A stretch of 64,000 bases of DNA, taken from positions 4,933 through 68,932 of the IMG/VR virus record IMGVR_UViG_3300033076_001470; one strand, written 5' to 3'. The position numbers and the translations under genes were made by a program. A model generated the notes under the pieces. That model was given only the letters and a program-made list of their open reading frames with translations. It was not told the origin of the DNA and made no database searches. This document shows positions 1 to 64,000 of the stretch, piece after piece; position 1 is the stretch's first letter, and every line of letters starts with the position of its first letter. The stretch is from a virus. Taxonomy: Duplodnaviria > Caudoviricetes.

Positions 1-2
1 GA

Positions 3-476
3 AACGATTTGCTGCTGCCAAGTGCCACGACTACCGCAAGTCGGACAGGCATCGTCTTTTTCACCACAAGACCCGCCACAGCTTGCGCAAAGCAAAACGG
101 CCAGTTTTTCAACCCCAGACTCCGCAAACGCTGTTGCATTTTCCGGCAGCGACACTCGCCCCTCAATCACGTACCGAGGCGCGGCTACATACTGCGAACT
201 AATAACAGCTTGCCCGTGCTGATCTTCACCGCCCTTTTCGATCACGTGCGACAGATAGCGCGGATACCAATCGCCGGAATAGCGATTGAAACACTTGGTC
301 TTTTCCCAATCTTGCCCCCAAACGATTCGCACATTTGGCGACCCGTCAGGCGCGACTCCAAAAATACTGTTCAGCCCTTCTTGAAACCGTGCCAAGTCAG
401 ACTCACCCATCGGGACAACCATTCGCGGATGCCACTTGTTCGGGTTGTTGATTTCAGCGTACAGCCGGGGATTCAA
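3..476 (-). CDS. Hypothetical post-capsid protein with CxxC..CxxC zinc ribbon (partial, runs off left edge)
   Basis: Manual translation: (M)NPRLYAEINNPNKWHPRMVVPMGESDLARFQ...CASCGGSCGEKDDACPTCGS. TTG start overlaps the upstream TGA. Absent from the ORF track because there is no stop in the window. Confidence 0.6.
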   Translation of the reverse strand, partial: MNPRLYAEINNPNKWHPRMVVPMGESDLARFQEGLNSIFGVAPDGSPNVRIVWGQDWEKTKCFNRYSGDWYPRYLSHVIEKGGEDQHGQAVISSQYVAAPRYVIEGRVSLPENATAFAESGVEKLAVLLCASCGGSCGEKDDACPTCGSRGTWQQQIV

Positions 477-778
477 AGCTTATCTACCTCAATTTCAATG
501 AAAAAATACTGCCCAGCCGCAAGCGACGACGGCACAGACACCCGCACGTCTACGCTGGCTGACGGTTGCAAAGTTACGGCGTACGAACTTGCAGCCGGAG
601 TGATATTGCCCGCCAAAAGCCTGACGTTTTTAGGCGCGCGCCCACCTCCAAGCAGAATGTCAGCGTTTCCTCCTACACCGTCACCAGTGATTTTTCGACG
701 CTCCCAAAGCTTCCCTTCAGTGCCGGGGAATATCGTTCCCCCTTGAGGGTTTTTATCTACCTCAATTGTCAACGCCAT
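473..778 (-). CDS. Hypothetical virion-associated protein (possible head decoration)
   Basis: 101-aa beta-rich ORF directly after the capsid gene, with GAGGAG SD upstream. Confidence 0.65.
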   Translation of the reverse strand: MALTIEVDKNPQGGTIFPGTEGKLWERRKITGDGVGGNADILLGGGRAPKNVRLLAGNITPAASSYAVTLQPSASVDVRVSVPSSLAAGQYFFIEIEVDKL

Positions 779-790
779 AATTGCTCCTCG

Positions 791-825
791 AAAAAAAAAG
801 CGGGCGAGCCAACGAAGGCCCGCCC
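791..825 (-). terminator. Rho-independent terminator after capsid gene
   Basis: Minus strand GGGCGGGCC-ttcgtt-GGCTCGCCC followed by GC and T9. Confidence 0.75.
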
Positions 826-862
826 AAACAGTTCTCGTGAATGAGTGAAAGAGAAAATTTAA

Positions 863-2167
863 TTAAGCGCCAAGTCTCATGTTACCATAGGTCACGTTGT
901 TGGACGTCCCCAGATTGGTAATACAATGCACCTGATTTGGACTCAAAACTCCAAATTGCTCAATTGCGCCGTAATTCATCGTAAACGCCGAGGCGTTTGT
1001 GCCGTTCGATCCAGCGCCCGCCTTAATGCGCAACGTCAGCCCGTCCTCTTTTATCATTTGAGGCTCGGACAAGTACGCATACACAAACGCATCTCGCTTG
1101 CCAATATAGATCGTGTCGGGGTCGCATTTCGGGAAGCACTCAAAAACGCTTCCGCGATAACGTCCGCCTTTGATCTCCATGTCCAGTTCTTTCGGCGGAG
1201 CGCTCAAGCGAATAAAACCATAGCCTGCGGCAGCCCAGTTTGTTTCCTGCGCGGGGTGCATCCAGTGGAAAGCCTGCGCGTCCATTTCCTTGCCGAACCG
1301 CAGCGTCATCTTGTCTTGCAATCGGCGTCGCAGCGACAGCGAGAATTCACGCTGGCCAGCGTCTACATACACACCGTTCCACTCCGGCTTGTTAACCGTG
1401 TACACGCCTTGCCAGTACGTTGGACGGGGATAACGGCCCATAAAGGCCATCCCCTTAAACCCAAGCCCGTACGAACCAGACGGAACCACACGCAACGCGC
1501 CGGACGGAGCAGCGCCTAAAGCAGACGTCAGGTCAGCATAAGGAATTGCAGCGTCTTTCACCACAAAACCTTCCTTGAATTGAATACCCGACGCGACCGG
1601 CGACGACGGAGACGCCGGGTTAATCAGGTCGTATTTCGTCAGTGGACGTATCATTTCCGCGCCCAAGTGATAACCAGGCGACGTGCCGTCTGGCGTAGTC
1701 TCAAAATACAATCTCGTGGTTGTGTGAGTGGAGCCAGCGTCAAGCGTGGCAATGGCTCCGTCGCCGTTGCCCCAGAAATGCACTTCAGAATCTTGCGCAT
1801 GCAATTCAATCATGTCCTGCATTTGCTGGCCAAAACTGATTTCCGAGTTTATTCCCTGCTGAAGCGCCTGATACGTGAACCGATCCATTTCCATCGAAAC
1901 GGCATTTTCTGTCAGATAAATAAACGAATGCTCGTAACGAGTTTCAATACCAGACGGAAAATCGCCGCCCGGCAAAATAAACGACATCGCACCGATCTGG
2001 CCGGTTTTGAAAGTTTGCCGCAACCCTTTTGGGCCGACTTTTTGTTTTTTGACAAGAGACTTCATGGCTGTCAGGCCAGGAGTCTCAGTTTCGTATAATT
2101 TCTGAATCGCCCCTTCCAACCGTGTTTCGTTGAAAATTGCGTCCAGCTTTCCATAGCTGATATTCAT
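863..2167 (-). CDS. Major capsid protein (putative)
   Basis: 434 aa, after portal and scaffold-like genes and followed by a terminator. Assigned by synteny and size, not by a diagnostic motif. Confidence 0.7.
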   Translation of the reverse strand: MNISYGKLDAIFNETRLEGAIQKLYETETPGLTAMKSLVKKQKVGPKGLRQTFKTGQIGAMSFILPGGDFPSGIETRYEHSFIYLTENAVSMEMDRFTYQALQQGINSEISFGQQMQDMIELHAQDSEVHFWGNGDGAIATLDAGSTHTTTRLYFETTPDGTSPGYHLGAEMIRPLTKYDLINPASPSSPVASGIQFKEGFVVKDAAIPYADLTSALGAAPSGALRVVPSGSYGLGFKGMAFMGRYPRPTYWQGVYTVNKPEWNGVYVDAGQREFSLSLRRRLQDKMTLRFGKEMDAQAFHWMHPAQETNWAAAGYGFIRLSAPPKELDMEIKGGRYRGSVFECFPKCDPDTIYIGKRDAFVYAYLSEPQMIKEDGLTLRIKAGAGSNGTNASAFTMNYGAIEQFGVLSPNQVHCITNLGTSNNVTYGNMRLGA

Positions 2168-2209
2168 AAAAAACCTCTAAGTTATGAAAACGTAGTTATA
2201 AAAGTGGAA

Positions 2210-3748
2210 TTAACTTCCGATATAGGGAGAAAGATTTTGGAACGCTTCCGCAAAAGCGTCGGCCACCGTTAAATTGTCTAGACCATTGCCTTGCGGCGAA
2301 TTGGCTACCTGACGGGAATAAAGCGGAACAGCGGGAGCTTTGCGCGGCTGTGGTTGCGATTGTGGCGCGGCGGCTTTTTTCACGGATTGGCCAGTGGCTT
2401 TTTGCCAATCGCCCAGATACTGTCGAATCGCTTTTTCCGCATGCCTGGAAAGATCGCCTTCGATCCGCGCCAGCAACGGCTGATTGCCTTGCTTCGCTGC
2501 CTCTTTTGCGCGGTCATAAACCTGCTTAGCCGACGGGTCGGACGCAAAAAAGTTCTTAAGTTGCATTTGAATAATCTGGGCGGGGTATTGCCCTAACTTG
2601 TAGGTGTCCGTCAGCCGCTTCGAAACGTACTGCTCAATATTTGACTCCCACGCGGCTGCGCGAGCCTCTGATTGTTCACGCTGCTGAGCTTCAATTCGCT
2701 TGGTGATTTCCTCAACTTGTTTGGCCTGCCTTTCGTCAGCTTCAGTCAATTTATTTTGAAGCTCCGCTGCATTTTTTCGCTGAGTCAGATTGTCTAGTAA
2801 CTCGTCAGTTGTTGCTTGATTCAGCCGTCCGCGCAATCCAGGAGGCAACGAATCATAAAAAGGCCTTAAATCGCTTGGCAGCCCCTCTCGAACCGCCTTG
2901 TCTACGGTATTGTCGGCAATCCCAAAAAATTCGCCGTCTGGTCCAACCAGCCGATATTGATCTTTCAACCCGAAATCGTTGCCAAAATGCTTGTAAACAG
3001 CCGGAGCCAACGCTTCCAGCAGCGCCGTCCGTTGCTCTTCCAGTTTCCCGATGTATTGCTGAGCCTGATACCGCACTGTTTCGTTCTCCGGCTGATACAC
3101 CGCCAGATCGAAATACGGGTGCGACCCGTCCAAAAACGCGGTCAACTGATCGCCAATTTCCTGAATTACCTCTGGCGCGCGATAATTTGCCACTGCGCGC
3201 ACCACTTGAGTCATTGGCCCGTTTTGAGGGTCAGGGTAAGCGTCCTGCAATTTCAGCAACGATTGGTACACTGCCGTCGGCGAGGTTTCGCCCGGCGTAA
3301 AAAGCGCCGCGCCAAAATCGCCCAGCGTTTGCAACGCTTCGACCGATCCAACTTTGCTTGCTGCTTCCTGAATTTCAGTGATCGTTTGCAGGTTTTGTTG
3401 CAAATAACTGTTTGTCTGCATGGCGTAGCTCCACGCAGCCTGCGGATCGCTCTCCGCCAACGCCGCCAGCTCCTCTGGCGCATACAGTCTTTCAATCGTT
3501 GCAGGCGTGTCTGCAAAACTGAATTCAGGCAGCTCGTCGCTAATTTGCTCTGCTTCTGCTTGCTGATCGTCTGACTGATCGGACGGCGTCATCGTGGCCG
3601 GAACTTCTAACGGTGAAGCTGTCACCTCTGGCGGCGTTCCCGCATTGCCAGAAAAAGCAGAGTTAAATTCGTCCGCTACACTTCCAAAAGAATCCGACGG
3701 CACGGAAGCGTCCGCGCTTAAAACTTGGGTTTCGTCCATAAAATCCAA
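2210..3748 (-). CDS. Capsid scaffolding protein (putative)
   Basis: 512 aa with acidic disordered N-terminus, coiled coil and Pro/Gln-rich tail, immediately upstream of the capsid gene. Confidence 0.55.
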   Translation of the reverse strand: MDFMDETQVLSADASVPSDSFGSVADEFNSAFSGNAGTPPEVTASPLEVPATMTPSDQSDDQQAEAEQISDELPEFSFADTPATIERLYAPEELAALAESDPQAAWSYAMQTNSYLQQNLQTITEIQEAASKVGSVEALQTLGDFGAALFTPGETSPTAVYQSLLKLQDAYPDPQNGPMTQVVRAVANYRAPEVIQEIGDQLTAFLDGSHPYFDLAVYQPENETVRYQAQQYIGKLEEQRTALLEALAPAVYKHFGNDFGLKDQYRLVGPDGEFFGIADNTVDKAVREGLPSDLRPFYDSLPPGLRGRLNQATTDELLDNLTQRKNAAELQNKLTEADERQAKQVEEITKRIEAQQREQSEARAAAWESNIEQYVSKRLTDTYKLGQYPAQIIQMQLKNFFASDPSAKQVYDRAKEAAKQGNQPLLARIEGDLSRHAEKAIRQYLGDWQKATGQSVKKAAAPQSQPQPRKAPAVPLYSRQVANSPQGNGLDNLTVADAFAEAFQNLSPYIGS

Positions 3749-3826
3749 AAAAAAAGCGACTCAGCGCAGCAACGCTGAGTCGTCAGAAAGAAGGTGATAA
3801 ATGATAGCTACTACAGAAAAAAACTT

Positions 3827-4138
3827 TTACTTGATTGCGCCAAGAACAATTGCGGCACAGCACATTTCAAACACGGGCAACGATTCGACGTTTGCCGCTC
3901 GTTCCTTGAACAAGCCGCGCACCTCTGGCCGCAAATCGTCCCACGCCTCAAACTGGCCTTCCACTTGACCGGCCATCAATTCGTAAGCCCTTTGCGCCAA
4001 TGTCTTTTTAGGGGCGAGTTCAACCAAAAGAGGCTTGGTCGGTAACGCCGACTCTTCCGAATCCTTCTTCAAAACTTCTGCCGTTCCCAAAACTTCCGCT
4101 CCCGAAGCTTCCGCTACCTCTTTGCGCTTGCTGGCCAT
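3827..4138 (-). CDS. Hypothetical protein
   Basis: 103 aa with GGAG SD (aaaggagcaagcaatg); overlaps the 3' end of the portal ORF. Confidence 0.55.
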   Translation of the reverse strand: MASKRKEVAEASGAEVLGTAEVLKKDSEESALPTKPLLVELAPKKTLAQRAYELMAGQVEGQFEAWDDLRPEVRGLFKERAANVESLPVFEMCCAAIVLGAIK

Positions 4139-6503
4139 TGCTTGCTCCTTTCAGCATTTGCTGATCAATTGCTTGTTGTTGATTCAAGGCGCTCTGTTCC
4201 ACAACCGACGGTTCACCTGTCGGCGCGTTATCGCCCCTGTTAAATTCATTGACGCCCTGCGGCTTGAACGGTGTCAGCAACCCCGCACCAATACTCGCCG
4301 CCTGCGCCATATACTGCCGCTCCATCGCAATCGAAGCGACGTTTGCTTCAATGTGCAAATGAATCGCCTGCCGAATTGGATTCGGCAGCGAGTACCCTTC
4401 TTCACCGCTCAACGTTTCGCGCCAGAAATTGATGCGCGCCTCAGCGCCTAATTCGTACGGATCAACCGGCATCAGTGCGTAAAGCATTTGCGGATCGGCT
4501 GTTCCTGCGTCAAACGCCTGCTTCATCGCGTCGAGCGCGTCTAAACAACGATCCAACTTTTCGTCCAGATGTTCGTTGAACAAATCCACGTCAAAAATTT
4601 CATTGATTTGCCGTCTAATTTCTGGCGTGTCTTTCCCCAGTTGCTGCGCCAGTGTTGCCGCTTCCAGCGCGCCCCGAAGCTTTTGCTGCCGCTCCATCGG
4701 AATATCCACCGCCACAGACCCTGGCCTGATAACCCACAGCCATCCGCAATCCCGCAAATCGGCCATTTCCAGTTCGCGCGCGACTCGTGACGATCGCTTG
4801 CCGTCGAGCACGGTCAACAGCCGCTTTTCGCCGTAATGCTCCAGCGCCAACTCTGCGGCGCGCGTCAGCACGCTGCGCTTGAACTGGGCAAAGTTGGCCA
4901 AAAACGGCACGTGAATGCCCATCTGCTTGTTGCTGGCGATTCGCGCACCAGTGGCTGTCGAATTGTCTGCGCCGGGCAGAAAGTTCCCGCCCATAAAGCT
5001 TTTTGTGGCGCGCTGCATCCCCTCGTTCAGCTTCTCCAACAGGTACGGCGCAGCCGACGAAATCTGAGGCATCTGCATGACGCCAAAATGGCGACTAATA
5101 TCCTTGTCGGCCAACACTGCCGACGGCACGGGCACAATCCGCCGCTGCAACACTGCCGGATTTGGCGCAATCCGCTCGTTGATAAACAGCACAGGCCTGG
5201 CTGTCTCGCGCACGTGGTTGTACATCATTGAGTGAACAACTGTGCTTTGACGCTGATACTCCGCGGCGGCGTCAATCCCTTTTCCAATTTTTTCGCCGAC
5301 TTGCACACTGAACAGTCCGTCTTGAAACCGATCTCGATGCGACTCGTTTCGCCCGGCCAGAAAGCTATTTAGCCCCGGCGCAGTTGTCAGCACTAACCCT
5401 TTTTCAAAAACCTCACTGAGCCGCTCGCCCGCCGGAATAACGTCGCCTGTGGGTAACTCTACGTCACGGTCAGAGGCGTGATAACACAACATCTCCGGCT
5501 CAAGATAAAAATCCTGCAACAACACTGCGTCGTCGTTTTCGATTCCGTTTTGCCCAGCAGCGTAAGCTTCCGCACGACGCAACACGCGCTCACCGTGCAT
5601 CCACTCGTCTTTCCAATTGTTTGTCACCCGGTCGCCAAGCTTTCCAAACAATGCCTCAACATGCTCTTTCGGCAAATCGCGTTCAACATACCGATACGGG
5701 CTGAACCGCGCGCCAGTCGTCAACGAAAACCGCTGCGCCCACAAACTGACAGGACGTCCAACAATTTCACCTTTCTCAGCCCAGCCTTCTGATTTCAAAT
5801 ACTCGTGAGACAATGGCGCTATTTCCTGGCCAACCATTTCCCCACCGCAATGCGGGCACACCTCCGCCCCGTCGCTCATCGTCGCGCCACAGCCAACACA
5901 CTCTTGATATTCCTCGCCTGGATATTCAGCTTGGTCGAATTCCTGGTGCCACTCCAAGCCATCGCCGGAGTCTGGATCAAAAAACAGCTCTGCCGTCCAA
6001 TGGCCGGTCACTTGCCCCAGCTTGGCGTACTCTTGTCTGAATTCTCCCGTGAACAAAACTTCGTCCAATCGGTCGCGCAGCAAATTCATTCCACGGGTTG
6101 CCCGCCGACGCGCAGCGTCGTCTGTGACCAGCGGGACCGCTTCTAGCTTTGGCTCTGCGCTCATCAACTGCGCGGCCACGTCGTCGTGGTAAAACTCCAG
6201 GACGTTCATCTCGTAAATCGGATCGCCCTTTTCGACGCGGAAAAACTGGAACCCAAAAGAGTTCTTGTTCACATACAGGCCGAGATGGCCTTTGATGTAC
6301 AACGCCGTTCGCAACGTTTTCAAGTAACGCGCTTTCCACTGTCCTTCTTGCCGTTTCAGCAATTGCTGAGTCAGCCTTAGAAAGTGTTTCTGGAAATCCA
6401 CGCGCTCGACTCGATCTTTCTTCACCTGGTCGGGATCTGCGCCACTGGCCGCAAGCGCCTCAGCGCCGACAATTCCAGAGTATCCCAAATTGGAAAGAGT
6501 CAA
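4020..6503 (-). CDS. Portal protein (P22-like, putative) with zinc-ribbon insertion
   Basis: 827 aa between terminase and scaffold genes, Gln-rich C-terminal tail, internal CVGC-x10-CPHC. Confidence 0.7.
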   Translation of the reverse strand: MTLSNLGYSGIVGAEALAASGADPDQVKKDRVERVDFQKHFLRLTQQLLKRQEGQWKARYLKTLRTALYIKGHLGLYVNKNSFGFQFFRVEKGDPIYEMNVLEFYHDDVAAQLMSAEPKLEAVPLVTDDAARRRATRGMNLLRDRLDEVLFTGEFRQEYAKLGQVTGHWTAELFFDPDSGDGLEWHQEFDQAEYPGEEYQECVGCGATMSDGAEVCPHCGGEMVGQEIAPLSHEYLKSEGWAEKGEIVGRPVSLWAQRFSLTTGARFSPYRYVERDLPKEHVEALFGKLGDRVTNNWKDEWMHGERVLRRAEAYAAGQNGIENDDAVLLQDFYLEPEMLCYHASDRDVELPTGDVIPAGERLSEVFEKGLVLTTAPGLNSFLAGRNESHRDRFQDGLFSVQVGEKIGKGIDAAAEYQRQSTVVHSMMYNHVRETARPVLFINERIAPNPAVLQRRIVPVPSAVLADKDISRHFGVMQMPQISSAAPYLLEKLNEGMQRATKSFMGGNFLPGADNSTATGARIASNKQMGIHVPFLANFAQFKRSVLTRAAELALEHYGEKRLLTVLDGKRSSRVARELEMADLRDCGWLWVIRPGSVAVDIPMERQQKLRGALEAATLAQQLGKDTPEIRRQINEIFDVDLFNEHLDEKLDRCLDALDAMKQAFDAGTADPQMLYALMPVDPYELGAEARINFWRETLSGEEGYSLPNPIRQAIHLHIEANVASIAMERQYMAQAASIGAGLLTPFKPQGVNEFNRGDNAPTGEPSVVEQSALNQQQAIDQQMLKGASNGQQAQRGSGSFGSGSFGNGRSFEEGFGRVGVTDQASFG

Positions 6504-6505
6504 AC

Positions 6506-6877
6506 CTATTGCAACACCTCAAGCGGCGACGCGCCGCCATATTGAGCCAGCCAAGCCCGTTCCGGCTCGTCTATGTCTCCAACGTCTTTCAGCCAACACT
6601 CGTACATCGCTTGCTCTGCCGGACTCCACCGGCTCGCCATCTGCTCAAACGCATTCGGCGCGCCCAAATCCAGCGTCTTTGTTTGCAGAGGCATTTGCTG
6701 AATCGGCTCTTCATTCCACTTTGCGCCCATCGCTTGCACAAACAAATCGCGGAACCGATCGCGCTCTCCCCTTACGACAGATAGTTCCGTCAGAGCGCGA
6801 TTCAGTTCCGCTTCTTTGTCAGCCAGCCTTTGTTCAAACTGGCCAACAACTGATTTGTGGTGCGCGTTGGTAATCAC
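6506..6877 (-). CDS. Hypothetical coiled-coil protein
   Basis: The GTG start overlapping the upstream TGA gives VITNAHHKSVVGQFEQRLADKEAELNRAL... The longer 6506-7210 ORF N-terminus is a shadow of the next gene. Confidence 0.6.
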   Translation of the reverse strand: MITNAHHKSVVGQFEQRLADKEAELNRALTELSVVRGERDRFRDLFVQAMGAKWNEEPIQQMPLQTKTLDLGAPNAFEQMASRWSPAEQAMYECWLKDVGDIDEPERAWLAQYGGASPLEVLQ

Positions 6878-7590
6878 TGCGTGAAAGAACTTGGACGGTA
6901 TTCGCTCGGCAAAGCCGAATGCCCGGCCAACCCTTGCGCGAACGCAATCGCGTCGGCGCGATTCGTCCAGGCGACCACCACAGCATCTGCCGCCGCTTCG
7001 CCTTGTGCAGAACCAGCCGTCGTATTCGCAGAAGTTCCCGCTGTCGTGATACCGGTCGAAGTACCATTGGCCAACGAGATATTCAACGTCGCGTCGTTCG
7101 CCGCTTTTGACGTTCGGGTCAACACGATTGACGCACCTGAACCGCTCACAGCAAACAATGCCGTAATCCGGCTGTCGGCGGCCAGCGCGTCGCGCACCTT
7201 TTGCGCCCACACAGACGGGGTATCACCGTTCAACACCGCGACTGACAGGGTAATCGGAGAACCCGACATCCCAGCCGCAGTGACAATTACAGTCGCGTTG
7301 CCAGAACCGGAAACTGTTCCAGCAGCAGTCGCAGTCTCAACCTGCGCCGCGCCAGATTTGGCGACCGCAGCAGGCTTGACGTGCGTTTTCAGGTTCAGCG
7401 CATGTCGCCGAATCTGTTCTCGCCTGTCGGCGTCCTTCCCTGGCGCAAGCGCAGCAATCGTGTCGTAAAAATTATCCCAACCAGTCTGCGCATTGATAAC
7501 TGAGTCGGTCAAATCCGACGTCAAATTTTGCAGCGTAAAAAGCAATTGCTCGCCAGCGCGTTGACTCTCGTACATGGAAATATCAGGCAT
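6874..7590 (-). CDS. Putative virion structural protein (Ala/Thr/Gly-rich beta domain)
   Basis: 238 aa with QVETATAAGTV...IVLTRTSKAANDATLNI segment, resembling phage structural beta domains. Confidence 0.55.
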   Translation of the reverse strand: MPDISMYESQRAGEQLLFTLQNLTSDLTDSVINAQTGWDNFYDTIAALAPGKDADRREQIRRHALNLKTHVKPAAVAKSGAAQVETATAAGTVSGSGNATVIVTAAGMSGSPITLSVAVLNGDTPSVWAQKVRDALAADSRITALFAVSGSGASIVLTRTSKAANDATLNISLANGTSTGITTAGTSANTTAGSAQGEAAADAVVVAWTNRADAIAFAQGLAGHSALPSEYRPSSFTQ

Positions 7591-7668
7591 AGCCCCTCCA
7601 AATAATTGCGGTATTAAAACTTAAGCCGGAAAGCTTTTGTAACTTTCCGGCTTGATAAAATCTTTTTG

Positions 7669-9792
7669 TTACGCCAACCGATCCAGCACATCCCAAACTT
7701 CGTCGGATCGTTCCTTGCGAATCTGATCTGCTGCCCGACGGTGCCAAGACGACGACTGAATTTCGCCTTCCAAAATTGGCTGCACCGCGTCGGCTAAATG
7801 CGCCGCTCCCTGCTGGCGCTGATCCTGCTGCCACTGCTGAATATCGCTCCGGGCGCGCCGGTCGGCTTTTTCTTCGTCGGTTAACGCCGCAACGCTTGGC
7901 CCCCAGTGCGTCCCAATTGCACGAAGCGTATCAATCGCGTCGTCTTTGATCTTTGCCGGGCGCATTTTGCCGAGCGGCTTCCCGGCTTCTTCCGGCGGAT
8001 AGTGATACGCCGGTAATTCTTCCCGGAGCAGTTTGAATCCGGCGTCGGTTTTCGACGGCGTAACAAACCAGCCGCCCGTGCGGTCATTCAACACGCATTC
8101 GTATTCGCCAGGCGCTGCCACAATCAAAATCCGCGTCCGCCCATTCAATTGCGGTCGAATTGGATTTGCCTTGCGCGGCTCAATCAACAGCATCCACTCT
8201 TTCAACTGCGGAATGCCGACATCGTAATCCGTGCTCCACGGCTGCCAGTCTTCGCCGTGCTCTTCCAAAAACGTGTCGCGAACATCCTTCGCTTCGTGCG
8301 AGTGCTCAGAAAATTCGTAATACCGCGTAAGCTCGCCGCTTTCGTCGCGCAGCCCTAACCGCTTTTCGATTTCTACAATCTGCGGCTGCGCCTGCCCGAC
8401 CGCCGCACCTGTCGGCGTAATCTTGTGACACGAGAAAATAAACGTCGTGTCGGCTAGCGGATAATTCGCGCGCGGCCTGGCCGCGTGAGTCACAACCCAC
8501 GGATGGCCGTCCGTTTGGCCGTAATCGTGCGTTCGACACCAGTTCCAGTCTTGAGGAATCTGATACGACCCGTCCGCTTTCAAAAACTTGTGTTCCAGCC
8601 GGAATTGCCGATAAAACGCAATCAATTCGTCCCAGGTAATCAGGCAATATTCTTCCTTCCACTCCGGGAAGACTTTACCCGGCTGCGAAGCGTCATAATT
8701 GCGCTCAATTTCTTGTGCGACTTGTTGCTCGGTCATCGGCGGCCCCGTGTAGCCAAATCGAAGCGAATCAAACCACCGCTTGTCTTTCCACGGATGCTCG
8801 CGCCAGTCCATCGTGAACACGTTCGCATTGCCAGAGTGCCGCCACTCAGCGTACTTGTTGAACCGGCCTTCCGGCGTAGCCAGTGCCAACAACGAACGCG
8901 CTGTTTGACTCAACGCAGTGTATTGCGGATAGCCACCAAACGGCCAGGACGCAAATTCGTCCATCAACACGACTGTTCGGCGACGCTGGCGACCGACCTT
9001 TGCTGTCGGCGCAGAACCAGTGATAACCGAATCGTTCATCTGATTAGCGATGTTCATATACGGAAGGTCTTTGTCTAAAGAAAAACCTTCCGGCAGCATC
9101 CATTCCGGCAACAGCCGGATTTGAAATCGCACTTTTTCAAATAACGTGTCGGGGTCTTTTTTCGAGTCAACCAAGTCCTCAGTTGCCGAAGTCAACATTG
9201 CCGAAAACCCTGATCGAAACCGCCATTGCTTAACAATCCAACCCAGCGCGCCGACCGTCGCACCCATATCGCGAGCCTTTTCAACCAGCCCAGATGCCCG
9301 CTGATTGAACACCAGCGACTCAACCCAGCCGATATATCGCTCCTGAAAGTCAAACAGCGAAAACGGCATTACCTGAAGCGGCGCATCCGGTCGAGGGTCA
9401 AAACCCCAAGCGTAATACTTGAACCAGTGCAGCGTGCCGTTCACGCCGTCAGCACACCGCTTTAGCTCCGCGTCAATCTGCTGCGGAGTCTGAATCAGGT
9501 CAAAATACCGGAACCGCTCTTCGGCCAACTCCGCTGCGCGCGTCAACTGCCAAGCAATTAACTCAGCCTGATATTCACGCGCATGAAATTCAACTTCCGT
9601 GCTGTCGCGAAACGGCTGACTTCTGACCAGCGCCTGCGCGTCCGCAATCAATTCTCTGGCCGCCGCCGAAGCTTCCAGCGCGCCTCGCAGCCGATCACCA
9701 ATTTGACCAGAATTCATTTTCACCGCCGACGCAGGGCGTCGCAGGCTGAGCCGAGTTCGCGTAACCGCAACCTGTGTCTTGTAATCCAACAA
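7669..9792 (-). CDS. terL: Terminase large subunit
   Basis: VEKARDMGAT (Walker A-like), VVLMDEFA (Walker B), HDYG and C-terminal DDAIDTLR nuclease motifs; follows terS. Confidence 0.9.
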   Translation of the reverse strand: MLDYKTQVAVTRTRLSLRRPASAVKMNSGQIGDRLRGALEASAAARELIADAQALVRSQPFRDSTEVEFHAREYQAELIAWQLTRAAELAEERFRYFDLIQTPQQIDAELKRCADGVNGTLHWFKYYAWGFDPRPDAPLQVMPFSLFDFQERYIGWVESLVFNQRASGLVEKARDMGATVGALGWIVKQWRFRSGFSAMLTSATEDLVDSKKDPDTLFEKVRFQIRLLPEWMLPEGFSLDKDLPYMNIANQMNDSVITGSAPTAKVGRQRRRTVVLMDEFASWPFGGYPQYTALSQTARSLLALATPEGRFNKYAEWRHSGNANVFTMDWREHPWKDKRWFDSLRFGYTGPPMTEQQVAQEIERNYDASQPGKVFPEWKEEYCLITWDELIAFYRQFRLEHKFLKADGSYQIPQDWNWCRTHDYGQTDGHPWVVTHAARPRANYPLADTTFIFSCHKITPTGAAVGQAQPQIVEIEKRLGLRDESGELTRYYEFSEHSHEAKDVRDTFLEEHGEDWQPWSTDYDVGIPQLKEWMLLIEPRKANPIRPQLNGRTRILIVAAPGEYECVLNDRTGGWFVTPSKTDAGFKLLREELPAYHYPPEEAGKPLGKMRPAKIKDDAIDTLRAIGTHWGPSVAALTDEEKADRRARSDIQQWQQDQRQQGAAHLADAVQPILEGEIQSSSWHRRAADQIRKERSDEVWDVLDRLA

Positions 9793-9795
9793 TCG

Positions 9796-10455
9796 TCAAT
9801 TCAAATACCGCGCTGACGCAGGCTCAGCTTCAACCACAATGTCGCGCGCCAGCTCTGGCGTCCACCCTTCAGAAACCAACTTGGCAAGCTCTGCCTTCCA
9901 TCGCGCAGTATCGTCTTCGTTTTGTTTCGGCTGCTGTAACAGCCCCATCATTTGAGCAAGCCTATAAGCCGCTGCCTGCGAGTCATGCAGCTCAATTTCA
10001 GTTACTGTTTCACCGCTTTCAAGTTCTCGGATTTTCAGCTTTCTAACTAGCCGAGACAGGTCTTGCTGCTTTGCAAGCTTTAAGTCAAATTTACCGTTGG
10101 CAAAACAGTTTTCCAGATCACCGAAATCAGCCCGAAGATGGTCCGCAAGCAAGTAATACAGCTCGTCAGCGCTTGCCTTCACACCCTTTAACCGCTGACG
10201 CACTCGCTCCTGAATCTGATCCTGAACCTTAACATTCCTTAACAGCCGGTGAGCCTTCACAGGCAACGAATTTGACGTGCCAGATATTCCAGCTTTTCGA
10301 GCAGCGTCCGTAGCATTTTTGTTGCCATTGGCAACATAATTTTCAACAAACGCTTCCTGGCGCGGCGTCAGTTTTGCTTTGTCGTTTTTCGCTTTCGGCT
10401 TTACTGGCCCTACTGCTTTTCTTGCCTTTTTTGCCTTTTTTTTGGCTGCCATCAC
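9796..10455 (-). CDS. terS: Terminase small subunit
   Basis: LTPRQEAFVENYVANGNKNATDAARKAG...HRLLRNVKVQDQI, the typical Terminase_2 N-terminal HTH. Confidence 0.85.
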   Translation of the reverse strand: MMAAKKKAKKARKAVGPVKPKAKNDKAKLTPRQEAFVENYVANGNKNATDAARKAGISGTSNSLPVKAHRLLRNVKVQDQIQERVRQRLKGVKASADELYYLLADHLRADFGDLENCFANGKFDLKLAKQQDLSRLVRKLKIRELESGETVTEIELHDSQAAAYRLAQMMGLLQQPKQNEDDTARWKAELAKLVSEGWTPELARDIVVEAEPASARYLN

Positions 10456-10868
10456 ATCGTCGCGGGCACACCGCCCGGCCCCTCAAACTGTCCCCATCGC
10501 TCAAAAACGTCTGCGTCGGGCAATGGAGCAACAGGCGCATACTGCCGCCTAACCTCTTTGCGGTAAAATTCGCCGCGAATCATCGGCGCTTGCCTGTCAA
10601 TTCCAATCCACGACGTGTAAATCCAGTAGTCCTGATTACTGGAATTACTCAACCGCAAAACGCCATTTCTTAGCCTTGCACGCACTCCAAAAGCCACTCG
10701 CGCCAGTCGGTCTGACCGCCGCTCTTTTTCAAGCACTTCAGGAACAATCCAACCCGACGCAACTGCGTTTCTCCATTCCTTAGCGTTGACAGTCGTGCTT
10801 CCGCAAACTCCCCAAAAAACTTTGTACGGACGCCGACGAGTCCCGTGTTTCGTTCCAGGAAAAGCCAT
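10452..10868 (-). CDS. Hypothetical protein
   Basis: 138 aa; its stop overlaps the terS start. Confidence 0.55.
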   Translation of the reverse strand: MAFPGTKHGTRRRPYKVFWGVCGSTTVNAKEWRNAVASGWIVPEVLEKERRSDRLARVAFGVRARLRNGVLRLSNSSNQDYWIYTSWIGIDRQAPMIRGEFYRKEVRRQYAPVAPLPDADVFERWGQFEGPGGVPATM

Positions 10869-11021
10869 AAATCAAAATCGCCGCCACTAAACACACCTCT
10901 GCGAGGCAGGTTTAGTGACGGCGAGCAAAGCTCCAGCCAATTAAATTGAAATAGGATTTTGGCGAACTGGTAGGCGACCAAAGAATACAGAAAAAACACC
11001 CAAACTGCAATTTATTTTCGC

Positions 11022-11058
11022 CATACGTCTTGACGCTTTAAGCGTCAAGACGTATGTT
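11022..11058 (+). promoter_or_regulatory. Sigma70-type promoter embedded in a perfect 17-1-17 inverted repeat (operator)
   Basis: CATACGTCTTGACGCTT-t-AAGCGTCAAGACGTATG; TTGACG (11030-35), N17, TATGTT (11053-58). Confidence 0.7.
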
Positions 11059-11145
11059 CTCACCATCGCAAGCGCGAGAAAGCAAAAGGGAGTGCGGCAA
11101 ACACTCCCAGACCACAACCTTCAGAACTTTAGGAGATTGAAGATT

Positions 11146-11772
11146 ATGACCACCGCAACAAATAACACAGCCGCTAATCAAGTTTCAATCACAGCTTTTT
11201 TGAGCGAAGACGCCCCCGGCGACAATCAAACCAGCTTTCTCTGCACGCTGGACGAATCCGGCCAAATTCAAAAAGCCGAGCGCCACGCATACACAATCAC
11301 AACGCTCTATCACGGCTCGCACCGTGCAGGCGACGACGATACTTATCCTGATTTTGAATCAGCTTACGACGCTTTTGAAACTTACGTTTCTGAAGACGAA
11401 GACGCCGATGCCGACGACCTGCCGACGCCAGAAGACGCCCTCGCACTTATCGAAAAAGGCGAAGACGTAGAAGTGCGGTGCGGAACACAGCCAAGCGGGT
11501 TTGGAATATATTACTGCCTTACAAAAGCGACAACCGAGGAGCCGCTTGTTGACGCGCCGATCTACGAAGACGCAGACGGGCGCGAAATCTCCATCTGCCA
11601 CGAAGATGCAAGTAACATGTTCGTCGTTCAGGTTAAGAATTTGAACGGAACCTTCTCAGTGTGCTCTTTGGACGGCGAGACCTATTCCGCCGCTCGTAGC
11701 TGGCAAATCCTTGACCGAGTTCCTGAAGCTGTCCGAGAAGACGTGGAAGCCACTTGGGAGGTGAGCGCGTGA
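11146..11772 (+). CDS. Highly acidic hypothetical protein (candidate anti-defence/DNA mimic)
   Basis: AGGAG SD; 208 aa; hand count about 43 D/E versus about 11 K/R. Confidence 0.7.
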   Translation: MTTATNNTAANQVSITAFLSEDAPGDNQTSFLCTLDESGQIQKAERHAYTITTLYHGSHRAGDDDTYPDFESAYDAFETYVSEDEDADADDLPTPEDALALIEKGEDVEVRCGTQPSGFGIYYCLTKATTEEPLVDAPIYEDADGREISICHEDASNMFVVQVKNLNGTFSVCSLDGETYSAARSWQILDRVPEAVREDVEATWEVSA

Positions 11773-11960
11773 ACCACCGCCTTAAAACTGCAATCGCACG
11801 CCTCAAGCGCGAAATCGCCGCGCTTGAGGCACTGCCAGAGCCTCGCAAAAAAGACTACGCAAAAGAGCAGTATTACAAAAGAGCGATCACACTGCGGAAG
11901 CACGCAATCGCTTGGCGGCACACAAAAATCAAGGAATATGAAGAAAGATGCGATGACTAA
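11769..11960 (+). CDS. Small basic helical protein
   Basis: GTGA start/stop coupling and GGAGG SD; 63 aa. Confidence 0.6.
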   Translation: MNHRLKTAIARLKREIAALEALPEPRKKDYAKEQYYKRAITLRKHAIAWRHTKIKEYEERCDD

Positions 11961-12339
11961 TAAAACTTGCTCAAAATGCCTACAAGCAAAGCCGCTGTCA
12001 GAATTTAACCGGCACGCACGCGACGGATACTCGCAGCCGTGCAAGGAATGCAAGAAACAAAAACAAAAGACTCAAGCCGAAATAGACGCAATTAAAAATT
12101 GGAAGAAAACACCTCTAGGCAAGGAGTCCGCGCGGCGCTCAGCAAAAAAGCATTATTGGTCGCACCCTGAAAAACGCCGTGCTTATCACAAGGAATACTA
12201 TTCGCTTTACCGCGAAAAGTATTTGGATCGTTACACAAAATCGAACCGGAAACAGCAACACCTGCGAAGGCTAACCAAAGCTTTTGCAACTATCGCCCAG
12301 GAGGCAATCCTTGAACTTCAAAACAATCACCAATCTTGA
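11953..12339 (+). CDS. Zn-finger (CxxC..CxxC) basic protein resembling an HNH-endonuclease N-terminus, with no nuclease domain
   Basis: KTCSKCLQAKPLSEFN...YSQPCKECKK followed by a K/R/Y-rich helix. Confidence 0.65.
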   Translation: MTNKTCSKCLQAKPLSEFNRHARDGYSQPCKECKKQKQKTQAEIDAIKNWKKTPLGKESARRSAKKHYWSHPEKRRAYHKEYYSLYREKYLDRYTKSNRKQQHLRRLTKAFATIAQEAILELQNNHQS

Positions 12340-12808
12340 AATCGCCGAAGAAACCGACCGGATAACCGGCCAGATCGTTCAATACTTTAGTCTCCGCTCA
12401 CTGGAGCTTTTAGGAATCCAGTGCGAAGTGCCAGACGGGCAGGAGTGGATTCGGCTGAAGCTGGCCGAGCTATTCAACCACGTGACCGGCGTCGCGCCGA
12501 TCCACTACGCGCCAGACGTAGCACAGGCAATCTGCGAAGCCTTGTTCGTCTCGCCAGGCACAGCCGGAGGCGAATACAAAATTCCCAAAAAGTTCTGGGA
12601 CACGCTGACAGGGCGAGCTGTCTGGTTTGTACAACTGCAATCTTCGCCAGACGACACATTGGTTGAATCTGAAGACGCTTGTTTACTGCTCGGAGTCAGC
12701 CGAGAAACGCTCCGCCTTTGGCGCGAATCCGGCAAACTGGCTGCCGCCGACCAGGGAGGAGCGACAGGCGGTTTTCGATACTACTTGAAAGATTTGCGTA
12801 AGATATAA
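12311..12808 (+). CDS. HTH DNA-binding protein (C-terminal MerR/Xis-like HTH)
   Basis: AGGAGG 6 nt before TTG at 12311; SEDACLLLGVSRETLRLWRESGKL. Confidence 0.7.
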   Translation: MNFKTITNLEIAEETDRITGQIVQYFSLRSLELLGIQCEVPDGQEWIRLKLAELFNHVTGVAPIHYAPDVAQAICEALFVSPGTAGGEYKIPKKFWDTLTGRAVWFVQLQSSPDDTLVESEDACLLLGVSRETLRLWRESGKLAAADQGGATGGFRYYLKDLRKI

Positions 12809-12812
12809 AGCA

Positions 12813-12838
12813 AAAGAGCCGGAGTGATCCGGCTCTTT
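12813..12838. terminator. Bidirectional intrinsic terminator between convergent genes
   Basis: AAAGAGCCGGA-gtga-TCCGGCTCTTT. Confidence 0.75.
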
Positions 12839-12887
12839 CTTCTTGTTTTGGCGTTTAGTTTGCCTACCAATCCACCAAAACAAAATT

Positions 12888-13295
12888 TCAGCGAACGTGA
12901 GCAAGCGCCCATCGCACAACAGCGGCAATCCCTGTTAGCAAAGCCACTGTCACGCCAATAACCGGCGCATTTTTCCGTAACCAGCCCCAGAACGTACGAT
13001 CTGCAAGCTTGGTTAAATCCGCTGCAACGGTTTCAATTCGCGCCTCAACCGCAACGACCTTGCTTGTCACGTCGGTTAACTGCTTTTGCAGTTGAGTACG
13101 AAAATCGCTTGTGATTGTTGACTGATCGCGCCACAGCGACTCTAACCGGTTCAGCGTCTCAAGCATGTGACCGTGCTGAGTCGTCAACACGGCTACCTGG
13201 ATCGCTAAATCGTCCACTTTTCCGCTGGTCTCTTTCAGCGCCATCGCCGACACCTCAACGGTTGATACTGCGGTCATATTTGCCTCCGGGCACAC
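12888..13295 (-). CDS. Coiled-coil protein with C-terminal TM helix (lysis accessory)
   Basis: Heptad region followed by APVIGVTVALLTGIAAVVRW; last gene of the lysis block. Confidence 0.6.
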   Translation of the reverse strand: MCPEANMTAVSTVEVSAMALKETSGKVDDLAIQVAVLTTQHGHMLETLNRLESLWRDQSTITSDFRTQLQKQLTDVTSKVVAVEARIETVAADLTKLADRTFWGWLRKNAPVIGVTVALLTGIAAVVRWALAHVR

Positions 13296-13326
13296 AGAGG
13301 GAGAGTTTATTTACACAGGCAACCGT

Positions 13327-13572
13327 TTATTGCCCGCTCGTGGCTTGCAACGCCTTCCACGCTGCCGCAGCCTCGTCGTCATGCGCTTTCGCCAAATCCA
13401 GCAATTCCTGATCGTCCAAACCTGCGCGCGACTGAATATCGTTCACAACGACAACACCACGGCCCAGCAAAAACTGGGCAAACGCCAAGATTGCCAAGGC
13501 TCTTTCAGTACCTGTCAGCTTATCCAGTTCGTCAGCCTGCTGTTTAATAATTTCGTTCAGCTTAGTAGCCAT
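13327..13572 (-). CDS. Small hypothetical protein in lysis cassette
   Basis: 81 aa with AAGGAG SD, overlapping the upstream stop. Confidence 0.6.
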   Translation of the reverse strand: MATKLNEIIKQQADELDKLTGTERALAILAFAQFLLGRGVVVVNDIQSRAGLDDQELLDLAKAHDDEAAAAWKALQATSGQ

Positions 13573-14383
13573 AGCTTTCTCCTTTTGCGTTTTGAAGTGT
13601 TTGCCAATCGGCGGGTAAAATCAGGAAAGAAGTTTTTGCAGGAACAGCTTTCAGGCGATTCAAGAGAGAGGTCAGTCCCTTGGCCGTATCTCCGGCTGCG
13701 GCAAACAGCGCATTGAACGACGCTCGCGTTGAATCAGTCAAATTCGGAAACAGCGTCTTATCTGCTGTTATTGCCTGCGCCGCTGTAACCAGGCTTTTTA
13801 TCAAAGCTTCAGCTTTAATCTTGCCGTCCTCTGTCAAAGTAATTACGCGCTCGCCCTTTTCGTTTACCTTCTTGAATTCCGGCTGGTCAAGAAAATCAAT
13901 CACTTGCCGGTTAGTCGAACGAAAGACTTCAACCTTGGCACCAAAGCCGACCACCGCACCCGGAGCCGCCAATTTCAAATCCGCCAACTGCTTTAACGCA
14001 GTCTGCGCTTCTCGCGCCGTCAGCGAATTATTATCAAGTTGGGCAATCAGCTTTGACGTAGCCGTGCCGCTGCCACCAAACCAACAAGCCGAAGACAACA
14101 ACGACAGCGCGGCCACCAATAGCAACGGCAACACGCGCCCCACAACGCCAAGACCTGCCGACCCCGTGCCAGTAGAGCCGCCAGAACTATTGGAACCGCC
14201 GCCAGGCAGCGGGCTTTGCTTCAAATACATTGCGGCAGCAATAATTCCGCCAACCGCAGCAGCAGTTAGCGTCTTTTTCCACTCCGCGCCAAAATTGAAC
14301 GCAACCGGATCAACCACAATCACAGTAATAACGTTTGCCCCGCCTCCAATGAACGCGGCAGCAAGACCCTTTAACCAATTCAT
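13562..14383 (-). CDS. Holin-like 2-TM N-terminus fused to a lipoprotein (spanin candidate)
   Basis: Two hydrophobic segments (aa 1-55), a G/S linker, then RVLPLLLVAALSLLSSA-C lipobox and a helical domain; directly after the endolysin. Confidence 0.55.
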   Translation of the reverse strand: MNWLKGLAAAFIGGGANVITVIVVDPVAFNFGAEWKKTLTAAAVGGIIAAAMYLKQSPLPGGGSNSSGGSTGTGSAGLGVVGRVLPLLLVAALSLLSSACWFGGSGTATSKLIAQLDNNSLTAREAQTALKQLADLKLAAPGAVVGFGAKVEVFRSTNRQVIDFLDQPEFKKVNEKGERVITLTEDGKIKAEALIKSLVTAAQAITADKTLFPNLTDSTRASFNALFAAAGDTAKGLTSLLNRLKAVPAKTSFLILPADWQTLQNAKGESYGY

Positions 14384-14430
14384 AAGCCACTCCTTTTATA
14401 AAAAAAACGAATTGATAAATACCTAAAACA

Positions 14431-15033
14431 TCAAAAATCGCTCTTACTAAGAAAAACCTGCTTCGCCAGTTCCCACCGCTTCAGACGATCTGACAATCCG
14501 GTCAGCCCGCCGTTTATCCGGCGAGTCAGCTTTGCAAAAGCATCCATCCCGCCATCCAGTGTCGCGTCGGCTAGCTCGTTGCAATCGTTTTCCTGCCAGA
14601 ACAACCCGGCCACCAGAAAGCCCCAACGAGGCCTGGCAACAAGCCCTGGATCGTCTTCAAAATTCACGCCCAGCAATTCGCCGTACTTGCGGTAATTGGC
14701 GCGCCCGGTCAACTGTATAGGCCCGCGCCCCTTAAATCTTTTGCCGTCACCCGGCTCGGTATTGCCCAACCGCTCAGCCAAACCAGACGGCGGCTCATAT
14801 TTCTTTTGCTGCGAAGTTGGCCCCCAAATCTCTTCCCAGTATTTCAGGTCACCAGACTCGTGACCGATCTGCGCCAAAAAACAAGCCACACGCACAGGCG
14901 TATTGATTTCAAATTGTTCCAGGGCAAGATTTAGCGGGTCTACGTAACTCTCAGCTTCGTCGGGTTCGCGCTTCAGGCGAGGCAATGCGCGCTGCAAACG
15001 ATCAAGAGTCAAAATTGAAACTGCGACAGCCAT
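14431..15033 (-). CDS. Endolysin, glycoside hydrolase family 19
   Basis: ACFLAQIGHESG, GDGKRFKGRGPIQLTGRANY, TRRINGGLTGLSDR. Confidence 0.9.
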   Translation of the reverse strand: MAVAVSILTLDRLQRALPRLKREPDEAESYVDPLNLALEQFEINTPVRVACFLAQIGHESGDLKYWEEIWGPTSQQKKYEPPSGLAERLGNTEPGDGKRFKGRGPIQLTGRANYRKYGELLGVNFEDDPGLVARPRWGFLVAGLFWQENDCNELADATLDGGMDAFAKLTRRINGGLTGLSDRLKRWELAKQVFLSKSDF

Positions 15034-15041
15034 AAACAGAA

Positions 15042-15118
15042 AACGCCACGAGATTCAGAATTATCTGACGCTCGTGGCGTTCTCTATTTTCCTTTTCCGG
15101 CGGCGCTCGGTGGCGCTC
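15042..15118 (-). promoter_or_regulatory. Tandem GAGCGCC repeats and an 11-bp hairpin between com-like gene and endolysin start
   Basis: GAGCGCC-acc-GAGCGCC (15118-15102); stem AACGCCACGAG/CTCGTGGCGTT (15042-52/15071-81), ending 8 nt before the ATG. Confidence 0.5.
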
Positions 15119-15120
15119 GC

Positions 15121-15318
15121 TTAAGCCGGATCGGGCGCAGTATCGCACCCGCTCTGTACAATTTCAACCACAATTTTCGGCACAAACTCAACCCTTGCCC
15201 GACAATCTACTTTGCAGCGCCCACAACGAATAGTCACTTGGCCAGCTTTCAAATCGCCCAGCAAACGGTCGCACCGAGGACATCGAACTTGACCGCCCAA
15301 AAATTCACTTTCGCCCAT
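15121..15318 (-). CDS. Mu Com-like zinc-finger regulator
   Basis: VRCPRCDRLLG...VTIRCGRCK, 65 aa. Confidence 0.7.
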   Translation of the reverse strand: MGESEFLGGQVRCPRCDRLLGDLKAGQVTIRCGRCKVDCRARVEFVPKIVVEIVQSGCDTAPDPA

Positions 15319-15733
15319 TCCGTTGCTTCTCCTTCTTGATCGCCTCAACAATCTCCGCAATCGTCCCCGCCGACGTGCGACGGTCGCGCAGCAACGCAAT
15401 CACGTCGTCCACAGACCGCGCTACAACAACCAGCGCGCCGCGTTCGTGCAACCGGCTCAGCGTTTGCGCCTGAATCGCACTCAAAACGCCGCCAACGGCG
15501 CGCTTGCACTCAATAGCAATGAATTCTTGATCGCAGGCTGTAATGTCCGGCCAGCCCGGAGTCACACGGCAAATCCGCTGGTGCCGCCGATTAAACGCTT
15601 CCGTCGCGTCCGTCACTGCAAACGGGATTCGCTGAGTGGTCAGATACTCCACAATCGCTTGCTGCACCTGTTTCTCCGGCGCGGTCGCACTCAATATCTT
15701 CCGCCCTTCCGTGATCGAAATTCGCTCCGTCAC
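15305..15733 (-). CDS. VRR-NUC domain nuclease
   Basis: EKQVQQAIVEYL...GWPDI...IAIECKR...LSAIQ...GALVVVARSVDDV. Confidence 0.85.
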   Translation of the reverse strand: MTERISITEGRKILSATAPEKQVQQAIVEYLTTQRIPFAVTDATEAFNRRHQRICRVTPGWPDITACDQEFIAIECKRAVGGVLSAIQAQTLSRLHERGALVVVARSVDDVIALLRDRRTSAGTIAEIVEAIKKEKQRNGRK

Positions 15734-16704
15734 TTCTCACCTCTCCCCGTTTCAAGGTACGCGCGGATAAACTCTTCCGCGACCGGCGCAACAATTGCAT
15801 CGCCGTAACCGCGCAATCGTCCCACTCTTTCGGCAGCCCCATGAGCCAGCGGGAATGTTCCGGGTTCAACTGCCCGATATTTTCCGTCTCGGCAGTAAAG
15901 CCACTCGGCGCCTGACCAAAAACCATTTGTCGCACCTGGTTGGGCAACTGCTCGCCTTTCAGTCCCCCGCCCCTCTCCTTGTAGCTCTCCAGATTCGCGC
16001 ACCTGTAATCCCGTACCGCTGGCGTCGCCCAGGCCGCCAGACTCGCCTCGCCCAGCAAGGATAAAATCACCCCGCCACTCTTTTGATTGTGCCGATCCCG
16101 ACCGTGCGCGTCCTGAACTGTCGGCGTTTGCCAGATAGTTAAACTCGCCGCCCCCGGCAACCTGTCCACTCCCTGATTCGCTCCACCCTTTGGCCCGTCC
16201 TGCTGGCAAGGCGTCGCCCAGCCCGCTAACTGCGCCGTGTCTTCCAGCCGACAATTCGCGCCATCCATCGCCCTCTCTGGATTGCCGTATCCGCTGTTGG
16301 TTGTCACTCGCGGCGTCGGCCACGAAGAAAATTCTATGACGGATATGCGGCGCGCCGAAGCCCGCAGCACACAGACCGACCGACCCGACGGCATACGCAC
16401 TTGCTTCCAGGTCAGATTGAACAAGGTCGAGCCAATCACGTCCGTCCGCGCTTTCAACTTGTTCACCAAAAAACAACATCAGGTCTACACTGGCTGATGA
16501 GCCAGTGAAACGCTGGCCACAAGTGCCGCTCGTCAGCAAACCCTGCGCCTTTGCCTGCCGTGCTGAAAGGTTGGCACGGGCAGGAGCCAGTCCAAACAGG
16601 CCGTCCGTCAGGCCATCCGGCTTTTCTGAGCGCGTGCGACCAAACGCCGATTCCGGCAAAGAAGTGACATTGGGTATATCCAATAAGCTCTCTTGGTAAA
16701 ACAT
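15591..16704 (-). CDS. Nested +1-frame beta polypeptide of the methyltransferase (motif IX), broken by the same insertion
   Basis: MFYQESLLDIP...SVDLMLF continues into LVNKLKART...WPTP/WATP repeats...QLNPEHSRWLMGLPKEW once one T is removed. Confidence 0.65.
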
Positions 16705-16975
16705 CTTGAATATCTCTTTCGTCTACGTCGCCGGGCGCAATCAGCCCTGCTTGAATCAACTCTCGCAACCAAGCCGCCTTCTTTGGGTCGTGCTCGTTGT
16801 AATACGCCCGACCTGACGGCCATTTTGCGCGACGAAACCCGTCAAGCCACAACCTGCCCGCCGCGCTATTTTCACCAAAAGGGCAATCCGCTTCCGTTTC
16901 GCCCTTAGCAACGGCATCCCTGCCCCACTGCCGAATTTCTTCGTCCGAATTTTCGAACTTTATGATGCGGCTCAT
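15730..16975 (-). pseudogene. C5 cytosine DNA methyltransferase, alpha polypeptide, interrupted by a +1 frameshift in a T6 run
   Basis: FFAGIG and GSCPCQPFS in 16975-16463; GEQV, PHIRHRIFFVA and RLRGYGDAIV in the next frame. The junction GTT GTT TTT T GGT GAA has one T too many (A6 at 16468-16473). Confidence 0.75.
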
Positions 16976-17146
16976 CCAAACGTCCTTATCAACTGGAATT
17001 CCAGCGCGTTCGACTCTGCCCGCTGCTTATTTAGCTTTGGACTGATCGGAGAGTTCCAGGAACTCCCCGCCGCACCCTTCCCTTGCTTCCGCCCGCGCCC
17101 TTTACGCTCTGCCGTTTGCCGCCAGGGATTGCGCGCGCGCAACTCT

Positions 17147-18241
17147 TCAAATTTCGTCGCCTTTTTCCTCTTCTTTTTCATCAGTCGCAACCTCAAAAAC
17201 CAAAGACACTTCCCCAACTCCAGCGGCGCGAAGCGCCTCCAGGATCACGTCGGAGTAATTGTTTTCAATCCAATCCGCAAACACGCGGTCAGGGACGCGA
17301 ACTGTCGTCACTGTGCCGCCTTGCGAAACAAAACCCATCGGACGAAACCACGTCGCGTAAACTTCTGAACCGACTCGTTTCTCCACCTCGCCTTTGAATC
17401 GAGCAAAATACTCCGGCTCTTTAGGCAGCGGCGGCAAGCTGGTTTTAATTCGACTAACCGGCTTCGACGGAGCAGCCTGCACAGTAGAAGCTCCAACGTA
17501 AGCGTTACCAACGCGAATAACCGAACCGTTTGGCTTGGTCATATTCGTGCGATAGCTCTCAAGCATTCCGGCTAAATTTCGCGGCGAATACTGATTCAAC
17601 TTCCAATCCTTTAGCGTTTGCCGCCAAACAGAAATATCCGTGACAACGCCCAGTTGCTCTTGCTGGAATATCGAAAGTCTTCTGCCGGAAAGTTCGCTGC
17701 CAAAAAAATCTGCAAAAACACTTTCGGGCGTCGGTGTCACGTTTTCTTCCGTAGGAAGAAATGAAGTTGAAGATGAAGATGAAGAATAGAGCGTGACATT
17801 TGCGTGACCATTTTGTGACGCGGGCGTGCCATTACTGCTAACTGCCTGACTAGGCAAAACTTGCCCCTGCGTGACAGTGGCGCGACTTTTTCGCTTTTCC
17901 CTGCCTCGCTGGTTCTGTTTCCGTTCCCGCGCGCCTTCTCGTTCGTCGGCTTCCCGCTTCATCCTGCGATTTGTCAGCGTGTAAACCCCGTCCCCTTTGC
18001 GTACAAGTCCAGCGCCTGTGTTTTGAAGTTCGTCTGCGGCGGCGACGAATTCGGCGGCAGTGCAGCGACAGAGACGCGCGAATTGTTCGGGCGTAGCTGT
18101 GACTTGGCCACTGCGGCCAGACTCGTGGGCGCGACAGAGGAAATCAATCCAAATACCTCTCGTCGCTGGAGAGCACATTGAAAGTTCGGGGTCTTTTAAC
18201 CAATCACCAGGATAAAACTGGAAGGCGGGTAATTTTCCCAT
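17147..18241 (-). CDS. Replication initiator with C-terminal DnaA domain-I-like region
   Basis: MGKLPAFQFYPGDWL N-terminus, poly-Ser linker, C-terminal VGSEVYATWFRPM...VRVPDRVFADWIENNYSDVI. Confidence 0.8.
   Translation of the reverse strand: MGKLPAFQFYPGDWLKDPELSMCSPATRGIWIDFLCRAHESGRSGQVTATPEQFARLCRCTAAEFVAAADELQNTGAGLVRKGDGVYTLTNRRMKREADEREGARERKQNQRGREKRKSRATVTQGQVLPSQAVSSNGTPASQNGHANVTLYSSSSSSTSFLPTEENVTPTPESVFADFFGSELSGRRLSIFQQEQLGVVTDISVWRQTLKDWKLNQYSPRNLAGMLESYRTNMTKPNGSVIRVGNAYVGASTVQAAPSKPVSRIKTSLPPLPKEPEYFARFKGEVEKRVGSEVYATWFRPMGFVSQGGTVTTVRVPDRVFADWIENNYSDVILEALRAAGVGEVSLVFEVATDEKEEEKGDEI
17791..17875. repeat. Iteron-like GCGTGAC repeats inside the initiator gene (putative origin)
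   Basis: GCGTGAC at 17791, 17802 and 17869, with variants at 17815, 17824 and 17844; lambda-O-like placement. Confidence 0.45.
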
Positions 18242-18549
18242 CGCTTCCACCGCGCCTTGTTTGTTGGCGCATTTAGTCCGCGTAGCGATTAAGACGGCGC
18301 GCGCTGAATTTCGGGCGCGCGCCGTTGCCTGCGGACGCAATTGCTGTCGCTTGGCAGTTAAACTACTTCGCGTGGTGTCCCAGCACGCCGCGCGCCTCGC
18401 GGTCGTCAGCGCGACGCGCTTGCCAGTACGGAATTCGAACTTCCGTTAGTGGTAGCGACTCCTGTGTTGTTGGAATTTCTGCGTCCATGTTGTGTCCTCC
18501 TTTGGGTTAATAGACTGGCAGTGCATACGCGCCGCCAGTCTGTGGGTTG

Positions 18550-19266
18550 TTATTGTAAGATTGGTATTTCGTCGCCGATCTTGTCGGCCAGGTATGCGGC
18601 AATTGCCTTGATTGCGGTCAACTGCCACTCCGTTTCACCTGTTTCGTGTAAACAGAGTTGAGGCCCCTTTGCGGCTCGAAAAATAAACGGACTGGATGGT
18701 TGCTCAACTTCCGGGAAGGTTCGGTATGGAGCCAGCCATACTGGGTTCTTGAATTCCAACGAAGAATCCAGGGAAACACCGCTGCGGACTGCCAGCGCTT
18801 GGCTGACGCCGTCGTCGCTGGCCTTAAGAGACCCCTCTTCAGTGATGCTCCCCGCTACGCGAAGAAATTTCACGCGATTCTCGTTGTCTACAAACGCCGC
18901 CTGCACGCCAATCACAAAGCTTTCCTGATCCAGCGATTTGCCAAACGGAAAACCTTGTTCTCGAAATAGCGTAGCGTGTAAGAAGCAAGCGCGCTGGCGG
19001 TGCCGCCCTTGAACGTTACCCCAGACCTTAATGGATCTGGCGGATTCGACATGGACGTAAGAAATTTCAGCATCGGTAAACGTGTTGCAAAAAGTCGCAA
19101 CACCATTAAGCGTGTGAACCGTCAGTTTGTCGGGTATCGGTTCAGGCGGAGGCAGGGAAACCGGTCGAGAAGTGTAGTGTTCTCCCTCTATTGTGATTAT
19201 ACTCACCTCTGTCGAATCCTGAATCGCCTTCACTACGTCTGATGGAACTAAGTCTGACATTGGCAA
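18550..19266 (-). CDS. Conserved phage hypothetical protein
   Basis: LAPYRTFPEVEQPSSPFIFR motif, seen in a common phage gene pair with the upstream ORF. Confidence 0.75.
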   Translation of the reverse strand: MPMSDLVPSDVVKAIQDSTEVSIITIEGEHYTSRPVSLPPPEPIPDKLTVHTLNGVATFCNTFTDAEISYVHVESARSIKVWGNVQGRHRQRACFLHATLFREQGFPFGKSLDQESFVIGVQAAFVDNENRVKFLRVAGSITEEGSLKASDDGVSQALAVRSGVSLDSSLEFKNPVWLAPYRTFPEVEQPSSPFIFRAAKGPQLCLHETGETEWQLTAIKAIAAYLADKIGDEIPILQ

Positions 19267-19272
19267 TACTCC

Positions 19273-19569
19273 TTAGCTTTTCTCGAAACGAATGGATTCT
19301 TGTTGCGTAAACTCGGCGGCGGTCGCGCCGCTAAGGTTGACTTGCACGTCGCGCGGCTTCATTGCGGCCAGCTTTGCGCTGGTCTGAATTGAAACGATCG
19401 CGTCCGTTCGATCAACGGAGGGCTTCAGGCGCAATTTGATAACGACTTCGCGCACGGTTTCCGCTGCGGTGTTCGGGTCTTGAATATCTTCAATTGCTCG
19501 CTGAAGCTGATAGTCGGCGCGTTCAATCACTGCGCCGCCGTCTAGTGATGCGATACTGATTTTTTTCAC
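19273..19569 (-). CDS. Conserved phage protein (often annotated replication-terminator-like)
   Basis: AGGAG SD and GTG start; GGAVIERADYQLQRAIEDIQDPNT...VVIKLRLKP. Confidence 0.7.
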   Translation of the reverse strand: MKKISIASLDGGAVIERADYQLQRAIEDIQDPNTAAETVREVVIKLRLKPSVDRTDAIVSIQTSAKLAAMKPRDVQVNLSGATAAEFTQQESIRFEKS

Positions 19570-19674
19570 CTTTTGGGTCTCCTTTCTGAGAAAAGTTGAT
19601 GCCGGTCTTTCCCGGCTGTCCCTGCTTTCCCGACAAAATACGACCCGTCGCAAAGCACGCGAAAGCTCCGGTCA

Positions 19675-19759
19675 TTGCGCGTGCCGGAATCGAACCGACC
19701 AGAGTTTGCACCTCTGCAAGCTTATGAGACTTGCTAGCCCACCAGGGCTTGTCCGCGCA
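19675..19759 (-). tRNA. Atypical long-variable-arm tRNA, anticodon CAT
   Basis: TGCGCGG AC AAGCCC TGGT GGGCTA G CAAGT CTCATAA GCTTG C AGAG-GTGCAAA-CTCT G GTCGG TTCGATT CCGGC ACGCGCA A; no encoded CCA. Confidence 0.75.
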
Positions 19760-19984
19760 TATATTTTCAACAGGAGCAAGCGACCAACTTTTGCCGCTTG
19801 CTCCTCAGGTTTTCGCGCCCTCGCTTGTTTTCGCCGTCAACGAGTCACATCTCCGTGATCGCCAGCGACTACTCCCCGCGCTTCCTCGTGTGTAATAGGC
19901 GACACTTCACACTTGATTCCACAGCCTTCCCTTCTCGCTTGTCATTGCTATTTTGGGAACTGCAAGGCTGGTACTGCCGCCCGG

Positions 19985-20254
19985 TCAAGTTTCGGTGCGT
20001 CGCCAGGGATTGGCGACGCCTAAAAAGGCTCGCGCTCGTTCAATCAATCGCGCGTCCACTATGGTCATCGGAACGCTGTCGCTCGAAAGGACGTCGCACT
20101 CGTCCGAGCTGCGAATCAGGTCGAGTAGTAATTCGCGCGCGCTGTTGTAGTCGCACCTTAGCGTTTCCGCCTGCTGAATCCCGGCCTTCGCAGCGTCTGT
20201 CATGAGCTTAACCGTGTTATTTATTTTGGCGAGTTCTTCGCTAATCGTTGTCAT
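19985..20254 (-). CDS. Hypothetical protein
   Basis: 89 aa, abutting the ERF gene stop. Confidence 0.6.
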   Translation of the reverse strand: MTTISEELAKINNTVKLMTDAAKAGIQQAETLRCDYNSARELLLDLIRSSDECDVLSSDSVPMTIVDARLIERARAFLGVANPWRRTET

Positions 20255-20938
20255 CTACGCAGCCTTTCTCAGTAATTGAACGGCCAGTACGTGTTCACAC
20301 TTCTGCGCGGCGACAAATCGCCCGCATTCGCATCTATCGTTTTTTACACTGTAAAAAGCGTTGCCGTCGGCAATGCGGTGCCCGTCGCCGACCGCTTCGA
20401 CTCGGCCAGCCTTAATCAGATTGCTCGCCTTGGTCGTCAGGTGGCTTTCAATCTCGCTGACGTTGTTACCTTGCTGTGCTGGCCTTTGTCCTGTTGGCCT
20501 TTGTCCTGTTGGCCGCTGCGATTCCTCGCGATCTTTGCGTTCTCCCCCGTCTTCGTCGTCTTTGACGGGTACGCAAAAAGTCTGAATAAAAAAGGTCTTC
20601 AGTGCGTTGGTCATCGCCTTGGCTGTTGCCTTATCGCTGAAGTCGTTCGATTCACCAGCAACGACAGCCCTGATCGAAGAGCCATCTTCAGCAAACAAGG
20701 TGTAAGCCACAGTTACCGCAGCGTAGCAGGCCTCTTTGTCTTTGCCGCTGGGGCGCAGTCCGGTTTCGCAGTTCACAATCTCAGGAACCAGAACCAGCCC
20801 GTGCTGAACCAGCGCAGGCTTGAACGCGCCCAAAAAGGCGTCAAAGCTGCGGTACGAATACCCTTGTTGGTGTTTGGAGTTCTTTTCGATGGCGGGAAGG
20901 CTCGCCATCATTTCAGAGACTTTTTTGTAGATCAACAT
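20255..20938 (-). CDS. ERF-family ssDNA-annealing protein with C-terminal SWIM-like Zn finger
   Basis: IEKNSKHQQGYSYRSF...AGESNDFSDKATAKAMTNALK; C-terminal CECGRF...KCEHVLA. Confidence 0.85.
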   Translation of the reverse strand: MLIYKKVSEMMASLPAIEKNSKHQQGYSYRSFDAFLGAFKPALVQHGLVLVPEIVNCETGLRPSGKDKEACYAAVTVAYTLFAEDGSSIRAVVAGESNDFSDKATAKAMTNALKTFFIQTFCVPVKDDEDGGERKDREESQRPTGQRPTGQRPAQQGNNVSEIESHLTTKASNLIKAGRVEAVGDGHRIADGNAFYSVKNDRCECGRFVAAQKCEHVLAVQLLRKAA

Positions 20939-21411
20939 TTTGTGCCCCTTTCAAATGTCGCTGCCGAGCGACGCCCGGCGGATTGCCCGATTTTCTGCCA
21001 GTTGCAACAAAACCTGCCATTGGTGATGCAGCCAAACAGCCTGCCATAACAGCAAGCTCCATTGCTCCTGAACCTGTGAGGGAGTCATCGTTTTCAAAAG
21101 CCGCGTGCCTGTCCCAGTGAGTGCCAAGCGCGCGGCCAGCCTTAAAGTGCGTAAACGTAAGAAGTTCCGGCTGCCCTGTTGCGCGCCTTTCAGGTCGAAG
21201 CAGCCGCCCGGCCTGAAGGTTTGGTTTTGCTTGCCTGTTCCCAGCGGAACGCCTGTCGGCGTGGCTCCTCTTTCCTGAACAGTGGGGTGATTCTCTTTCT
21301 CTGCCGCAAGCAAAAAATCAATCTCGTTAAATCAAATATCTAAAATCTGTTTTCCGACGCCACAACGCGCGGCAGGTCAAGTCGCGCGTTGTGCTTTTCT
21401 GGCGTCGGTGG

Positions 21412-21678
21412 TTAATCGCCCTCACTGTGATTAACCAATGCGGCGGCTGGTTTTGGGGCCACCGCCGCGTCGCAGCCGGGCGACTGCGATAAAACATGCT
21501 CTTCAAGTAACCGTGTCAACTTGCCGTTCTGCCAGCGCAGCAGGTCACATTCCTGCATGCGTTCGTGATTGCGATGCTCAAGAAAGACCATTGTCAGTAC
21601 GCACCCAATCCCCATCCCGGCAATCACGCAAAACGTCGGATCAAGGCTAGCAATCAAAATCTGCAATAGTTCTTGCAT
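21412..21678 (-). CDS. Small membrane protein
   Basis: 88 aa with one TM segment (FCVIAGMGIGCVLTMVFL). Confidence 0.5.
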   Translation of the reverse strand: MQELLQILIASLDPTFCVIAGMGIGCVLTMVFLEHRNHERMQECDLLRWQNGKLTRLLEEHVLSQSPGCDAAVAPKPAAALVNHSEGD

Positions 21679-22019
21679 CAGGCAGTCACCCCCAATTGGC
21701 GAAGCAGGCCAGGATACCGAGCAAACTGCTGGCGCAGTCCGTGGTAAGGATTTTCTTCCTGCTGCGCTTCCAATGGTCTTTGCTCTTTGGCTGCGCGCTC
21801 AATCTCGGCTTTCAGTGACTCGACTTCGGCGCGCAAAAAATAGATGCTGCACCGCTTCCCTTCCTGAATCCGCGTCAGTTGTGGATAAAGCTTCCATTGA
21901 CCGTTGTCCGTTTTGGCGCGCAATAGCTTTTCGTTCTTGCGTAAGTAGTTGGCCGTCGCTTTCAGTCCGATCCAGTCGTCCGCTGGCAGTTCCGGTTGTG
22001 CTTTTTCGGCGACTGGCAT
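21678..22019 (-). CDS. HTH/excisionase-like DNA-binding protein
   Basis: WIGLKATANYLRKNEKLLR...IYFLRAEVE pattern; early leftward operon. Confidence 0.55.
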   Translation of the reverse strand: MPVAEKAQPELPADDWIGLKATANYLRKNEKLLRAKTDNGQWKLYPQLTRIQEGKRCSIYFLRAEVESLKAEIERAAKEQRPLEAQQEENPYHGLRQQFARYPGLLRQLGVTA

Positions 22020-22324
22020 AAACTCTCTTGGAAAGTCAGCGTGAAGGGAAACGCTTTTTGTCTCCCCTCACGCTCGGTGTCACAAACGCGCTTTCCCAAT
22101 CGCGATTGTGGTTTCAGTGTTCTGGTTTTGGCATCAGAACACTGTCGGCGATTCTGGCTCTTGCCAGGCGTCGAACTTGAAAAATAACTTTCTGGCAGGC
22201 TCAATCGGGGCACCATTCCTACTGAGCCTGCCTCCTTCCCCGCTCATACCGACGCAAGGAGAATCCAAAATCCTTTGTGTGTATGAGCAACCCATCCGTA
22301 AAACCCAAATTCCGATTCAATCTC

Positions 22325-22609
22325 TTATTCGGCGCTTTGCGCTTCGCAACGCGCAGCCATCAATCGGTCGCGCAATGCTGCAAAGACTTTGTTGGCAATT
22401 TCCGCGTCGTCTGTCTCGTAAATCGAAACTCCGCCTTCGTACACGCGAAACTTCGATCCAGTCTGGGCAATGCTGGCCATCAGGGTTTTCTTCCCTGCGC
22501 CCTTGCGAATCACCCCATAGCTTCGGACTGTTTTCGTCATCGCTGCCTCCAGGATTTTTTCAAAAAGCAGGAGCGAGACCGCCTCACCGCTCGCTCCTGT
22601 AGCTCTCAC
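22325..22609 (-). CDS. Hypothetical early protein (start uncertain)
   Basis: GGAGG SD before internal MTKTVRSYGVIR... Confidence 0.5.
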   Translation of the reverse strand: MRATGASGEAVSLLLFEKILEAAMTKTVRSYGVIRKGAGKKTLMASIAQTGSKFRVYEGGVSIYETDDAEIANKVFAALRDRLMAARCEAQSAE

Positions 22610-22653
22610 TCTTCTCGTCTCTCACTCTGTCGTCGTTTTCGGCGACGGGCGGA

Positions 22654-22694
22654 CTGTAATCTATTAGATTATGGCCTGTCAACTATCAGATTAC
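22654..22694 (-). promoter_or_regulatory. Leftward promoter with palindromic operator
   Basis: TTGACA-N18-TACAGT on the minus strand with TAATCTA-t-TAGATTA (22657-71) between them. Related AACTAWYAGATTAC sites lie at 22681 and 22961. Confidence 0.6.
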
Positions 22695-22925
22695 ACTCTC
22701 TGCAATTTTTTTTTGACTGACGACTTGATCTATCTGCACGCCATACAAAAGGCAAAGCTTAATAAAAACCAGCGCGGAGGGATTGCGAGACCCCTTCTCA
22801 ATCGCCCAAAGATGCGTGTAGGGAATATCTACCGCACGCGCGACTTCAGAAGGTGCACGATTGCCGCGAGCCTCTTTCAGCTTTGCAGGATCAATTTCAG
22901 TCTGTTGAATATCAGCAATCTCCAT
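22686..22925 (-). CDS. Cro-like XRE HTH regulator
   Basis: SEVARAVDIPYTHLWAIEKGSRNPS; divergent from the CI-like gene. Confidence 0.8.
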   Translation of the reverse strand: MEIADIQQTEIDPAKLKEARGNRAPSEVARAVDIPYTHLWAIEKGSRNPSALVFIKLCLLYGVQIDQVVSQKKIAESVI

Positions 22926-23022
22926 GTCTAAAACATTACCACGCCAAATCAGTCTTTATCAACTAATAGATTACAAAAATCATTCTCGGAGTTCAGGTTA
23001 CAGGAATAAACTCATAGTTGAT

Positions 23023-23424
23023 ATGAGCGAAACTTTTGGGAAAAAGCTTCAAGGATGGCGCGAAGCTGCCCGCATATCTCAGGCTGATTTAGCGCGAAAA
23101 CTTGAGGTTAGCCCTACTTATGTCAGCAATTTGGAAAGAGATTATTCGCCGACGGCTAAAGGTGGAAAACCGCGACCAAGCGTCAAAACGTGCGAAAAAA
23201 TTGCCCGCGTTTTAAGCGTTTCTGAATCTGAGGTGAAAGCCGCCGCTTTTGATATTCGCAAATCAAGCGAACCTTTGCAGGACGAAACCATTGAAGAAGT
23301 GCTCGCTCGCGCTCACTTCTTTCACGCAAAAGGCCTGTCCGATGCGGACATCGCCATCATTCGGCCTATTTTGGAGGCTCTCGACAAGCAGGTTGAAACG
23401 CTTTCTAAGGATTCACAGCAATGA
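23023..23424 (+). CDS. CI/ImmR-like XRE repressor
   Basis: TFGKKLQGWREAARISQADLARKLEVSPTYVSNLER; no S24 peptidase domain, consistent with ImmA-dependent cleavage. Confidence 0.85.
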   Translation: MSETFGKKLQGWREAARISQADLARKLEVSPTYVSNLERDYSPTAKGGKPRPSVKTCEKIARVLSVSESEVKAAAFDIRKSSEPLQDETIEEVLARAHFFHAKGLSDADIAIIRPILEALDKQVETLSKDSQQ

Positions 23425-23894
23425 AACTTACGACAACTGTTTGGATTGTTGTTCTTTCTCTGTTTTGGCAAGTCGCCGTCGTCAAAGAGGCTCGTGTTTA
23501 CGTTGTTGCCCGGCGTTCAACCGGCGGGCTTGATCTTGGCGCAGAAAAGAAACTCAAAGAAGAGATCGCCAAACAGAAAAACATCAAGCCTGTGCTCAGC
23601 GCTGCCGACGCGGACGTTGTGTTGCTGGTTTTGACAGAATACGAAACAGCCGACACTGCAATTGGCGGTGTGAGTGGAGGCAATGGCAGCTTAGTTGGAG
23701 TGTCAGAAACTTACCTAAAAACCGCTACGGCGCTTGCCTTGCCCTCAAGTGAGTGGGGCCAGCATAAAGACAATCTCGAAAAACTTCGAGAACGCGCCAC
23801 TTGGCAGGGCGGCGTTGTGGCAACAGCGCTGACGCGCGCGTCGCTGTCCAAGCTGGCTAAAAAATATATCGAAAGCCTTGGAAGTAAAAAGTAA
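23421..23894 (+). CDS. Secreted/membrane-anchored protein in immunity operon (superinfection-exclusion candidate)
   Basis: ATGA coupling to the repressor; N-terminal hydrophobic helix. Confidence 0.6.
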   Translation: MKLTTTVWIVVLSLFWQVAVVKEARVYVVARRSTGGLDLGAEKKLKEEIAKQKNIKPVLSAADADVVLLVLTEYETADTAIGGVSGGNGSLVGVSETYLKTATALALPSSEWGQHKDNLEKLRERATWQGGVVATALTRASLSKLAKKYIESLGSKK

Positions 23895-24263
23895 ACGATT
23901 TGAAAAGTTTGGCAGATCGCCAGGAAGGTAATTGCCCGTGCGAAAGGAAAAGCGTAGAGCGCCTAGACGCCTGTCGGCTACGTACGGCACGCTTTCCAAT
24001 CGCCAGAGACGCCCCAGAGCGCTGCGATTGCCTTCCTGACGACCTGGCGACCATACCATAAAAACCACACAAAACGACAGAACTTTGCCAATTCAATCTC
24101 GCGCCGCGCTTGCCACCCCGGCCTATCGGCAACGGCTTTGCCGACCGTGAAGCATCGGATTTTTCCGAGGAAAGCGCGGCGCGATTATCTCCTGTACGCT
24201 GCTTATCAAACAGCCATTGCGCCCCGTTGCCCCCGGTGTTCGGCTTGGTTGAGAGGTTAGTGT

Positions 24264-24695
24264 TTGCGAATTCACTTTCTTGAGCGTTCTGCGCCTCCTG
24301 AATGGAATTGCCGTGTTTTGACCGAAGACGATTTTTGGTTTTACTGCAACGCCTCTCGTGTGTTCGTGCATGAAGTTCCGCTCGAACGTTTGGGTGTCCA
24401 CTTCAGTCGGCCAAATCACGGCGTAATTTTTATCAGCAACCGGCTTTGCGGCGTCGAGCGTCAATTCGTTCTTTGGCACGAATTGGGACATCACCTGCTC
24501 CACCCGCCAGGCATTCAGTTTTTCCAGGGCTACGGCCAGCAAGTCGAACAAGAGGCTGACGCTTTTGCTGCTTGCGCCCTCGTTCCCCGGTCACTGTTAC
24601 AGCATTACTGGCCGTCAGAATTGACCGATCTTTACGGCTACCCCGCCGATCTGATCGAACTTCGGCAAAGCCTTTTTGACGTTTGGGGGCTGTGA
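24264..24695 (+). CDS. ImmA/IrrE-family metallopeptidase (anti-repressor)
   Basis: RQFVLWHELGHHLLH (HExxH) and EQEADAFAACALVP. Confidence 0.85.
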   Translation: MRIHFLERSAPPEWNCRVLTEDDFWFYCNASRVFVHEVPLERLGVHFSRPNHGVIFISNRLCGVERQFVLWHELGHHLLHPPGIQFFQGYGQQVEQEADAFAACALVPRSLLQHYWPSELTDLYGYPADLIELRQSLFDVWGL

Positions 24696-24858
24696 TGCTG
24701 TGGATAATTATTTCACAAAAGCGGCCATTGACTGCAAGTGTTCATTATCGAACACCAGCAATCAAAACTGATTGTTGGCTAAGTTGGTACTGAAAAGCGA
24801 ACCAGCAAACAAAGGCGGCTGGCCGCTCGACAAGAGGCTGTCAGGTTGTGCGGACTTG

Positions 24859-25113
24859 GTGAGCAATCTTGGTTTTAGTGAGCACGCTACAGAAAAGTCA
24901 GTGAGCAAATTGGCCGCTCACTGACTTTTCTAAGGCGCGCTCACTGCAAAAATGCGCTTGCTCACTAGGGAGCAAATCCGACTGCTCACTAGGGAGCAAA
25001 AGCCTGTAAGTCATTTAGAATCAATCAACCTGAAATTTGCTCACTAGGGAGCAAATTTGCTCACTAAGTTTTGCTCACCAACCGGCAAAACTGCTCACTA
25101 AAACCGTGCTCAC
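24859..25113. repeat. Array of 12 GCTCAC/GTGAGC sites, including three near-identical TGCTC-ACTAGG-GAGCA dyads
   Basis: GTGAGC at 24859, 24878, 24901; GCTCAC at 24916, 24939, 24960, 24984, 25039, 25059, 25073, 25093, 25108; 16-bp perfect inverted repeat 24891-906/24916-931. Confidence 0.85.
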
Positions 25114-25297
25114 TGGATTTTCCAGGGCGTCACGAACGGATCGCTGGCAGGATCAAAACGGCGCGGGAAAAGAGAGCGCAAAAAAGCGGGATTTCGGGCG
25201 TCCGAATTCCCGCAAAATCTGCGTCAGTTTTCCCGCTGCGCAATGGGATCGCGCCGTTTGAGCAAACGACCCGGCAGCAAAGATTAAAAATTCTAAT

Positions 25298-26530
25298 ATG
25301 GCAGTTAAAAGAATTCGCAACAGCGACGGCACGCTGGCATACGACGCCCAGGGGCAACCGGTGTGGGGAATTGATGTTCGGGTGTCTCAGGGTGAAGGGA
25401 AGCCGCGCCGCCGAATTCGCGCCAACGAGTTTCGATCACGCGAAGAAGCTGAACAAGCCGTTGTCACAATTCGCGCCAGTGAGCGAGCGTCCAAATACGG
25501 ACTGCCATCGCCAAAATCAAAACCAAAATTGCAGCAACTAATCGCCCAGCGACTGTTGACGATTACCGTGCGGAGCGAACGCACGCGGGCGCGCCGTGTG
25601 CTGTACACGTGGCTGCAATTGCTTGATCCGCTGATCTGTCTGGATGGTGATTTTCAGCCATCGGGCGGGTATTGCTCGGCGTTCAACGTCGAGAGCGTCA
25701 ACACACCAGAAATTCGCCAATACGTCGAGTTTCGACAGGCTGGCGGACAATCGGCGGCATCAGTGGACAGGGAACTGAACATTATCAGCGCAACGCTCAA
25801 CTCTGCCAAAGATTTTTACCCGGAGCTTCGCCTGTGGCTTGTGCCCAAAATTCCACGTCCCAAGGTTCCCAAAACCCGGCGAGAGCGAATCATTGCCGAC
25901 GCTGAGTATCGAGCAATTCTGAGTTATTTGCAGCGCGACCGGGCTTCCAGTGAAAGCCATTCCGAATACCAAATCAGGATTCGCGCGGCCCATCTATTGC
26001 GCTTTGCGTTGCAAACCGGAATGCGCCCCAAAGAGATTTTTCAGCTTCGCTGGGAAGATGTGGACTTCGATCAACAGCGGATTCGAGTGCGAGGAACCAA
26101 GACGGAAAACCGTGGCAACTCTACGCGCTACGTGCCGTTGACTTCGCACGCAGCAGAAATTGTCGCAGCCAGGCGCGCTGTCGGGGAAAGCATGGAGTTT
26201 GTGTTTTCAATCAGCGGCAGTCCCCGGTATACCGATTACGACAGGCTCAGGGAAGCGTGCGAAGCGTCTGGGATTCCGTATGGGCGCAGCGTTGAAAATG
26301 GCTTTGAGCTGTATTGCGCGCGCCACACGTTTACGACCAAACTGTTATTGGCTGGAGCGACGCTATCTGAAACGGGAGCGGTGACGGGACACAGCGACAG
26401 GGAACTGATCTTGTACTATTCGCACGTCACTCCGGAGGGAACAGAGCGAACTCGCGAAAAGCTGGAACAGATCGAAACCGTGCGACTGACTTCTCCGAGT
26501 GTCCAAATCGTGCCCACAGTTGAAATTTAA
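25298..26530 (+). CDS. int: Tyrosine integrase
   Basis: TGMRPKEIFQLRWEDVDF, YCARHTF, TGHS...LYYSH; N-terminal arm-binding domain. Confidence 0.92.
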   Translation: MAVKRIRNSDGTLAYDAQGQPVWGIDVRVSQGEGKPRRRIRANEFRSREEAEQAVVTIRASERASKYGLPSPKSKPKLQQLIAQRLLTITVRSERTRARRVLYTWLQLLDPLICLDGDFQPSGGYCSAFNVESVNTPEIRQYVEFRQAGGQSAASVDRELNIISATLNSAKDFYPELRLWLVPKIPRPKVPKTRRERIIADAEYRAILSYLQRDRASSESHSEYQIRIRAAHLLRFALQTGMRPKEIFQLRWEDVDFDQQRIRVRGTKTENRGNSTRYVPLTSHAAEIVAARRAVGESMEFVFSISGSPRYTDYDRLREACEASGIPYGRSVENGFELYCARHTFTTKLLLAGATLSETGAVTGHSDRELILYYSHVTPEGTERTREKLEQIETVRLTSPSVQIVPTVEI

Positions 26531-26710
26531 GTCCGCAAAATCCGATTTAGGACAAGCAAAACACCCGCATAAACGCAATAAAACCAACAATCCAAACTTT
26601 TTTTTGAAAAACTTGCTGCCCCCCTTCGGCATTCTTTAGCCTAACAAGCGATTGATAACAAAAGAGTTGTCAGTCGCTTTTCTCTTTTTTGTCCAAACTC
26701 CGTCCAAGTT
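26501..26710. other. attP-like region (arm repeats, IHF site, tRNA-3'-like core)
   Basis: GTCCAA-type repeats at 26501, 26590 (variant), 26691 and 26702; exact IHF consensus on the minus strand at 26645-57; CCCCCCTTCGGCA (26619-31) resembles a tRNA-Leu 3' end. Confidence 0.55.
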
Positions 26711-26798
26711 TCCCCTCTTGACAGCCGGTTTCTGACTGGCGTATAAGCCGCTCGTCACAAACACTTTCCCAATCGCCTTCACTCGTGAGGGCTTCTCA

Positions 26799-27113
26799 GT
26801 GAAATCATCAAAACTGCCTTTGCTGTTGTCGGCTATGGCTCTGGTTTTGAGCCTTGGCGCAATCACGCCGCATATTTCCAGTATTCCCAAATTACAAATA
26901 CCTGCTTGGGCTTCCACGTCTCAGGCTCAGGCCGCTCTGACTGAAGTACGGTTGGCCGACGGGCGTAAGATCGGGACAGCCGCAAAAGATGGCGACATGT
27001 GGATATTTACGCACACAAGCGGAAAAAAGCTTGCCGTGCCAGACAAAGACGTAACTGTTGCCGGAGACCATCTGGTTATCGTGTCAATGCAAAACAGCAA
27101 GGAGGTGAAATGA
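26799..27113 (+). CDS. Small secreted protein
   Basis: Signal-like N-terminus MKSSKLPLLLSAMALVLSLGA. Confidence 0.6.
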   Translation: MKSSKLPLLLSAMALVLSLGAITPHISSIPKLQIPAWASTSQAQAALTEVRLADGRKIGTAAKDGDMWIFTHTSGKKLAVPDKDVTVAGDHLVIVSMQNSKEVK

Positions 27114-27400
27114 AGCGACTTTTTGTTGTTTTTTTGCTGTTGCTTCCGCTGTCAGCATGCACCGACGAGGAAAAGCAGGCTGCCGCCACGGCTGGGTCAG
27201 TTCAGGACTCGACAGTAACAAAGGGAAAGCGAGAGGCGGACAGGGAGCGCAATCTCTACGAAGAGCAGGTTGTTAAGCCAACGCCGACGCCGACGCCTGT
27301 TGTAATGCGCGACGTTTATTTGGTTTCACTTCCGGCTGCTGAGTATATGGCGGAGGGCGAACCTAAGCTGCCCAAGCGCCCAGGCGCAAGCGGGAGGTAG
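27110..27400 (+). CDS. Small lipoprotein
   Basis: AAGGAGG SD; MKRLFVVFLLLLPLSA-C lipobox. Confidence 0.7.
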   Translation: MKRLFVVFLLLLPLSACTDEEKQAAATAGSVQDSTVTKGKREADRERNLYEEQVVKPTPTPTPVVMRDVYLVSLPAAEYMAEGEPKLPKRPGASGR

Positions 27401-27491
27401 GACATGTATAAATCACTGATTATAGGGGTTGCCGCAGTTTGCGCTTACGTGCTTTACCGGGCTGCAAAGCGGATTTGGAGGATTAGCAGCA

Positions 27492-28328
27492 ATGTTCAAA
27501 AAAATTGATTGGGGACAGTGGGCTTTATATCTCTTGGCCGTGGTCGTGGTGGAAGTCGCTTCCATTGTGTTGCTGTGGAAAGCCTACCCCGGCAAAGAAA
27601 TGCAGATCATTGGCTGGGTAATCTTGGTCCTGGTGTTAGGGTTCAGCGGGTATGCCACCTACAAATCAAGTGAGCCTGACGACGTGGTGCGCCAAGTCGG
27701 AATTGTCGGGAAGGTGGCATTGGCACTGCTAGGCGTCGCCGCTCTATACGGGCACATCGCAATGTCTCGCGAGCTTTCAACGGCAAGAGAAGGGTACGCC
27801 GAGTACCAAACAAGGGAAAAATTCCGGCAAGCCCAGAAAGACAAAGACGCTGCGCGCGAGGTTGAATTAAAGCGCGCAGACGCTGATCAGCAGCTTGCGC
27901 GCGCTCGATTTGAGGCAGCGGAGGCTCAAAAGCTCCGATTGCTGCCGCCAAGCCTGCGGCAAGGGCAGCAGCAGTTGAGGCCAAAGACGGTATCGCCGAC
28001 TCCGGCTCCGTCGCCTACTGGCGAAGAGGGTGCTCCTGTTGTTGCTGTCGTTCAACCAAGAGCCGAGTCCGCTGTTCGCGAAGAGTGGCTAAGTTATTTT
28101 CAAACAATCAACCTGCTGCAAATACTGTTTTCAGTGCTGGGCGCTTTGGGAGTCAGCGTGGCGCGCCATTGGGACAGAAAAGGGATTGCTGGCGTTCCTG
28201 ATTGGCTGGAACGTGTATGGCATGCGGGACAGTCTGGTCAGGACTACGTGCGAACGCATTACCCGCAACAAGCGAGCCGTATTGAATCTGCGTTTCGGCA
28301 GAATATGGTGCCGGTGGGAAACCTGTAG
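27492..28328 (+). CDS. Multi-pass membrane protein with coiled coil (short, zero-frame product)
   Basis: GGAGG SD; about 4 TM segments, coiled coil and Pro-rich linker; ends GTG GGA AAC CTG TAG. Confidence 0.75.
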   Translation: MFKKIDWGQWALYLLAVVVVEVASIVLLWKAYPGKEMQIIGWVILVLVLGFSGYATYKSSEPDDVVRQVGIVGKVALALLGVAALYGHIAMSRELSTAREGYAEYQTREKFRQAQKDKDAAREVELKRADADQQLARARFEAAEAQKLRLLPPSLRQGQQQLRPKTVSPTPAPSPTGEEGAPVVAVVQPRAESAVREEWLSYFQTINLLQILFSVLGALGVSVARHWDRKGIAGVPDWLERVWHAGQSGQDYVRTHYPQQASRIESAFRQNMVPVGNL

Positions 28329-28362
28329 CGCCTGCTGCACTAGTTGCTCCGCAGCAGGCGCT
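28316..28362 (+). other. Programmed -1 ribosomal frameshift signal
   Basis: In-register G GGA AAC (28316-22), 4-nt spacer, 12-bp perfect stem AGCGCCTGCTGC/GCAGCAGGCGCT (28327-38/28351-62). Confidence 0.7.
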
Positions 28363-28942
28363 GCCATCATCGCCGCCATCGCCGCTATCAGTGCCGGTTT
28401 CGATGCCGCAAGCGCCGCCAACGACGACGCGCCCCGGACAAAACTTAATTCAGTTTCCTGTGCCAGGTTCGGCAATGCCTGCTGGCGGCACGCAGACGCA
28501 AGGGAGCTTAGCGTTAAGCAATCCGGCAACAACTCCCGTTTTTGCGCTTTTTCCTTCTCAACCCGTGTCGCTGCCAGCGCCGTCGCCAGTGCTGGCTGTT
28601 TTACCCTCTGCACCGCAGGGGGTGGACGCTGAGCGGGAGTGGCTTCGAGGTTTGTTTCCATCTCTACCAACAGGGAAGTGGTGGGAGCCTCGCCGGAACG
28701 AAAAGGGCTGGGTTGTGAATTTGTGCTGGCGTAAAGACGGACAAAAAAACGCCACGCGACACACGTTTCCTCGCATAGGATTGCGAGATTATCAAACTGT
28801 TAAGGAGATGGATCTTCATGACCAACGTGCCTACTTTTACGACCGCTTCGTCGGCGACCTTCTCGCCGACGAAGGAACCGACAAGCGCGGCAGCCACAAA
28901 CATCTTGCCAGTTGGCTCGCTTGCCCGACTGGTAACAGTTAA
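28322..28942 (+). CDS. -1-frame C-terminal extension of the membrane protein (Pro-rich linker plus Trp-rich domain)
   Basis: Frame open from 28286 to 28942 with no good SD; reached by the -1 slip. Confidence 0.6.
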   Translation, partial: PVAPAALVAPQQALPSSPPSPLSVPVSMPQAPPTTTRPGQNLIQFPVPGSAMPAGGTQTQGSLALSNPATTPVFALFPSQPVSLPAPSPVLAVLPSAPQGVDAEREWLRGLFPSLPTGKWWEPRRNEKGWVVNLCWRKDGQKNATRHTFPRIGLRDYQTVKEMDLHDQRAYFYDRFVGDLLADEGTDKRGSHKHLASWLACPTGNS

Positions 28943-29210
28943 ATCTGCGGCTCAGGCAATGACCGTAGCCGACGACAAAGAACAGAAATCGTTGCTTCGA
29001 GAAATTGAAGGGGCGATCAATAGAAAACCAGCTTTCCCGGATTCCAGGCTGAGCGAGATTAACGCGCTTGTGCAGTCGCTGAAGACCGCGTTTTCAATTG
29101 AAAGCGCGCTTGCTCTTCAGCAATTAGCTGAAGACTGGATCAAGGAGTATACGCCTGGTGCGACCGCGCGAGCGCAGGAGGCTGTTGCGGCGTTGTTGGC
29201 GGCAGCATAG
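28818..29210 (+). CDS. Hypothetical helical protein
   Basis: AAGGAG SD; overlaps the last 125 nt of the frameshift extension. Confidence 0.55.
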   Translation: MTNVPTFTTASSATFSPTKEPTSAAATNILPVGSLARLVTVKSAAQAMTVADDKEQKSLLREIEGAINRKPAFPDSRLSEINALVQSLKTAFSIESALALQQLAEDWIKEYTPGATARAQEAVAALLAAA

Positions 29211-29536
29211 TGATGGCGATTTCTCTGCGCAGCTTTGAAGCGTTGGGGCTTTTGCCGCCCAGAAAAGAGTTTTTTTCGTGTTGGCGTTGGCGAAACGCTG
29301 CCCGCGCTAACAGTGACCCCATCTGGGTTTATCAAGACCTTGGCGAGAGGCCTTTACCTGAAGTCGTTGAAACTATCAATCGCAACTCTGTCTTTCTCGT
29401 GCTGATAAAGCAAAAGTCGTTTGAAGGCCGCTGGTTGCCTAAAAGATTAACGGGCTATTACTTGAGGTTTGGAGTTGCGTACATTCGAGCAGATCAACGA
29501 AAGGCTAAGAAATATATCAAGCAGGAGAAAAATTGA
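29210..29536 (+). CDS. Hypothetical protein
   Basis: Start overlaps the upstream stop; 108 aa. Confidence 0.5.
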   Translation: MMAISLRSFEALGLLPPRKEFFSCWRWRNAARANSDPIWVYQDLGERPLPEVVETINRNSVFLVLIKQKSFEGRWLPKRLTGYYLRFGVAYIRADQRKAKKYIKQEKN

Positions 29537-29958
29537 ACAGCACTCAATCTTGCCTCGGCTGCGCCTACACCGAAGGCACGCCAGCTAATCAAGAACCGTG
29601 GAATAACCTGAGAGCGCAGTTTTGCGCGATGGGCGCAATTCCTTTTGTTTGCCATCACGGGAAAGACTGGCTCAACGCGCCGCAAATGACTCTTGCTGAG
29701 GCTTACCAGAACAAGTATCCGATTTGCCAGGGATGGCGAAGGGAAGTGCAGGAACTGGCCGACGCCGGATATTTCAACGGTTCTATTCGTGCCTGCCGCG
29801 CGTATGCCCAAATCGGCTTGGAATTGTTGGGGATTGTTTGCGATCCCAGCGAAAAGGACGACCACGCGGAGGCGCTGCAAGGACTGAAGCGTGTTTTTGA
29901 CGCGCTGATTAAACACAAAGCAGAAATAACAGGGAAGACAAATGGCACAAAACTCTAA
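29533..29958 (+). CDS. Hypothetical Cys-rich protein
   Basis: CLGCAY, FVCHH, CQGW; AGGAG SD. Confidence 0.6.
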   Translation: MNSTQSCLGCAYTEGTPANQEPWNNLRAQFCAMGAIPFVCHHGKDWLNAPQMTLAEAYQNKYPICQGWRREVQELADAGYFNGSIRACRAYAQIGLELLGIVCDPSEKDDHAEALQGLKRVFDALIKHKAEITGKTNGTKL

Positions 29959-31063
29959 AATTGAATGGACGTCACACACGTTTAATCCGTGGCGTGGCTG
30001 CACAAAAGTTTCGGCTGGTTGCAAAAACTGTTACGCCGAAGCGATGAGTAAGCGCAGCCCGAAGATACTTGGCATTTGGGGTGATGGTGGCACTCGCGTT
30101 CCGGCGGCGGAAAGCTATTGGAAGCAGCCGTTGAAATGGAATGTCTGCCGTTTTCAATGTTCTCTGTGCGGTGGCTGGAATCATCCCAACTCGACAATCT
30201 GCGCGAAGAAAGGCTGTGTGGGGACGGAAGCTAACTTTGTTTTTGTAAAGCGTCCGCGCGTGTTTTGCGCTTCGTTGGCGGACGTCTTTGAGGATCGGCC
30301 AGAGTTAATTGATCCGCGTCACCGGCTCATGCAACTGATCGAATCAACCCCAAATCTTGACTGGTTGTTGCTCACGAAGCGTCCTGAAAACGTCGGCGAT
30401 ATGGTTCCCGTGAAATGGTTTGGCGATGGTTTCCCTACGAATTTTTGGCTCGGCACATCCGTCGAAAACCAGGAGCAGGCCGACCGGCGCATTGCCTATC
30501 TTGAAAACATTCCGGCGACAGTAAGGTTTCTTTCGTGCGAGCCTTTGCTTGGCGATCTTAACCTAAAGCTTTCCGTTTCGTTCGTTGGCGGCTCAAGAGA
30601 AATCACGGACAGAGGTAGGGCAATTCATTGGGTAATCGCTGGCGGCGAATCCGGCACAAACGCGCGCCCGATGCACCCTGATTGGGCGCGAAGCCTGCGT
30701 GACCAGTGCCAAGCGGCTGGTGTGCCATTTTTCTTCAAGCAGTGGGGTGAGTGGAAGCCATATTCTGAAATGACAGACGCTGAAAACAGCGCACTCTATT
30801 GTTCTAATGTCATTGCCGACGATCCAGACCACCAAGCCACTTACGATGAAATTTACGGATGTAAATGCAGGGTCGAAATGACTGCCATTGGCTATGGTGG
30901 TCAAGTTGGTCTTGATGTCGCTTTCTGGACTGACCGTTACGGCAATCAAGGCCATGCAGGGATGCAGGTCTTTAGAGTTGGCAAGAAAGCCGCTGGCCGG
31001 TTACTTGATGGAAGGACGTGGGATGAGATGCCAAGAGGAGGGGAAGGCGATGATTTGCAATGA
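29942..31063 (+). CDS. DUF5131 / phage Gp37-Gp68 family protein
   Basis: SKIEWTSHTFNPWRGCTKVSAGCKNCYA, WLLLTKRP, RFLSCEPLL, WVIAGGESG, PFFFKQWG. Confidence 0.9.
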   Translation: MAQNSKIEWTSHTFNPWRGCTKVSAGCKNCYAEAMSKRSPKILGIWGDGGTRVPAAESYWKQPLKWNVCRFQCSLCGGWNHPNSTICAKKGCVGTEANFVFVKRPRVFCASLADVFEDRPELIDPRHRLMQLIESTPNLDWLLLTKRPENVGDMVPVKWFGDGFPTNFWLGTSVENQEQADRRIAYLENIPATVRFLSCEPLLGDLNLKLSVSFVGGSREITDRGRAIHWVIAGGESGTNARPMHPDWARSLRDQCQAAGVPFFFKQWGEWKPYSEMTDAENSALYCSNVIADDPDHQATYDEIYGCKCRVEMTAIGYGGQVGLDVAFWTDRYGNQGHAGMQVFRVGKKAAGRLLDGRTWDEMPRGGEGDDLQ

Positions 31064-31223
31064 TTGCTTTTTGAAGTTTGACGAAGGCGAGCTGGCTGCC
31101 AAAGACCAGTCTCCTGGCGTTGAACCGGAGTACAACTGCTGCCCGGACTGCGGCAGCGAAAACGTTTCCGAGTACGATGAGGCTTACGATGAGGCTGCGG
31201 ACGATAAAAGGGAAAGAATATGA
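31050..31223 (+). CDS. Small Zn-ribbon protein
   Basis: CNDC...CPDCGS; GAGGAGG SD region. Confidence 0.55.
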   Translation: MICNDCFLKFDEGELAAKDQSPGVEPEYNCCPDCGSENVSEYDEAYDEAADDKRERI

Positions 31224-31612
31224 TTACAGCAGACCAAGTATTTGCACATATTGCAGGCGACTACATTCTGCAATCTCACTGGATGGCCACAGAAAAAACC
31301 AAGCGAAGCTTGGTCACTGCGATTCACGCGGGGAGCTACGGTTTACCATTCCTGATTGCGTTTCATCCATCGTGGTTGGCTTTGGCGGTTATTATCGGAA
31401 CCCATTTCATCATAGACCGATGGCGACTGGCGAGGTTTGTAGTGTTTGCGAAGAATTTCATCGCGCCGCGTTCTCAGTGGTCAGCGTGGAGTTATTCAAG
31501 TGGCACGGGATACCCGCAAGACGTTCCGGCGTGGTTATCTGTCTGGCTTTTAATTGTTGTTGATAACGCAATGCACGTTGGAATTAATGCGTTTGCGCTG
31601 AGGTATCTATGA
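31220..31612 (+). CDS. DUF3307-like membrane protein
   Basis: AHIAGDYILQSHWMA...HFIIDRW...DNAMH. Confidence 0.8.
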   Translation: MITADQVFAHIAGDYILQSHWMATEKTKRSLVTAIHAGSYGLPFLIAFHPSWLALAVIIGTHFIIDRWRLARFVVFAKNFIAPRSQWSAWSYSSGTGYPQDVPAWLSVWLLIVVDNAMHVGINAFALRYL

Positions 31613-31925
31613 AGAGACTGAGCTACGACATTCGGCTCACACTTTCGATGCCGTATCAATGGCAATAACCGCAATATACCGGATTAACCAAATCGGTAAA
31701 CGCAGGATATTGTATACGTAATGTGCCTTATCAGACGCGGTAAATATGCCTTAGGAGGGAAATATGCCTTGGTTTATCAGCGCAATTCGTTGCTTATTTC
31801 TAGGTCACAGGTATGGCCGCTGGGAGCGGTTTGGAGGTGGTGCCCCGTTCCGGCTTTGCAGTGTCTGCGGCTGCGCTCAAGACAAAAAGAAGTGACAGCG
31901 CGATCCACTGCGCTGAGGCGGGTAG

Positions 31926-32165
31926 ATGAAAAGCTACGAAGAAGCAGACAATGACATAGATTCGCTTGAGCGCTACCACTATCGCTTCCCGTCAATTTCC
32001 TGTGTTTCATTTCTCGGCCAGCAATGGCAGCTACTTCAAAAAATGGAAGATGGCGAGAGAAAAACAACCCTGACCGATCAATGGCACGACGAGCTTAGAA
32101 AGTTTTGCTGCGAGAGCAGAATGAGCAAAACGGCGCGGCCCGCTGTGTTCAGGAGGTATACCTAA
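31926..32165 (+). CDS. Hypothetical protein
   Basis: 79 aa with GAGG SD. Confidence 0.45.
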   Translation: MKSYEEADNDIDSLERYHYRFPSISCVSFLGQQWQLLQKMEDGERKTTLTDQWHDELRKFCCESRMSKTARPAVFRRYT

Positions 32166-32167
32166 AA

Positions 32168-33142
32168 GTGAGATGTTTGGATCAGTTTTGGTCAGCAATA
32201 TTCCCCGGCGCGCCCGTCGACATTTCTCCTAAATTACGCCAAGAGGTAGTAGCCGTTGATATAGATAACGCGCTTCGCTGGTTTTACGAGAAGAGTTCCC
32301 AAGAATATTGGAATTATGAGAAGGATTTTCCTTGCCCGCTTTCTCCCTGGAATGTTGCGTGGTTTGAGGGTGGGACGCCTCAATTCAGTAATAATGAGGG
32401 GAAAAAGATGCGCTTAAGTAGTCCGTTCCGAAAGGTTGGCTGGGTTGTTCATCAAATGGCTTTACGGACAGGCATTGAAGTTCCCTCAGAACCGATCGCT
32501 GTAACAATGATTAAGATGGCGACAAAAAGCCATGCTTCGGTTGAGCATCACTATCCCAGTGAAAAGCTAAAGGTGATTAACGAGCGAGGTGCCCGTTATA
32601 CGCAGATGGCGCAAATGTTTGCTTTTAACTGGAATGGTAAATGTCACCGTCTTACAACCGAGTATTGCTACCTTGATAGCGACGGAAAAATGATTGATGT
32701 TAGTCGAGGTATTATTCTAGCGTCAGATGAGACATGGAGATTCACGAAAAAGGAAAAGCAGCAAATCAGCGAGGAATGCCAATCATATTTTCTTGCCCTT
32801 TACTTTACCCTTTGCCTGTTGCACACGAAAAACATTTCAATCAGCGACGAGCCTGCCCGGCACTTAAAAGGGAAAGCAGTTAAGCGACTTATAGAGCCAA
32901 GAACACGATTTAAGATTCTTGATATTCGCCCGCTGGTTAATACCACCAGAAAGCCTCACCAGTCACACGCTGCTGGCGACGAGATTCAGCGCGCCTTGCA
33001 CCTATGTCGCGGTCATTTCCGTACCTATACCGACGAGTCGAAGCTTTTTGGCCGACTAACCGGTACGTTCTGGATTCCGCAGCATACTCGCGGAAGCGCC
33101 GAGAATGGCACTGTAGATAAAGACTATCGAATATCCGATTAG
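32168..33142 (+). CDS. Phage hypothetical protein (C-terminal HLCRGHFR motif)
   Basis: AGGAGG SD and GTG start; C-terminal ALHLCRGHFRTY...FWIPQHTRG. Confidence 0.7.
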   Translation: MRCLDQFWSAIFPGAPVDISPKLRQEVVAVDIDNALRWFYEKSSQEYWNYEKDFPCPLSPWNVAWFEGGTPQFSNNEGKKMRLSSPFRKVGWVVHQMALRTGIEVPSEPIAVTMIKMATKSHASVEHHYPSEKLKVINERGARYTQMAQMFAFNWNGKCHRLTTEYCYLDSDGKMIDVSRGIILASDETWRFTKKEKQQISEECQSYFLALYFTLCLLHTKNISISDEPARHLKGKAVKRLIEPRTRFKILDIRPLVNTTRKPHQSHAAGDEIQRALHLCRGHFRTYTDESKLFGRLTGTFWIPQHTRGSAENGTVDKDYRISD

Positions 33143-33181
33143 TTTGCGCTGTCGCTTAGGCAGATAATTTAAGGAGAAAAT

Positions 33182-33607
33182 ATGCCAGAATTTCCAATCA
33201 AATTTTACAACTATGGTCAATGGTCAGATGCGTCCCTTCCTGATTGGCAGGGTAACGAAAATCACCCTCAATGGCTTGAGCGTATCGGATATTACAGTGA
33301 CGCGGTTGACCAATTTGGGTGCGGTAGCGACGATAGCGGAGTAGAGACTTACACAAAGCGAGACGGCTCCGGCGCGACTGACGACTTGCCAAAACACTTA
33401 GTCGTTGTCGGTGTAGGCTCAGCGTATACGTGTATCGGCGTCGCCGACCATTTGAACTTGATTCTACTGTGTCGCGATCTTGCGCCGCTGGCTCAACTGT
33501 TCTTGTTGCAGTCGGTTTTTGATGCGCTTTTTCAGGATGAGGCCGGGTGGTTTCAGTTTCAGCGGTTAGACGCGCTAAAGGATTTTATTAAGACATGGAT
33601 AGGTTAA
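33182..33607 (+). CDS. Hypothetical acidic protein
   Basis: AAGGAG SD; 141 aa. Confidence 0.65.
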   Translation: MPEFPIKFYNYGQWSDASLPDWQGNENHPQWLERIGYYSDAVDQFGCGSDDSGVETYTKRDGSGATDDLPKHLVVVGVGSAYTCIGVADHLNLILLCRDLAPLAQLFLLQSVFDALFQDEAGWFQFQRLDALKDFIKTWIG

Positions 33608-33613
33608 CGATTT

Positions 33614-33710
33614 GCTCTGGTGCCGCGGGAGCCGCATCCCCTACGCCACTCCTGCGACACCAGAGCGTTCCCCGTACCGTGATCGGCGGCACAAGGCTCC
33701 CGACGGGAAC
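33614..33710. other. Two adjacent hairpins between convergent transcription units
   Basis: GCTCTGGTG/CACCAGAGC-closed stem (33614-66) followed by a GTTCCC/GGGAAC-closed stem (33667-710); no U tract. Confidence 0.4.
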
Positions 33711-36700
33711 TTATCGCTGAGCCTGCTGAATAGCCCAGCCTGCTATCTCTGACGCTGAGGCGTCAGCTGCTCGCGCAGCCCTCTCGCGCACGACGGACAC
33801 TTTTCCTGTTTTTTTGCTTGTGCGAGAACTTGCGGCCCGCGCTCGGTACGCTTTTAACTGCTCGTCAACCAATTCGCGCACGGCTTCCCTGCCAGACTCT
33901 TTCATCTTTTGATAGGCGGGCATTTGTCGCAGGGTTTCATAGGTGTCCGCGCGCAGCGCTTCCAGCTCGCGCTCTGTTTCGATCGAGCCTTCGCTTAGCT
34001 TTGCTGCGCGCTTCATCGCGTCAGTGGCCAGTTCTGTGCTGTAGATTCGCGCCTTGGCCGCGTCGGAGCGGCCAGATTGTGCGGTGTCACTGGCAATGCG
34101 GCGCAATGTAGCTTTAACCGTTTCAGCCTGTTCAGCCAGCCGCTTGTTGTATTCAGTCGCGCTTTCCCCGGCGTTTCGCTTAGGCTTCGGCAATCCTGTG
34201 CCCAGTCGGATCATTTCTTCCAGTTGTGGGTTGCGCTGAATTTTTCGCCAAAACGCAAACGGGTTGGTTTCTTCAATTGGCTGTCCCAGTGCGTCCAAAC
34301 GCTCCACCATTTGCGCGCGCGAACCAAAGCCAATATCCACCGGCATTCCCGATTGCAAGTCCCCTTTCAGCCTGCCCAGCGTCGAAGCCTCATCCGGCAT
34401 CCGCTTTGTCGGCGACTGAATTTTCGCAATATCGCGCGCCGCTCCCGGCACAAACCCGCGCAGTTTTCCTGCAACGTATTGCCCGGCGGAAGTTGAATGC
34501 GTGTCGTCGCCTGCAATATCCTTTGCAGCCTGTCCTAACGGATTATTGAACAGTAATCCTTCTTTTGCGGCGGTGACTGTCCGTCCGATCCGTTTGCTGG
34601 TTTCTTCCGGCTCGCCGGTTTTGGGATTTGTGCGAGACTTCTGCGCTTCATAAATGCGCGTGGCAATTCCAGCGGCTTGGCCAATTGGCCCCATGCGGTT
34701 TAGATTGAAAGCGTAATCCCCTGCCCCGACTTCTGGACCATACCCAACACGCATAACCTCGCGCGCGTTTTTCAGGTTCGGACGGTCTTTATCGTCTTCA
34801 CTGCCCCCAGTAAAAGCCAAATACCCAAACGATCCTAGCGCGCCCAGCAATGCCCAGGAAAGCGACCCAACCAGCCCCTGACGAAGCAGCTCCGCTGTGT
34901 CTTCCCCAAACCGCTGTCTGGCGAATTCGCCTTTGTAGCGCCCGGCGTATTCTCCGCCTTTGGCCATTGCCATCCGTCCTGCCACTCGCCCAAACGCGAC
35001 TGGAGAATACCGGAACAGGTACGTATCCACGGCAGCCAGTGGAATCTTGCTGAATGGCACGACAAAGTCCATTGCAGCTTTCCAGGTAGCGTCTACAGCC
35101 TTGCCAACGCCTTTTTCTGAGGCCTTCCCCAGCACGCTGTTTGGCAGATCGCGCAGTTTTTGCAGCGCATCATAGGCCAGCGTCGGATAATCCAGCTTAA
35201 ATCGCATTGTCGCGTCGTCGGCCAGCGTAACCATCAGCGCCGATGGGCGGTAGGCCAGATCGCGCGCCAGGCCTTTTATTTCCTCACCTGTCAAACCGTT
35301 CTCTTTTCCAATCTTTCGCGCCATTGCATTGGCTTGGGCAGAAATCGCCGTCGCGTTGACCATATTGGAAAACAAAATATCTGCCGCGCCGTGGCTGCGC
35401 CCAATAAAGTTCAACACCTGGTCAAGTCCGGGAATTAACTTGGCGCGATGGCCAAGCTCAAACTTATCTGTGCCGCCAGCGTGTCCAGCTTCAGCATCGT
35501 CCGCTTCGATCATTCCCTGCGTGATGCCGTATCGAAACATATCCAACACGTCGCGCGGAGCGTTTCTCAATCCCGTGCCCAGTCCTCGAAGCTCAGCCTC
35601 AACGGCTGGAACCAAGTCGCGGAAATCGGTGACGGCCCGGCTGTAGGGAATTCCAAACTTATTCAAAACACTCGCCGGAACGATAACATCAGCAACGCGC
35701 TGCGCTTCATGCAGCGGCATTTTGAACAACTGTTCCAGCACGTTAAACAAATGGATGTGCGGCGCGCTCAACAAAGAAGATTTGTAGGTCTTGGCGGTGT
35801 AGCCTGCCAAAGTGGTGTATTCCCCTGCCTTGGCCAGCGCGTCGGCAATTTTTAGGCGAGAGCGATCAAACTGTCGCTTGGCAGTCTCGTAATCCTTGCT
35901 CCCGGACTTGGCTGTCTGCATTGCCTCGTGCGCCTGAATCAGGTCGTTGGTTTTGGCCAGCGTGTCCGCAATGAAATCAGCCTGCCGGTTAGCCAGCCTG
36001 TCAGCGACCGGCTTTAATCTAAGCTTCTTTGCCCAGTACAACGCACGCGCGCCGGGCAGCGATCCGGCAACGCCGCGCCCGCCAGCGTTCAGCAATTCAT
36101 CCATTGCCATATCTTGAATCTTGTACGGATCAATGGTCAGTGGCTTATGCTCGCTGAGAATTTCGCGCAGTGGCGAAGTCTTAGGCTTCGGCTCGCTGCG
36201 CAAAGATTGCAGTCCGCCAAAAACAGAGCCGAGAACAGTGCCAGTCGGCTCGCTTGCTAACTCTCCAAAACTGAATCGTCGCTCTTTTCGCTCTGCGACG
36301 CGAGGAACTCCCTCAGCCTGTCTTCGCCCTCCCGATGACGAATCAGCAACGCCTCCTGAACCGCGTCCTGCTTGCGATTCCGCTCCTCGATTACCTCTTC
36401 CAGCGACTTCCGCCGATCCTTTGGCAATGGTGTCGGCAGTTTGAGTTTCATTTCTTGCTCCTTCCAGCACGGGTTGCAGTTTGGGGTCAATCGCGCCAAA
36501 CTTTTCCAGCGACCGCGCGCCGTATTTTTGCACCGTGGCGCGGTAATAAGAGTTCATCACCTGCACGGCTTCGTCAAGCGACAGACCAAAGATGCTAAAA
36601 TCCCCTGAAGCGATGTATGCCACAGCTTCATACCCATGCGTCTTGTCGGCATACCCTCGCCGCGCGAGTTCCGCTTTGATTTTTTGCGCTTTTGGCTGCT

Positions 36701-39700
36701 TTGCCAGCCAGGCTTCCGTTGCCGCGCCGGTCAAAGTCTGATCAACCGCTGACTGCGCCGTGTGAGTTGTTTCGTGACGAACGGCTTGCTTGATCTCTCC
36801 TATCGCCTGTCCTGCCCGCTTGGTGACAATGGCGACGTCGCGACCGTTTGCGTCGGCATCGTCCGCTGCGGTGTCCAGTTCGGCTGCAATTCCGGTAAAC
36901 GCTCCGCCCGCTCGTTCTCGCATCGCGTCCGCAGTGTGACGGGCTGACTGTGAATCCAGCGTGAAATCTCCAGGAATTCCAGATACGCTTTCTCCGAATA
37001 CAGTCACCAGCGAATCGCGCACCAGCGCGTGTCCCCACTCGTTTAGATAAACTGTGCCCGGACGGTTTCGCGCCGGGCGATACTCCGCTGTCGCATTCGT
37101 TGCCAAATCGCTGACCGTGTACCGGCCAGTGAACGCAGCATCGCCGCGCCGCTCCGCAACTCTTGGCGCTTTGGTTTGCAGTGACACGCCCGACGGCAAT
37201 CCATCACCCCTCAACAAGGCGTCCACCATTTGCCGAGCGCCAGCCCCGTCTACCTGCACTTCCATGAAGCTGCCACGCTTGGCAAAATCCATTCCCGCCG
37301 CTTTCAGCAATGCTGAATTCAGGTAATACTTCCCGCCTCGCCCCTTGGCCGCAGGTACAGAAAACACATACCCATCAATCCCCTTGGAGATTGTCAGGTC
37401 ACCCGTGCGGTCGGTGACTTGCGCGCCGCGCCCCCCGTTGACCGCCGTCATCACCTCGTCCACGGTTTTCAGTCGCTGTTTTTGTTTTGCAATGGTTTCT
37501 GCCGGATCAAAGCTGGACGGCATCAAGATGCCCTGTCGAATTCCCCCTTCGTTGTTGGTGAAATTAACTATCTGGCCGTTGGGAGCCGCGCCGAACCCGG
37601 CAATCAGATTCCCGGTCACCATGTACCGATTCTCTTTTGTCGTTGCCAGCCCTTTATTAAAGGCTTCCAGTATTGGCAGTCTAACAAAATCGTCCTTGGC
37701 CGGATCGTACACTGTGGCGCTTTGCGCCGGGCGTACGACAATGCGATTAGTGCCGCCTTCACTTTCGTTGAAATCAATCTTCGACAATGCCACCGTCATT
37801 TGCCGCCGCGAATCAGCCAGCGCGACTGTCGCCCGCCATCCGCTCAGCGCTACGGGATTTGCGCGCTTTCCTTTCCGCTCGACACTTAGCACTACGCCAT
37901 ATCCGTTGGCGATCGAAACCGTCGCTCCCGGATACACGACGCCAGTAATTTGCCGCCAGCGGTTCAGCCACTTATCAGCGGCCAGTTGTTCCAGTTGCCC
38001 GCGCTTGCTGTCACCATGCTCTTCCTCCATCTTAAGCTTGAAGGCGTCAACCTCTCTACTAAGCCTGCGGCGCATTTCATGGATGCCCATTCGCCCCTCC
38101 GCTGCTAATTTTGCCAAATCTCCCGCGTCGCCCAGTGAGGCTTTCAGTTTTTCCATCACCTCGTCAGAGGTAAACGGCTTTCCTTGCCGATTGACGCTGA
38201 CGCGCTCCAAATTTGCCGCCTGCTCAAACAGGCTTGACCCTGACCCGGCCACCAGCGGCTGAGTTTTCAGTGTTTCCGCGTCCAGGTTGAGTGTTTTTGC
38301 TTCCAGCGCGTTTTCGCCCATTGCTTCGGCTTGGCGCAGCGCGTCTTCGTATTCGTCGGTTAACTCTTGGTACACGCGCTCTTGCTCGGCAATTGTCAGT
38401 AAAGGAACTCGCCCGGTCACTTTGCGCATCGCGTCTTCGCGTTCCAGCCCTTCGCTTCGTTCGGAATCTTTCAGCGGGTACCCCAAAGCTTCATGCAATT
38501 CAGGATTCGATTCCATCAAGCTGGCCGCCACTTCATCGCCGTATTTATTCAAAAAGTCTGGCACGTCTTTGGCCGTGACCGCGCTCGACCGGCTGGCAGT
38601 TGTGTTCGCGTTCAGGCTGGCCATTTTCTTTGCCAGCACTGCCGCCGGGCGAAGCTCTGCCGGAATGTCGGCGACCATCTGGGTATATCGCGGCGGGACG
38701 ACTTGGCCCGTGCGATGAACACGCCCCAACATTTGCATGTGGGTGTCAATGTTCTTTTCCGCCTGCGCAATGATCATGTGACGCCGACGTTGGTCTTTGA
38801 ATTTTTCGCTGGCGTGCAAGCTGATCCCAGTCGAACCTGACTGGTTCAAAATCAGAACGTCCATCGTGCCGTCATTGAACGCTGCAATAGTTCGCTTTTT
38901 GGCCGCCGTCGAAGTCTCTGATGCCGGGCGTGTTGCGTACGTCGCGCCGTCGCTTGTGTAATTGACAATATGACCTCGCCCTGTGATTTCACCCGTGCGA
39001 TACCCAGCATCGCGCAGCCGCTTGTGCAGCCAGTCAATTGGCGAAATTGGAATATCCAGGTTCAATCGTTCAAGAGTCTTGGCCGCCTGCTTGTAGGCTC
39101 TAACGCCTTCTTCTCCCAGTTCTTCGTCGCTTAAATAATGCCGGGTTTTTTCGCCATACGGCTTGCCAATCACTACCTCGCGCGACCGCTCCAAATATCG
39201 GTTCAGCAAATCGTTGAAAGACAAGTTAATTGGCGCACCTGGCTGTAATTCATTGTCTTCGGCAAACCGCTGGATAAAACTTCCCATCGTGTTTGCGACG
39301 GTAATAACGGGCTTTTCTCCGGCTTCCAGTGCGCGAATCGCCGTCTCTGCCGCCTGATCTGCTTTTAACGCAAGCAGCGATTGCTCAATCAAGTTGTGCA
39401 TCAGGCTGGTGAAATTGACCGAACTAACGCCCGCTTGCCCAACAGACCCGTCCACAGTAATGCGCTTCGCTTCGGCTTTTACGCGCTCGTTCAACGTCTT
39501 CAATGCCGCCTGCTTGATTCGATCAAACGCCGCAACTTCACGCATCGCCTTCGACACACTTTCCGCCGTTGTTCGATCCACTTTTGTCGGCGTTGGCGCA
39601 TATTCCACGCCTTTGAACGACCGCTCGCGGCGGATGTATTGCCCCGACTCTGCGAGCATTGAGGCAATGACCTGTTGCATTGGCACGCCGCCTTTTTGGG

Positions 39701-42700
39701 TAATCTCCGCCAGCTCGCCCAAATCGCCGACCGCCTTGCCCAATTCAGTGCGAAAGTACAAATCCATTACTTCAGGGCGCTTGGCGAATGTTGCCGACGA
39801 ATACAACACACCTTTCGCGTTTTTGGCCATCTCCCGCGCAAACTGCGCTCGATTGAATTGAGGCTTACCCTTTTCGTCCATCTCGACTTGTCCTGCCCCG
39901 CCCGCATTGTGAGATTCATCGAAAATCACAATGCCATTGTTTGCAAAACGGCGCAGCAAGTCGTGTCGTGCGCTCAGCCTGCCCTGAACGCTTTGCATTT
40001 GATTGTAGGTGGTGAAAATCACGTGATGGCCGCCCAGGTTTCCTGTTTCGGCAATTTGCCGAAGCGCCGCCTCGTGCGTCTTGCCTGCCTGAGTTTGCAA
40101 AAACTTGCCGCGCTTGGCTGGCGCTGGCCATCCCAACAGCTTAGCTTTTTCTGCGGCCCCGTACCATTCCAGCGCCTCATCGTCCAGTGGCACGTTTTCG
40201 CCCGCGTTGGTAATCAACGGCTTCAGATTTTCTGATCCAATGTCGGTCAAATCTCGGATCATGTCGCCATACAGTGTCGGCTTTTCGGTGACAAAAACAG
40301 GCGTCAGTTTTTGTCGGTTGGCGTATCGAATTACAGCCGCAACCACGCGCCCTTTACCAATGCCCGTCTGGTCTCCCAGAATCAGCGCGCCGCCTTGTTC
40401 AATATTGCGAATCGCCATTGCCACGGCGTCCACCTGTTCACCGCTCAGGTATTTTCCGATTTCATCAGGCTTGTAACCTAACCGGTCAGCGACATAATCA
40501 TCCAGATCGCCAACTTCCTCTTTCAGCCGCCGCAGAGAATTGTCCACCGCATTGGCCATATTCACCGGAACCAGCGTTCCAACTGAATACGAGCTGCTGG
40601 CAGGCTTGTAAGCGCGATGCGTGTCGGAGTCCGCTTCGGCGATTTCCTGGCTAGGTTTGGCTTGGAGCTTGGTTTGATCCTGCTTACTGGTATCTTTGCC
40701 TTGCGCCTGCGTCTGGAAGTCTTGGACAAATCGCAGGATGTACGGTTTCATCCGTTCTAGCTCTGTTTTAGTCGCGTTATAGACTTCCTTCAGATGAGTG
40801 AGCAGTCGGCGAATAACTTCGCGCACGTCCGTTGTCGCGTTTTTGAAGTGTGCAACCGCCGCTTCGAATAGCGGCTTCGCTTTCGCGTAAGATTCTTCGT
40901 CAAAGACCGGCCCGCTACCCAGCCGGTTCGGGTCACCAAACAGATCGAGCAGCCCTTTGGCAATATCATCCAGGCCAGCGACAGTCTCTTTGGCTGCCGA
41001 TTGTGCGACTTTTCTGGTTGTGTGTTGGCCTGATGCGCGCTTTGGCTTGTCTTTTTGGGTCAGCTCTTTGCCGCGAATGTCGGCAGCCTCAAGTAGCCAT
41101 ACCCTGTCGCTCTGTTTCAGAGTGTCAAGGAAACCGTTGTTTTCTTCCATCAAGTCCAGCAGCACGTCTAGCGTCTCAGCCGTCAACAACTTGTCCCGCA
41201 GTTCTGACACGCGCTCGCTGTTTGGTTTTTGCTTGGTTCCGGCGTGTCCCTCGCCTCCCAACTTGCTCACCACCGAGCGCGTTTCTTCCGGTGCTTCCGC
41301 AGTCAGCGCGCCATAGATGCTATCCACCTTGTCGGCCAGATCGGGACGCTTTTCTTTTAGATACTCAGCCAACGCCGCCAGCGCGGCGTCGTTGTCCATC
41401 ACGTGATTAAACTGCGCATGTAAATCTGCCGTCTTGTACGTGTCAACATATCGGCCAATAGTTTGATCAAATATCTGGCGATATTCTAGCGTCAATGCGG
41501 ATGGCTGTAGCTCAACGATCGGCGTCTTTGCGGGTTCCTCCCCGAATAGGTTCGCTTGCGCTACCCGCTGCCCGGATTCTGGCTGGAAGTGTGTATTGTA
41601 AGCTTTGATTGCCTCTTCGATTGCCGATTCTTTGCTGTTGGCCGTCATCCAGCGAGCATCGGGAGCAAACTTATATTGCCACGAGCCATTGTCGTATGGG
41701 CGCAGCAAGTTGACCTGTCGTAGCGCTTCCTCGCTGGGCTGAGCCGTCGCCGACTGCGGTGCAGGTTCATCGCCAAACAGATCATTAAGTTCTTCGTCAA
41801 AAATGGCATCCGCGCTTGATTTTGCGGCTTCTTTGGCTGTGCGCGGTGGCTGACCCACTGTCGGCTGGCTTGCGCTCTCATCGCGTAACGACCGCTTGTA
41901 GTCTTGAACCTCTTTATTCAAAGCCCTGACATCGGCATCAAACTGCTTCCGCGTGTAAGGCTTCTCGCCGCCAGGCACGGCATCGCCAAACAGTTTGGCG
42001 AATTCCTCGTCAAAGACGCCGCCTACGAAAGATGCTCGTCCAGTCCCAGCGTCAGCGCGCTGACCCACTGTTCCAGGTTGGTTTCCTCGATCAACTGCTT
42101 CGCGCGCAGATTGTCCTGACTCAGTATCATTCGCCCCGGAAACGCGCCCAGGTTGCTCAGCCGCTCCTGCAACTGGCTGTTGTTGAAGATTAGCCGGTTT
42201 AGCGCCTCGCTTTGGTCTCGCAGGCTCGGACGCTCGTCCAGTAGCCCCGCTTCTTCCAGTTGGTTTGTTAGATACAGCAGGCTCCACTCTTTGGGCATTT
42301 CCCACTGTTCGATCATCGCCTGAACTCGATCTTGCAGGTACGCCATATACGTCGGCATCGGCAACGGTGCGTCGGCTGGCGCTAGAATCGCGCTCACTCG
42401 CGGACAGTCCGCGCTCGCCCAGCCGAACATTGTCGGCTGCGACCGTCTCATTTTGACCGCTGCGGCTTGCAAGTTTTTCTCCTACCTCGTCCCAAGATCG
42501 AAGCGTTGCCGGAACGTCGGCGGCAGGCAATGCCCGCTGCGACCGACCGCGCCCCTCAATGACAATGACATCTACCGGCGAACCTGCGCCCTGCTTTTGG
42601 TACAGATCGCCCAAAACTGTAAAATGGTCGGTGACATTATACTGATTGTATAATGTGAAGTAAAAGCTTCTTTTTGCCCCGGCGTTGTACGCATTTGACC

Positions 42701-45700
42701 GCCCAGCATCACTATCCGCACGCGGAGCGCCAACAATCAAAACAGCTTTGCCGTCGTCTTTCATTGCCTTCAAGGCTTCAAAGGCAATCGCGTGATCAAT
42801 TTCTGAAGTCTGATATTTTCGATCAATTTCAAAGCGCAGCGTGTTCCCGGCTTCGTCTTTGACAATTCCAAACGGCGGATTGGCAATCACGCGATCAACC
42901 TTTTGATCCGGCTTCCACTCTGCTGCGTTGTGTTCGGTTACAGTTGCGCCCGGCAATAAATCGCGCACCGTCGCCGCACGCTCCGCGTTCAATTCGTTGG
43001 CGATGATCTTGCTTGGCTCCGCAGCCAACAGCAAAGCTGAATGACCGGCGCTTGGTTCATAAACTGTCGTCTGAGAACTGATCCCTGCCAATTCCGAGGC
43101 GACATACGCCAACGGCAGTGGAGTTGAATATGCTTGCTGTTTTATGCTGGTCGAAGTTCGCGCCGACAGGTTTGGCAGCCGATCATACAATTCCCGAATT
43201 GCCTGAAACGTTGCTTCGGGTGACTTTCCGTCCGCAACAATCTGTCGCGCAGCCAGCACAGCGCCCGCTTCAATCGCCTCGTCAACCTGCTTGGTTTCCA
43301 GTGATCCAGGCTTCACTTCGCGCCCGGTTTGTTCAGCAATAAATTTCCGCGCCTCGACAATATTGGCAAAACCTTTCCCGTCGGCTAGATGCGCGGCTAC
43401 AGCCTGCGCCAATTGTCCCCGCTCGCTTGTCGGTTTGATGGTTTCTCTTGGCGACTGCGGCTTAACAATGCTGACCCCAGCCTGATTGTCTGGATTGGCA
43501 ACGACAACGCGACCGTCAGCGGTTTCAGCTAAAACCGGTTTGCCATCAATTGCCGGGTTGGAATGGGTAACTGTTTTCGCGTCGCGTTCGCGGCTTTGGT
43601 ACCGCTCGCGCGCGGCAATTGCCCGCTCGTGCAGCTTTCGCACTTCCGCCATCCACGCGGACGACACGCCGGACGGATTTTTGTCCAGTGTTACGCTTGT
43701 CGCCTGAATAACCTGGTCAAGCTGAGACTTTCGGCCTTCACGGGAAGGGATTGCCAATCGGTCTAAGTCGGCGTTCTTGTATTCGTTGATAATTTCAACG
43801 TTCTGTCGGGCAGGAAGCCGATTTTCTTCGACTCGCTTGTGCCTGTTCCCACGGATTTTCGCCAATGGCCCGGCGTTTTCGCCAGCCGCGCGCAGTTCGT
43901 CAATATCTTCGGCTGAAACGCCCGTCCATTTTGTAAAGTCGTAAATTGTTTTTGGATCAATATCCACTTCGCCTTGCACGGCGCGCCGATACAAATCTTC
44001 GACTTCAGTCATGTAAGCGTCAAAGTCTTTATCAAAGACTTCAGACGGTCTGATTTTTAGGAGTTGACGTTCTCGCTGGGTTGGCTGCCTTGGCTGTCGG
44101 CTTGATCCTCTGCTTGGTTCTCCGCCAGCATTCTTTTCACTTTCCGGTGAACCGCGTCTAGTGCCCCCAGTTGCCGCATTTGCAGGCGAAGTTTTTGTGG
44201 AACGGACAGGCCTTCGCGCTCGGACGATCTCTCCGACTGTTTCTGCACTGATCCCGTATTCATCGGCAATCCTGTTGAATTCATTGAATGCATTATTGTC
44301 TCCCTGCGCTGCCTGTTCAAGCAAATTTACAATCTCAGCATCGCTGAAAATTCTTTCTATCGCGTACACTTCGCGCTCAGTTTCAAGATCATCAAAAAAC
44401 GTGTCCAGGGCTGTGACTTCACGAACAACTTCGTCTCGCTGCGGCTTCGGCAACCGCTCAGCGTCCGCCAGCACTTCTGCGCGCTTGTCGTCAACGCTCT
44501 TAATCGCTTGCTGAACGGTGTCCATCGAAAGCCCTTGCCCTTCCCAGAACGCTTTCTCGCCGTGCCAGTTCAGGGCATAGGCCACCATCGCATCAACGTG
44601 ACGCTGCTCAATTCCGGCCTTTGCCGCATCTTCCGTGATCCAGTCAATGGCGTCGTTGAACGCTTCCGAGGTTGGCTCGTTGTCGTAAAGCGCGCGCTCC
44701 GGCTCTACATTTCGCCGCTCTAATTCGTCATACGGCGAAAACGAAACCAGCCCGACGCCCGGTTCAAACACGCCCGCCCTCATTGATCGAATGTCGGCAT
44801 CGCTGCCGTACTTCATGACCTCGTCAGAAGTCGCAGCGGCACGCTTCACCCAGGAATCACCTTCGTCTGACTCCCGCGCATAATCCGCAATCGTTTTTCT
44901 CTGCGGTGGTCGGTTGTCGGTGGCCGGTAGTTGATTGCCAACGGCCTCGCTTTCCGTCTCCGGCGAAGCCTCAGCCTGCCATTGGTCAAAGAATTCCCCA
45001 ATAGAACCGGCTGGCCGCGCGCTGCGCCCGCTCCGCATTTCACCTTCAATCGCCTGGAATAAATCGTCAACGGTTGAATCTTCCGGCAAGTATCCGGCTT
45101 CAACCATTGCCTCGCGCATCCTGTCGGGAGCCAATCCGCCTCTGTTATTGACCAGTCCAGTCGTTCCAGACTCCTTTACTCCTAGCCGTCGCAGCTCGCC
45201 CGGAGAAATCGAATCGTTGGCGATTCCGCCTGCTCGTCGAATTGCGGTCAACATTGGCGTCGAATCTTCTTCGACATCGCCAATGGTCGGCACAGCACGG
45301 TCGAACATTGCGCCCGGCTCGTAAAAGCTCTGCACCGGAGGCGTGCCGCCTTCTGGATTGCTGACGGCGTCCGGTCGAAACAGTGGCGGCACGGCCTGCG
45401 TGACCGGCACTTTTTGGCCGCGTTGCTGCTTTCGCAAATCACCAATGCGGTTGCCGATCTGTCCCTGAAACCGATTCAAGTCTGCTTTGATATTTTGTGA
45501 CTCCGGCGTTCGCGCCAGATACCGCACGGCGTCACGCAATTGATTTTGCTGGACAGTTAACTCGTTGATCGCTTCAGCAATCAGTCCTTGATTCAGGTAT
45601 TCTTGATGGCGACGACCGGCTGTGTCGGCTGCCTGCAACGCGGCTGAGTGCATTTGCATTTGCTGCAATTCGTTTTCCGCAGACTTCCGCGCCTTTTCGT

Positions 45701-48200
45701 TGCGCGCCTGTGTGCGCTGTCGCTCTAACTGCTGTCGGCGAGATTCTTGGGCAGCGCGCGCCTTTTCCATTCGCACGGCTGTTGCGGCGTCGCGTTTGGC
45801 CTGAGCCTGTTCACGCTGCTGTTCAATTTGAAGCTTGCGGTCAAGCTTCATCTGTTCTCGTTCGGCAAATTTTGACTGCTTGGCGGCCTCCTTCTGGGCT
45901 TTTTTCTGCTGTTTCTCCAGTTCGCGCTGTTGCGCTTCTCGCTGCGCGTCCAACTGAAAAAGACTCTCTGCCTGATTTAATCGTTGCTGGATAGATTGCG
46001 CGGCGGCAAGGTATGGCCCAGGCGACGCACCCGTGGCCACGGCAGCCAGTTCTGCCTGATACGGCTCAGATTTTTGCAGAGTTTGCAGGCTGGCTTTTAA
46101 TCGTTGCGCACCAGTTGTTGCCAGCAATTCGGCAGACACTCGGTCAGCGTCCCACGACTGCGCGGCAGCATTGACCAGTCCGGCAGCCTCAACAAACTCT
46201 TTGTTGATTTGCTGTTCGGCGCTTGCAGTCACGCGCCCCTGTCGCTGCTGTCGAATTTGATCCAGCATTGCCACTGCTCGATCCTGTGGCGACAGGTTTG
46301 CCAAATTAGGAATCTGCGCAGGCTGCACTTGCGCTTCCGGGAAAAGAGGCGCAATCGGCTGGACGGGCGACAAGTCGGCTTGAGGCAAAGCTGCGCTTGC
46401 AACGCTTGGCGCATTGGCTGTCACGGCAGAAACCGGCGACTGAGCAGGCGGCGCTGCGGCTGGCGAACTTTGCGGCGTATTCAACCGCTGCGCCGCGCTG
46501 GCCAGCTCTTCTTTCGTGAAAATTCCTGTCGCACCCGGCGCTGCTGTCGGGACAATGCCCGGCATTGAAGCGCGTTCATTCTGAATGTCGCGAACAAGCG
46601 AACGCGCTTGCCCTTTTTCAGCGACATGCGCACTAGCGCCGCCGCCAGCGCCCAGGAACAACGCAGGAACCGCGTTTTCCCAAACGTCCTTGCTCAGCGC
46701 GCGATTTGGGGCATACCCTGAATAATATTTCGCGCCAACGTTTTCTACGAATTGCTGCGCCCCTTCTTGTACCCCTTCTTGCAGTGCTTCTTTGGCAACC
46801 CGTCCAATCGTTCCCTTGCCGGGCAGTTTGCCAATTAACGACTCCGCGCCCACTGATTCTAACGCACCCGCTACCGCACCCGTATCAATCGCTCGCGCCA
46901 GTTGCTGTGGCGTCGCTCCGGCAGCCTTTGCTTCTTTGTACTGACCGGGCACTTCCATTGCCGCACCAGCACCACCGGCCACCAGTTCCGCTGGCAACCC
47001 CGCCGCTGCGCCCAGTTGCGCCGACGCTATAAATGGCAACATTGATCCGCCAGCTTCTGGCAGCGTGCGCGACCAGAAATCCGCCTTTAACGGGTTGACT
47101 GTTGTCGCCTTAGACGGGTCAACTGGATAAAGATTTCGAGCAGCCTCTTCGCCGTATTGGGAAACTCCTTCGAGCCTGTCTCCCATTTTTGAGAGATTGG
47201 CATAAATTCGACTCAATTGCGCTTGAGCTTCTGCACGTTTTTCCGGCGAGCGCGCAGGATCTCTCGCAATATCCTCGTACACACGAGCGAGCGCCAAATC
47301 GTTCTTGTTTAGAAAATTGTCCGCAAGTCTGGCCGCACCTTCTGGAATGGAATACATGCCGCGCGTCGCTGAGCCAAGCGCACTATTGATCGCTTCATCC
47401 ACGCGGCCAACCGGCTGATTGATAACTTCCTCATCAGGATTCAGTCCGCCAGCCGCAGCGGTTACAAATCTTCGCGCCCACCTTGTCGGCAACCACTCCG
47501 ATTCCACTTCTTCGCGCTGTCGCTGAACTTCAAGCCGGTGAGCGTCTTCTGGCGACACGTCCAACGCTTTCATCATCTGGCTGTCGTGCGCGCGCAGTCT
47601 TAGCCGATCTTCTTCAACCTTGGCGTCAACTGCATTAGGCTTAACTTTTGCGTAAGCCCACTGACGTCCGCTTTTCTTGTCTGCATCCTCTCCGAATCCG
47701 ACCTCTAACTCGTTGGCATATTTTCGCTGCGCGTTTTTGGCCAACCTGTTGGCCTGTTCAAGTTTTCCTTCAGCTTGAGCACGCAGTTGCTGTCCCACAC
47801 TCAGCCCGCCATCAACCGCAAAGCCCGGCTCCTTGTCGGCTTGCTGAAACAGTGCGACTGACTGGTCTTTTAGATCGTTGATCTGCCGGGCAACGCGTGC
47901 CGCTTCGACGCCGCGCGAACTGCTCGGACGTTTTGGCTGATAAGTGTCGTAAGTCGCGGCGGACGACCGATTCGCGGACGGCTGACTTGACGCGCCGCCC
48001 AAATCACTGGCGGAAATTTCCGGGCCGTACGGTTTCAGTCCCGCAATTTCAGCCAGCGATTTGCGCGGAGCTTTAACTTGTGAACCTGACGGCTTCGACA
48101 CTTTAGGCGGCAACACGTCTGACTCCGTGCTGGCATCCTGATAAATTTCTTCCAGCGACCTGCGCGGTCGCGGAGCCTGCGTCAGTTCCTGTCCGTACAT
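33711..48200 (-). CDS. 4829-aa DarB-like large polyvalent (virion-injected) protein: N6-MTase-like, Strawberry-notch SF2 helicase, HExxH peptidase-like domains
   Basis: VYEPSAG...IANPPFG (about 42.5-43.1 kb); GDQTGIGKGR, DESH, SSAT, QMLGRVHRTGQ (about 38.6-40.5 kb); RHETTH (36762-76); start coupled to the upstream gene. Confidence 0.85.
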   Translation of the reverse strand: MYGQELTQAPRPRRSLEEIYQDASTESDVLPPKVSKPSGSQVKAPRKSLAEIAGLKPYGPEISASDLGGASSQPSANRSSAATYDTYQPKRPSSSRGVEAARVARQINDLKDQSVALFQQADKEPGFAVDGGLSVGQQLRAQAEGKLEQANRLAKNAQRKYANELEVGFGEDADKKSGRQWAYAKVKPNAVDAKVEEDRLRLRAHDSQMMKALDVSPEDAHRLEVQRQREEVESEWLPTRWARRFVTAAAGGLNPDEEVINQPVGRVDEAINSALGSATRGMYSIPEGAARLADNFLNKNDLALARVYEDIARDPARSPEKRAEAQAQLSRIYANLSKMGDRLEGVSQYGEEAARNLYPVDPSKATTVNPLKADFWSRTLPEAGGSMLPFIASAQLGAAAGLPAELVAGGAGAAMEVPGQYKEAKAAGATPQQLARAIDTGAVAGALESVGAESLIGKLPGKGTIGRVAKEALQEGVQEGAQQFVENVGAKYYSGYAPNRALSKDVWENAVPALFLGAGGGASAHVAEKGQARSLVRDIQNERASMPGIVPTAAPGATGIFTKEELASAAQRLNTPQSSPAAAPPAQSPVSAVTANAPSVASAALPQADLSPVQPIAPLFPEAQVQPAQIPNLANLSPQDRAVAMLDQIRQQRQGRVTASAEQQINKEFVEAAGLVNAAAQSWDADRVSAELLATTGAQRLKASLQTLQKSEPYQAELAAVATGASPGPYLAAAQSIQQRLNQAESLFQLDAQREAQQRELEKQQKKAQKEAAKQSKFAEREQMKLDRKLQIEQQREQAQAKRDAATAVRMEKARAAQESRRQQLERQRTQARNEKARKSAENELQQMQMHSAALQAADTAGRRHQEYLNQGLIAEAINELTVQQNQLRDAVRYLARTPESQNIKADLNRFQGQIGNRIGDLRKQQRGQKVPVTQAVPPLFRPDAVSNPEGGTPPVQSFYEPGAMFDRAVPTIGDVEEDSTPMLTAIRRAGGIANDSISPGELRRLGVKESGTTGLVNNRGGLAPDRMREAMVEAGYLPEDSTVDDLFQAIEGEMRSGRSARPAGSIGEFFDQWQAEASPETESEAVGNQLPATDNRPPQRKTIADYARESDEGDSWVKRAAATSDEVMKYGSDADIRSMRAGVFEPGVGLVSFSPYDELERRNVEPERALYDNEPTSEAFNDAIDWITEDAAKAGIEQRHVDAMVAYALNWHGEKAFWEGQGLSMDTVQQAIKSVDDKRAEVLADAERLPKPQRDEVVREVTALDTFFDDLETEREVYAIERIFSDAEIVNLLEQAAQGDNNAFNEFNRIADEYGISAETVGEIVRARRPVRSTKTSPANAATGGTRRGSPESEKNAGGEPSRGSSRQPRQPTQRERQLLKIRPSEVFDKDFDAYMTEVEDLYRRAVQGEVDIDPKTIYDFTKWTGVSAEDIDELRAAGENAGPLAKIRGNRHKRVEENRLPARQNVEIINEYKNADLDRLAIPSREGRKSQLDQVIQATSVTLDKNPSGVSSAWMAEVRKLHERAIAARERYQSRERDAKTVTHSNPAIDGKPVLAETADGRVVVANPDNQAGVSIVKPQSPRETIKPTSERGQLAQAVAAHLADGKGFANIVEARKFIAEQTGREVKPGSLETKQVDEAIEAGAVLAARQIVADGKSPEATFQAIRELYDRLPNLSARTSTSIKQQAYSTPLPLAYVASELAGISSQTTVYEPSAGHSALLLAAEPSKIIANELNAERAATVRDLLPGATVTEHNAAEWKPDQKVDRVIANPPFGIVKDEAGNTLRFEIDRKYQTSEIDHAIAFEALKAMKDDGKAVLIVGAPRADSDAGRSNAYNAGAKRSFYFTLYNQYNVTDHFTVLGDLYQKQGAGSPVDVIVIEGRGRSQRALPAADVPATLRSWDEVGEKLASRSGQNETVAADNVRLGERGLSASERDSSASRRTVADADVYGVPARSSSGDDRTVGNAQRVEPAVSNKPTGRSGATGRASEPARPKRGAKPANLQQQPVAGAAEQPGRVSGANDTESGQSAREAVDRGNQPGTVGQRADAGTGRASFVGGVFDEEFAKLFGDAVPGGEKPYTRKQFDADVRALNKEVQDYKRSLRDESASQPTVGQPPRTAKEAAKSSADAIFDEELNDLFGDEPAPQSATAQPSEEALRQVNLLRPYDNGSWQYKFAPDARWMTANSKESAIEEAIKAYNTHFQPESGQRVAQANLFGEEPAKTPIVELQPSALTLEYRQIFDQTIGRYVDTYKTADLHAQFNHVMDNDAALAALAEYLKEKRPDLADKVDSIYGALTAEAPEETRSVVSKLGGEGHAGTKQKPNSERVSELRDKLLTAETLDVLLDLMEENNGFLDTLKQSDRVWLLEAADIRGKELTQKDKPKRASGQHTTRKVAQSAAKETVAGLDDIAKGLLDLFGDPNRLGSGPVFDEESYAKAKPLFEAAVAHFKNATTDVREVIRRLLTHLKEVYNATKTELERMKPYILRFVQDFQTQAQGKDTSKQDQTKLQAKPSQEIAEADSDTHRAYKPASSSYSVGTLVPVNMANAVDNSLRRLKEEVGDLDDYVADRLGYKPDEIGKYLSGEQVDAVAMAIRNIEQGGALILGDQTGIGKGRVVAAVIRYANRQKLTPVFVTEKPTLYGDMIRDLTDIGSENLKPLITNAGENVPLDDEALEWYGAAEKAKLLGWPAPAKRGKFLQTQAGKTHEAALRQIAETGNLGGHHVIFTTYNQMQSVQGRLSARHDLLRRFANNGIVIFDESHNAGGAGQVEMDEKGKPQFNRAQFAREMAKNAKGVLYSSATFAKRPEVMDLYFRTELGKAVGDLGELAEITQKGGVPMQQVIASMLAESGQYIRRERSFKGVEYAPTPTKVDRTTAESVSKAMREVAAFDRIKQAALKTLNERVKAEAKRITVDGSVGQAGVSSVNFTSLMHNLIEQSLLALKADQAAETAIRALEAGEKPVITVANTMGSFIQRFAEDNELQPGAPINLSFNDLLNRYLERSREVVIGKPYGEKTRHYLSDEELGEEGVRAYKQAAKTLERLNLDIPISPIDWLHKRLRDAGYRTGEITGRGHIVNYTSDGATYATRPASETSTAAKKRTIAAFNDGTMDVLILNQSGSTGISLHASEKFKDQRRRHMIIAQAEKNIDTHMQMLGRVHRTGQVVPPRYTQMVADIPAELRPAAVLAKKMASLNANTTASRSSAVTAKDVPDFLNKYGDEVAASLMESNPELHEALGYPLKDSERSEGLEREDAMRKVTGRVPLLTIAEQERVYQELTDEYEDALRQAEAMGENALEAKTLNLDAETLKTQPLVAGSGSSLFEQAANLERVSVNRQGKPFTSDEVMEKLKASLGDAGDLAKLAAEGRMGIHEMRRRLSREVDAFKLKMEEEHGDSKRGQLEQLAADKWLNRWRQITGVVYPGATVSIANGYGVVLSVERKGKRANPVALSGWRATVALADSRRQMTVALSKIDFNESEGGTNRIVVRPAQSATVYDPAKDDFVRLPILEAFNKGLATTKENRYMVTGNLIAGFGAAPNGQIVNFTNNEGGIRQGILMPSSFDPAETIAKQKQRLKTVDEVMTAVNGGRGAQVTDRTGDLTISKGIDGYVFSVPAAKGRGGKYYLNSALLKAAGMDFAKRGSFMEVQVDGAGARQMVDALLRGDGLPSGVSLQTKAPRVAERRGDAAFTGRYTVSDLATNATAEYRPARNRPGTVYLNEWGHALVRDSLVTVFGESVSGIPGDFTLDSQSARHTADAMRERAGGAFTGIAAELDTAADDADANGRDVAIVTKRAGQAIGEIKQAVRHETTHTAQSAVDQTLTGAATEAWLAKQPKAQKIKAELARRGYADKTHGYEAVAYIASGDFSIFGLSLDEAVQVMNSYYRATVQKYGARSLEKFGAIDPKLQPVLEGARNETQTADTIAKGSAEVAGRGNRGAESQAGRGSGGVADSSSGGRRQAEGVPRVAERKERRFSFGELASEPTGTVLGSVFGGLQSLRSEPKPKTSPLREILSEHKPLTIDPYKIQDMAMDELLNAGGRGVAGSLPGARALYWAKKLRLKPVADRLANRQADFIADTLAKTNDLIQAHEAMQTAKSGSKDYETAKRQFDRSRLKIADALAKAGEYTTLAGYTAKTYKSSLLSAPHIHLFNVLEQLFKMPLHEAQRVADVIVPASVLNKFGIPYSRAVTDFRDLVPAVEAELRGLGTGLRNAPRDVLDMFRYGITQGMIEADDAEAGHAGGTDKFELGHRAKLIPGLDQVLNFIGRSHGAADILFSNMVNATAISAQANAMARKIGKENGLTGEEIKGLARDLAYRPSALMVTLADDATMRFKLDYPTLAYDALQKLRDLPNSVLGKASEKGVGKAVDATWKAAMDFVVPFSKIPLAAVDTYLFRYSPVAFGRVAGRMAMAKGGEYAGRYKGEFARQRFGEDTAELLRQGLVGSLSWALLGALGSFGYLAFTGGSEDDKDRPNLKNAREVMRVGYGPEVGAGDYAFNLNRMGPIGQAAGIATRIYEAQKSRTNPKTGEPEETSKRIGRTVTAAKEGLLFNNPLGQAAKDIAGDDTHSTSAGQYVAGKLRGFVPGAARDIAKIQSPTKRMPDEASTLGRLKGDLQSGMPVDIGFGSRAQMVERLDALGQPIEETNPFAFWRKIQRNPQLEEMIRLGTGLPKPKRNAGESATEYNKRLAEQAETVKATLRRIASDTAQSGRSDAAKARIYSTELATDAMKRAAKLSEGSIETERELEALRADTYETLRQMPAYQKMKESGREAVRELVDEQLKAYRARAASSRTSKKTGKVSVVRERAARAADASASEIAGWAIQQAQR
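36257..36451 (-). CDS. Nested +1-frame ORF in giant gene (after the HExxH domain)
   Basis: AAGGAG-6nt-ATG; MKLKLPTPLPKDRRKSLEEVIEERNRKQDAVQEALL..., 64 aa. Confidence 0.55.
   Translation of the reverse strand: MKLKLPTPLPKDRRKSLEEVIEERNRKQDAVQEALLIRHREGEDRLREFLASQSEKSDDSVLES
42023..42472 (-). CDS. Nested +1-frame ORF in giant gene (after the MTase domain)
   Basis: GAGGTAGGAG-6nt-TTG; 149 aa with globular-looking amphipathic helices (YLQDRVQAMIEQWEMPKEWSLLYLTNQLEEAGLL). Confidence 0.6.
   Translation of the reverse strand: MQAAAVKMRRSQPTMFGWASADCPRVSAILAPADAPLPMPTYMAYLQDRVQAMIEQWEMPKEWSLLYLTNQLEEAGLLDERPSLRDQSEALNRLIFNNSQLQERLSNLGAFPGRMILSQDNLRAKQLIEETNLEQWVSALTLGLDEHLS
44057..44293 (-). CDS. 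Nested +1-frame ORF in giant gene (N-terminal region linker)
   Basis: AGGGAG-6nt-ATG; 78 aa, SVPQKLRLQMRQLGALDAVHRKVKRMLAE. Confidence 0.45.
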   Translation of the reverse strand: MHSMNSTGLPMNTGSVQKQSERSSEREGLSVPQKLRLQMRQLGALDAVHRKVKRMLAENQAEDQADSQGSQPSENVNS

Positions 48201-49426
48201 TATTTCAACCCCACACGGTCAGCAAAAGCTGCTGCTTCCTCTCTACTGTAACCATTGGCTACCGCGTCGGCGATAAACCCACTTCGAGTACGAGTTTTCC
48301 CGCTCCCGGCAGGCTTGGCAGGCGACTTGACCGTTCCAGGCACACTTCCGACCGCCCGTTGGTTTTGACCAGCTTGCGTCGTTCCTGTGGGTTGAGCCTG
48401 GCCAGTGTTTTTGTAAATCATGCGATTCATTGCGGCGGCAGCATTTCTGTCGGCAACCGTCATCTGTGTCGCGTTTCGACTGTCGGCAATCCCTCGTTTG
48501 GTTGCGTTGTTTTCTGTGTTCATTGCGGCTTTTGCAGAACCACCTAACTCCACCATGCTCTGGTCAGGGAAAATCTGATAAGTGCGAATCTGCCCGTCGT
48601 CACCCACCACGTCGCGAATTTGCGGCTTGCCGGTAACCAGCGCCTGCGCGCGAGCCTCGTTCAATCTAATTTGCGAATCTTTGTAAGCCGCATTGGCGCG
48701 ATTATTGACCTTCATCGCATCGGTTTGCGCTTTGGTGTAATCAATTCCTGCTCGGCGCGCCTCAAGGTTAACCAGCGCCTCGTCGGCCCTTCGTTTTGAT
48801 TCTTCTTCTTGCCCGCGATGCGCTTCTTGTTGATCCAATTCCGGCTTGTACATTTGCGCCCACTCATATTGCCGGGCGGAAGTTGGATTAATCATCCCGC
48901 CAGTAAATCCCGCCCCGGCTCCACCAATTGCGCCACTAATTGGATTATGCGGAGAGGAATTGATCCCCTGCACTGTGCCAAGCAACGCGGGCAGCAGAGA
49001 GCTTTTGAACCGCTCACCAAAAGTCAACTTCCGCTCGTTCCCTTCCTCATCGCGCGGAACCTTGCTCATTACGTACTCATATTCGGCTTTGGTTTGCGGA
49101 TCGAACGGGCGCGGCCCGCCTGTGCGCCCAGGCAGGGCGGGAATCGGCACATCTTCGGCTTTTTCCGGCAACCCCGGCCCTGTCGCTGGCAATCGGCCAG
49201 CCAACGGGTCAGACATTGTCGGGCGAATCGGCACCGACGAAACCGCGTCCGCGTTCATTTCTGGCAGTGCAGGCAACCCCTGCAACGGTTTCCCGATCAT
49301 CCCATTTAGAATTGGCTTTTGCGGCGTTGTGCCTGTCGTCATTGCTGCATCAGGCGCTCCGGGGATTTTTTTTAACGCCCCTGCCGCTTTCATCAATGGC
49401 CCGTTCAAAAATTCCAAAGACAGCAT
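48200..49426 (-). CDS. Putative DNA ejection (internal virion) protein
   Basis: 408 aa with Gly/Ala-rich hydrophobic segment and coiled coil, directly upstream of the giant protein. Confidence 0.6.
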   Translation of the reverse strand: MLSLEFLNGPLMKAAGALKKIPGAPDAAMTTGTTPQKPILNGMIGKPLQGLPALPEMNADAVSSVPIRPTMSDPLAGRLPATGPGLPEKAEDVPIPALPGRTGGPRPFDPQTKAEYEYVMSKVPRDEEGNERKLTFGERFKSSLLPALLGTVQGINSSPHNPISGAIGGAGAGFTGGMINPTSARQYEWAQMYKPELDQQEAHRGQEEESKRRADEALVNLEARRAGIDYTKAQTDAMKVNNRANAAYKDSQIRLNEARAQALVTGKPQIRDVVGDDGQIRTYQIFPDQSMVELGGSAKAAMNTENNATKRGIADSRNATQMTVADRNAAAAMNRMIYKNTGQAQPTGTTQAGQNQRAVGSVPGTVKSPAKPAGSGKTRTRSGFIADAVANGYSREEAAAFADRVGLK

Positions 49427-49515
49427 TGATTCCTCTCAAAAAAAAAACAGGGATCAAGAAAACCTTGATCCCTATAACCAAAACGGAGTTGTTGCATTGG
49501 CTGCGTTGGCCAAAC

Positions 49516-49950
49516 TTAATTGCCGGGCGACGGCGACGCCGGAGGCTTGTCCTTTTTTCTCAATATCCACGCGCCATCGGGCGCGACCGTAATGTTTGCG
49601 ACATCGTATTCTGCCAGCTTGTCGGCTTCGATCCCTGCGGCCTTTGCCGCAGCGTTCAGTTTTTGATTCAGCACTTCCGCTGCTTTTCTGGCCTCTTCGC
49701 GCAGTCGCGCCAATTCAACCCCTGCCTTTTCAACTTGCAACTGCAAATTATTTGCGCGCAAACCAGTTAGTTCCGCGTCTTTTTGCAGTTCCGCAATTTC
49801 TTTAGCAGCCGCCGCTGGAATCACCGCAGTCGCAGGTAGGCCTTTAACGGTTTCCGCTGGCTTTTCGTTTGCCTTATTTGGGGCAGCTTGCTGCGCCCAA
49901 GCAGTCACAGACATGCACAAAACTATTCCGATAAAAATCAAACGCTTCAT
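49516..49950 (-). CDS. Signal-peptide coiled-coil protein
   Basis: MKRLIFIGIVLCMSVTAWA-QQ; AAGGAG SD. Confidence 0.7.
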   Translation of the reverse strand: MKRLIFIGIVLCMSVTAWAQQAAPNKANEKPAETVKGLPATAVIPAAAAKEIAELQKDAELTGLRANNLQLQVEKAGVELARLREEARKAAEVLNQKLNAAAKAAGIEADKLAEYDVANITVAPDGAWILRKKDKPPASPSPGN

Positions 49951-50165
49951 CAGCACTCCTTACAGATTAAAGCATCACCGTCGCCGACCTTCCAGCCTTC
50001 ATCGTCTACCAAAGATTGCAGGAACGTCTCGCGGGTAATAACAGGAAGATTTACAACGCCGGGAGAATCTGGCGTCATATACGAACGTCGCGCCGAGCAA
50101 CTGTCGCAAACAGCAATCATTGTCACACTGCGCGCATTTGGGTCGAATAAAACTTCAATTGCCAT
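49950..50165 (-). CDS. Small Zn-binding protein
   Basis: CDSC...CKEC, 71 aa; GAGG SD. Confidence 0.55.
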   Translation of the reverse strand: MAIEVLFDPNARSVTMIAVCDSCSARRSYMTPDSPGVVNLPVITRETFLQSLVDDEGWKVGDGDALICKEC

Positions 50166-50183
50166 CTTCGACTAAACCTTGCC

Positions 50184-51386
50184 TCAAGGGATAAAATAGC
50201 CCACCAGGTCAACGGCCAAATTTGTGGTTGCCGTCGAGTACGCCTTAAACGCGCCGCCAGTCCCAAGCCCAACCGTGAAATGACGATTGAACACTTGACC
50301 GGCAGTAAAGTTTGAACTCGCAATGTTTGGGCGAGCAGTATCGCCCGGCCACAAAGTCAGCCAACCACCAGCGACCGGCTGAATAACCGTCGCATTGCCG
50401 ACTACGGCTTTTGCTCCAACGGGAACCGTGCAACCCCCTGCCACCGCCTGCGAAGCCTCTGCGCCGCCAGTCATCGGCGCGCCAGGAGTAAAACAGCCCG
50501 CATAGCCAGCACGGGTATCCAACAACCGAACTGGCGCAATTGGATAAAACAACAACCCTGCGCCGTTGACATCAACAGCATCGCCACTGAAATATCCCAC
50601 CACGTCCACTACAAGATGCGTGCTTTGCCGAGTAAACACACTGACCTGCCCGGAAGCAGACAGTCCCGCAAAAAACTGAGAGTTCAACGTTTCGCCGACC
50701 GCGTAATTCCCGCTGGAAGTAAACGGGGTCGAGATACCCGAAGCAAACAATGTCAGCCAACCAGACCCCGCAGGATTAACCGTCGTTGCATTCCCTACAA
50801 TCGCTTTTGCCGCCGCCGGAACCACTGCACCACCGCACGCGCCCGTCGCCGTAATTGACGTAACCGAATTTGCTCCCAGCGGCGCGCCCGGACTTGAACA
50901 GGCAGGATAAGTTGGCCGGGTGTCCAGCAATCGCACCGGACTTGCCAGTAAGTGAAAATACAACCCGCCAGCCCCAGGCGGCGCGTAATAGCCCGTGACA
51001 TCAATCACTGCATGAGATGTTGCCGTGCTGAAAACCTTGAACGCGCCATCCGCGCCAAGTCCAACCGTGAAAACATTATTCGTCACCTCGTTCGCAAGAT
51101 AGTTCGAACTGGCGGTTAATGGCAGCGTCGCATCGCTCGCGTAAACCGTGAACCAACCGCCAGCAACCGGCGAAACAGAAGTCAGATTGCCGACAACAGC
51201 TTGTGCTTCAGCCGGAATCCCGCAAAACCCTCTGGCAGTTTGAATCAAAGACGATCCATTACTAATCGGCGCTGAATTCCGAGTGTCCACTAAGCGACAC
51301 GGCGTCAGCGGATAAAACTGCAAGCCCTGAGCGGGAACCGTCAAAGCCATAAGATTTAGACAAAGTAATAAAAACAGAATTTTCAT
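50184..51386 (-). CDS. Secreted protein with three ~130-aa P(C/V)RL(V/L)DTR repeats
   Basis: Signal peptide; FYPLTPCRLVDTRN, FHLLASPVRLLDTRP, FYPIAPVRLLDTRA. Confidence 0.8.
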   Translation of the reverse strand: MKILFLLLCLNLMALTVPAQGLQFYPLTPCRLVDTRNSAPISNGSSLIQTARGFCGIPAEAQAVVGNLTSVSPVAGGWFTVYASDATLPLTASSNYLANEVTNNVFTVGLGADGAFKVFSTATSHAVIDVTGYYAPPGAGGLYFHLLASPVRLLDTRPTYPACSSPGAPLGANSVTSITATGACGGAVVPAAAKAIVGNATTVNPAGSGWLTLFASGISTPFTSSGNYAVGETLNSQFFAGLSASGQVSVFTRQSTHLVVDVVGYFSGDAVDVNGAGLLFYPIAPVRLLDTRAGYAGCFTPGAPMTGGAEASQAVAGGCTVPVGAKAVVGNATVIQPVAGGWLTLWPGDTARPNIASSNFTAGQVFNRHFTVGLGTGGAFKAYSTATTNLAVDLVGYFIP

Positions 51387-51406
51387 AAAATTTCCCCATT
51401 GTTAAG

Positions 51407-54400
51407 TTATCGCTGAAGCCGGAAGCTCAGCAGGTCAAGATAAAGAAAATTTGAACCGGATGGTGCGTTTCGGTACGAGTATCGAAACTCTTGACTAGAA
51501 TTTACCGGCAACCAGGTGGTCGAAGTGATCCCAGGATTTTGCCCGTAAACGCCAGTGGCTCCAGCTGGATCAAGCCCGGTTCCTGCCGACCCCGCCTCTG
51601 AAGTATCAAAGTACGCAATCCCCGCCGTCGCCAAGTTGTAAATTGTCGCTTCAAAGGCTCGCGCACCGACCGGCATTACAGTGCTAAGAGATTTGGTTGT
51701 ATTTGTACTTTGGCTTTGATTTGTCAGCATTCGATTAACGCTGGTCACGTCAACCAAATAACGTACAATCAACAACTCTGATTGCCCTTCGGCCTGAAAA
51801 TTGGCCAGATTGCCATCAAACGAAAGCGGCGCAACGCCAATAAGTCGCCTTGACGTGTCACCGGTTTTGCTTCGAGCGGTACCGTACCAAGCCGACGCTG
51901 GAGCAGTCGCCGTCACTTCAATTGCCGCCGTTCCACTGTTGTCGTAGGCGTAAACGTAATAAATGAACTGAGCATTGACAGTCGCGCCGCTGGAATGAGT
52001 TGCCGCTGTCGAATTATTGAATCCACGAGTACAAGTCAGAGTGTTTGACGAACGAGTGCAACTCATTTGCTCTGAGTCCACTTTAATTGTCAGCGAACTC
52101 GGCATCCAGGAGCCGTCTGTGATTGAAATTGTAGTTGTGGACGTGTCTGAAACCGCCGCGCTCAGCGTCGTGGTGCGCGTGATCGTGCTACTGGTCAGCG
52201 TGGACGCACTGGTAAGAAGCGCACCTGTGCTTTGAATTTGAGCCTGCCCCGGCGAGACGCTGACTGTTGAGCTTGACGCCCAACTGACGACCAGTCCACT
52301 AATTTTCCCCGTTAAACCCAGACTGGCATTTAGTATTTGCCAGTTGGAGCCGTCGCTTTGAATTGTGATAGATTCGTTTTGTCCGGCAATTCTGACAATC
52401 AACGAGCCGTCAATAGTTTCAGACGCGTTGCCATCAAACGTGCAAACGTTGGCCGAAGAATCGGTTTTCTTCAGAATGTAGACGCGACCCGTCAGCCCCG
52501 ATGATGCTGGCAAAGTCATCGTTCGAGCCGCACCCGAAGCATCACACAGAATTGTTGAATACGTTGCGTCAAGAGTTGGACTGGAACTCACAGACGTTAC
52601 AGCCGTGGCAATTGGCCCCGCAACAGTCAATGGGGTGGAGGCATGAACAGCTGTCCCGATGCCGACTCTGTTAAACCGTGTGTTTGCCGATGTCGAGCCA
52701 TTTTCAGTTAGAACAGAAACAGCACCAACAGACATAAAAGACGACGCGTTGATGGTGACTGCCGTCACCGTCCCGCTGCGATCAACAGTAAACCGATTGG
52801 TTCCTGCATCTGCCAGATTCAACAGATTGACGGTCGATCCGGTCAAAGAAGTATTCACAGTGTCCACGGCAAGGACATTTACTGTAGTGTTTGCGTTTGA
52901 CGCACCGGTATTGATCGTCGGCTTAATCAAAGAACCGTAGAAAGTCCGAGTGTTTGTGTCGTTTTTGGTGACAGAAAAAGTCAGATCATTGAGGGCAATT
53001 GTATTTGTCGCATCAGTGTTAATTGTCGGGCCAACGACTTTGAGGGAAGTGACTGAACCTGCTGCCCCACCCAAGCCGAGTCGCGCGAATTGCGGAGCGC
53101 TACTCGTCGCAATGTCTTGCGGCAGGCTCAGCGTGACCGCACCGGTCGAAGCCGAGGCGTTGACTTGATTTGTCGTTCCCGTGATCGAATTGACGACGTT
53201 GGTCAGGCTCGCACCAGAACCTGACGGAGTCAAGTAGTCAGTCCCAGCAACGGCAACTGCAAGCGTATTTGCCGCTGTGCGTTTGATTATTCCGGTCGAA
53301 GACAATCCCGTAATCGTATCCAACGAAATCGAATTTCCCAGCGCAGTCGCTGTTCCCGCAATCGTAATTGAAGAATTGGTTAAAGAACTATTTCCGATAT
53401 TTGTGATTGTGTTGCTTGCACCGCTGATCGTTTTATTGGTCAGAGTGTCGGTTGTTGCGCGCCCGACAATCGTGTCAGTTCCTTGGAATGTCTGAGTTGT
53501 TCCATTGGGGACTGTTATCGTTCCCGTCGAAGTTGTAATCGCCAAACCGTTGAAACTTGCGGCAGTCAATGCACCAGTAACATCAACCGTTGTCCCAAAA
53601 AAAGCGGAGCCAGCACTATGGAGCGAACGGTTGATCGTTCCGCCGTTAGATTGGGCTTCGATGTACAGCCCATATTGGTTGGTTCGAGTTCCAGCAGTTT
53701 TCGCCGCATTTTTGATGTAAATTTGCGCCCAATCCGTGACGCTACTGCTGACATTTGTTTGTGAGCTGGCAGCCGCTTCAATAACGTGAACCGCGCTTAC
53801 TGGCGAAGCAGCCCCGGTCACGTTGACCGATCCACGAACGCCTACCGCCGTTGTCACTGTTCCAGTCGTTGCCAAATCTGCTACGCCATCCACGCCAGTT
53901 ATCAGCGTGACAGAACCCGTACCGCTTTTCAGAGCATAGCCCTTTACACCGATCATTCCCCCGGCTGCGGCTGTGAAATTGAAAGAGTTGATTGATTCAA
54001 CTTGGCCTTGGATACCTATTTGCGAGTTCCCGTTATTTGCCCCTTGATTGAGAGCCAGGTAGGTATTGATACCAAACCCGCCCGCCGTCGTGCTGTACGT
54101 GTCAGCTACGTCAATAATTGTCGTGGTTGATTGTCCGCCTTGGGCAAAAGCTGCGTGGCCAGTCGTCGTTAGGCCCGTTGCAGGTGCAGTCGTACCTAAT
54201 CCCAGCCCGGCAAATTGCGGAGTTGCAGTCGTGGCCAAAGTCGAACCACCAAGAGCCACCGCTGATCCTTGAATGGTGATCGAAGAATTCGCCAGCATCG
54301 CATTGGTGACACCACCCGTAGCGACCGCCAAAGTGATCGAACCAGCACCATTGGTTACCGTAAGAGACGAGCTTCCGGTCAAAGTAGCAGCAACAGGGTT

Positions 54401-57400
54401 CGCACTCGTTGATCCGATCAATAGCTGGCCATTTGTTGCCGCCGCTGTTGCCTTAATGTCATCCGTTCCGTTGCCAAAAACAAAGCTATTTGCCGTCAAC
54501 GCTCCAGCAGTGTGAGTAACCGTGCCAGAACCGCCACCAGTTGCTGTCAGAGTTCCCCCAGACAGAGACAGACCAGAACCGACTGTGATTTCTTGAGCCG
54601 ATCCAGCAGACCCAGCCGACCGCCCCAACAATCGTGCATCAGTAACGTTTTGGATTTTGGCGTAGGTGATTGCCTGATTTGCAACAGTCGCAGCAAACGA
54701 CCCCGTGCCACTTCCAGTCACATCACCAGTCAGAGTGATTGTTTGGTCACCGGTATTTGTCCCTGAATGGGTTCCGCCGTTCAGCGTCGCATTCCCACCC
54801 AAAGTCAACGTGCGAGCCGCATCACCCACCGCAACGGTCAGAGTTCGGCCAGCGGTGAGATTTTCACTGTTCGCAATTGTCAGATCGAACGCGCCTGCGC
54901 CTGTTGATCGAATCCCCAGCGCAGTCAACGCGGTAAACGAGCCACCGGCAACAATCGGAGCCGCATTCATCACAACGGTCGAACCCGTTCCAGTTTTGGC
55001 TGAAACGTCTGACAAGTCGGCCAGCGCCCAAACTTCTTGACCGCGAGCAATCGGGATTGTTCCGTTGGTCAATTGCGTGGCATTTAGTGCCGTCAAATTC
55101 GCGCCTGATCCATCAGTCATCAAAAAGGTTTTGGATGCGCCATTGACGCCAGCCTTCCATGCGTTCGCGGTCGAATCGTAGGCGACCAAACCATTTGCAG
55201 TCGGAGCCGCACCCGCGCTTGTGGGTACTTTTAACGAAGTTGCTGAGCCGAAATCTTGAGCGCCCGTTGACCAGGCGTTTGCCGCATCGTTGTAGACCGT
55301 GGCCGCATTCTGGCGAGCTTTTGCCAGTGTCCCAGTGAATCCCAGCGTCAAAGCTTGGGCAGAGATTGAGCCTGTGACATTCGTATCATTGACAACAGAA
55401 TTCACTGCCGTCGAAGGCAATTGACCAGCGGTTGCTGTGCCACTCAGATTTGAAAAAGATGGCTGTGCGAGACTAACGACACCTTGAGCCGAAATCGCAG
55501 TTACAAAGTTATTGGCTGAACCAGTGTTTGCTTGAACCGTCGTCGAGTTGGCGTTCGGCACATTCACTGTGCGAGTCGTCGCCGTGGCAACGTTCGACAC
55601 ATCAAACTGAAACTTCTTGGACGTGTCTGTTGGGTCAACAATCAGATGGTTTGCGCCGCCCTGAAATGTCTGAACGAATGCCCCAAACGTATTGACCTGG
55701 TCTGTGTAAACCGTTGTGGCATTCTGGCGAGACTTGGCGAGAGTTCCGGTCCAACCAAGTGTATGCGTATTCGTCGCCGACGTGATTGTGACATTGGTAT
55801 CATTCGCAAAAGTTTGGCCTGATCCTGTTTGGCCATTCAATGACGTGATTCCACCGCCGCCGCCTGATCCACACGCCGTCCCAGTTTGTGAGATTTGTCC
55901 ACTGCTGTTGACTTCCAGGCAGCCCGCCGACGCAGGCAACGTCGTTGGCAACGTAAAAGTCAATGAAGAGGCAGGCGCGCCCCCACGTAATGTCGTCGTG
56001 TTTGCATTGGTTGAATTGCTGAAAACAGCAGTGCCTGTAACAGACGAACCAATCCCAAAATTTACAGACGTTCCAAAATATCCCGAACGTACAGGGACGC
56101 TACTTGAGCCAAAATCATAAGAATTTGCCGCACCAGGCGTGAAATGCCCCGCCGTTCCTACCGTCCATTTTTCAGAGTTGTTCGACCACAGCCCGAACGG
56201 ATGATTACTTGTCGTTCCCGCGATTGCTCGATCCGGCGCGCCAGCCAATGGCCCAAACCGCGTCGTAATACCGTTCGTTGTGTCATTGGCGGCAAAGTAT
56301 GGATTGCCACCCGCGCGCTGAAGCAAAAACGTCGTGCCGTCGTAGGTCAAATTGGCCGAACTGGTCAGATGCTGAACGCCGTCATAAAACGGGACTCGGT
56401 TTGCCGCGCCCGCTCCGGCTAAACCTACCTGCCGATAATCGGCTGACGCTGAGTGAGGCAAATAGAGAACGCTTTCACCGGTTGTCAAAACCGGCCCCGC
56501 TCCGCCATTGAACGTGCCGCTTGAATTGGCAGCCAAGGTCAGCGCACCAGATCCAATGTTTCTAACATAAATAAATTGCTCGCGTGATGCTCCATAACCA
56601 GGCCACGCCAGCGTCAAAGTGCAAGGCGAAGCGCAGTTGGCTTCATAATTGGTCGCGCCGGGCTGGGTATAACTGGTTGACGTTGTGATCGTCTGAACCG
56701 GATTGCGCGCGTCCAGGCGAAAAATCTTTTCTGACCGGTTGTTTGTCGTGTTTCGATACGAGGTGATGATTTGACCGTCAGCCTGACGCACATCTCCCTC
56801 AATCGTGACAGGCGGCAAGTCGTTGGCGTGAATAACCTCACTGTTTGCGTAATAACTTAACGGAGAATTTGCGAACACAACCAACGGCCCAATGTTGCCC
56901 TTGGGAGATTCCGCCGGATTTGCCGCTGTCACTTCATATGACAACGCTTTGTAAGTCCCGCTTGCGCCCGCAATTCCTGCAAAAAGCGTACGGCCATCTA
57001 AGTAAGATGTAGAGCTTGAGTAGTGCAAAATTCCATTATAAGAAGATTCAATATTGCACCCCCAGCAAGAAAAATAAGCTGGTAAATCGCCTGTCGCGCC
57101 GTCCTGACCAGTCTTGTCGCCAATAATCGCCCACCACGAGTTGGACGAACTGTTATTGATTCCATTGCATCCCCAGCAATGAATGTCCCCTGTCCGAATT
57201 CTGAATCCTGCCGGATTTGTTACGTTCACGTCCTGAGCGTACAGCCCTTCAAACGTGTTTCCAGGCATGTTGAATTGATTGAACAGGAATGGATACCCGC
57301 TGACCGGCGCGCTGGCGTAGATTCGCTTGAATGTCGAACTGAAAACGTTGCCAAAGTAAACGCCATGACTCCCGACATCTCGAACAATGACGTCTTCGAT

Positions 57401-59089
57401 CTTTACTTCCTCAAAGTATGGCGAAGCGTCTACGTTGATCCCGATTTGGTTTGCCCCGGAATTTGACCCCTGAATGCTCAAATCTTGAATTGTCGGCCCG
57501 CGAAACAAAAAGCTTCCAGTCCCAACTACTAAATCAAGAATCTTGTCGTTTGCTGTTCCGTGAATTATGGTTCTTTCACGGCCATCGCCAACAATCGTCA
57601 CACCACCCGGCACTGTCAGTTTTGCTGTGGTTTTATACGTCCCTGCATCCAGCTTGATATATTTGCCGCCTGCCGCCGCTGCCGCCGAGACTGCATTTGC
57701 TAAACAAGACGTGTCGTCGGCCACGTCATCGCCAACGCATCCGTAATCAAGTTTGGCATTGATTGCTGTGGCAAGACCTTTTGGCGAAATCGTGCCGGAG
57801 GTCGAAAAAAACGACGTGTTAAACGGCGTCCACGACAGAGACCCGCTGCCATTATTCAGAAAAGCGCCTGTGGCATTGGCTGCTGGCCACGTGTAATTAA
57901 CACCGCGCGGCCTGACGTTGCCGTTAATATCCACAGCAAACAGCGTCGAACCGCCAGACGTGGTGAAGGTCTGAAAGTTCCCCGTCTGACCCGCCGTCGC
58001 CTTCATCGTCTGCATCACGGCGCTATTGGCGCGACTCACGCCGCCATTGAAAACAACCTGATCCGTCTCCAAGGTCAGCTTTGATAGCCCGCCAGCTTGA
58101 ACGTCCACGGAATAACCAAACTGAAACAATTGGCTGGCCGTGCTGTAAATCAGGTTGGTCGAGCCTATAGCGCCGGAACTTGTAAAGTACGGCACGTAAT
58201 TCAGCGTGCCAGACCCGCCAATAGTGCCACCACCGCCGCCGCCAGTGGCCGACAATTCCCCGCCAGAAATTTGCAGCCCCGAACCGACCGTCAGACAGCT
58301 TTGCTTTTGCCCCGTTGCCGCATAGTAAATCACCTGATTGACCGTGCAGACCGGATGAATCTCGTTGATGTAAGTCTTTGGATAGGCTTCTTGACTGGCC
58401 GGAGCAATTCCGCCCGATGCGTTGTAATTACAAATAAACGCAAACGTGGAAGGACTATTGGGAGGCAACTGCAATTCCGTCTTACCGGCTCCGCAATCGT
58501 AAATTCCCAACTGCGAACCGCCGGAGCGGAAAAAGACAAAGGTGTACCGAGCCTGATTGGTAATCAGTGCGTCGGTTGTTGCTGGCAACACAAACGCGGG
58601 GATGTAAGCCACGTTCCCCGATCCAGTGTTCAGGATTGAAACCCCGACTTCTTTGTAAAACTGCCCTGTGCTTGGCCCGCCAGGTTGAACAACTTCCGTG
58701 CTGCCCAATGGCTGAAAAGCGCGATTGGCGTACACGCGCAATAAAACAAACTTGTACAGCGTCATTGACGCCGCACCAGTGGAGCCGCTGTAATTTGTCG
58801 TCAGTGTCAGCGACGACCGCGACGCAACTGACGCAACCACATACTGATTGCCGCCAATGGCCACCTGAAAGCCAGCCTTGCCGACAATACTGGTCGGGAA
58901 CAGCGGAGTCGCCGTTGTCACAGTCGCGCTTCCGCTGGTCACGTTTACAGTAATTGTTTGGTCAGACCCAACGTCAGACGGATTAAACGGCAGCGCAGTA
59001 ATCTGCTGCGCGGAAATCGTGACATCAGTAGCCAGCGCGAGCGGAGCAACCGCGCAGAATAGGGCGAGGAAAAGAAACAACTTTTTCAT
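51407..59089 (-). CDS. 2560-aa tail fibre/spike-like protein with pectate-lyase-3-like beta-helix and N-terminal signal peptide
   Basis: NAKLDYGCVGDDVADDTSCL...IKLDAGTYK...VTIVGDG; T/S/G/A-rich repeated modules; MKKLFLFLALFCAVAPLALA. Confidence 0.8.
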   Translation of the reverse strand: MKKLFLFLALFCAVAPLALATDVTISAQQITALPFNPSDVGSDQTITVNVTSGSATVTTATPLFPTSIVGKAGFQVAIGGNQYVVASVASRSSLTLTTNYSGSTGAASMTLYKFVLLRVYANRAFQPLGSTEVVQPGGPSTGQFYKEVGVSILNTGSGNVAYIPAFVLPATTDALITNQARYTFVFFRSGGSQLGIYDCGAGKTELQLPPNSPSTFAFICNYNASGGIAPASQEAYPKTYINEIHPVCTVNQVIYYAATGQKQSCLTVGSGLQISGGELSATGGGGGGTIGGSGTLNYVPYFTSSGAIGSTNLIYSTASQLFQFGYSVDVQAGGLSKLTLETDQVVFNGGVSRANSAVMQTMKATAGQTGNFQTFTTSGGSTLFAVDINGNVRPRGVNYTWPAANATGAFLNNGSGSLSWTPFNTSFFSTSGTISPKGLATAINAKLDYGCVGDDVADDTSCLANAVSAAAAAGGKYIKLDAGTYKTTAKLTVPGGVTIVGDGRERTIIHGTANDKILDLVVGTGSFLFRGPTIQDLSIQGSNSGANQIGINVDASPYFEEVKIEDVIVRDVGSHGVYFGNVFSSTFKRIYASAPVSGYPFLFNQFNMPGNTFEGLYAQDVNVTNPAGFRIRTGDIHCWGCNGINNSSSNSWWAIIGDKTGQDGATGDLPAYFSCWGCNIESSYNGILHYSSSTSYLDGRTLFAGIAGASGTYKALSYEVTAANPAESPKGNIGPLVVFANSPLSYYANSEVIHANDLPPVTIEGDVRQADGQIITSYRNTTNNRSEKIFRLDARNPVQTITTSTSYTQPGATNYEANCASPCTLTLAWPGYGASREQFIYVRNIGSGALTLAANSSGTFNGGAGPVLTTGESVLYLPHSASADYRQVGLAGAGAANRVPFYDGVQHLTSSANLTYDGTTFLLQRAGGNPYFAANDTTNGITTRFGPLAGAPDRAIAGTTSNHPFGLWSNNSEKWTVGTAGHFTPGAANSYDFGSSSVPVRSGYFGTSVNFGIGSSVTGTAVFSNSTNANTTTLRGGAPASSLTFTLPTTLPASAGCLEVNSSGQISQTGTACGSGGGGGITSLNGQTGSGQTFANDTNVTITSATNTHTLGWTGTLAKSRQNATTVYTDQVNTFGAFVQTFQGGANHLIVDPTDTSKKFQFDVSNVATATTRTVNVPNANSTTVQANTGSANNFVTAISAQGVVSLAQPSFSNLSGTATAGQLPSTAVNSVVNDTNVTGSISAQALTLGFTGTLAKARQNAATVYNDAANAWSTGAQDFGSATSLKVPTSAGAAPTANGLVAYDSTANAWKAGVNGASKTFLMTDGSGANLTALNATQLTNGTIPIARGQEVWALADLSDVSAKTGTGSTVVMNAAPIVAGGSFTALTALGIRSTGAGAFDLTIANSENLTAGRTLTVAVGDAARTLTLGGNATLNGGTHSGTNTGDQTITLTGDVTGSGTGSFAATVANQAITYAKIQNVTDARLLGRSAGSAGSAQEITVGSGLSLSGGTLTATGGGSGTVTHTAGALTANSFVFGNGTDDIKATAAATNGQLLIGSTSANPVAATLTGSSSLTVTNGAGSITLAVATGGVTNAMLANSSITIQGSAVALGGSTLATTATPQFAGLGLGTTAPATGLTTTGHAAFAQGGQSTTTIIDVADTYSTTAGGFGINTYLALNQGANNGNSQIGIQGQVESINSFNFTAAAGGMIGVKGYALKSGTGSVTLITGVDGVADLATTGTVTTAVGVRGSVNVTGAASPVSAVHVIEAAASSQTNVSSSVTDWAQIYIKNAAKTAGTRTNQYGLYIEAQSNGGTINRSLHSAGSAFFGTTVDVTGALTAASFNGLAITTSTGTITVPNGTTQTFQGTDTIVGRATTDTLTNKTISGASNTITNIGNSSLTNSSITIAGTATALGNSISLDTITGLSSTGIIKRTAANTLAVAVAGTDYLTPSGSGASLTNVVNSITGTTNQVNASASTGAVTLSLPQDIATSSAPQFARLGLGGAAGSVTSLKVVGPTINTDATNTIALNDLTFSVTKNDTNTRTFYGSLIKPTINTGASNANTTVNVLAVDTVNTSLTGSTVNLLNLADAGTNRFTVDRSGTVTAVTINASSFMSVGAVSVLTENGSTSANTRFNRVGIGTAVHASTPLTVAGPIATAVTSVSSSPTLDATYSTILCDASGAARTMTLPASSGLTGRVYILKKTDSSANVCTFDGNASETIDGSLIVRIAGQNESITIQSDGSNWQILNASLGLTGKISGLVVSWASSSTVSVSPGQAQIQSTGALLTSASTLTSSTITRTTTLSAAVSDTSTTTISITDGSWMPSSLTIKVDSEQMSCTRSSNTLTCTRGFNNSTAATHSSGATVNAQFIYYVYAYDNSGTAAIEVTATAPASAWYGTARSKTGDTSRRLIGVAPLSFDGNLANFQAEGQSELLIVRYLVDVTSVNRMLTNQSQSTNTTKSLSTVMPVGARAFEATIYNLATAGIAYFDTSEAGSAGTGLDPAGATGVYGQNPGITSTTWLPVNSSQEFRYSYRNAPSGSNFLYLDLLSFRLQR

Positions 59090-59092
59090 CGT

Positions 59093-59284
59093 TTATGCGT
59101 GATATTTGGTGATAGATCGGTAGGTTTCGACAATATCTACTGCGCCAACAATCAGCAGATATTCACAAAGTAAATCGTCGGCTTCGATGTGCGCCTTTTC
59201 AGAGTCTGGTTCGTCGGCTAACTCTTTCAGTCGAGCAAAAATTTCAGCGCGGCGCTGCGCTCCGTAATTGAACGGCGGCGTCAT
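59093..59284 (-). CDS. Small hypothetical protein
   Basis: 63 aa with ATGA coupling. Confidence 0.6.
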   Translation of the reverse strand: MTPPFNYGAQRRAEIFARLKELADEPDSEKAHIEADDLLCEYLLIVGAVDIVETYRSITKYHA

Positions 59285-60099
59285 TGAATTCGAACTATTA
59301 CAGGGTTTCCGGTCATCGCATCGGCTTGCGCCACAATCGTCAGCCGACCGTGCGCGCCAGACGGAATCGCAAAATTCACCTGCTCCAATAAATCGAACAG
59401 ACCGACCTTTCCAACCGCCGCCTGGACGACCCAGTACCCATCAAACTCGTCAGAAATAAACACCTGCACGCTCTTGGCGCGCCGGAATCCAGTTCCGACC
59501 AACATCAACACCGTACCAGCATTGACAATCGCATCAGCGGTCAGCAATCGCGGAGCCTGCCCGTCCGCCACATATTGCCCTTGCGGAACTCTTCGCCCCG
59601 CCGGATCAAGTTGCTCATAAAAACCCGGCGCAGTCGGCGCGACTGCTACCCAACCAACCTGCCTGCCGAACATTGTCTGAATCTCTATAGGCAGCCAGCG
59701 AATCAGAGATCGCTGCAACAAAGAAAGCGATTCCGCTTCTTTCCGAAACCTTAACAATACAGCCTGCGCGGGCCGCCTCCACTCTTCTGACTTGATCGCT
59801 TCGCGCCGCCCAATCACTTTGCGCGGCTGATCCGGCACAATCAGTCGAATCTCTGTTGGCGACACCGCGTACAATGACGCTTCTGCATCCCCAATTCGCA
59901 CGCTGACCCCGCCCAAAACTGTCGGCAACGGGTTCTGCAAAGCTTGGCTAGCCTCAACAGCAAAGCCGCTTCCACGAATCACAGCCGCACAACCCGGCGC
60001 AACCACGCCAGAACCAGAGGCCGCATGCTGAACCGAGATTTGCGCCCAGCCAGTGACAACACTAACCCCTGCGCACATCAATGCGAGTAAAAACTTCAT
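59281..60099 (-). CDS. Secreted TIGR03437 (Solibacter C-terminal domain)-like protein
   Basis: Signal peptide; VQHAAS...VAPG...IRGSG...LPTVLGGVSVRIG...LYAVSPTEI...QVNFAIP. Confidence 0.7.
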   Translation of the reverse strand: MKFLLALMCAGVSVVTGWAQISVQHAASGSGVVAPGCAAVIRGSGFAVEASQALQNPLPTVLGGVSVRIGDAEASLYAVSPTEIRLIVPDQPRKVIGRREAIKSEEWRRPAQAVLLRFRKEAESLSLLQRSLIRWLPIEIQTMFGRQVGWVAVAPTAPGFYEQLDPAGRRVPQGQYVADGQAPRLLTADAIVNAGTVLMLVGTGFRRAKSVQVFISDEFDGYWVVQAAVGKVGLFDLLEQVNFAIPSGAHGRLTIVAQADAMTGNPVIVRIQ

Positions 60100-60135
60100 A
60101 TTGAACCTCAGAAAAAAAAAGGAATGACAGTCGGC

Positions 60136-60459
60136 TTAGTTGCCACCTTTGCGCCATCGCTGCAATTTCACCGTGACACTTGACCCGCTTTTTAGTCGAA
60201 TCCGAACAAAATTGGCCGGAGCTTCAACTGTTTTATGGAATTCGCCATCCGCTCCCCCCGTGAATGATAGCGTCGTGTCTTCTGGCCACGTGCCCGGCTG
60301 ATTGTTCACGGCGGCAGTTTCCACCCCTAAAACCCCCGTGGCCGTACTGGCTGTCGCAATCGCGTACAAATTGAATCCATCCGCATTGTTAAGCGCAATC
60401 ACGTCGGACAGCCCGCCGGAAAAGTTCAAAGTAAAAGGTGCGTAATCAATATGCAGCAT
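60136..60459 (-). CDS. Hypothetical virion-associated beta protein
   Basis: GAGG SD, MLHIDYAP..., 107 aa; overlaps the upstream stop. Confidence 0.6.
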   Translation of the reverse strand: MLHIDYAPFTLNFSGGLSDVIALNNADGFNLYAIATASTATGVLGVETAAVNNQPGTWPEDTTLSFTGGADGEFHKTVEAPANFVRIRLKSGSSVTVKLQRWRKGGN

Positions 60460-61267
60460 TGCTTGCCTCAATGTTGATGAAACGCCCACGCCATTGCTGG
60501 CGGCGGCGTTCAGGATGAATCACTTTCCCCAGGTTAAACACCGGGACGTGCAGTTTTGGACAGGTCAGGTAATCTTCCTTGCGCCCCGGCGACAGACACT
60601 CGACGCAAAGTGGAAAATAGTCAGAATTGGCGCTCATCTCTCCGGCGTATCGAGCGTCATTTTGCGGCACGCCTAAAAACCGGGACGCCTCGCGCACGTC
60701 GTCTTTTGTCCAATCCTTCAGCGCGTAAATCATTCGCACATCGGCGGCCTGCGCTACCACGCGCTCTGGCTCCAACTGCCCCAACACAGCATCGCCATCG
60801 CCGGTATGATGACCGATAAAAAGCACGTCATGCAGTCGCTCGCGCGCCAGAGAAATTCCGTCGCGTTTTTCGTTTAGCACGCGAACGCCGCAGGCTGAAT
60901 CCTGATCCACTGCGCGCCCCGGCTCGTTTTCCAGCGGTAAATACAAACTAAAATCAGGGCTGACGGCATACTCTTCGATCAAGTTCACTTCCGCACCATT
61001 GGCTACCACGTCCACGCCAATGCGCGGCAACGAGCTTAACCGTAAATGCCAGTCGGCAATTATTCGGTCAGCAAATTGATGCTTCGTTTCGCTTGGCAGA
61101 CTGCGAAAGTGAATCACCGACACGTCCGGCTTTTGCTCTCGCACCAGCCAAAGCAGCAATTGCGAATCCTCGCCAGACGACCACAACACAGCCGGAAACT
61201 CGCTGTAGCTCAGATGCTCAGCAATAACCGCGCGAACCTCTTCAATTTGCCCGATAATCGTTTTCAA
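60446..61267 (-). CDS. PAPS-reductase/PP-loop family-like protein
   Basis: AVLWSSGEDSQLLLWLV (degenerate SGGKDS), YALKDWTKDDV, C-terminal CVEC..CPK. Confidence 0.65.
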   Translation of the reverse strand: MKTIIGQIEEVRAVIAEHLSYSEFPAVLWSSGEDSQLLLWLVREQKPDVSVIHFRSLPSETKHQFADRIIADWHLRLSSLPRIGVDVVANGAEVNLIEEYAVSPDFSLYLPLENEPGRAVDQDSACGVRVLNEKRDGISLARERLHDVLFIGHHTGDGDAVLGQLEPERVVAQAADVRMIYALKDWTKDDVREASRFLGVPQNDARYAGEMSANSDYFPLCVECLSPGRKEDYLTCPKLHVPVFNLGKVIHPERRRQQWRGRFINIEASNAAY

Positions 61268-61484
61268 TCCACGCTTCCAGCGACTTGTAATAAAGCCGCA
61301 AATCGTCGGTTTCTGCTTCAGCGAACGCTTGCCTGACCTGCTTTAGATGGCGCTGCTTGCGACGTTCGTAATCTTCACGCCATTCCCGCTCCGAACTTCC
61401 GGCAACCAATAGACAGGCCGCCCATCCGCCCCAGTAACAAACCAAGCAAAGCCCAGCAACAAACAAGATTTGCCAAATTTCCAT
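61242..61484 (-). CDS. Small membrane protein
   Basis: N-terminal TM segment followed by a charged helix. Confidence 0.55.
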   Translation of the reverse strand: MEIWQILFVAGLCLVCYWGGWAACLLVAGSSEREWREDYERRKQRHLKQVRQAFAEAETDDLRLYYKSLEAWIENDYRAN

Positions 61485-61497
61485 TACTGCAAAATCG

Positions 61498-61944
61498 CTA
61501 AATCAACGCTGCTGCAACCGCTCCGCCCGCACCAATTGCCGACGAGACGATGCCGTTTCCCTGTCCTTGCTGAACCTGCTGCGATTCGTAGCCTTTGCGG
61601 TTTTTCCCCGCGGTCAGCGCAGCCAACGCTCCCAACTGGTCTCCGCGCATTTTCTGACCTTCCAGCACTCCCTGACTAACTGCCGCAGCCTCGTTGACGC
61701 TCGAATCAGCCAGCGCCATATCTCGAAGCCGGTTTCGTGCCACCTGCGACGGAACTCCACTATAGGCGCTGTAGCTGTCTTCGATACCCTGCCGGTCTCG
61801 CGCAAACCGCGTTGCCAGAATTGGCGACAACTGCGACACGCGCGGATCAAAATCGCGAAACGCTTTAATATCCGGCGTGTCTATTACGGTCTCAGTAATA
61901 TCAGTGGGCAACTGCGTGACGGGTGGTGTTTTTTTGGTGCTCAT
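61498..61944 (-). CDS. Putative ejection protein (P22 gp7-like position)
   Basis: 148 aa ending GIVSSAIGAGGAVAAALI; follows the GNAT gene. Confidence 0.6.
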   Translation of the reverse strand: MSTKKTPPVTQLPTDITETVIDTPDIKAFRDFDPRVSQLSPILATRFARDRQGIEDSYSAYSGVPSQVARNRLRDMALADSSVNEAAAVSQGVLEGQKMRGDQLGALAALTAGKNRKGYESQQVQQGQGNGIVSSAIGAGGAVAAALI

Positions 61945-62389
61945 TGTTCAAAAAATCAAAAACGGTAAACGTGAACAATCCTGGCGCGGCCATCTTCCAG
62001 CCAAACCAGTCAGCCAGCTTTTGCGCCACAGTGTGAGACTCCGGCGGAACGCAAATCCACAGCGCCTCGCCGCCGAAGTCGCTAAAAAACTGCCTCTGCA
62101 ACTCCATCAGCAACGACGCTATCGCCCGGAACTGTGGCCGCGACGGAGCAATCAAACCAAAATGGCAAGATTTTTTACCTTCCAATCGAAAAGATGCCAC
62201 TCCAATCAACCGGCCACCTGCGAATAATCCGTAATACCGCAATTCCGGCGGCGGACTAACAAACTCTTGGTAATCTGCAAAGCCCTCATTTTCGCCGTAC
62301 AAATCTGGCCGTTCCTGCATCCACATCCACGCCTGCCGAAATTCATTGGAATCGGTTTCTTGAAGTGTCCGAAGCGACAGTTCCATCAA
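61901..62389 (-). CDS. GNAT-like acetyltransferase
   Basis: YYGLFAGGRLIGVASF...HFGLIAP...AQKLADWFGWK. Confidence 0.55.
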   Translation of the reverse strand: MMELSLRTLQETDSNEFRQAWMWMQERPDLYGENEGFADYQEFVSPPPELRYYGLFAGGRLIGVASFRLEGKKSCHFGLIAPSRPQFRAIASLLMELQRQFFSDFGGEALWICVPPESHTVAQKLADWFGWKMAAPGLFTFTVFDFLNNEHQKNTTRHAVAH

Positions 62390-63999
62390 TACCGCATCCC
62401 TTCGCGTCCGTGCGCGACAATGGAGGCCTTATCGAACAGACGAAACCCTCCCAAGGCTTGATTGAAAGCGACGCGCCAAGCCAGCAATCGGAAATGCTTA
62501 TTGGGACGCCACACTTGGTAAGTCGTACTGACAGGGATTCCTGAAATTGGATTCACAAATGCGTACGACGGGCCTGCGCCGGTTCCAGCAATCAAATCCC
62601 CAAAATTCAACACATTGTTTAGTGGAAGAAAAACGGCAACCGTCTCGTTGGTGTAAAGCTTAATGCTGCCATTGATGGAGCCATTTACTTTCACCTCACG
62701 CACGATCTTTTGCTCAGCCGAATCACCCCAATCGTCCCAGTTCGTCGCCAGAAACCCGGACAGCGTCGTTCCACCCGCATCCCACTCCCACACCTTGCCG
62801 TCTGTAGTAACAAAATTTAATCGTTGTCCCACTGCCGCCACGCCGCAAACCGTAAAATCGGTCACGCCATCACCCAGCGCAACCGGCGTATGCCAGACTC
62901 CCGTAAACACGTTGAACGCCCAGGCGCGCGTTTGCCATCCACCATTGGCGTGCTGACGGTCGTTTGCATGAAAAGCGACTACCCAACCGTTTTTCTGATC
63001 AAAACCGACAAACACGCGCGCCTGCTTCAAACTGGTCAAATCCGTTCGCACGTCACGACTGAAATCCGCTTCAATGTTTGCGCCATCAACCGTGCGAACC
63101 ATTGTTCCGCCGCTAAACACGTAAAGAAAATCTTGGGCAAACACCGCCGACTGATTATGACTAACTCCTACCGAACCAGCCGGATTTATGACCAGCGGCG
63201 ACACGTCGGAATCAGTGAACCGACCAAAACTGATCCCTTCCTGCGTTCCAAAGTAAACCCCCGAATCCTGCGCGCGAATGCCAACCTTGCCTACCTTGAC
63301 CATCACAATATCGCTGGACGGGGAAACAAAAGCGTAAGCCGCAGGCGAGGCCGCTTCAGGATTATTCGATTTGGCAACCGCCACGCCCGGACCAGGCGCG
63401 GTCGGGTTCAACAAAGAATCCGGCTTGCCTAAACAGGAAACAAACAAAAGAAAATCGTTGACCGAGGCGACATACAACGACGGCGGAGGCGGGTAATTAT
63501 CATCGGAATACAACGTGCCAAGCTCACCATCAAACCACTCCACAGTGTGCGGCCCCACGCTCGTAAACTCGCCATATAAAAACCACGCGCCAGAGGTCGG
63601 ATCATCGTTTCGACTGACCCACAACTGCACGCTGGTTTGCCCTTCGCTGGAGTCAAAAGCGGCAAACGTCACCTGAAACCGCTGACCGGCGGTCAATGCC
63701 ACACTGACTGGCGCAGAGGCTCGACCGTAACCTGGAAAGCCTTGCCGCTTCTTTGACGCCCGGAAGGTGAACGTTTGAGCAACCATCCCCTTCGTTCCGC
63801 CAGCAGCAGCAGTCACCGTCGGCGCGGCGGGCGGCGTGAACCCGGCAGGACGAACGTCATACGTCGAACCGCCCGGAACCGGATAGGCCACTTGCACCGC
63901 GTCAGTCGCGGTCAACGCCGCCGAAATCGCCGCGCCATTAATCTTCAACGGCCCGCGCCCTGCGGAAAAAATCGCTTCTTCGCGGTAAACAATCGCGTT
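62386..63999 (-). CDS. Tail tubular/stabilisation protein (P22 gp10-like; partial, N-terminus off window)
   Basis: Frame open to the right edge; beta-propeller-like character with C-terminal GFLATNWDDWG...REVKV. Confidence 0.6.
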   Translation of the reverse strand, partial: NAIVYREEAIFSAGRGPLKINGAAISAALTATDAVQVAYPVPGGSTYDVRPAGFTPPAAPTVTAAAGGTKGMVAQTFTFRASKKRQGFPGYGRASAPVSVALTAGQRFQVTFAAFDSSEGQTSVQLWVSRNDDPTSGAWFLYGEFTSVGPHTVEWFDGELGTLYSDDNYPPPPSLYVASVNDFLLFVSCLGKPDSLLNPTAPGPGVAVAKSNNPEAASPAAYAFVSPSSDIVMVKVGKVGIRAQDSGVYFGTQEGISFGRFTDSDVSPLVINPAGSVGVSHNQSAVFAQDFLYVFSGGTMVRTVDGANIEADFSRDVRTDLTSLKQARVFVGFDQKNGWVVAFHANDRQHANGGWQTRAWAFNVFTGVWHTPVALGDGVTDFTVCGVAAVGQRLNFVTTDGKVWEWDAGGTTLSGFLATNWDDWGDSAEQKIVREVKVNGSINGSIKLYTNETVAVFLPLNNVLNFGDLIAGTGAGPSYAFVNPISGIPVSTTYQVWRPNKHFRLLAWRVAFNQALGGFRLFDKASIVAHGREGMRY

Positions 64000-64000
64000 T

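What the first reader, a model, noticed from the sequence alone, without database searches (positions are those of the whole stretch)
28286..28942. Canonical -1 programmed frameshift in a non-tail accessory membrane gene
Seen: an in-register G GGA AAC heptamer lies one codon before the TAG, followed 4 nt later by a perfect 12-bp stem. The -1 frame stays open for 206 codons and lacks its own SD. Established: GGGAAAC-type heptamers with a 3' structure drive -1 slippage, and in phages this is best known for tail assembly chaperones. Inference: the gene makes a 278-aa membrane protein and a fixed-ratio product of about 483 aa, adding a Pro-rich tether and a Trp/Arg-rich domain. This would be a membrane-anchored effector or sensor with stoichiometric control.
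Basis: partly seen in the sequence, partly recalled or inferred. Interest (0 to 1): 0.75.

Follow-up and report, generated by a model that had tools for sequence, protein, structure and literature searches.

The report
Conserved frameshift in phage membrane gene
A temperate-phage gene for a four-helix membrane protein carries a ribosome slip site that relatives have kept. It most likely makes a 278-residue protein and a 483-residue version with a flexible tether and a small basic folded domain. This is a new gene family using a known recoding trick, and its function is still unknown.

Summary
G_GGA_AAC (28316-28322) lies in register, one codon before the TAG. A 12-bp perfect stem (14 bp with G-U) starts 4 nt later. 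The -1 frame runs 206 more codons and has no start codon with a Shine-Dalgarno (SD) sequence.

The signal is conserved, not chance. All 15 homologous loci whose DNA I could read (down to roughly 25% protein identity) have an in-register slippery heptamer 0-18 nt from the stop. Four heptamer types occur: GGGAAAC, GGGAAAA, CCCAAAA and AAAUUUU. Thirteen loci have a -1 ORF of 160-313 codons, and most have a stable 3' hairpin. Compensatory base changes support that hairpin in the five closest loci.

Of 63 short family representatives, 48 end in G-K, G-N, P-K or P-N (background 5.7%). The -1 frame encodes a domain that AlphaFold2 folds confidently (pLDDT 88). About nine distant relatives carry a C-terminal extension in frame.

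No library names the family (Pfam, PHROGs, NCBIfam, PADLOC, PDB fold searches). The gene follows a lipoprotein gene and a 34-residue membrane-peptide gene, downstream of the integrase. Function is inferred only: an envelope module expressed from the prophage, whose long isoform tethers a basic, possibly nucleic-acid-binding, domain to the membrane.

Verdict: a real programmed -1 frameshift in an undescribed gene family.

The parts
25298..26530 (+). Tyrosine integrase (context). It is followed by a terminator-like hairpin at 26646-26679.
   Evidence: Pfam Phage_integrase 1.2e-19 and phrog_1 5.9e-42. Terminator scan.
27110..27400 (+). Small lipoprotein gene, first gene of the putative operon. 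It has a signal peptide with lipobox L-S-A-C and a strong SD (AAGGAGG). Relatives lie upstream of the gene in L002 and L008.
   Evidence: Translation, sequence, neighbour clustering (cluster 3).
27404..27508 (+). ORF for a 34-aa single-pass membrane peptide, with SD GGGAGG. It overlaps the start of gene A by 17 nt.
27492..28328 (+). Gene A, zero frame, 278 aa. It has three N-terminal TM helices, a coiled coil of about 60 residues, a disordered Pro-rich stretch, TM4 (about residues 203-224) and a helical tail of about 50 residues with the WDR-G-VPDW motif.
28316..28322 (+). Slippery heptamer G_GGA_AAC in X_XXY_YYZ register.
   Evidence: An in-register heptamer is conserved in 15 loci.
28326..28328 (+). 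Zero-frame stop TAG, one codon after the heptamer.
28325..28364 (+). Stimulatory stem-loop: 14 bp (12 perfect) with a 12-nt loop, starting 2-4 nt after the heptamer.
   Evidence: Covariation in alignment A4.
28322..28618 (+). -1 frame, part 1: Pro/Ala/Ser-rich linker of about 99 residues, with no start codon plus SD.
28619..28942 (+). -1 frame, part 2: basic alpha/beta domain of 107 residues, with stop TAA at 28940-28942.
   Evidence: AlphaFold2 pLDDT 87.7, pTM 0.78. Homologous -1 products in L007 and L008, E 4e-11 and 5e-14.
28818..29210 (+). Next ORF (130 aa, strong SD AAGGAG). It overlaps the last 125 nt of the -1 ORF in another frame. A later in-frame ATG at 28959 would remove the overlap.
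   Evidence: Similar overlapping ORFs occur in other loci (clusters 5 and 18).

Best explanation
Gene A (27492-28328) is decoded in two ways.

Most ribosomes read GGA-AAC-CUG and stop at UAG. This gives a 278-aa inner-membrane protein with four TM helices, a long coiled coil and a small tail.

A fraction of ribosomes pause on G_GGA_AAC because the 14-bp hairpin sits 2-4 nt downstream. The tRNA-Gly and tRNA-Asn then re-pair one base back (GGG-AAA), and translation continues in the -1 frame for 206 codons. The resulting 483-aa isoform shares residues 1-276. It adds a flexible Pro-rich linker of about 100 residues and a 107-residue basic alpha/beta domain.

Shown by sequence comparison: the signal and the two-frame architecture are under selection across a family of at least 80 sequence clusters (50% identity) found in phage, prophage and metagenome sequences.

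Inferred: the two isoforms co-assemble through the shared membrane and coiled-coil module, at a ratio set by slip efficiency.

Weaker inference, about 30%: the gene sits just after a lipoprotein gene and a tiny membrane-peptide gene, downstream of the integrase. The module may therefore be an envelope function expressed from the prophage, such as superinfection exclusion or envelope sensing. The long form would then tether a cytoplasmic, possibly nucleic-acid-binding, domain to the membrane.

The confidence figure refers to the frameshift, not to the function.
For: 1. Anatomy is exact.
2. All 18 close homologs (53-82% identity) are 274-284 aa and end in ...G-N, although the preceding 20 residues or so vary.
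3. DNA of 15 loci shows an in-register heptamer 0-18 nt from the stop: GGGAAAC in 6, GGGAAAA in 7, CCCAAAA in 1 and AAAUUUU in 1. The -1 ORF is 160-313 codons in 13 loci, while +1 frames close within 2-40 codons in all but the window, where the +1 frame runs 101 codons.
4. The 50 nt after the heptamer fold well below native background in 9 of 11 loci, Fisher p about 7e-10. The aligned 10-bp helix has 96% of cells paired and 4 pairs with compensatory changes. Slid controls give 20-50%.
5. No conserved start plus SD exists in the -1 frame.
6. 48 of 63 representatives that are at most 50% identical end in [GP][KN], against a 5.7% background, p about 1e-46.
7. The -1 products are conserved as proteins within subgroups (E 1e-9 to 1e-65). 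The window's domain folds at pLDDT 87.7, and codon usage favours the -1 frame.
8. About nine distant relatives of 381-450 aa carry linker plus C-terminal domain in frame.
9. Context: integrase, lipoprotein and TM peptide lie upstream. An integrase is also upstream in L013, and a host gene is upstream in L008.
Against: - No protein, ribosome-profiling or reporter data exist, so efficiency is unknown.
- In E. coli, heptamers ending in AAC or AAA are much less shifty than those ending in AAG (review PMC5009743). The host here is unknown, probably Planctomycete-like.
- Two hairpins (L015, L016) are not exceptional against background. L017 and L018 have weak structure and shorter -1 ORFs that do not resemble each other.
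- L002 has an AUG overlapping the UGA, so coupling is possible at that locus.
- The C-terminal domains of the different subgroups and of the in-frame fusions are not demonstrably homologous.
- Function is unsupported by any library or fold match.
Confidence: 0.85

Rival explanations
1. Two separate genes. The -1 ORF is translated on its own, by internal initiation or by termination-reinitiation after the gene A stop. The heptamer then reflects a conserved Gly-Asn/Lys C-terminus, and the hairpin is an mRNA stability or attenuation element.
For: L002/L003 have AUG overlapping the UGA (cUGAUG). Automatic gene calling did not join the frames in any record. A TTG with moderate SD exists at 28652 in the window.
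Against: No start plus SD is conserved near the junction in 10 of 11 loci examined; the first candidates lie 14-112 codons in and have poor SD. The heptamer changes type (GGGAAAC, GGGAAAA, CCCAAAA, AAAUUUU) and changes the encoded residues, yet stays slippery and in register. -1 frame similarity starts right at the slip (GK-L/P-x-x-P-A-A). In-frame fusions exist.
Confidence: 0.07
2. Transcriptional slippage, not ribosomal. RNA polymerase deletes a base in the short A or G run, producing an mRNA subpopulation with the frames joined.
For: Every heptamer contains short homopolymer runs, and the outcome (two isoforms) would be the same.
Against: The runs are only 3-4 nt. Productive slippage in bacteria generally needs runs of about 7 or more A or T (established knowledge; review PMC5009743). 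The strict X_XXY_YYZ register relative to the reading frame, and a conserved hairpin 2-7 nt downstream, are expected for ribosomal but not for polymerase slippage.
Confidence: 0.04
3. Artefact or decay: a sequencing indel or a pseudogenising frameshift has split one 483-aa gene.
For: Some distant relatives are single in-frame ORFs. One cluster at 90% identity contains both fused and short members that differ within a tandem repeat.
Against: Fifteen independent loci from different assemblies all break at a slippery heptamer right next to the stop. All 18 close homologs have the same length. No longer form of the close family was found (weak evidence).
Confidence: 0.02

Closest known systems
Tail assembly chaperone G/GT of phage lambda and other tailed phages (-1 PRF at G_GGA_AAG)
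   Same: Nearly the same heptamer (G_GGA_AAx), placed a few codons before the stop of the upstream frame. The slip adds a C-terminal domain to a shared N-terminal part. The signal is conserved across sequence-diverse homologs. Some lineages have in-frame fusions instead, as noted for T4-like tail chaperones in PMC10885494.
   Different: This is a four-TM membrane protein, not a soluble chaperone. It lies beside the integrase, not between the tail tube and tape measure genes. It has no Pfam or PHROG tail-chaperone match. A strong 3' hairpin is present.
Alphavirus 6K/TF (-1 PRF at U_UUU_UUA in a membrane-protein coding region)
   Same: -1 PRF within a membrane protein gene, giving an alternative C-terminus. 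It has a heptamer plus 3' stem-loop. [quoted passage not shown]
   Different: That is a eukaryotic RNA virus polyprotein using Sec61, with a short trans-frame tail. Here a bacterial virus adds a 206-residue extension with a folded domain. Force coupling has not been tested here.
E. coli dnaX (tau/gamma) and copA/CopA(Z) -1 PRF
   Same: Bacterial heptamer plus 3' stem-loop making two isoforms with a common N-terminus. copA is also a membrane-protein gene. (Own knowledge and review PMC5009743.)
   Different: In dnaX and copA the slip leads to early termination, so the frameshift product is the short one. Here the slip bypasses the stop and lengthens the protein. No upstream SD-like stimulator is evident here.
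IS3-family transposase OrfA/OrfAB
   Same: -1 PRF with a hairpin or pseudoknot fuses a small N-terminal protein to a second domain, and the two products have different roles (own knowledge).
   Different: No transposase domains are present. This is a membrane protein, and its C-terminal domain is of unknown fold.
Phage phi29 p16.7 and prophage superinfection-exclusion modules (functional analogy only)
   Same: A TM anchor, a coiled coil and a small basic C-terminal domain. The position is next to the integrase, with a lipoprotein gene (own knowledge of these systems).
   Different: No sequence or fold similarity was found. Neither system is known to use frameshifting.

Membership tests
Canonical -1 programmed ribosomal frameshift site | X_XXY_YYZ heptamer in the zero-frame register | tested here: met
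   G_GGA_AAC at 28316-28322. In-register heptamers occur in all 15 loci.
Canonical -1 programmed ribosomal frameshift site | Stable RNA structure a few nucleotides 3' of the heptamer | tested here: met
   14-bp stem, spacer 2-4 nt, z = -4.6. 9 of 11 loci fall below native background. Covariation seen. The structure is weak in L015-L018.
Canonical -1 programmed ribosomal frameshift site | Long -1 ORF overlapping the zero-frame end, with no initiation site of its own | tested here: met
   206 codons with no SD plus start. 160-313 codons in 13 loci.
Canonical -1 programmed ribosomal frameshift site | Signal conserved among homologs, and -1 frame conserved as protein | tested here: met
Canonical -1 programmed ribosomal frameshift site | Trans-frame protein actually made, with dependence on heptamer and structure | not testable with these tools
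   Needs a reporter assay, western blot or mass spectrometry.
Phage tail assembly chaperone (G/GT type) | Gene pair located between the major tail protein and tape measure genes | tested here: not met
   The gene lies 960 nt downstream of the integrase, after a lipoprotein gene.
Phage tail assembly chaperone (G/GT type) | Sequence membership in tail-chaperone families | tested here: not met
   No Pfam or PHROG tail-chaperone hit. The protein has four TM helices.
Rz-like i-spanin | Significant match to the spanin family, and location in the lysis cassette with an o-spanin | tested here: inconclusive
   Only phrog_312 at E 0.0058 over the coiled coil. A lipoprotein gene lies upstream. Earlier scan notes place the lysis genes near 13.5-14.4 kb, which I did not check. 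The protein has four TM helices rather than one.
TonB/TolA-type periplasm-spanning tether | TonB_C or TolA domain III at the end of a Pro-rich spacer | tested here: inconclusive
   No Pfam hit at E up to 5. No fold match. K+R counts mildly favour a cytoplasmic C-terminus (5.6 against 3.8).

The most novel reading that the evidence does not exclude
The slip site may be mechanically coupled to membrane insertion. The last TM helix ends about 50 residues before the heptamer across the family. That spacing matches the point at which translocon-driven insertion pulls hardest on the nascent chain, as shown for alphavirus 6K/TF. The short-to-long isoform ratio would then report the state of the host membrane or translocon. 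The long isoform would tether a phage-specific, swappable nucleic-acid-binding domain to the envelope, to control superinfection or lysogeny. This would be the first nascent-chain-tuned frameshift in a bacterial virus.
Probability: 0.12. Interest if true: 0.9.

Novelty: new member of a known kind. Interest (0 to 1): 0.7.

Why it matters
Conserved -1 frameshifts in bacteria and their viruses are few outside IS elements, dnaX and tail chaperones. This one defines a broad family, at least 80 clusters at 50% identity, that no library annotates and whose second half is invisible to gene callers. The -1 ORF was not among the called proteins. Recognising the signal would correct annotation in many phage, prophage and metagenome records. 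It also offers a natural series of heptamer and hairpin variants (endings AAC, AAA and UUU, never AAG) for studying shiftiness in hosts other than E. coli. Finally, it gives a bacterial system in which coupling between membrane insertion and frameshifting can be tested. The modular C-terminal domains hint at a membrane-tethered specificity function in lysogens.

Tried and rejected
Family and fold searches
- Pfam, PHROGs, NCBIfam and PADLOC on both frames, on neighbours and on distant relatives gave nothing. The only hit was a weak coiled-coil match to Rz-like spanin.
- Foldseek against PDB and BFVD, and VIA-align wide, on the -1 domain model found no convincing fold. Best Z was 4.6 and best Foldseek E was 0.014.
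- ESM Atlas gave no usable hit. PDB sequence and profile searches gave nothing.

The AP2 / integrase-arm idea
- By eye, the C-terminal domains resemble AP2 or integrase-arm DNA-binding domains. No tool supported this, so I dropped it as a claim.
- HMM and hhalign tests for homology between the window's -1 domain, the other subgroups and the in-frame fusions were not significant. Best P was 0.015.

Searches for more relatives
- The search for longer relatives of P0001 found none (weak evidence). The search with the -1 domain among proteins of 119-382 aa found none.
- tblastn against 50,697 deposited phage records gave no match.
- Seven further viral-contig scans and one failed call returned only L013-L016.
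DNA of most protein hits, including every in-frame fusion, therefore could not be read.

Explanations rejected
- Sequencing error, a tail chaperone and transcriptional slippage (see the rival explanations).

Full report
**What is there**

The window is a virus record of 68,932 bases. Gene A runs 27492-28328 on the + strand. It starts at an ATG behind a GGAGG SD (duplex -9.3 kcal/mol) and encodes 278 residues. Its last codons are GTG GGA AAC CTG TAG. G_GGA_AAC (28316-28322) is therefore in the X_XXY_YYZ register, with one codon before the stop.

The RNA from 28325 to 28364 folds into a 14-bp stem: 12 perfect pairs plus a G-U and a closing G-C, with a 12-nt loop. Energy is -31.8 kcal/mol for the 60-nt piece, z = -4.6, and none of 200 shuffles is as stable.

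The -1 frame is open from 28286 to 28942. After the slip (Gly-Lys) it adds 206 residues, giving 483 in all. It has no start codon with a usable SD in its first 110 codons.

**Is it chance?**

In the window, 119 ORFs of at least 100 aa contain 70 in-register heptamers. Only this one has a -1 frame continuing 100 or more codons beyond the zero-frame stop. The 50 nt after the heptamer fold better than 99.9% of native 50-nt windows of the surrounding 9 kb. Codon usage trained on the window's long genes prefers the -1 frame over the other two, through both the linker and the terminal domain.

**Comparative evidence**

Close homologs. A protein search found 18 homologs at 53-82% identity, all 274-284 aa except one truncated sequence of 227 aa. 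None was of fused length, although proteins up to 487 aa were eligible. A search among longer proteins found none (weak evidence). In the alignment, the last 20 or so residues vary freely, yet every full-length sequence ends in Gly-Asn, or Gly-Asn-Leu.

Loci with DNA. I could read the DNA of 15 distinct homologous loci:
- L001 to L008, from viral, metagenome and genome contigs.
- L012, L017, L018, L022/L023 and L024, from genomes of the same class.
- L013 to L016, found with a distant representative.

What these loci share:
- All have an in-register slippery heptamer 0-18 nt before the stop: GGGAAAC in six, GGGAAAA in seven, CCCAAAA in one and AAAUUUU in one.
- Thirteen have a -1 ORF of 160-313 codons. 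Two (L017, L018) have 82-107.
- In the homologous loci the +1 frame closes within 2-40 codons; in the window it runs 101 codons.

The heptamer changes type, and the residues it encodes change with it, but it stays slippery and in register. Selection for frameshifting predicts this. Selection on a C-terminal peptide does not.

The hairpin. In the five closest loci the stems align. 96% of cells are paired, and four of ten pairs show compensatory changes (for example U-A, G-C and C-G at one position). Slid controls pair only 20-50%. Across 11 loci, the 50 nt after the heptamer are unusually stable in nine, combined p about 7e-10. L015-L018 have weaker structures.

Start codons. Only L002/L003 offer a start codon at the junction.

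**The wider family**

A profile of the close homologs, searched against 1.84 billion representatives, found 80 clusters. Of the 63 representatives of 230-340 aa, 48 carry G-K, G-N, P-K or P-N within their last eight residues. The rate for such windows elsewhere in the same proteins is 5.7%, p about 1e-46. These dipeptides are what G_GGA_AAx and C_CCA_AAx encode. One representative without the motif ends in S-N-F, as does L012, which uses A_AAU_UUU.

About nine representatives of 381-450 aa carry the membrane module, a linker and a conserved C-terminal domain in a single frame. This shows that the fused architecture exists in nature.

I could not show that the in-frame domain is homologous to the window's -1 domain. 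The -1 products fall into at least five sequence groups with no significant similarity between groups. The extension therefore looks modular.

**The proteins**

AlphaFold2 on the 18-sequence alignment of gene A (pLDDT 68) gives:
- helices at 7-31, 35-60 and 64-150, the last being a third TM helix that continues as a long coiled coil;
- a disordered stretch at 158-186;
- a fourth TM helix, and a small helical tail at 237-270.

A hydropathy scan finds four TM segments in 75 of the family members scanned. Counts of K+R mildly favour N-in/C-in topology (5.6 against 3.8). That would place the coiled coil in the periplasm, and the tail and frameshift extension in the cytoplasm. This is a weak inference.

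The -1 domain (28619-28939) folds with pLDDT 87.7 and pTM 0.78 from only six sequences. The order is helix, beta-hairpin, third strand, then three helices. This is strong evidence that the frame is coding. All extension domains are rich in Lys and Arg: 18-29 of the last 110 residues, with net charge +1 to +17. One subgroup has CxxC-type cysteines.

No fold or family match was found.

**Context**

A tyrosine integrase (25298-26530) is followed by a terminator-like hairpin. Three genes then follow with strong SDs:
- a lipoprotein gene (27110-27400);
- a 34-aa membrane-peptide gene (27404-27508);
- gene A, whose start overlaps the peptide gene.

Relatives of the lipoprotein lie upstream of the gene in L002 and L008. 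In L013 an integrase is again upstream. In L008 the upstream neighbour is a PSD1/PSCyt2 protein typical of Planctomycete-like hosts, so the gene sits at a prophage edge. In L001 a terminase is upstream. No deposited cultured phage has the gene.

**Mechanism proposed**

The tRNA-Gly in the P site and the tRNA-Asn in the A site slip together from GGA-AAC to GGG-AAA while the ribosome is held by the hairpin. The adjacent stop may add to the pause.

The result is a major short form and a minor long form. They share the membrane and coiled-coil module and probably co-assemble.

None of the 15 loci uses AAG as the second codon. In E. coli, AAG is the shifty choice (PMC5009743). Its absence here suggests a host with a different tRNA-Lys set. 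That explanation is my inference.

The last TM helix ends a median of 51 residues before the slip dipeptide, and 45 of 66 proteins fall between 45 and 59. This is close to the 45 residues at which TM insertion maximally stimulates the alphavirus 6K/TF frameshift (10.1101/790444). The spacing may simply reflect the conserved tail domain. The coupling is a hypothesis only.

**Function**

Function is not established. My best guess, at about 30%, is a prophage-expressed envelope module made of the lipoprotein, the small peptide and the membrane protein. It might act in superinfection exclusion or envelope sensing, with the long isoform tethering a basic, possibly nucleic-acid-binding, domain to the membrane. 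A periplasm-spanning tether of the TonB/TolA type remains possible if the C-terminus faces outward.

**Verdict**

This is a real, conserved, canonical -1 programmed frameshift in a gene family that has not been described: a new member of a known kind of recoding. The finding rests on comparative sequence evidence. No product has been observed.

This prevented me from reading the DNA of most protein hits, including the in-frame fusions.

Noticed in passing
window 27110-27508: A lipoprotein gene (lipobox L-S-A-C) and a 34-aa single-TM peptide gene lie directly upstream of gene A. Both have strong SDs, and the peptide ORF overlaps the gene A start by 17 nt. This looks like a three-gene envelope operon downstream of the integrase.
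   Followed up: partly
window 28818-29210; L001 4525-4779; L002 4603-4848; L005 4690-4932; L007 4396-4635; L008 4438-4686: The next ORF overlaps the last 95-125 nt of the -1 ORF in another frame. In the window it has a strong SD. The overlap recurs in several loci, so it may be real coupling or merely a shadow of the conserved domain.
   Followed up: partly
proteins P0093, P0105, P0112 (401-416 aa) against P0107, P0110, P0111 (292-301 aa): Within one cluster at 90% identity, fused and short forms coexist. They diverge inside a tandem ALGNRP(R)KPPSET repeat that itself encodes G-N and P-K. This could be DNA-level frame switching (repeat or homopolymer indels) or assembly error at a fossil slip site. 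No DNA was available.
   Followed up: partly
L017 2598-2921; L018 2589-2837 (P0044 type): These relatives already carry an in-frame Cys-rich (zinc-ribbon-like) extension. They still end in G_GGA_AAA plus stop, but have weak downstream structure and short -1 ORFs that do not resemble each other. This may be a decaying or second-tier slip site.
   Followed up: no
L001 about 4130-4260; L002 about 4170-4330; L005 about 4290-4430 (-1 frame): The linkers of one subgroup contain repeated Cys-Thr-Asp/Asn motifs (D-C-T-G/D), ahead of a C-terminal domain with CxxC and terminal Cys. This suggests metal binding or disulfides.
   Followed up: no
family-wide, just after TM4 (window residues 226-241 of P0001): Many relatives have W-(E)-W-D-R-N-x-D/N-G-I-P/A-D after the last TM helix, which resembles a DxDxDG calcium-binding loop. 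The window's copy (WDRKGIAGVPDW) is degenerate.
   Followed up: no
window 33711-48200 (-): A 4829-aa ORF has Strawberry-notch-type helicase domains (AAA_34, Helicase_C_4), that is, a giant polyvalent protein. An ORF of 2560 aa at 51407-59089 has no Pfam hit.
   Followed up: no
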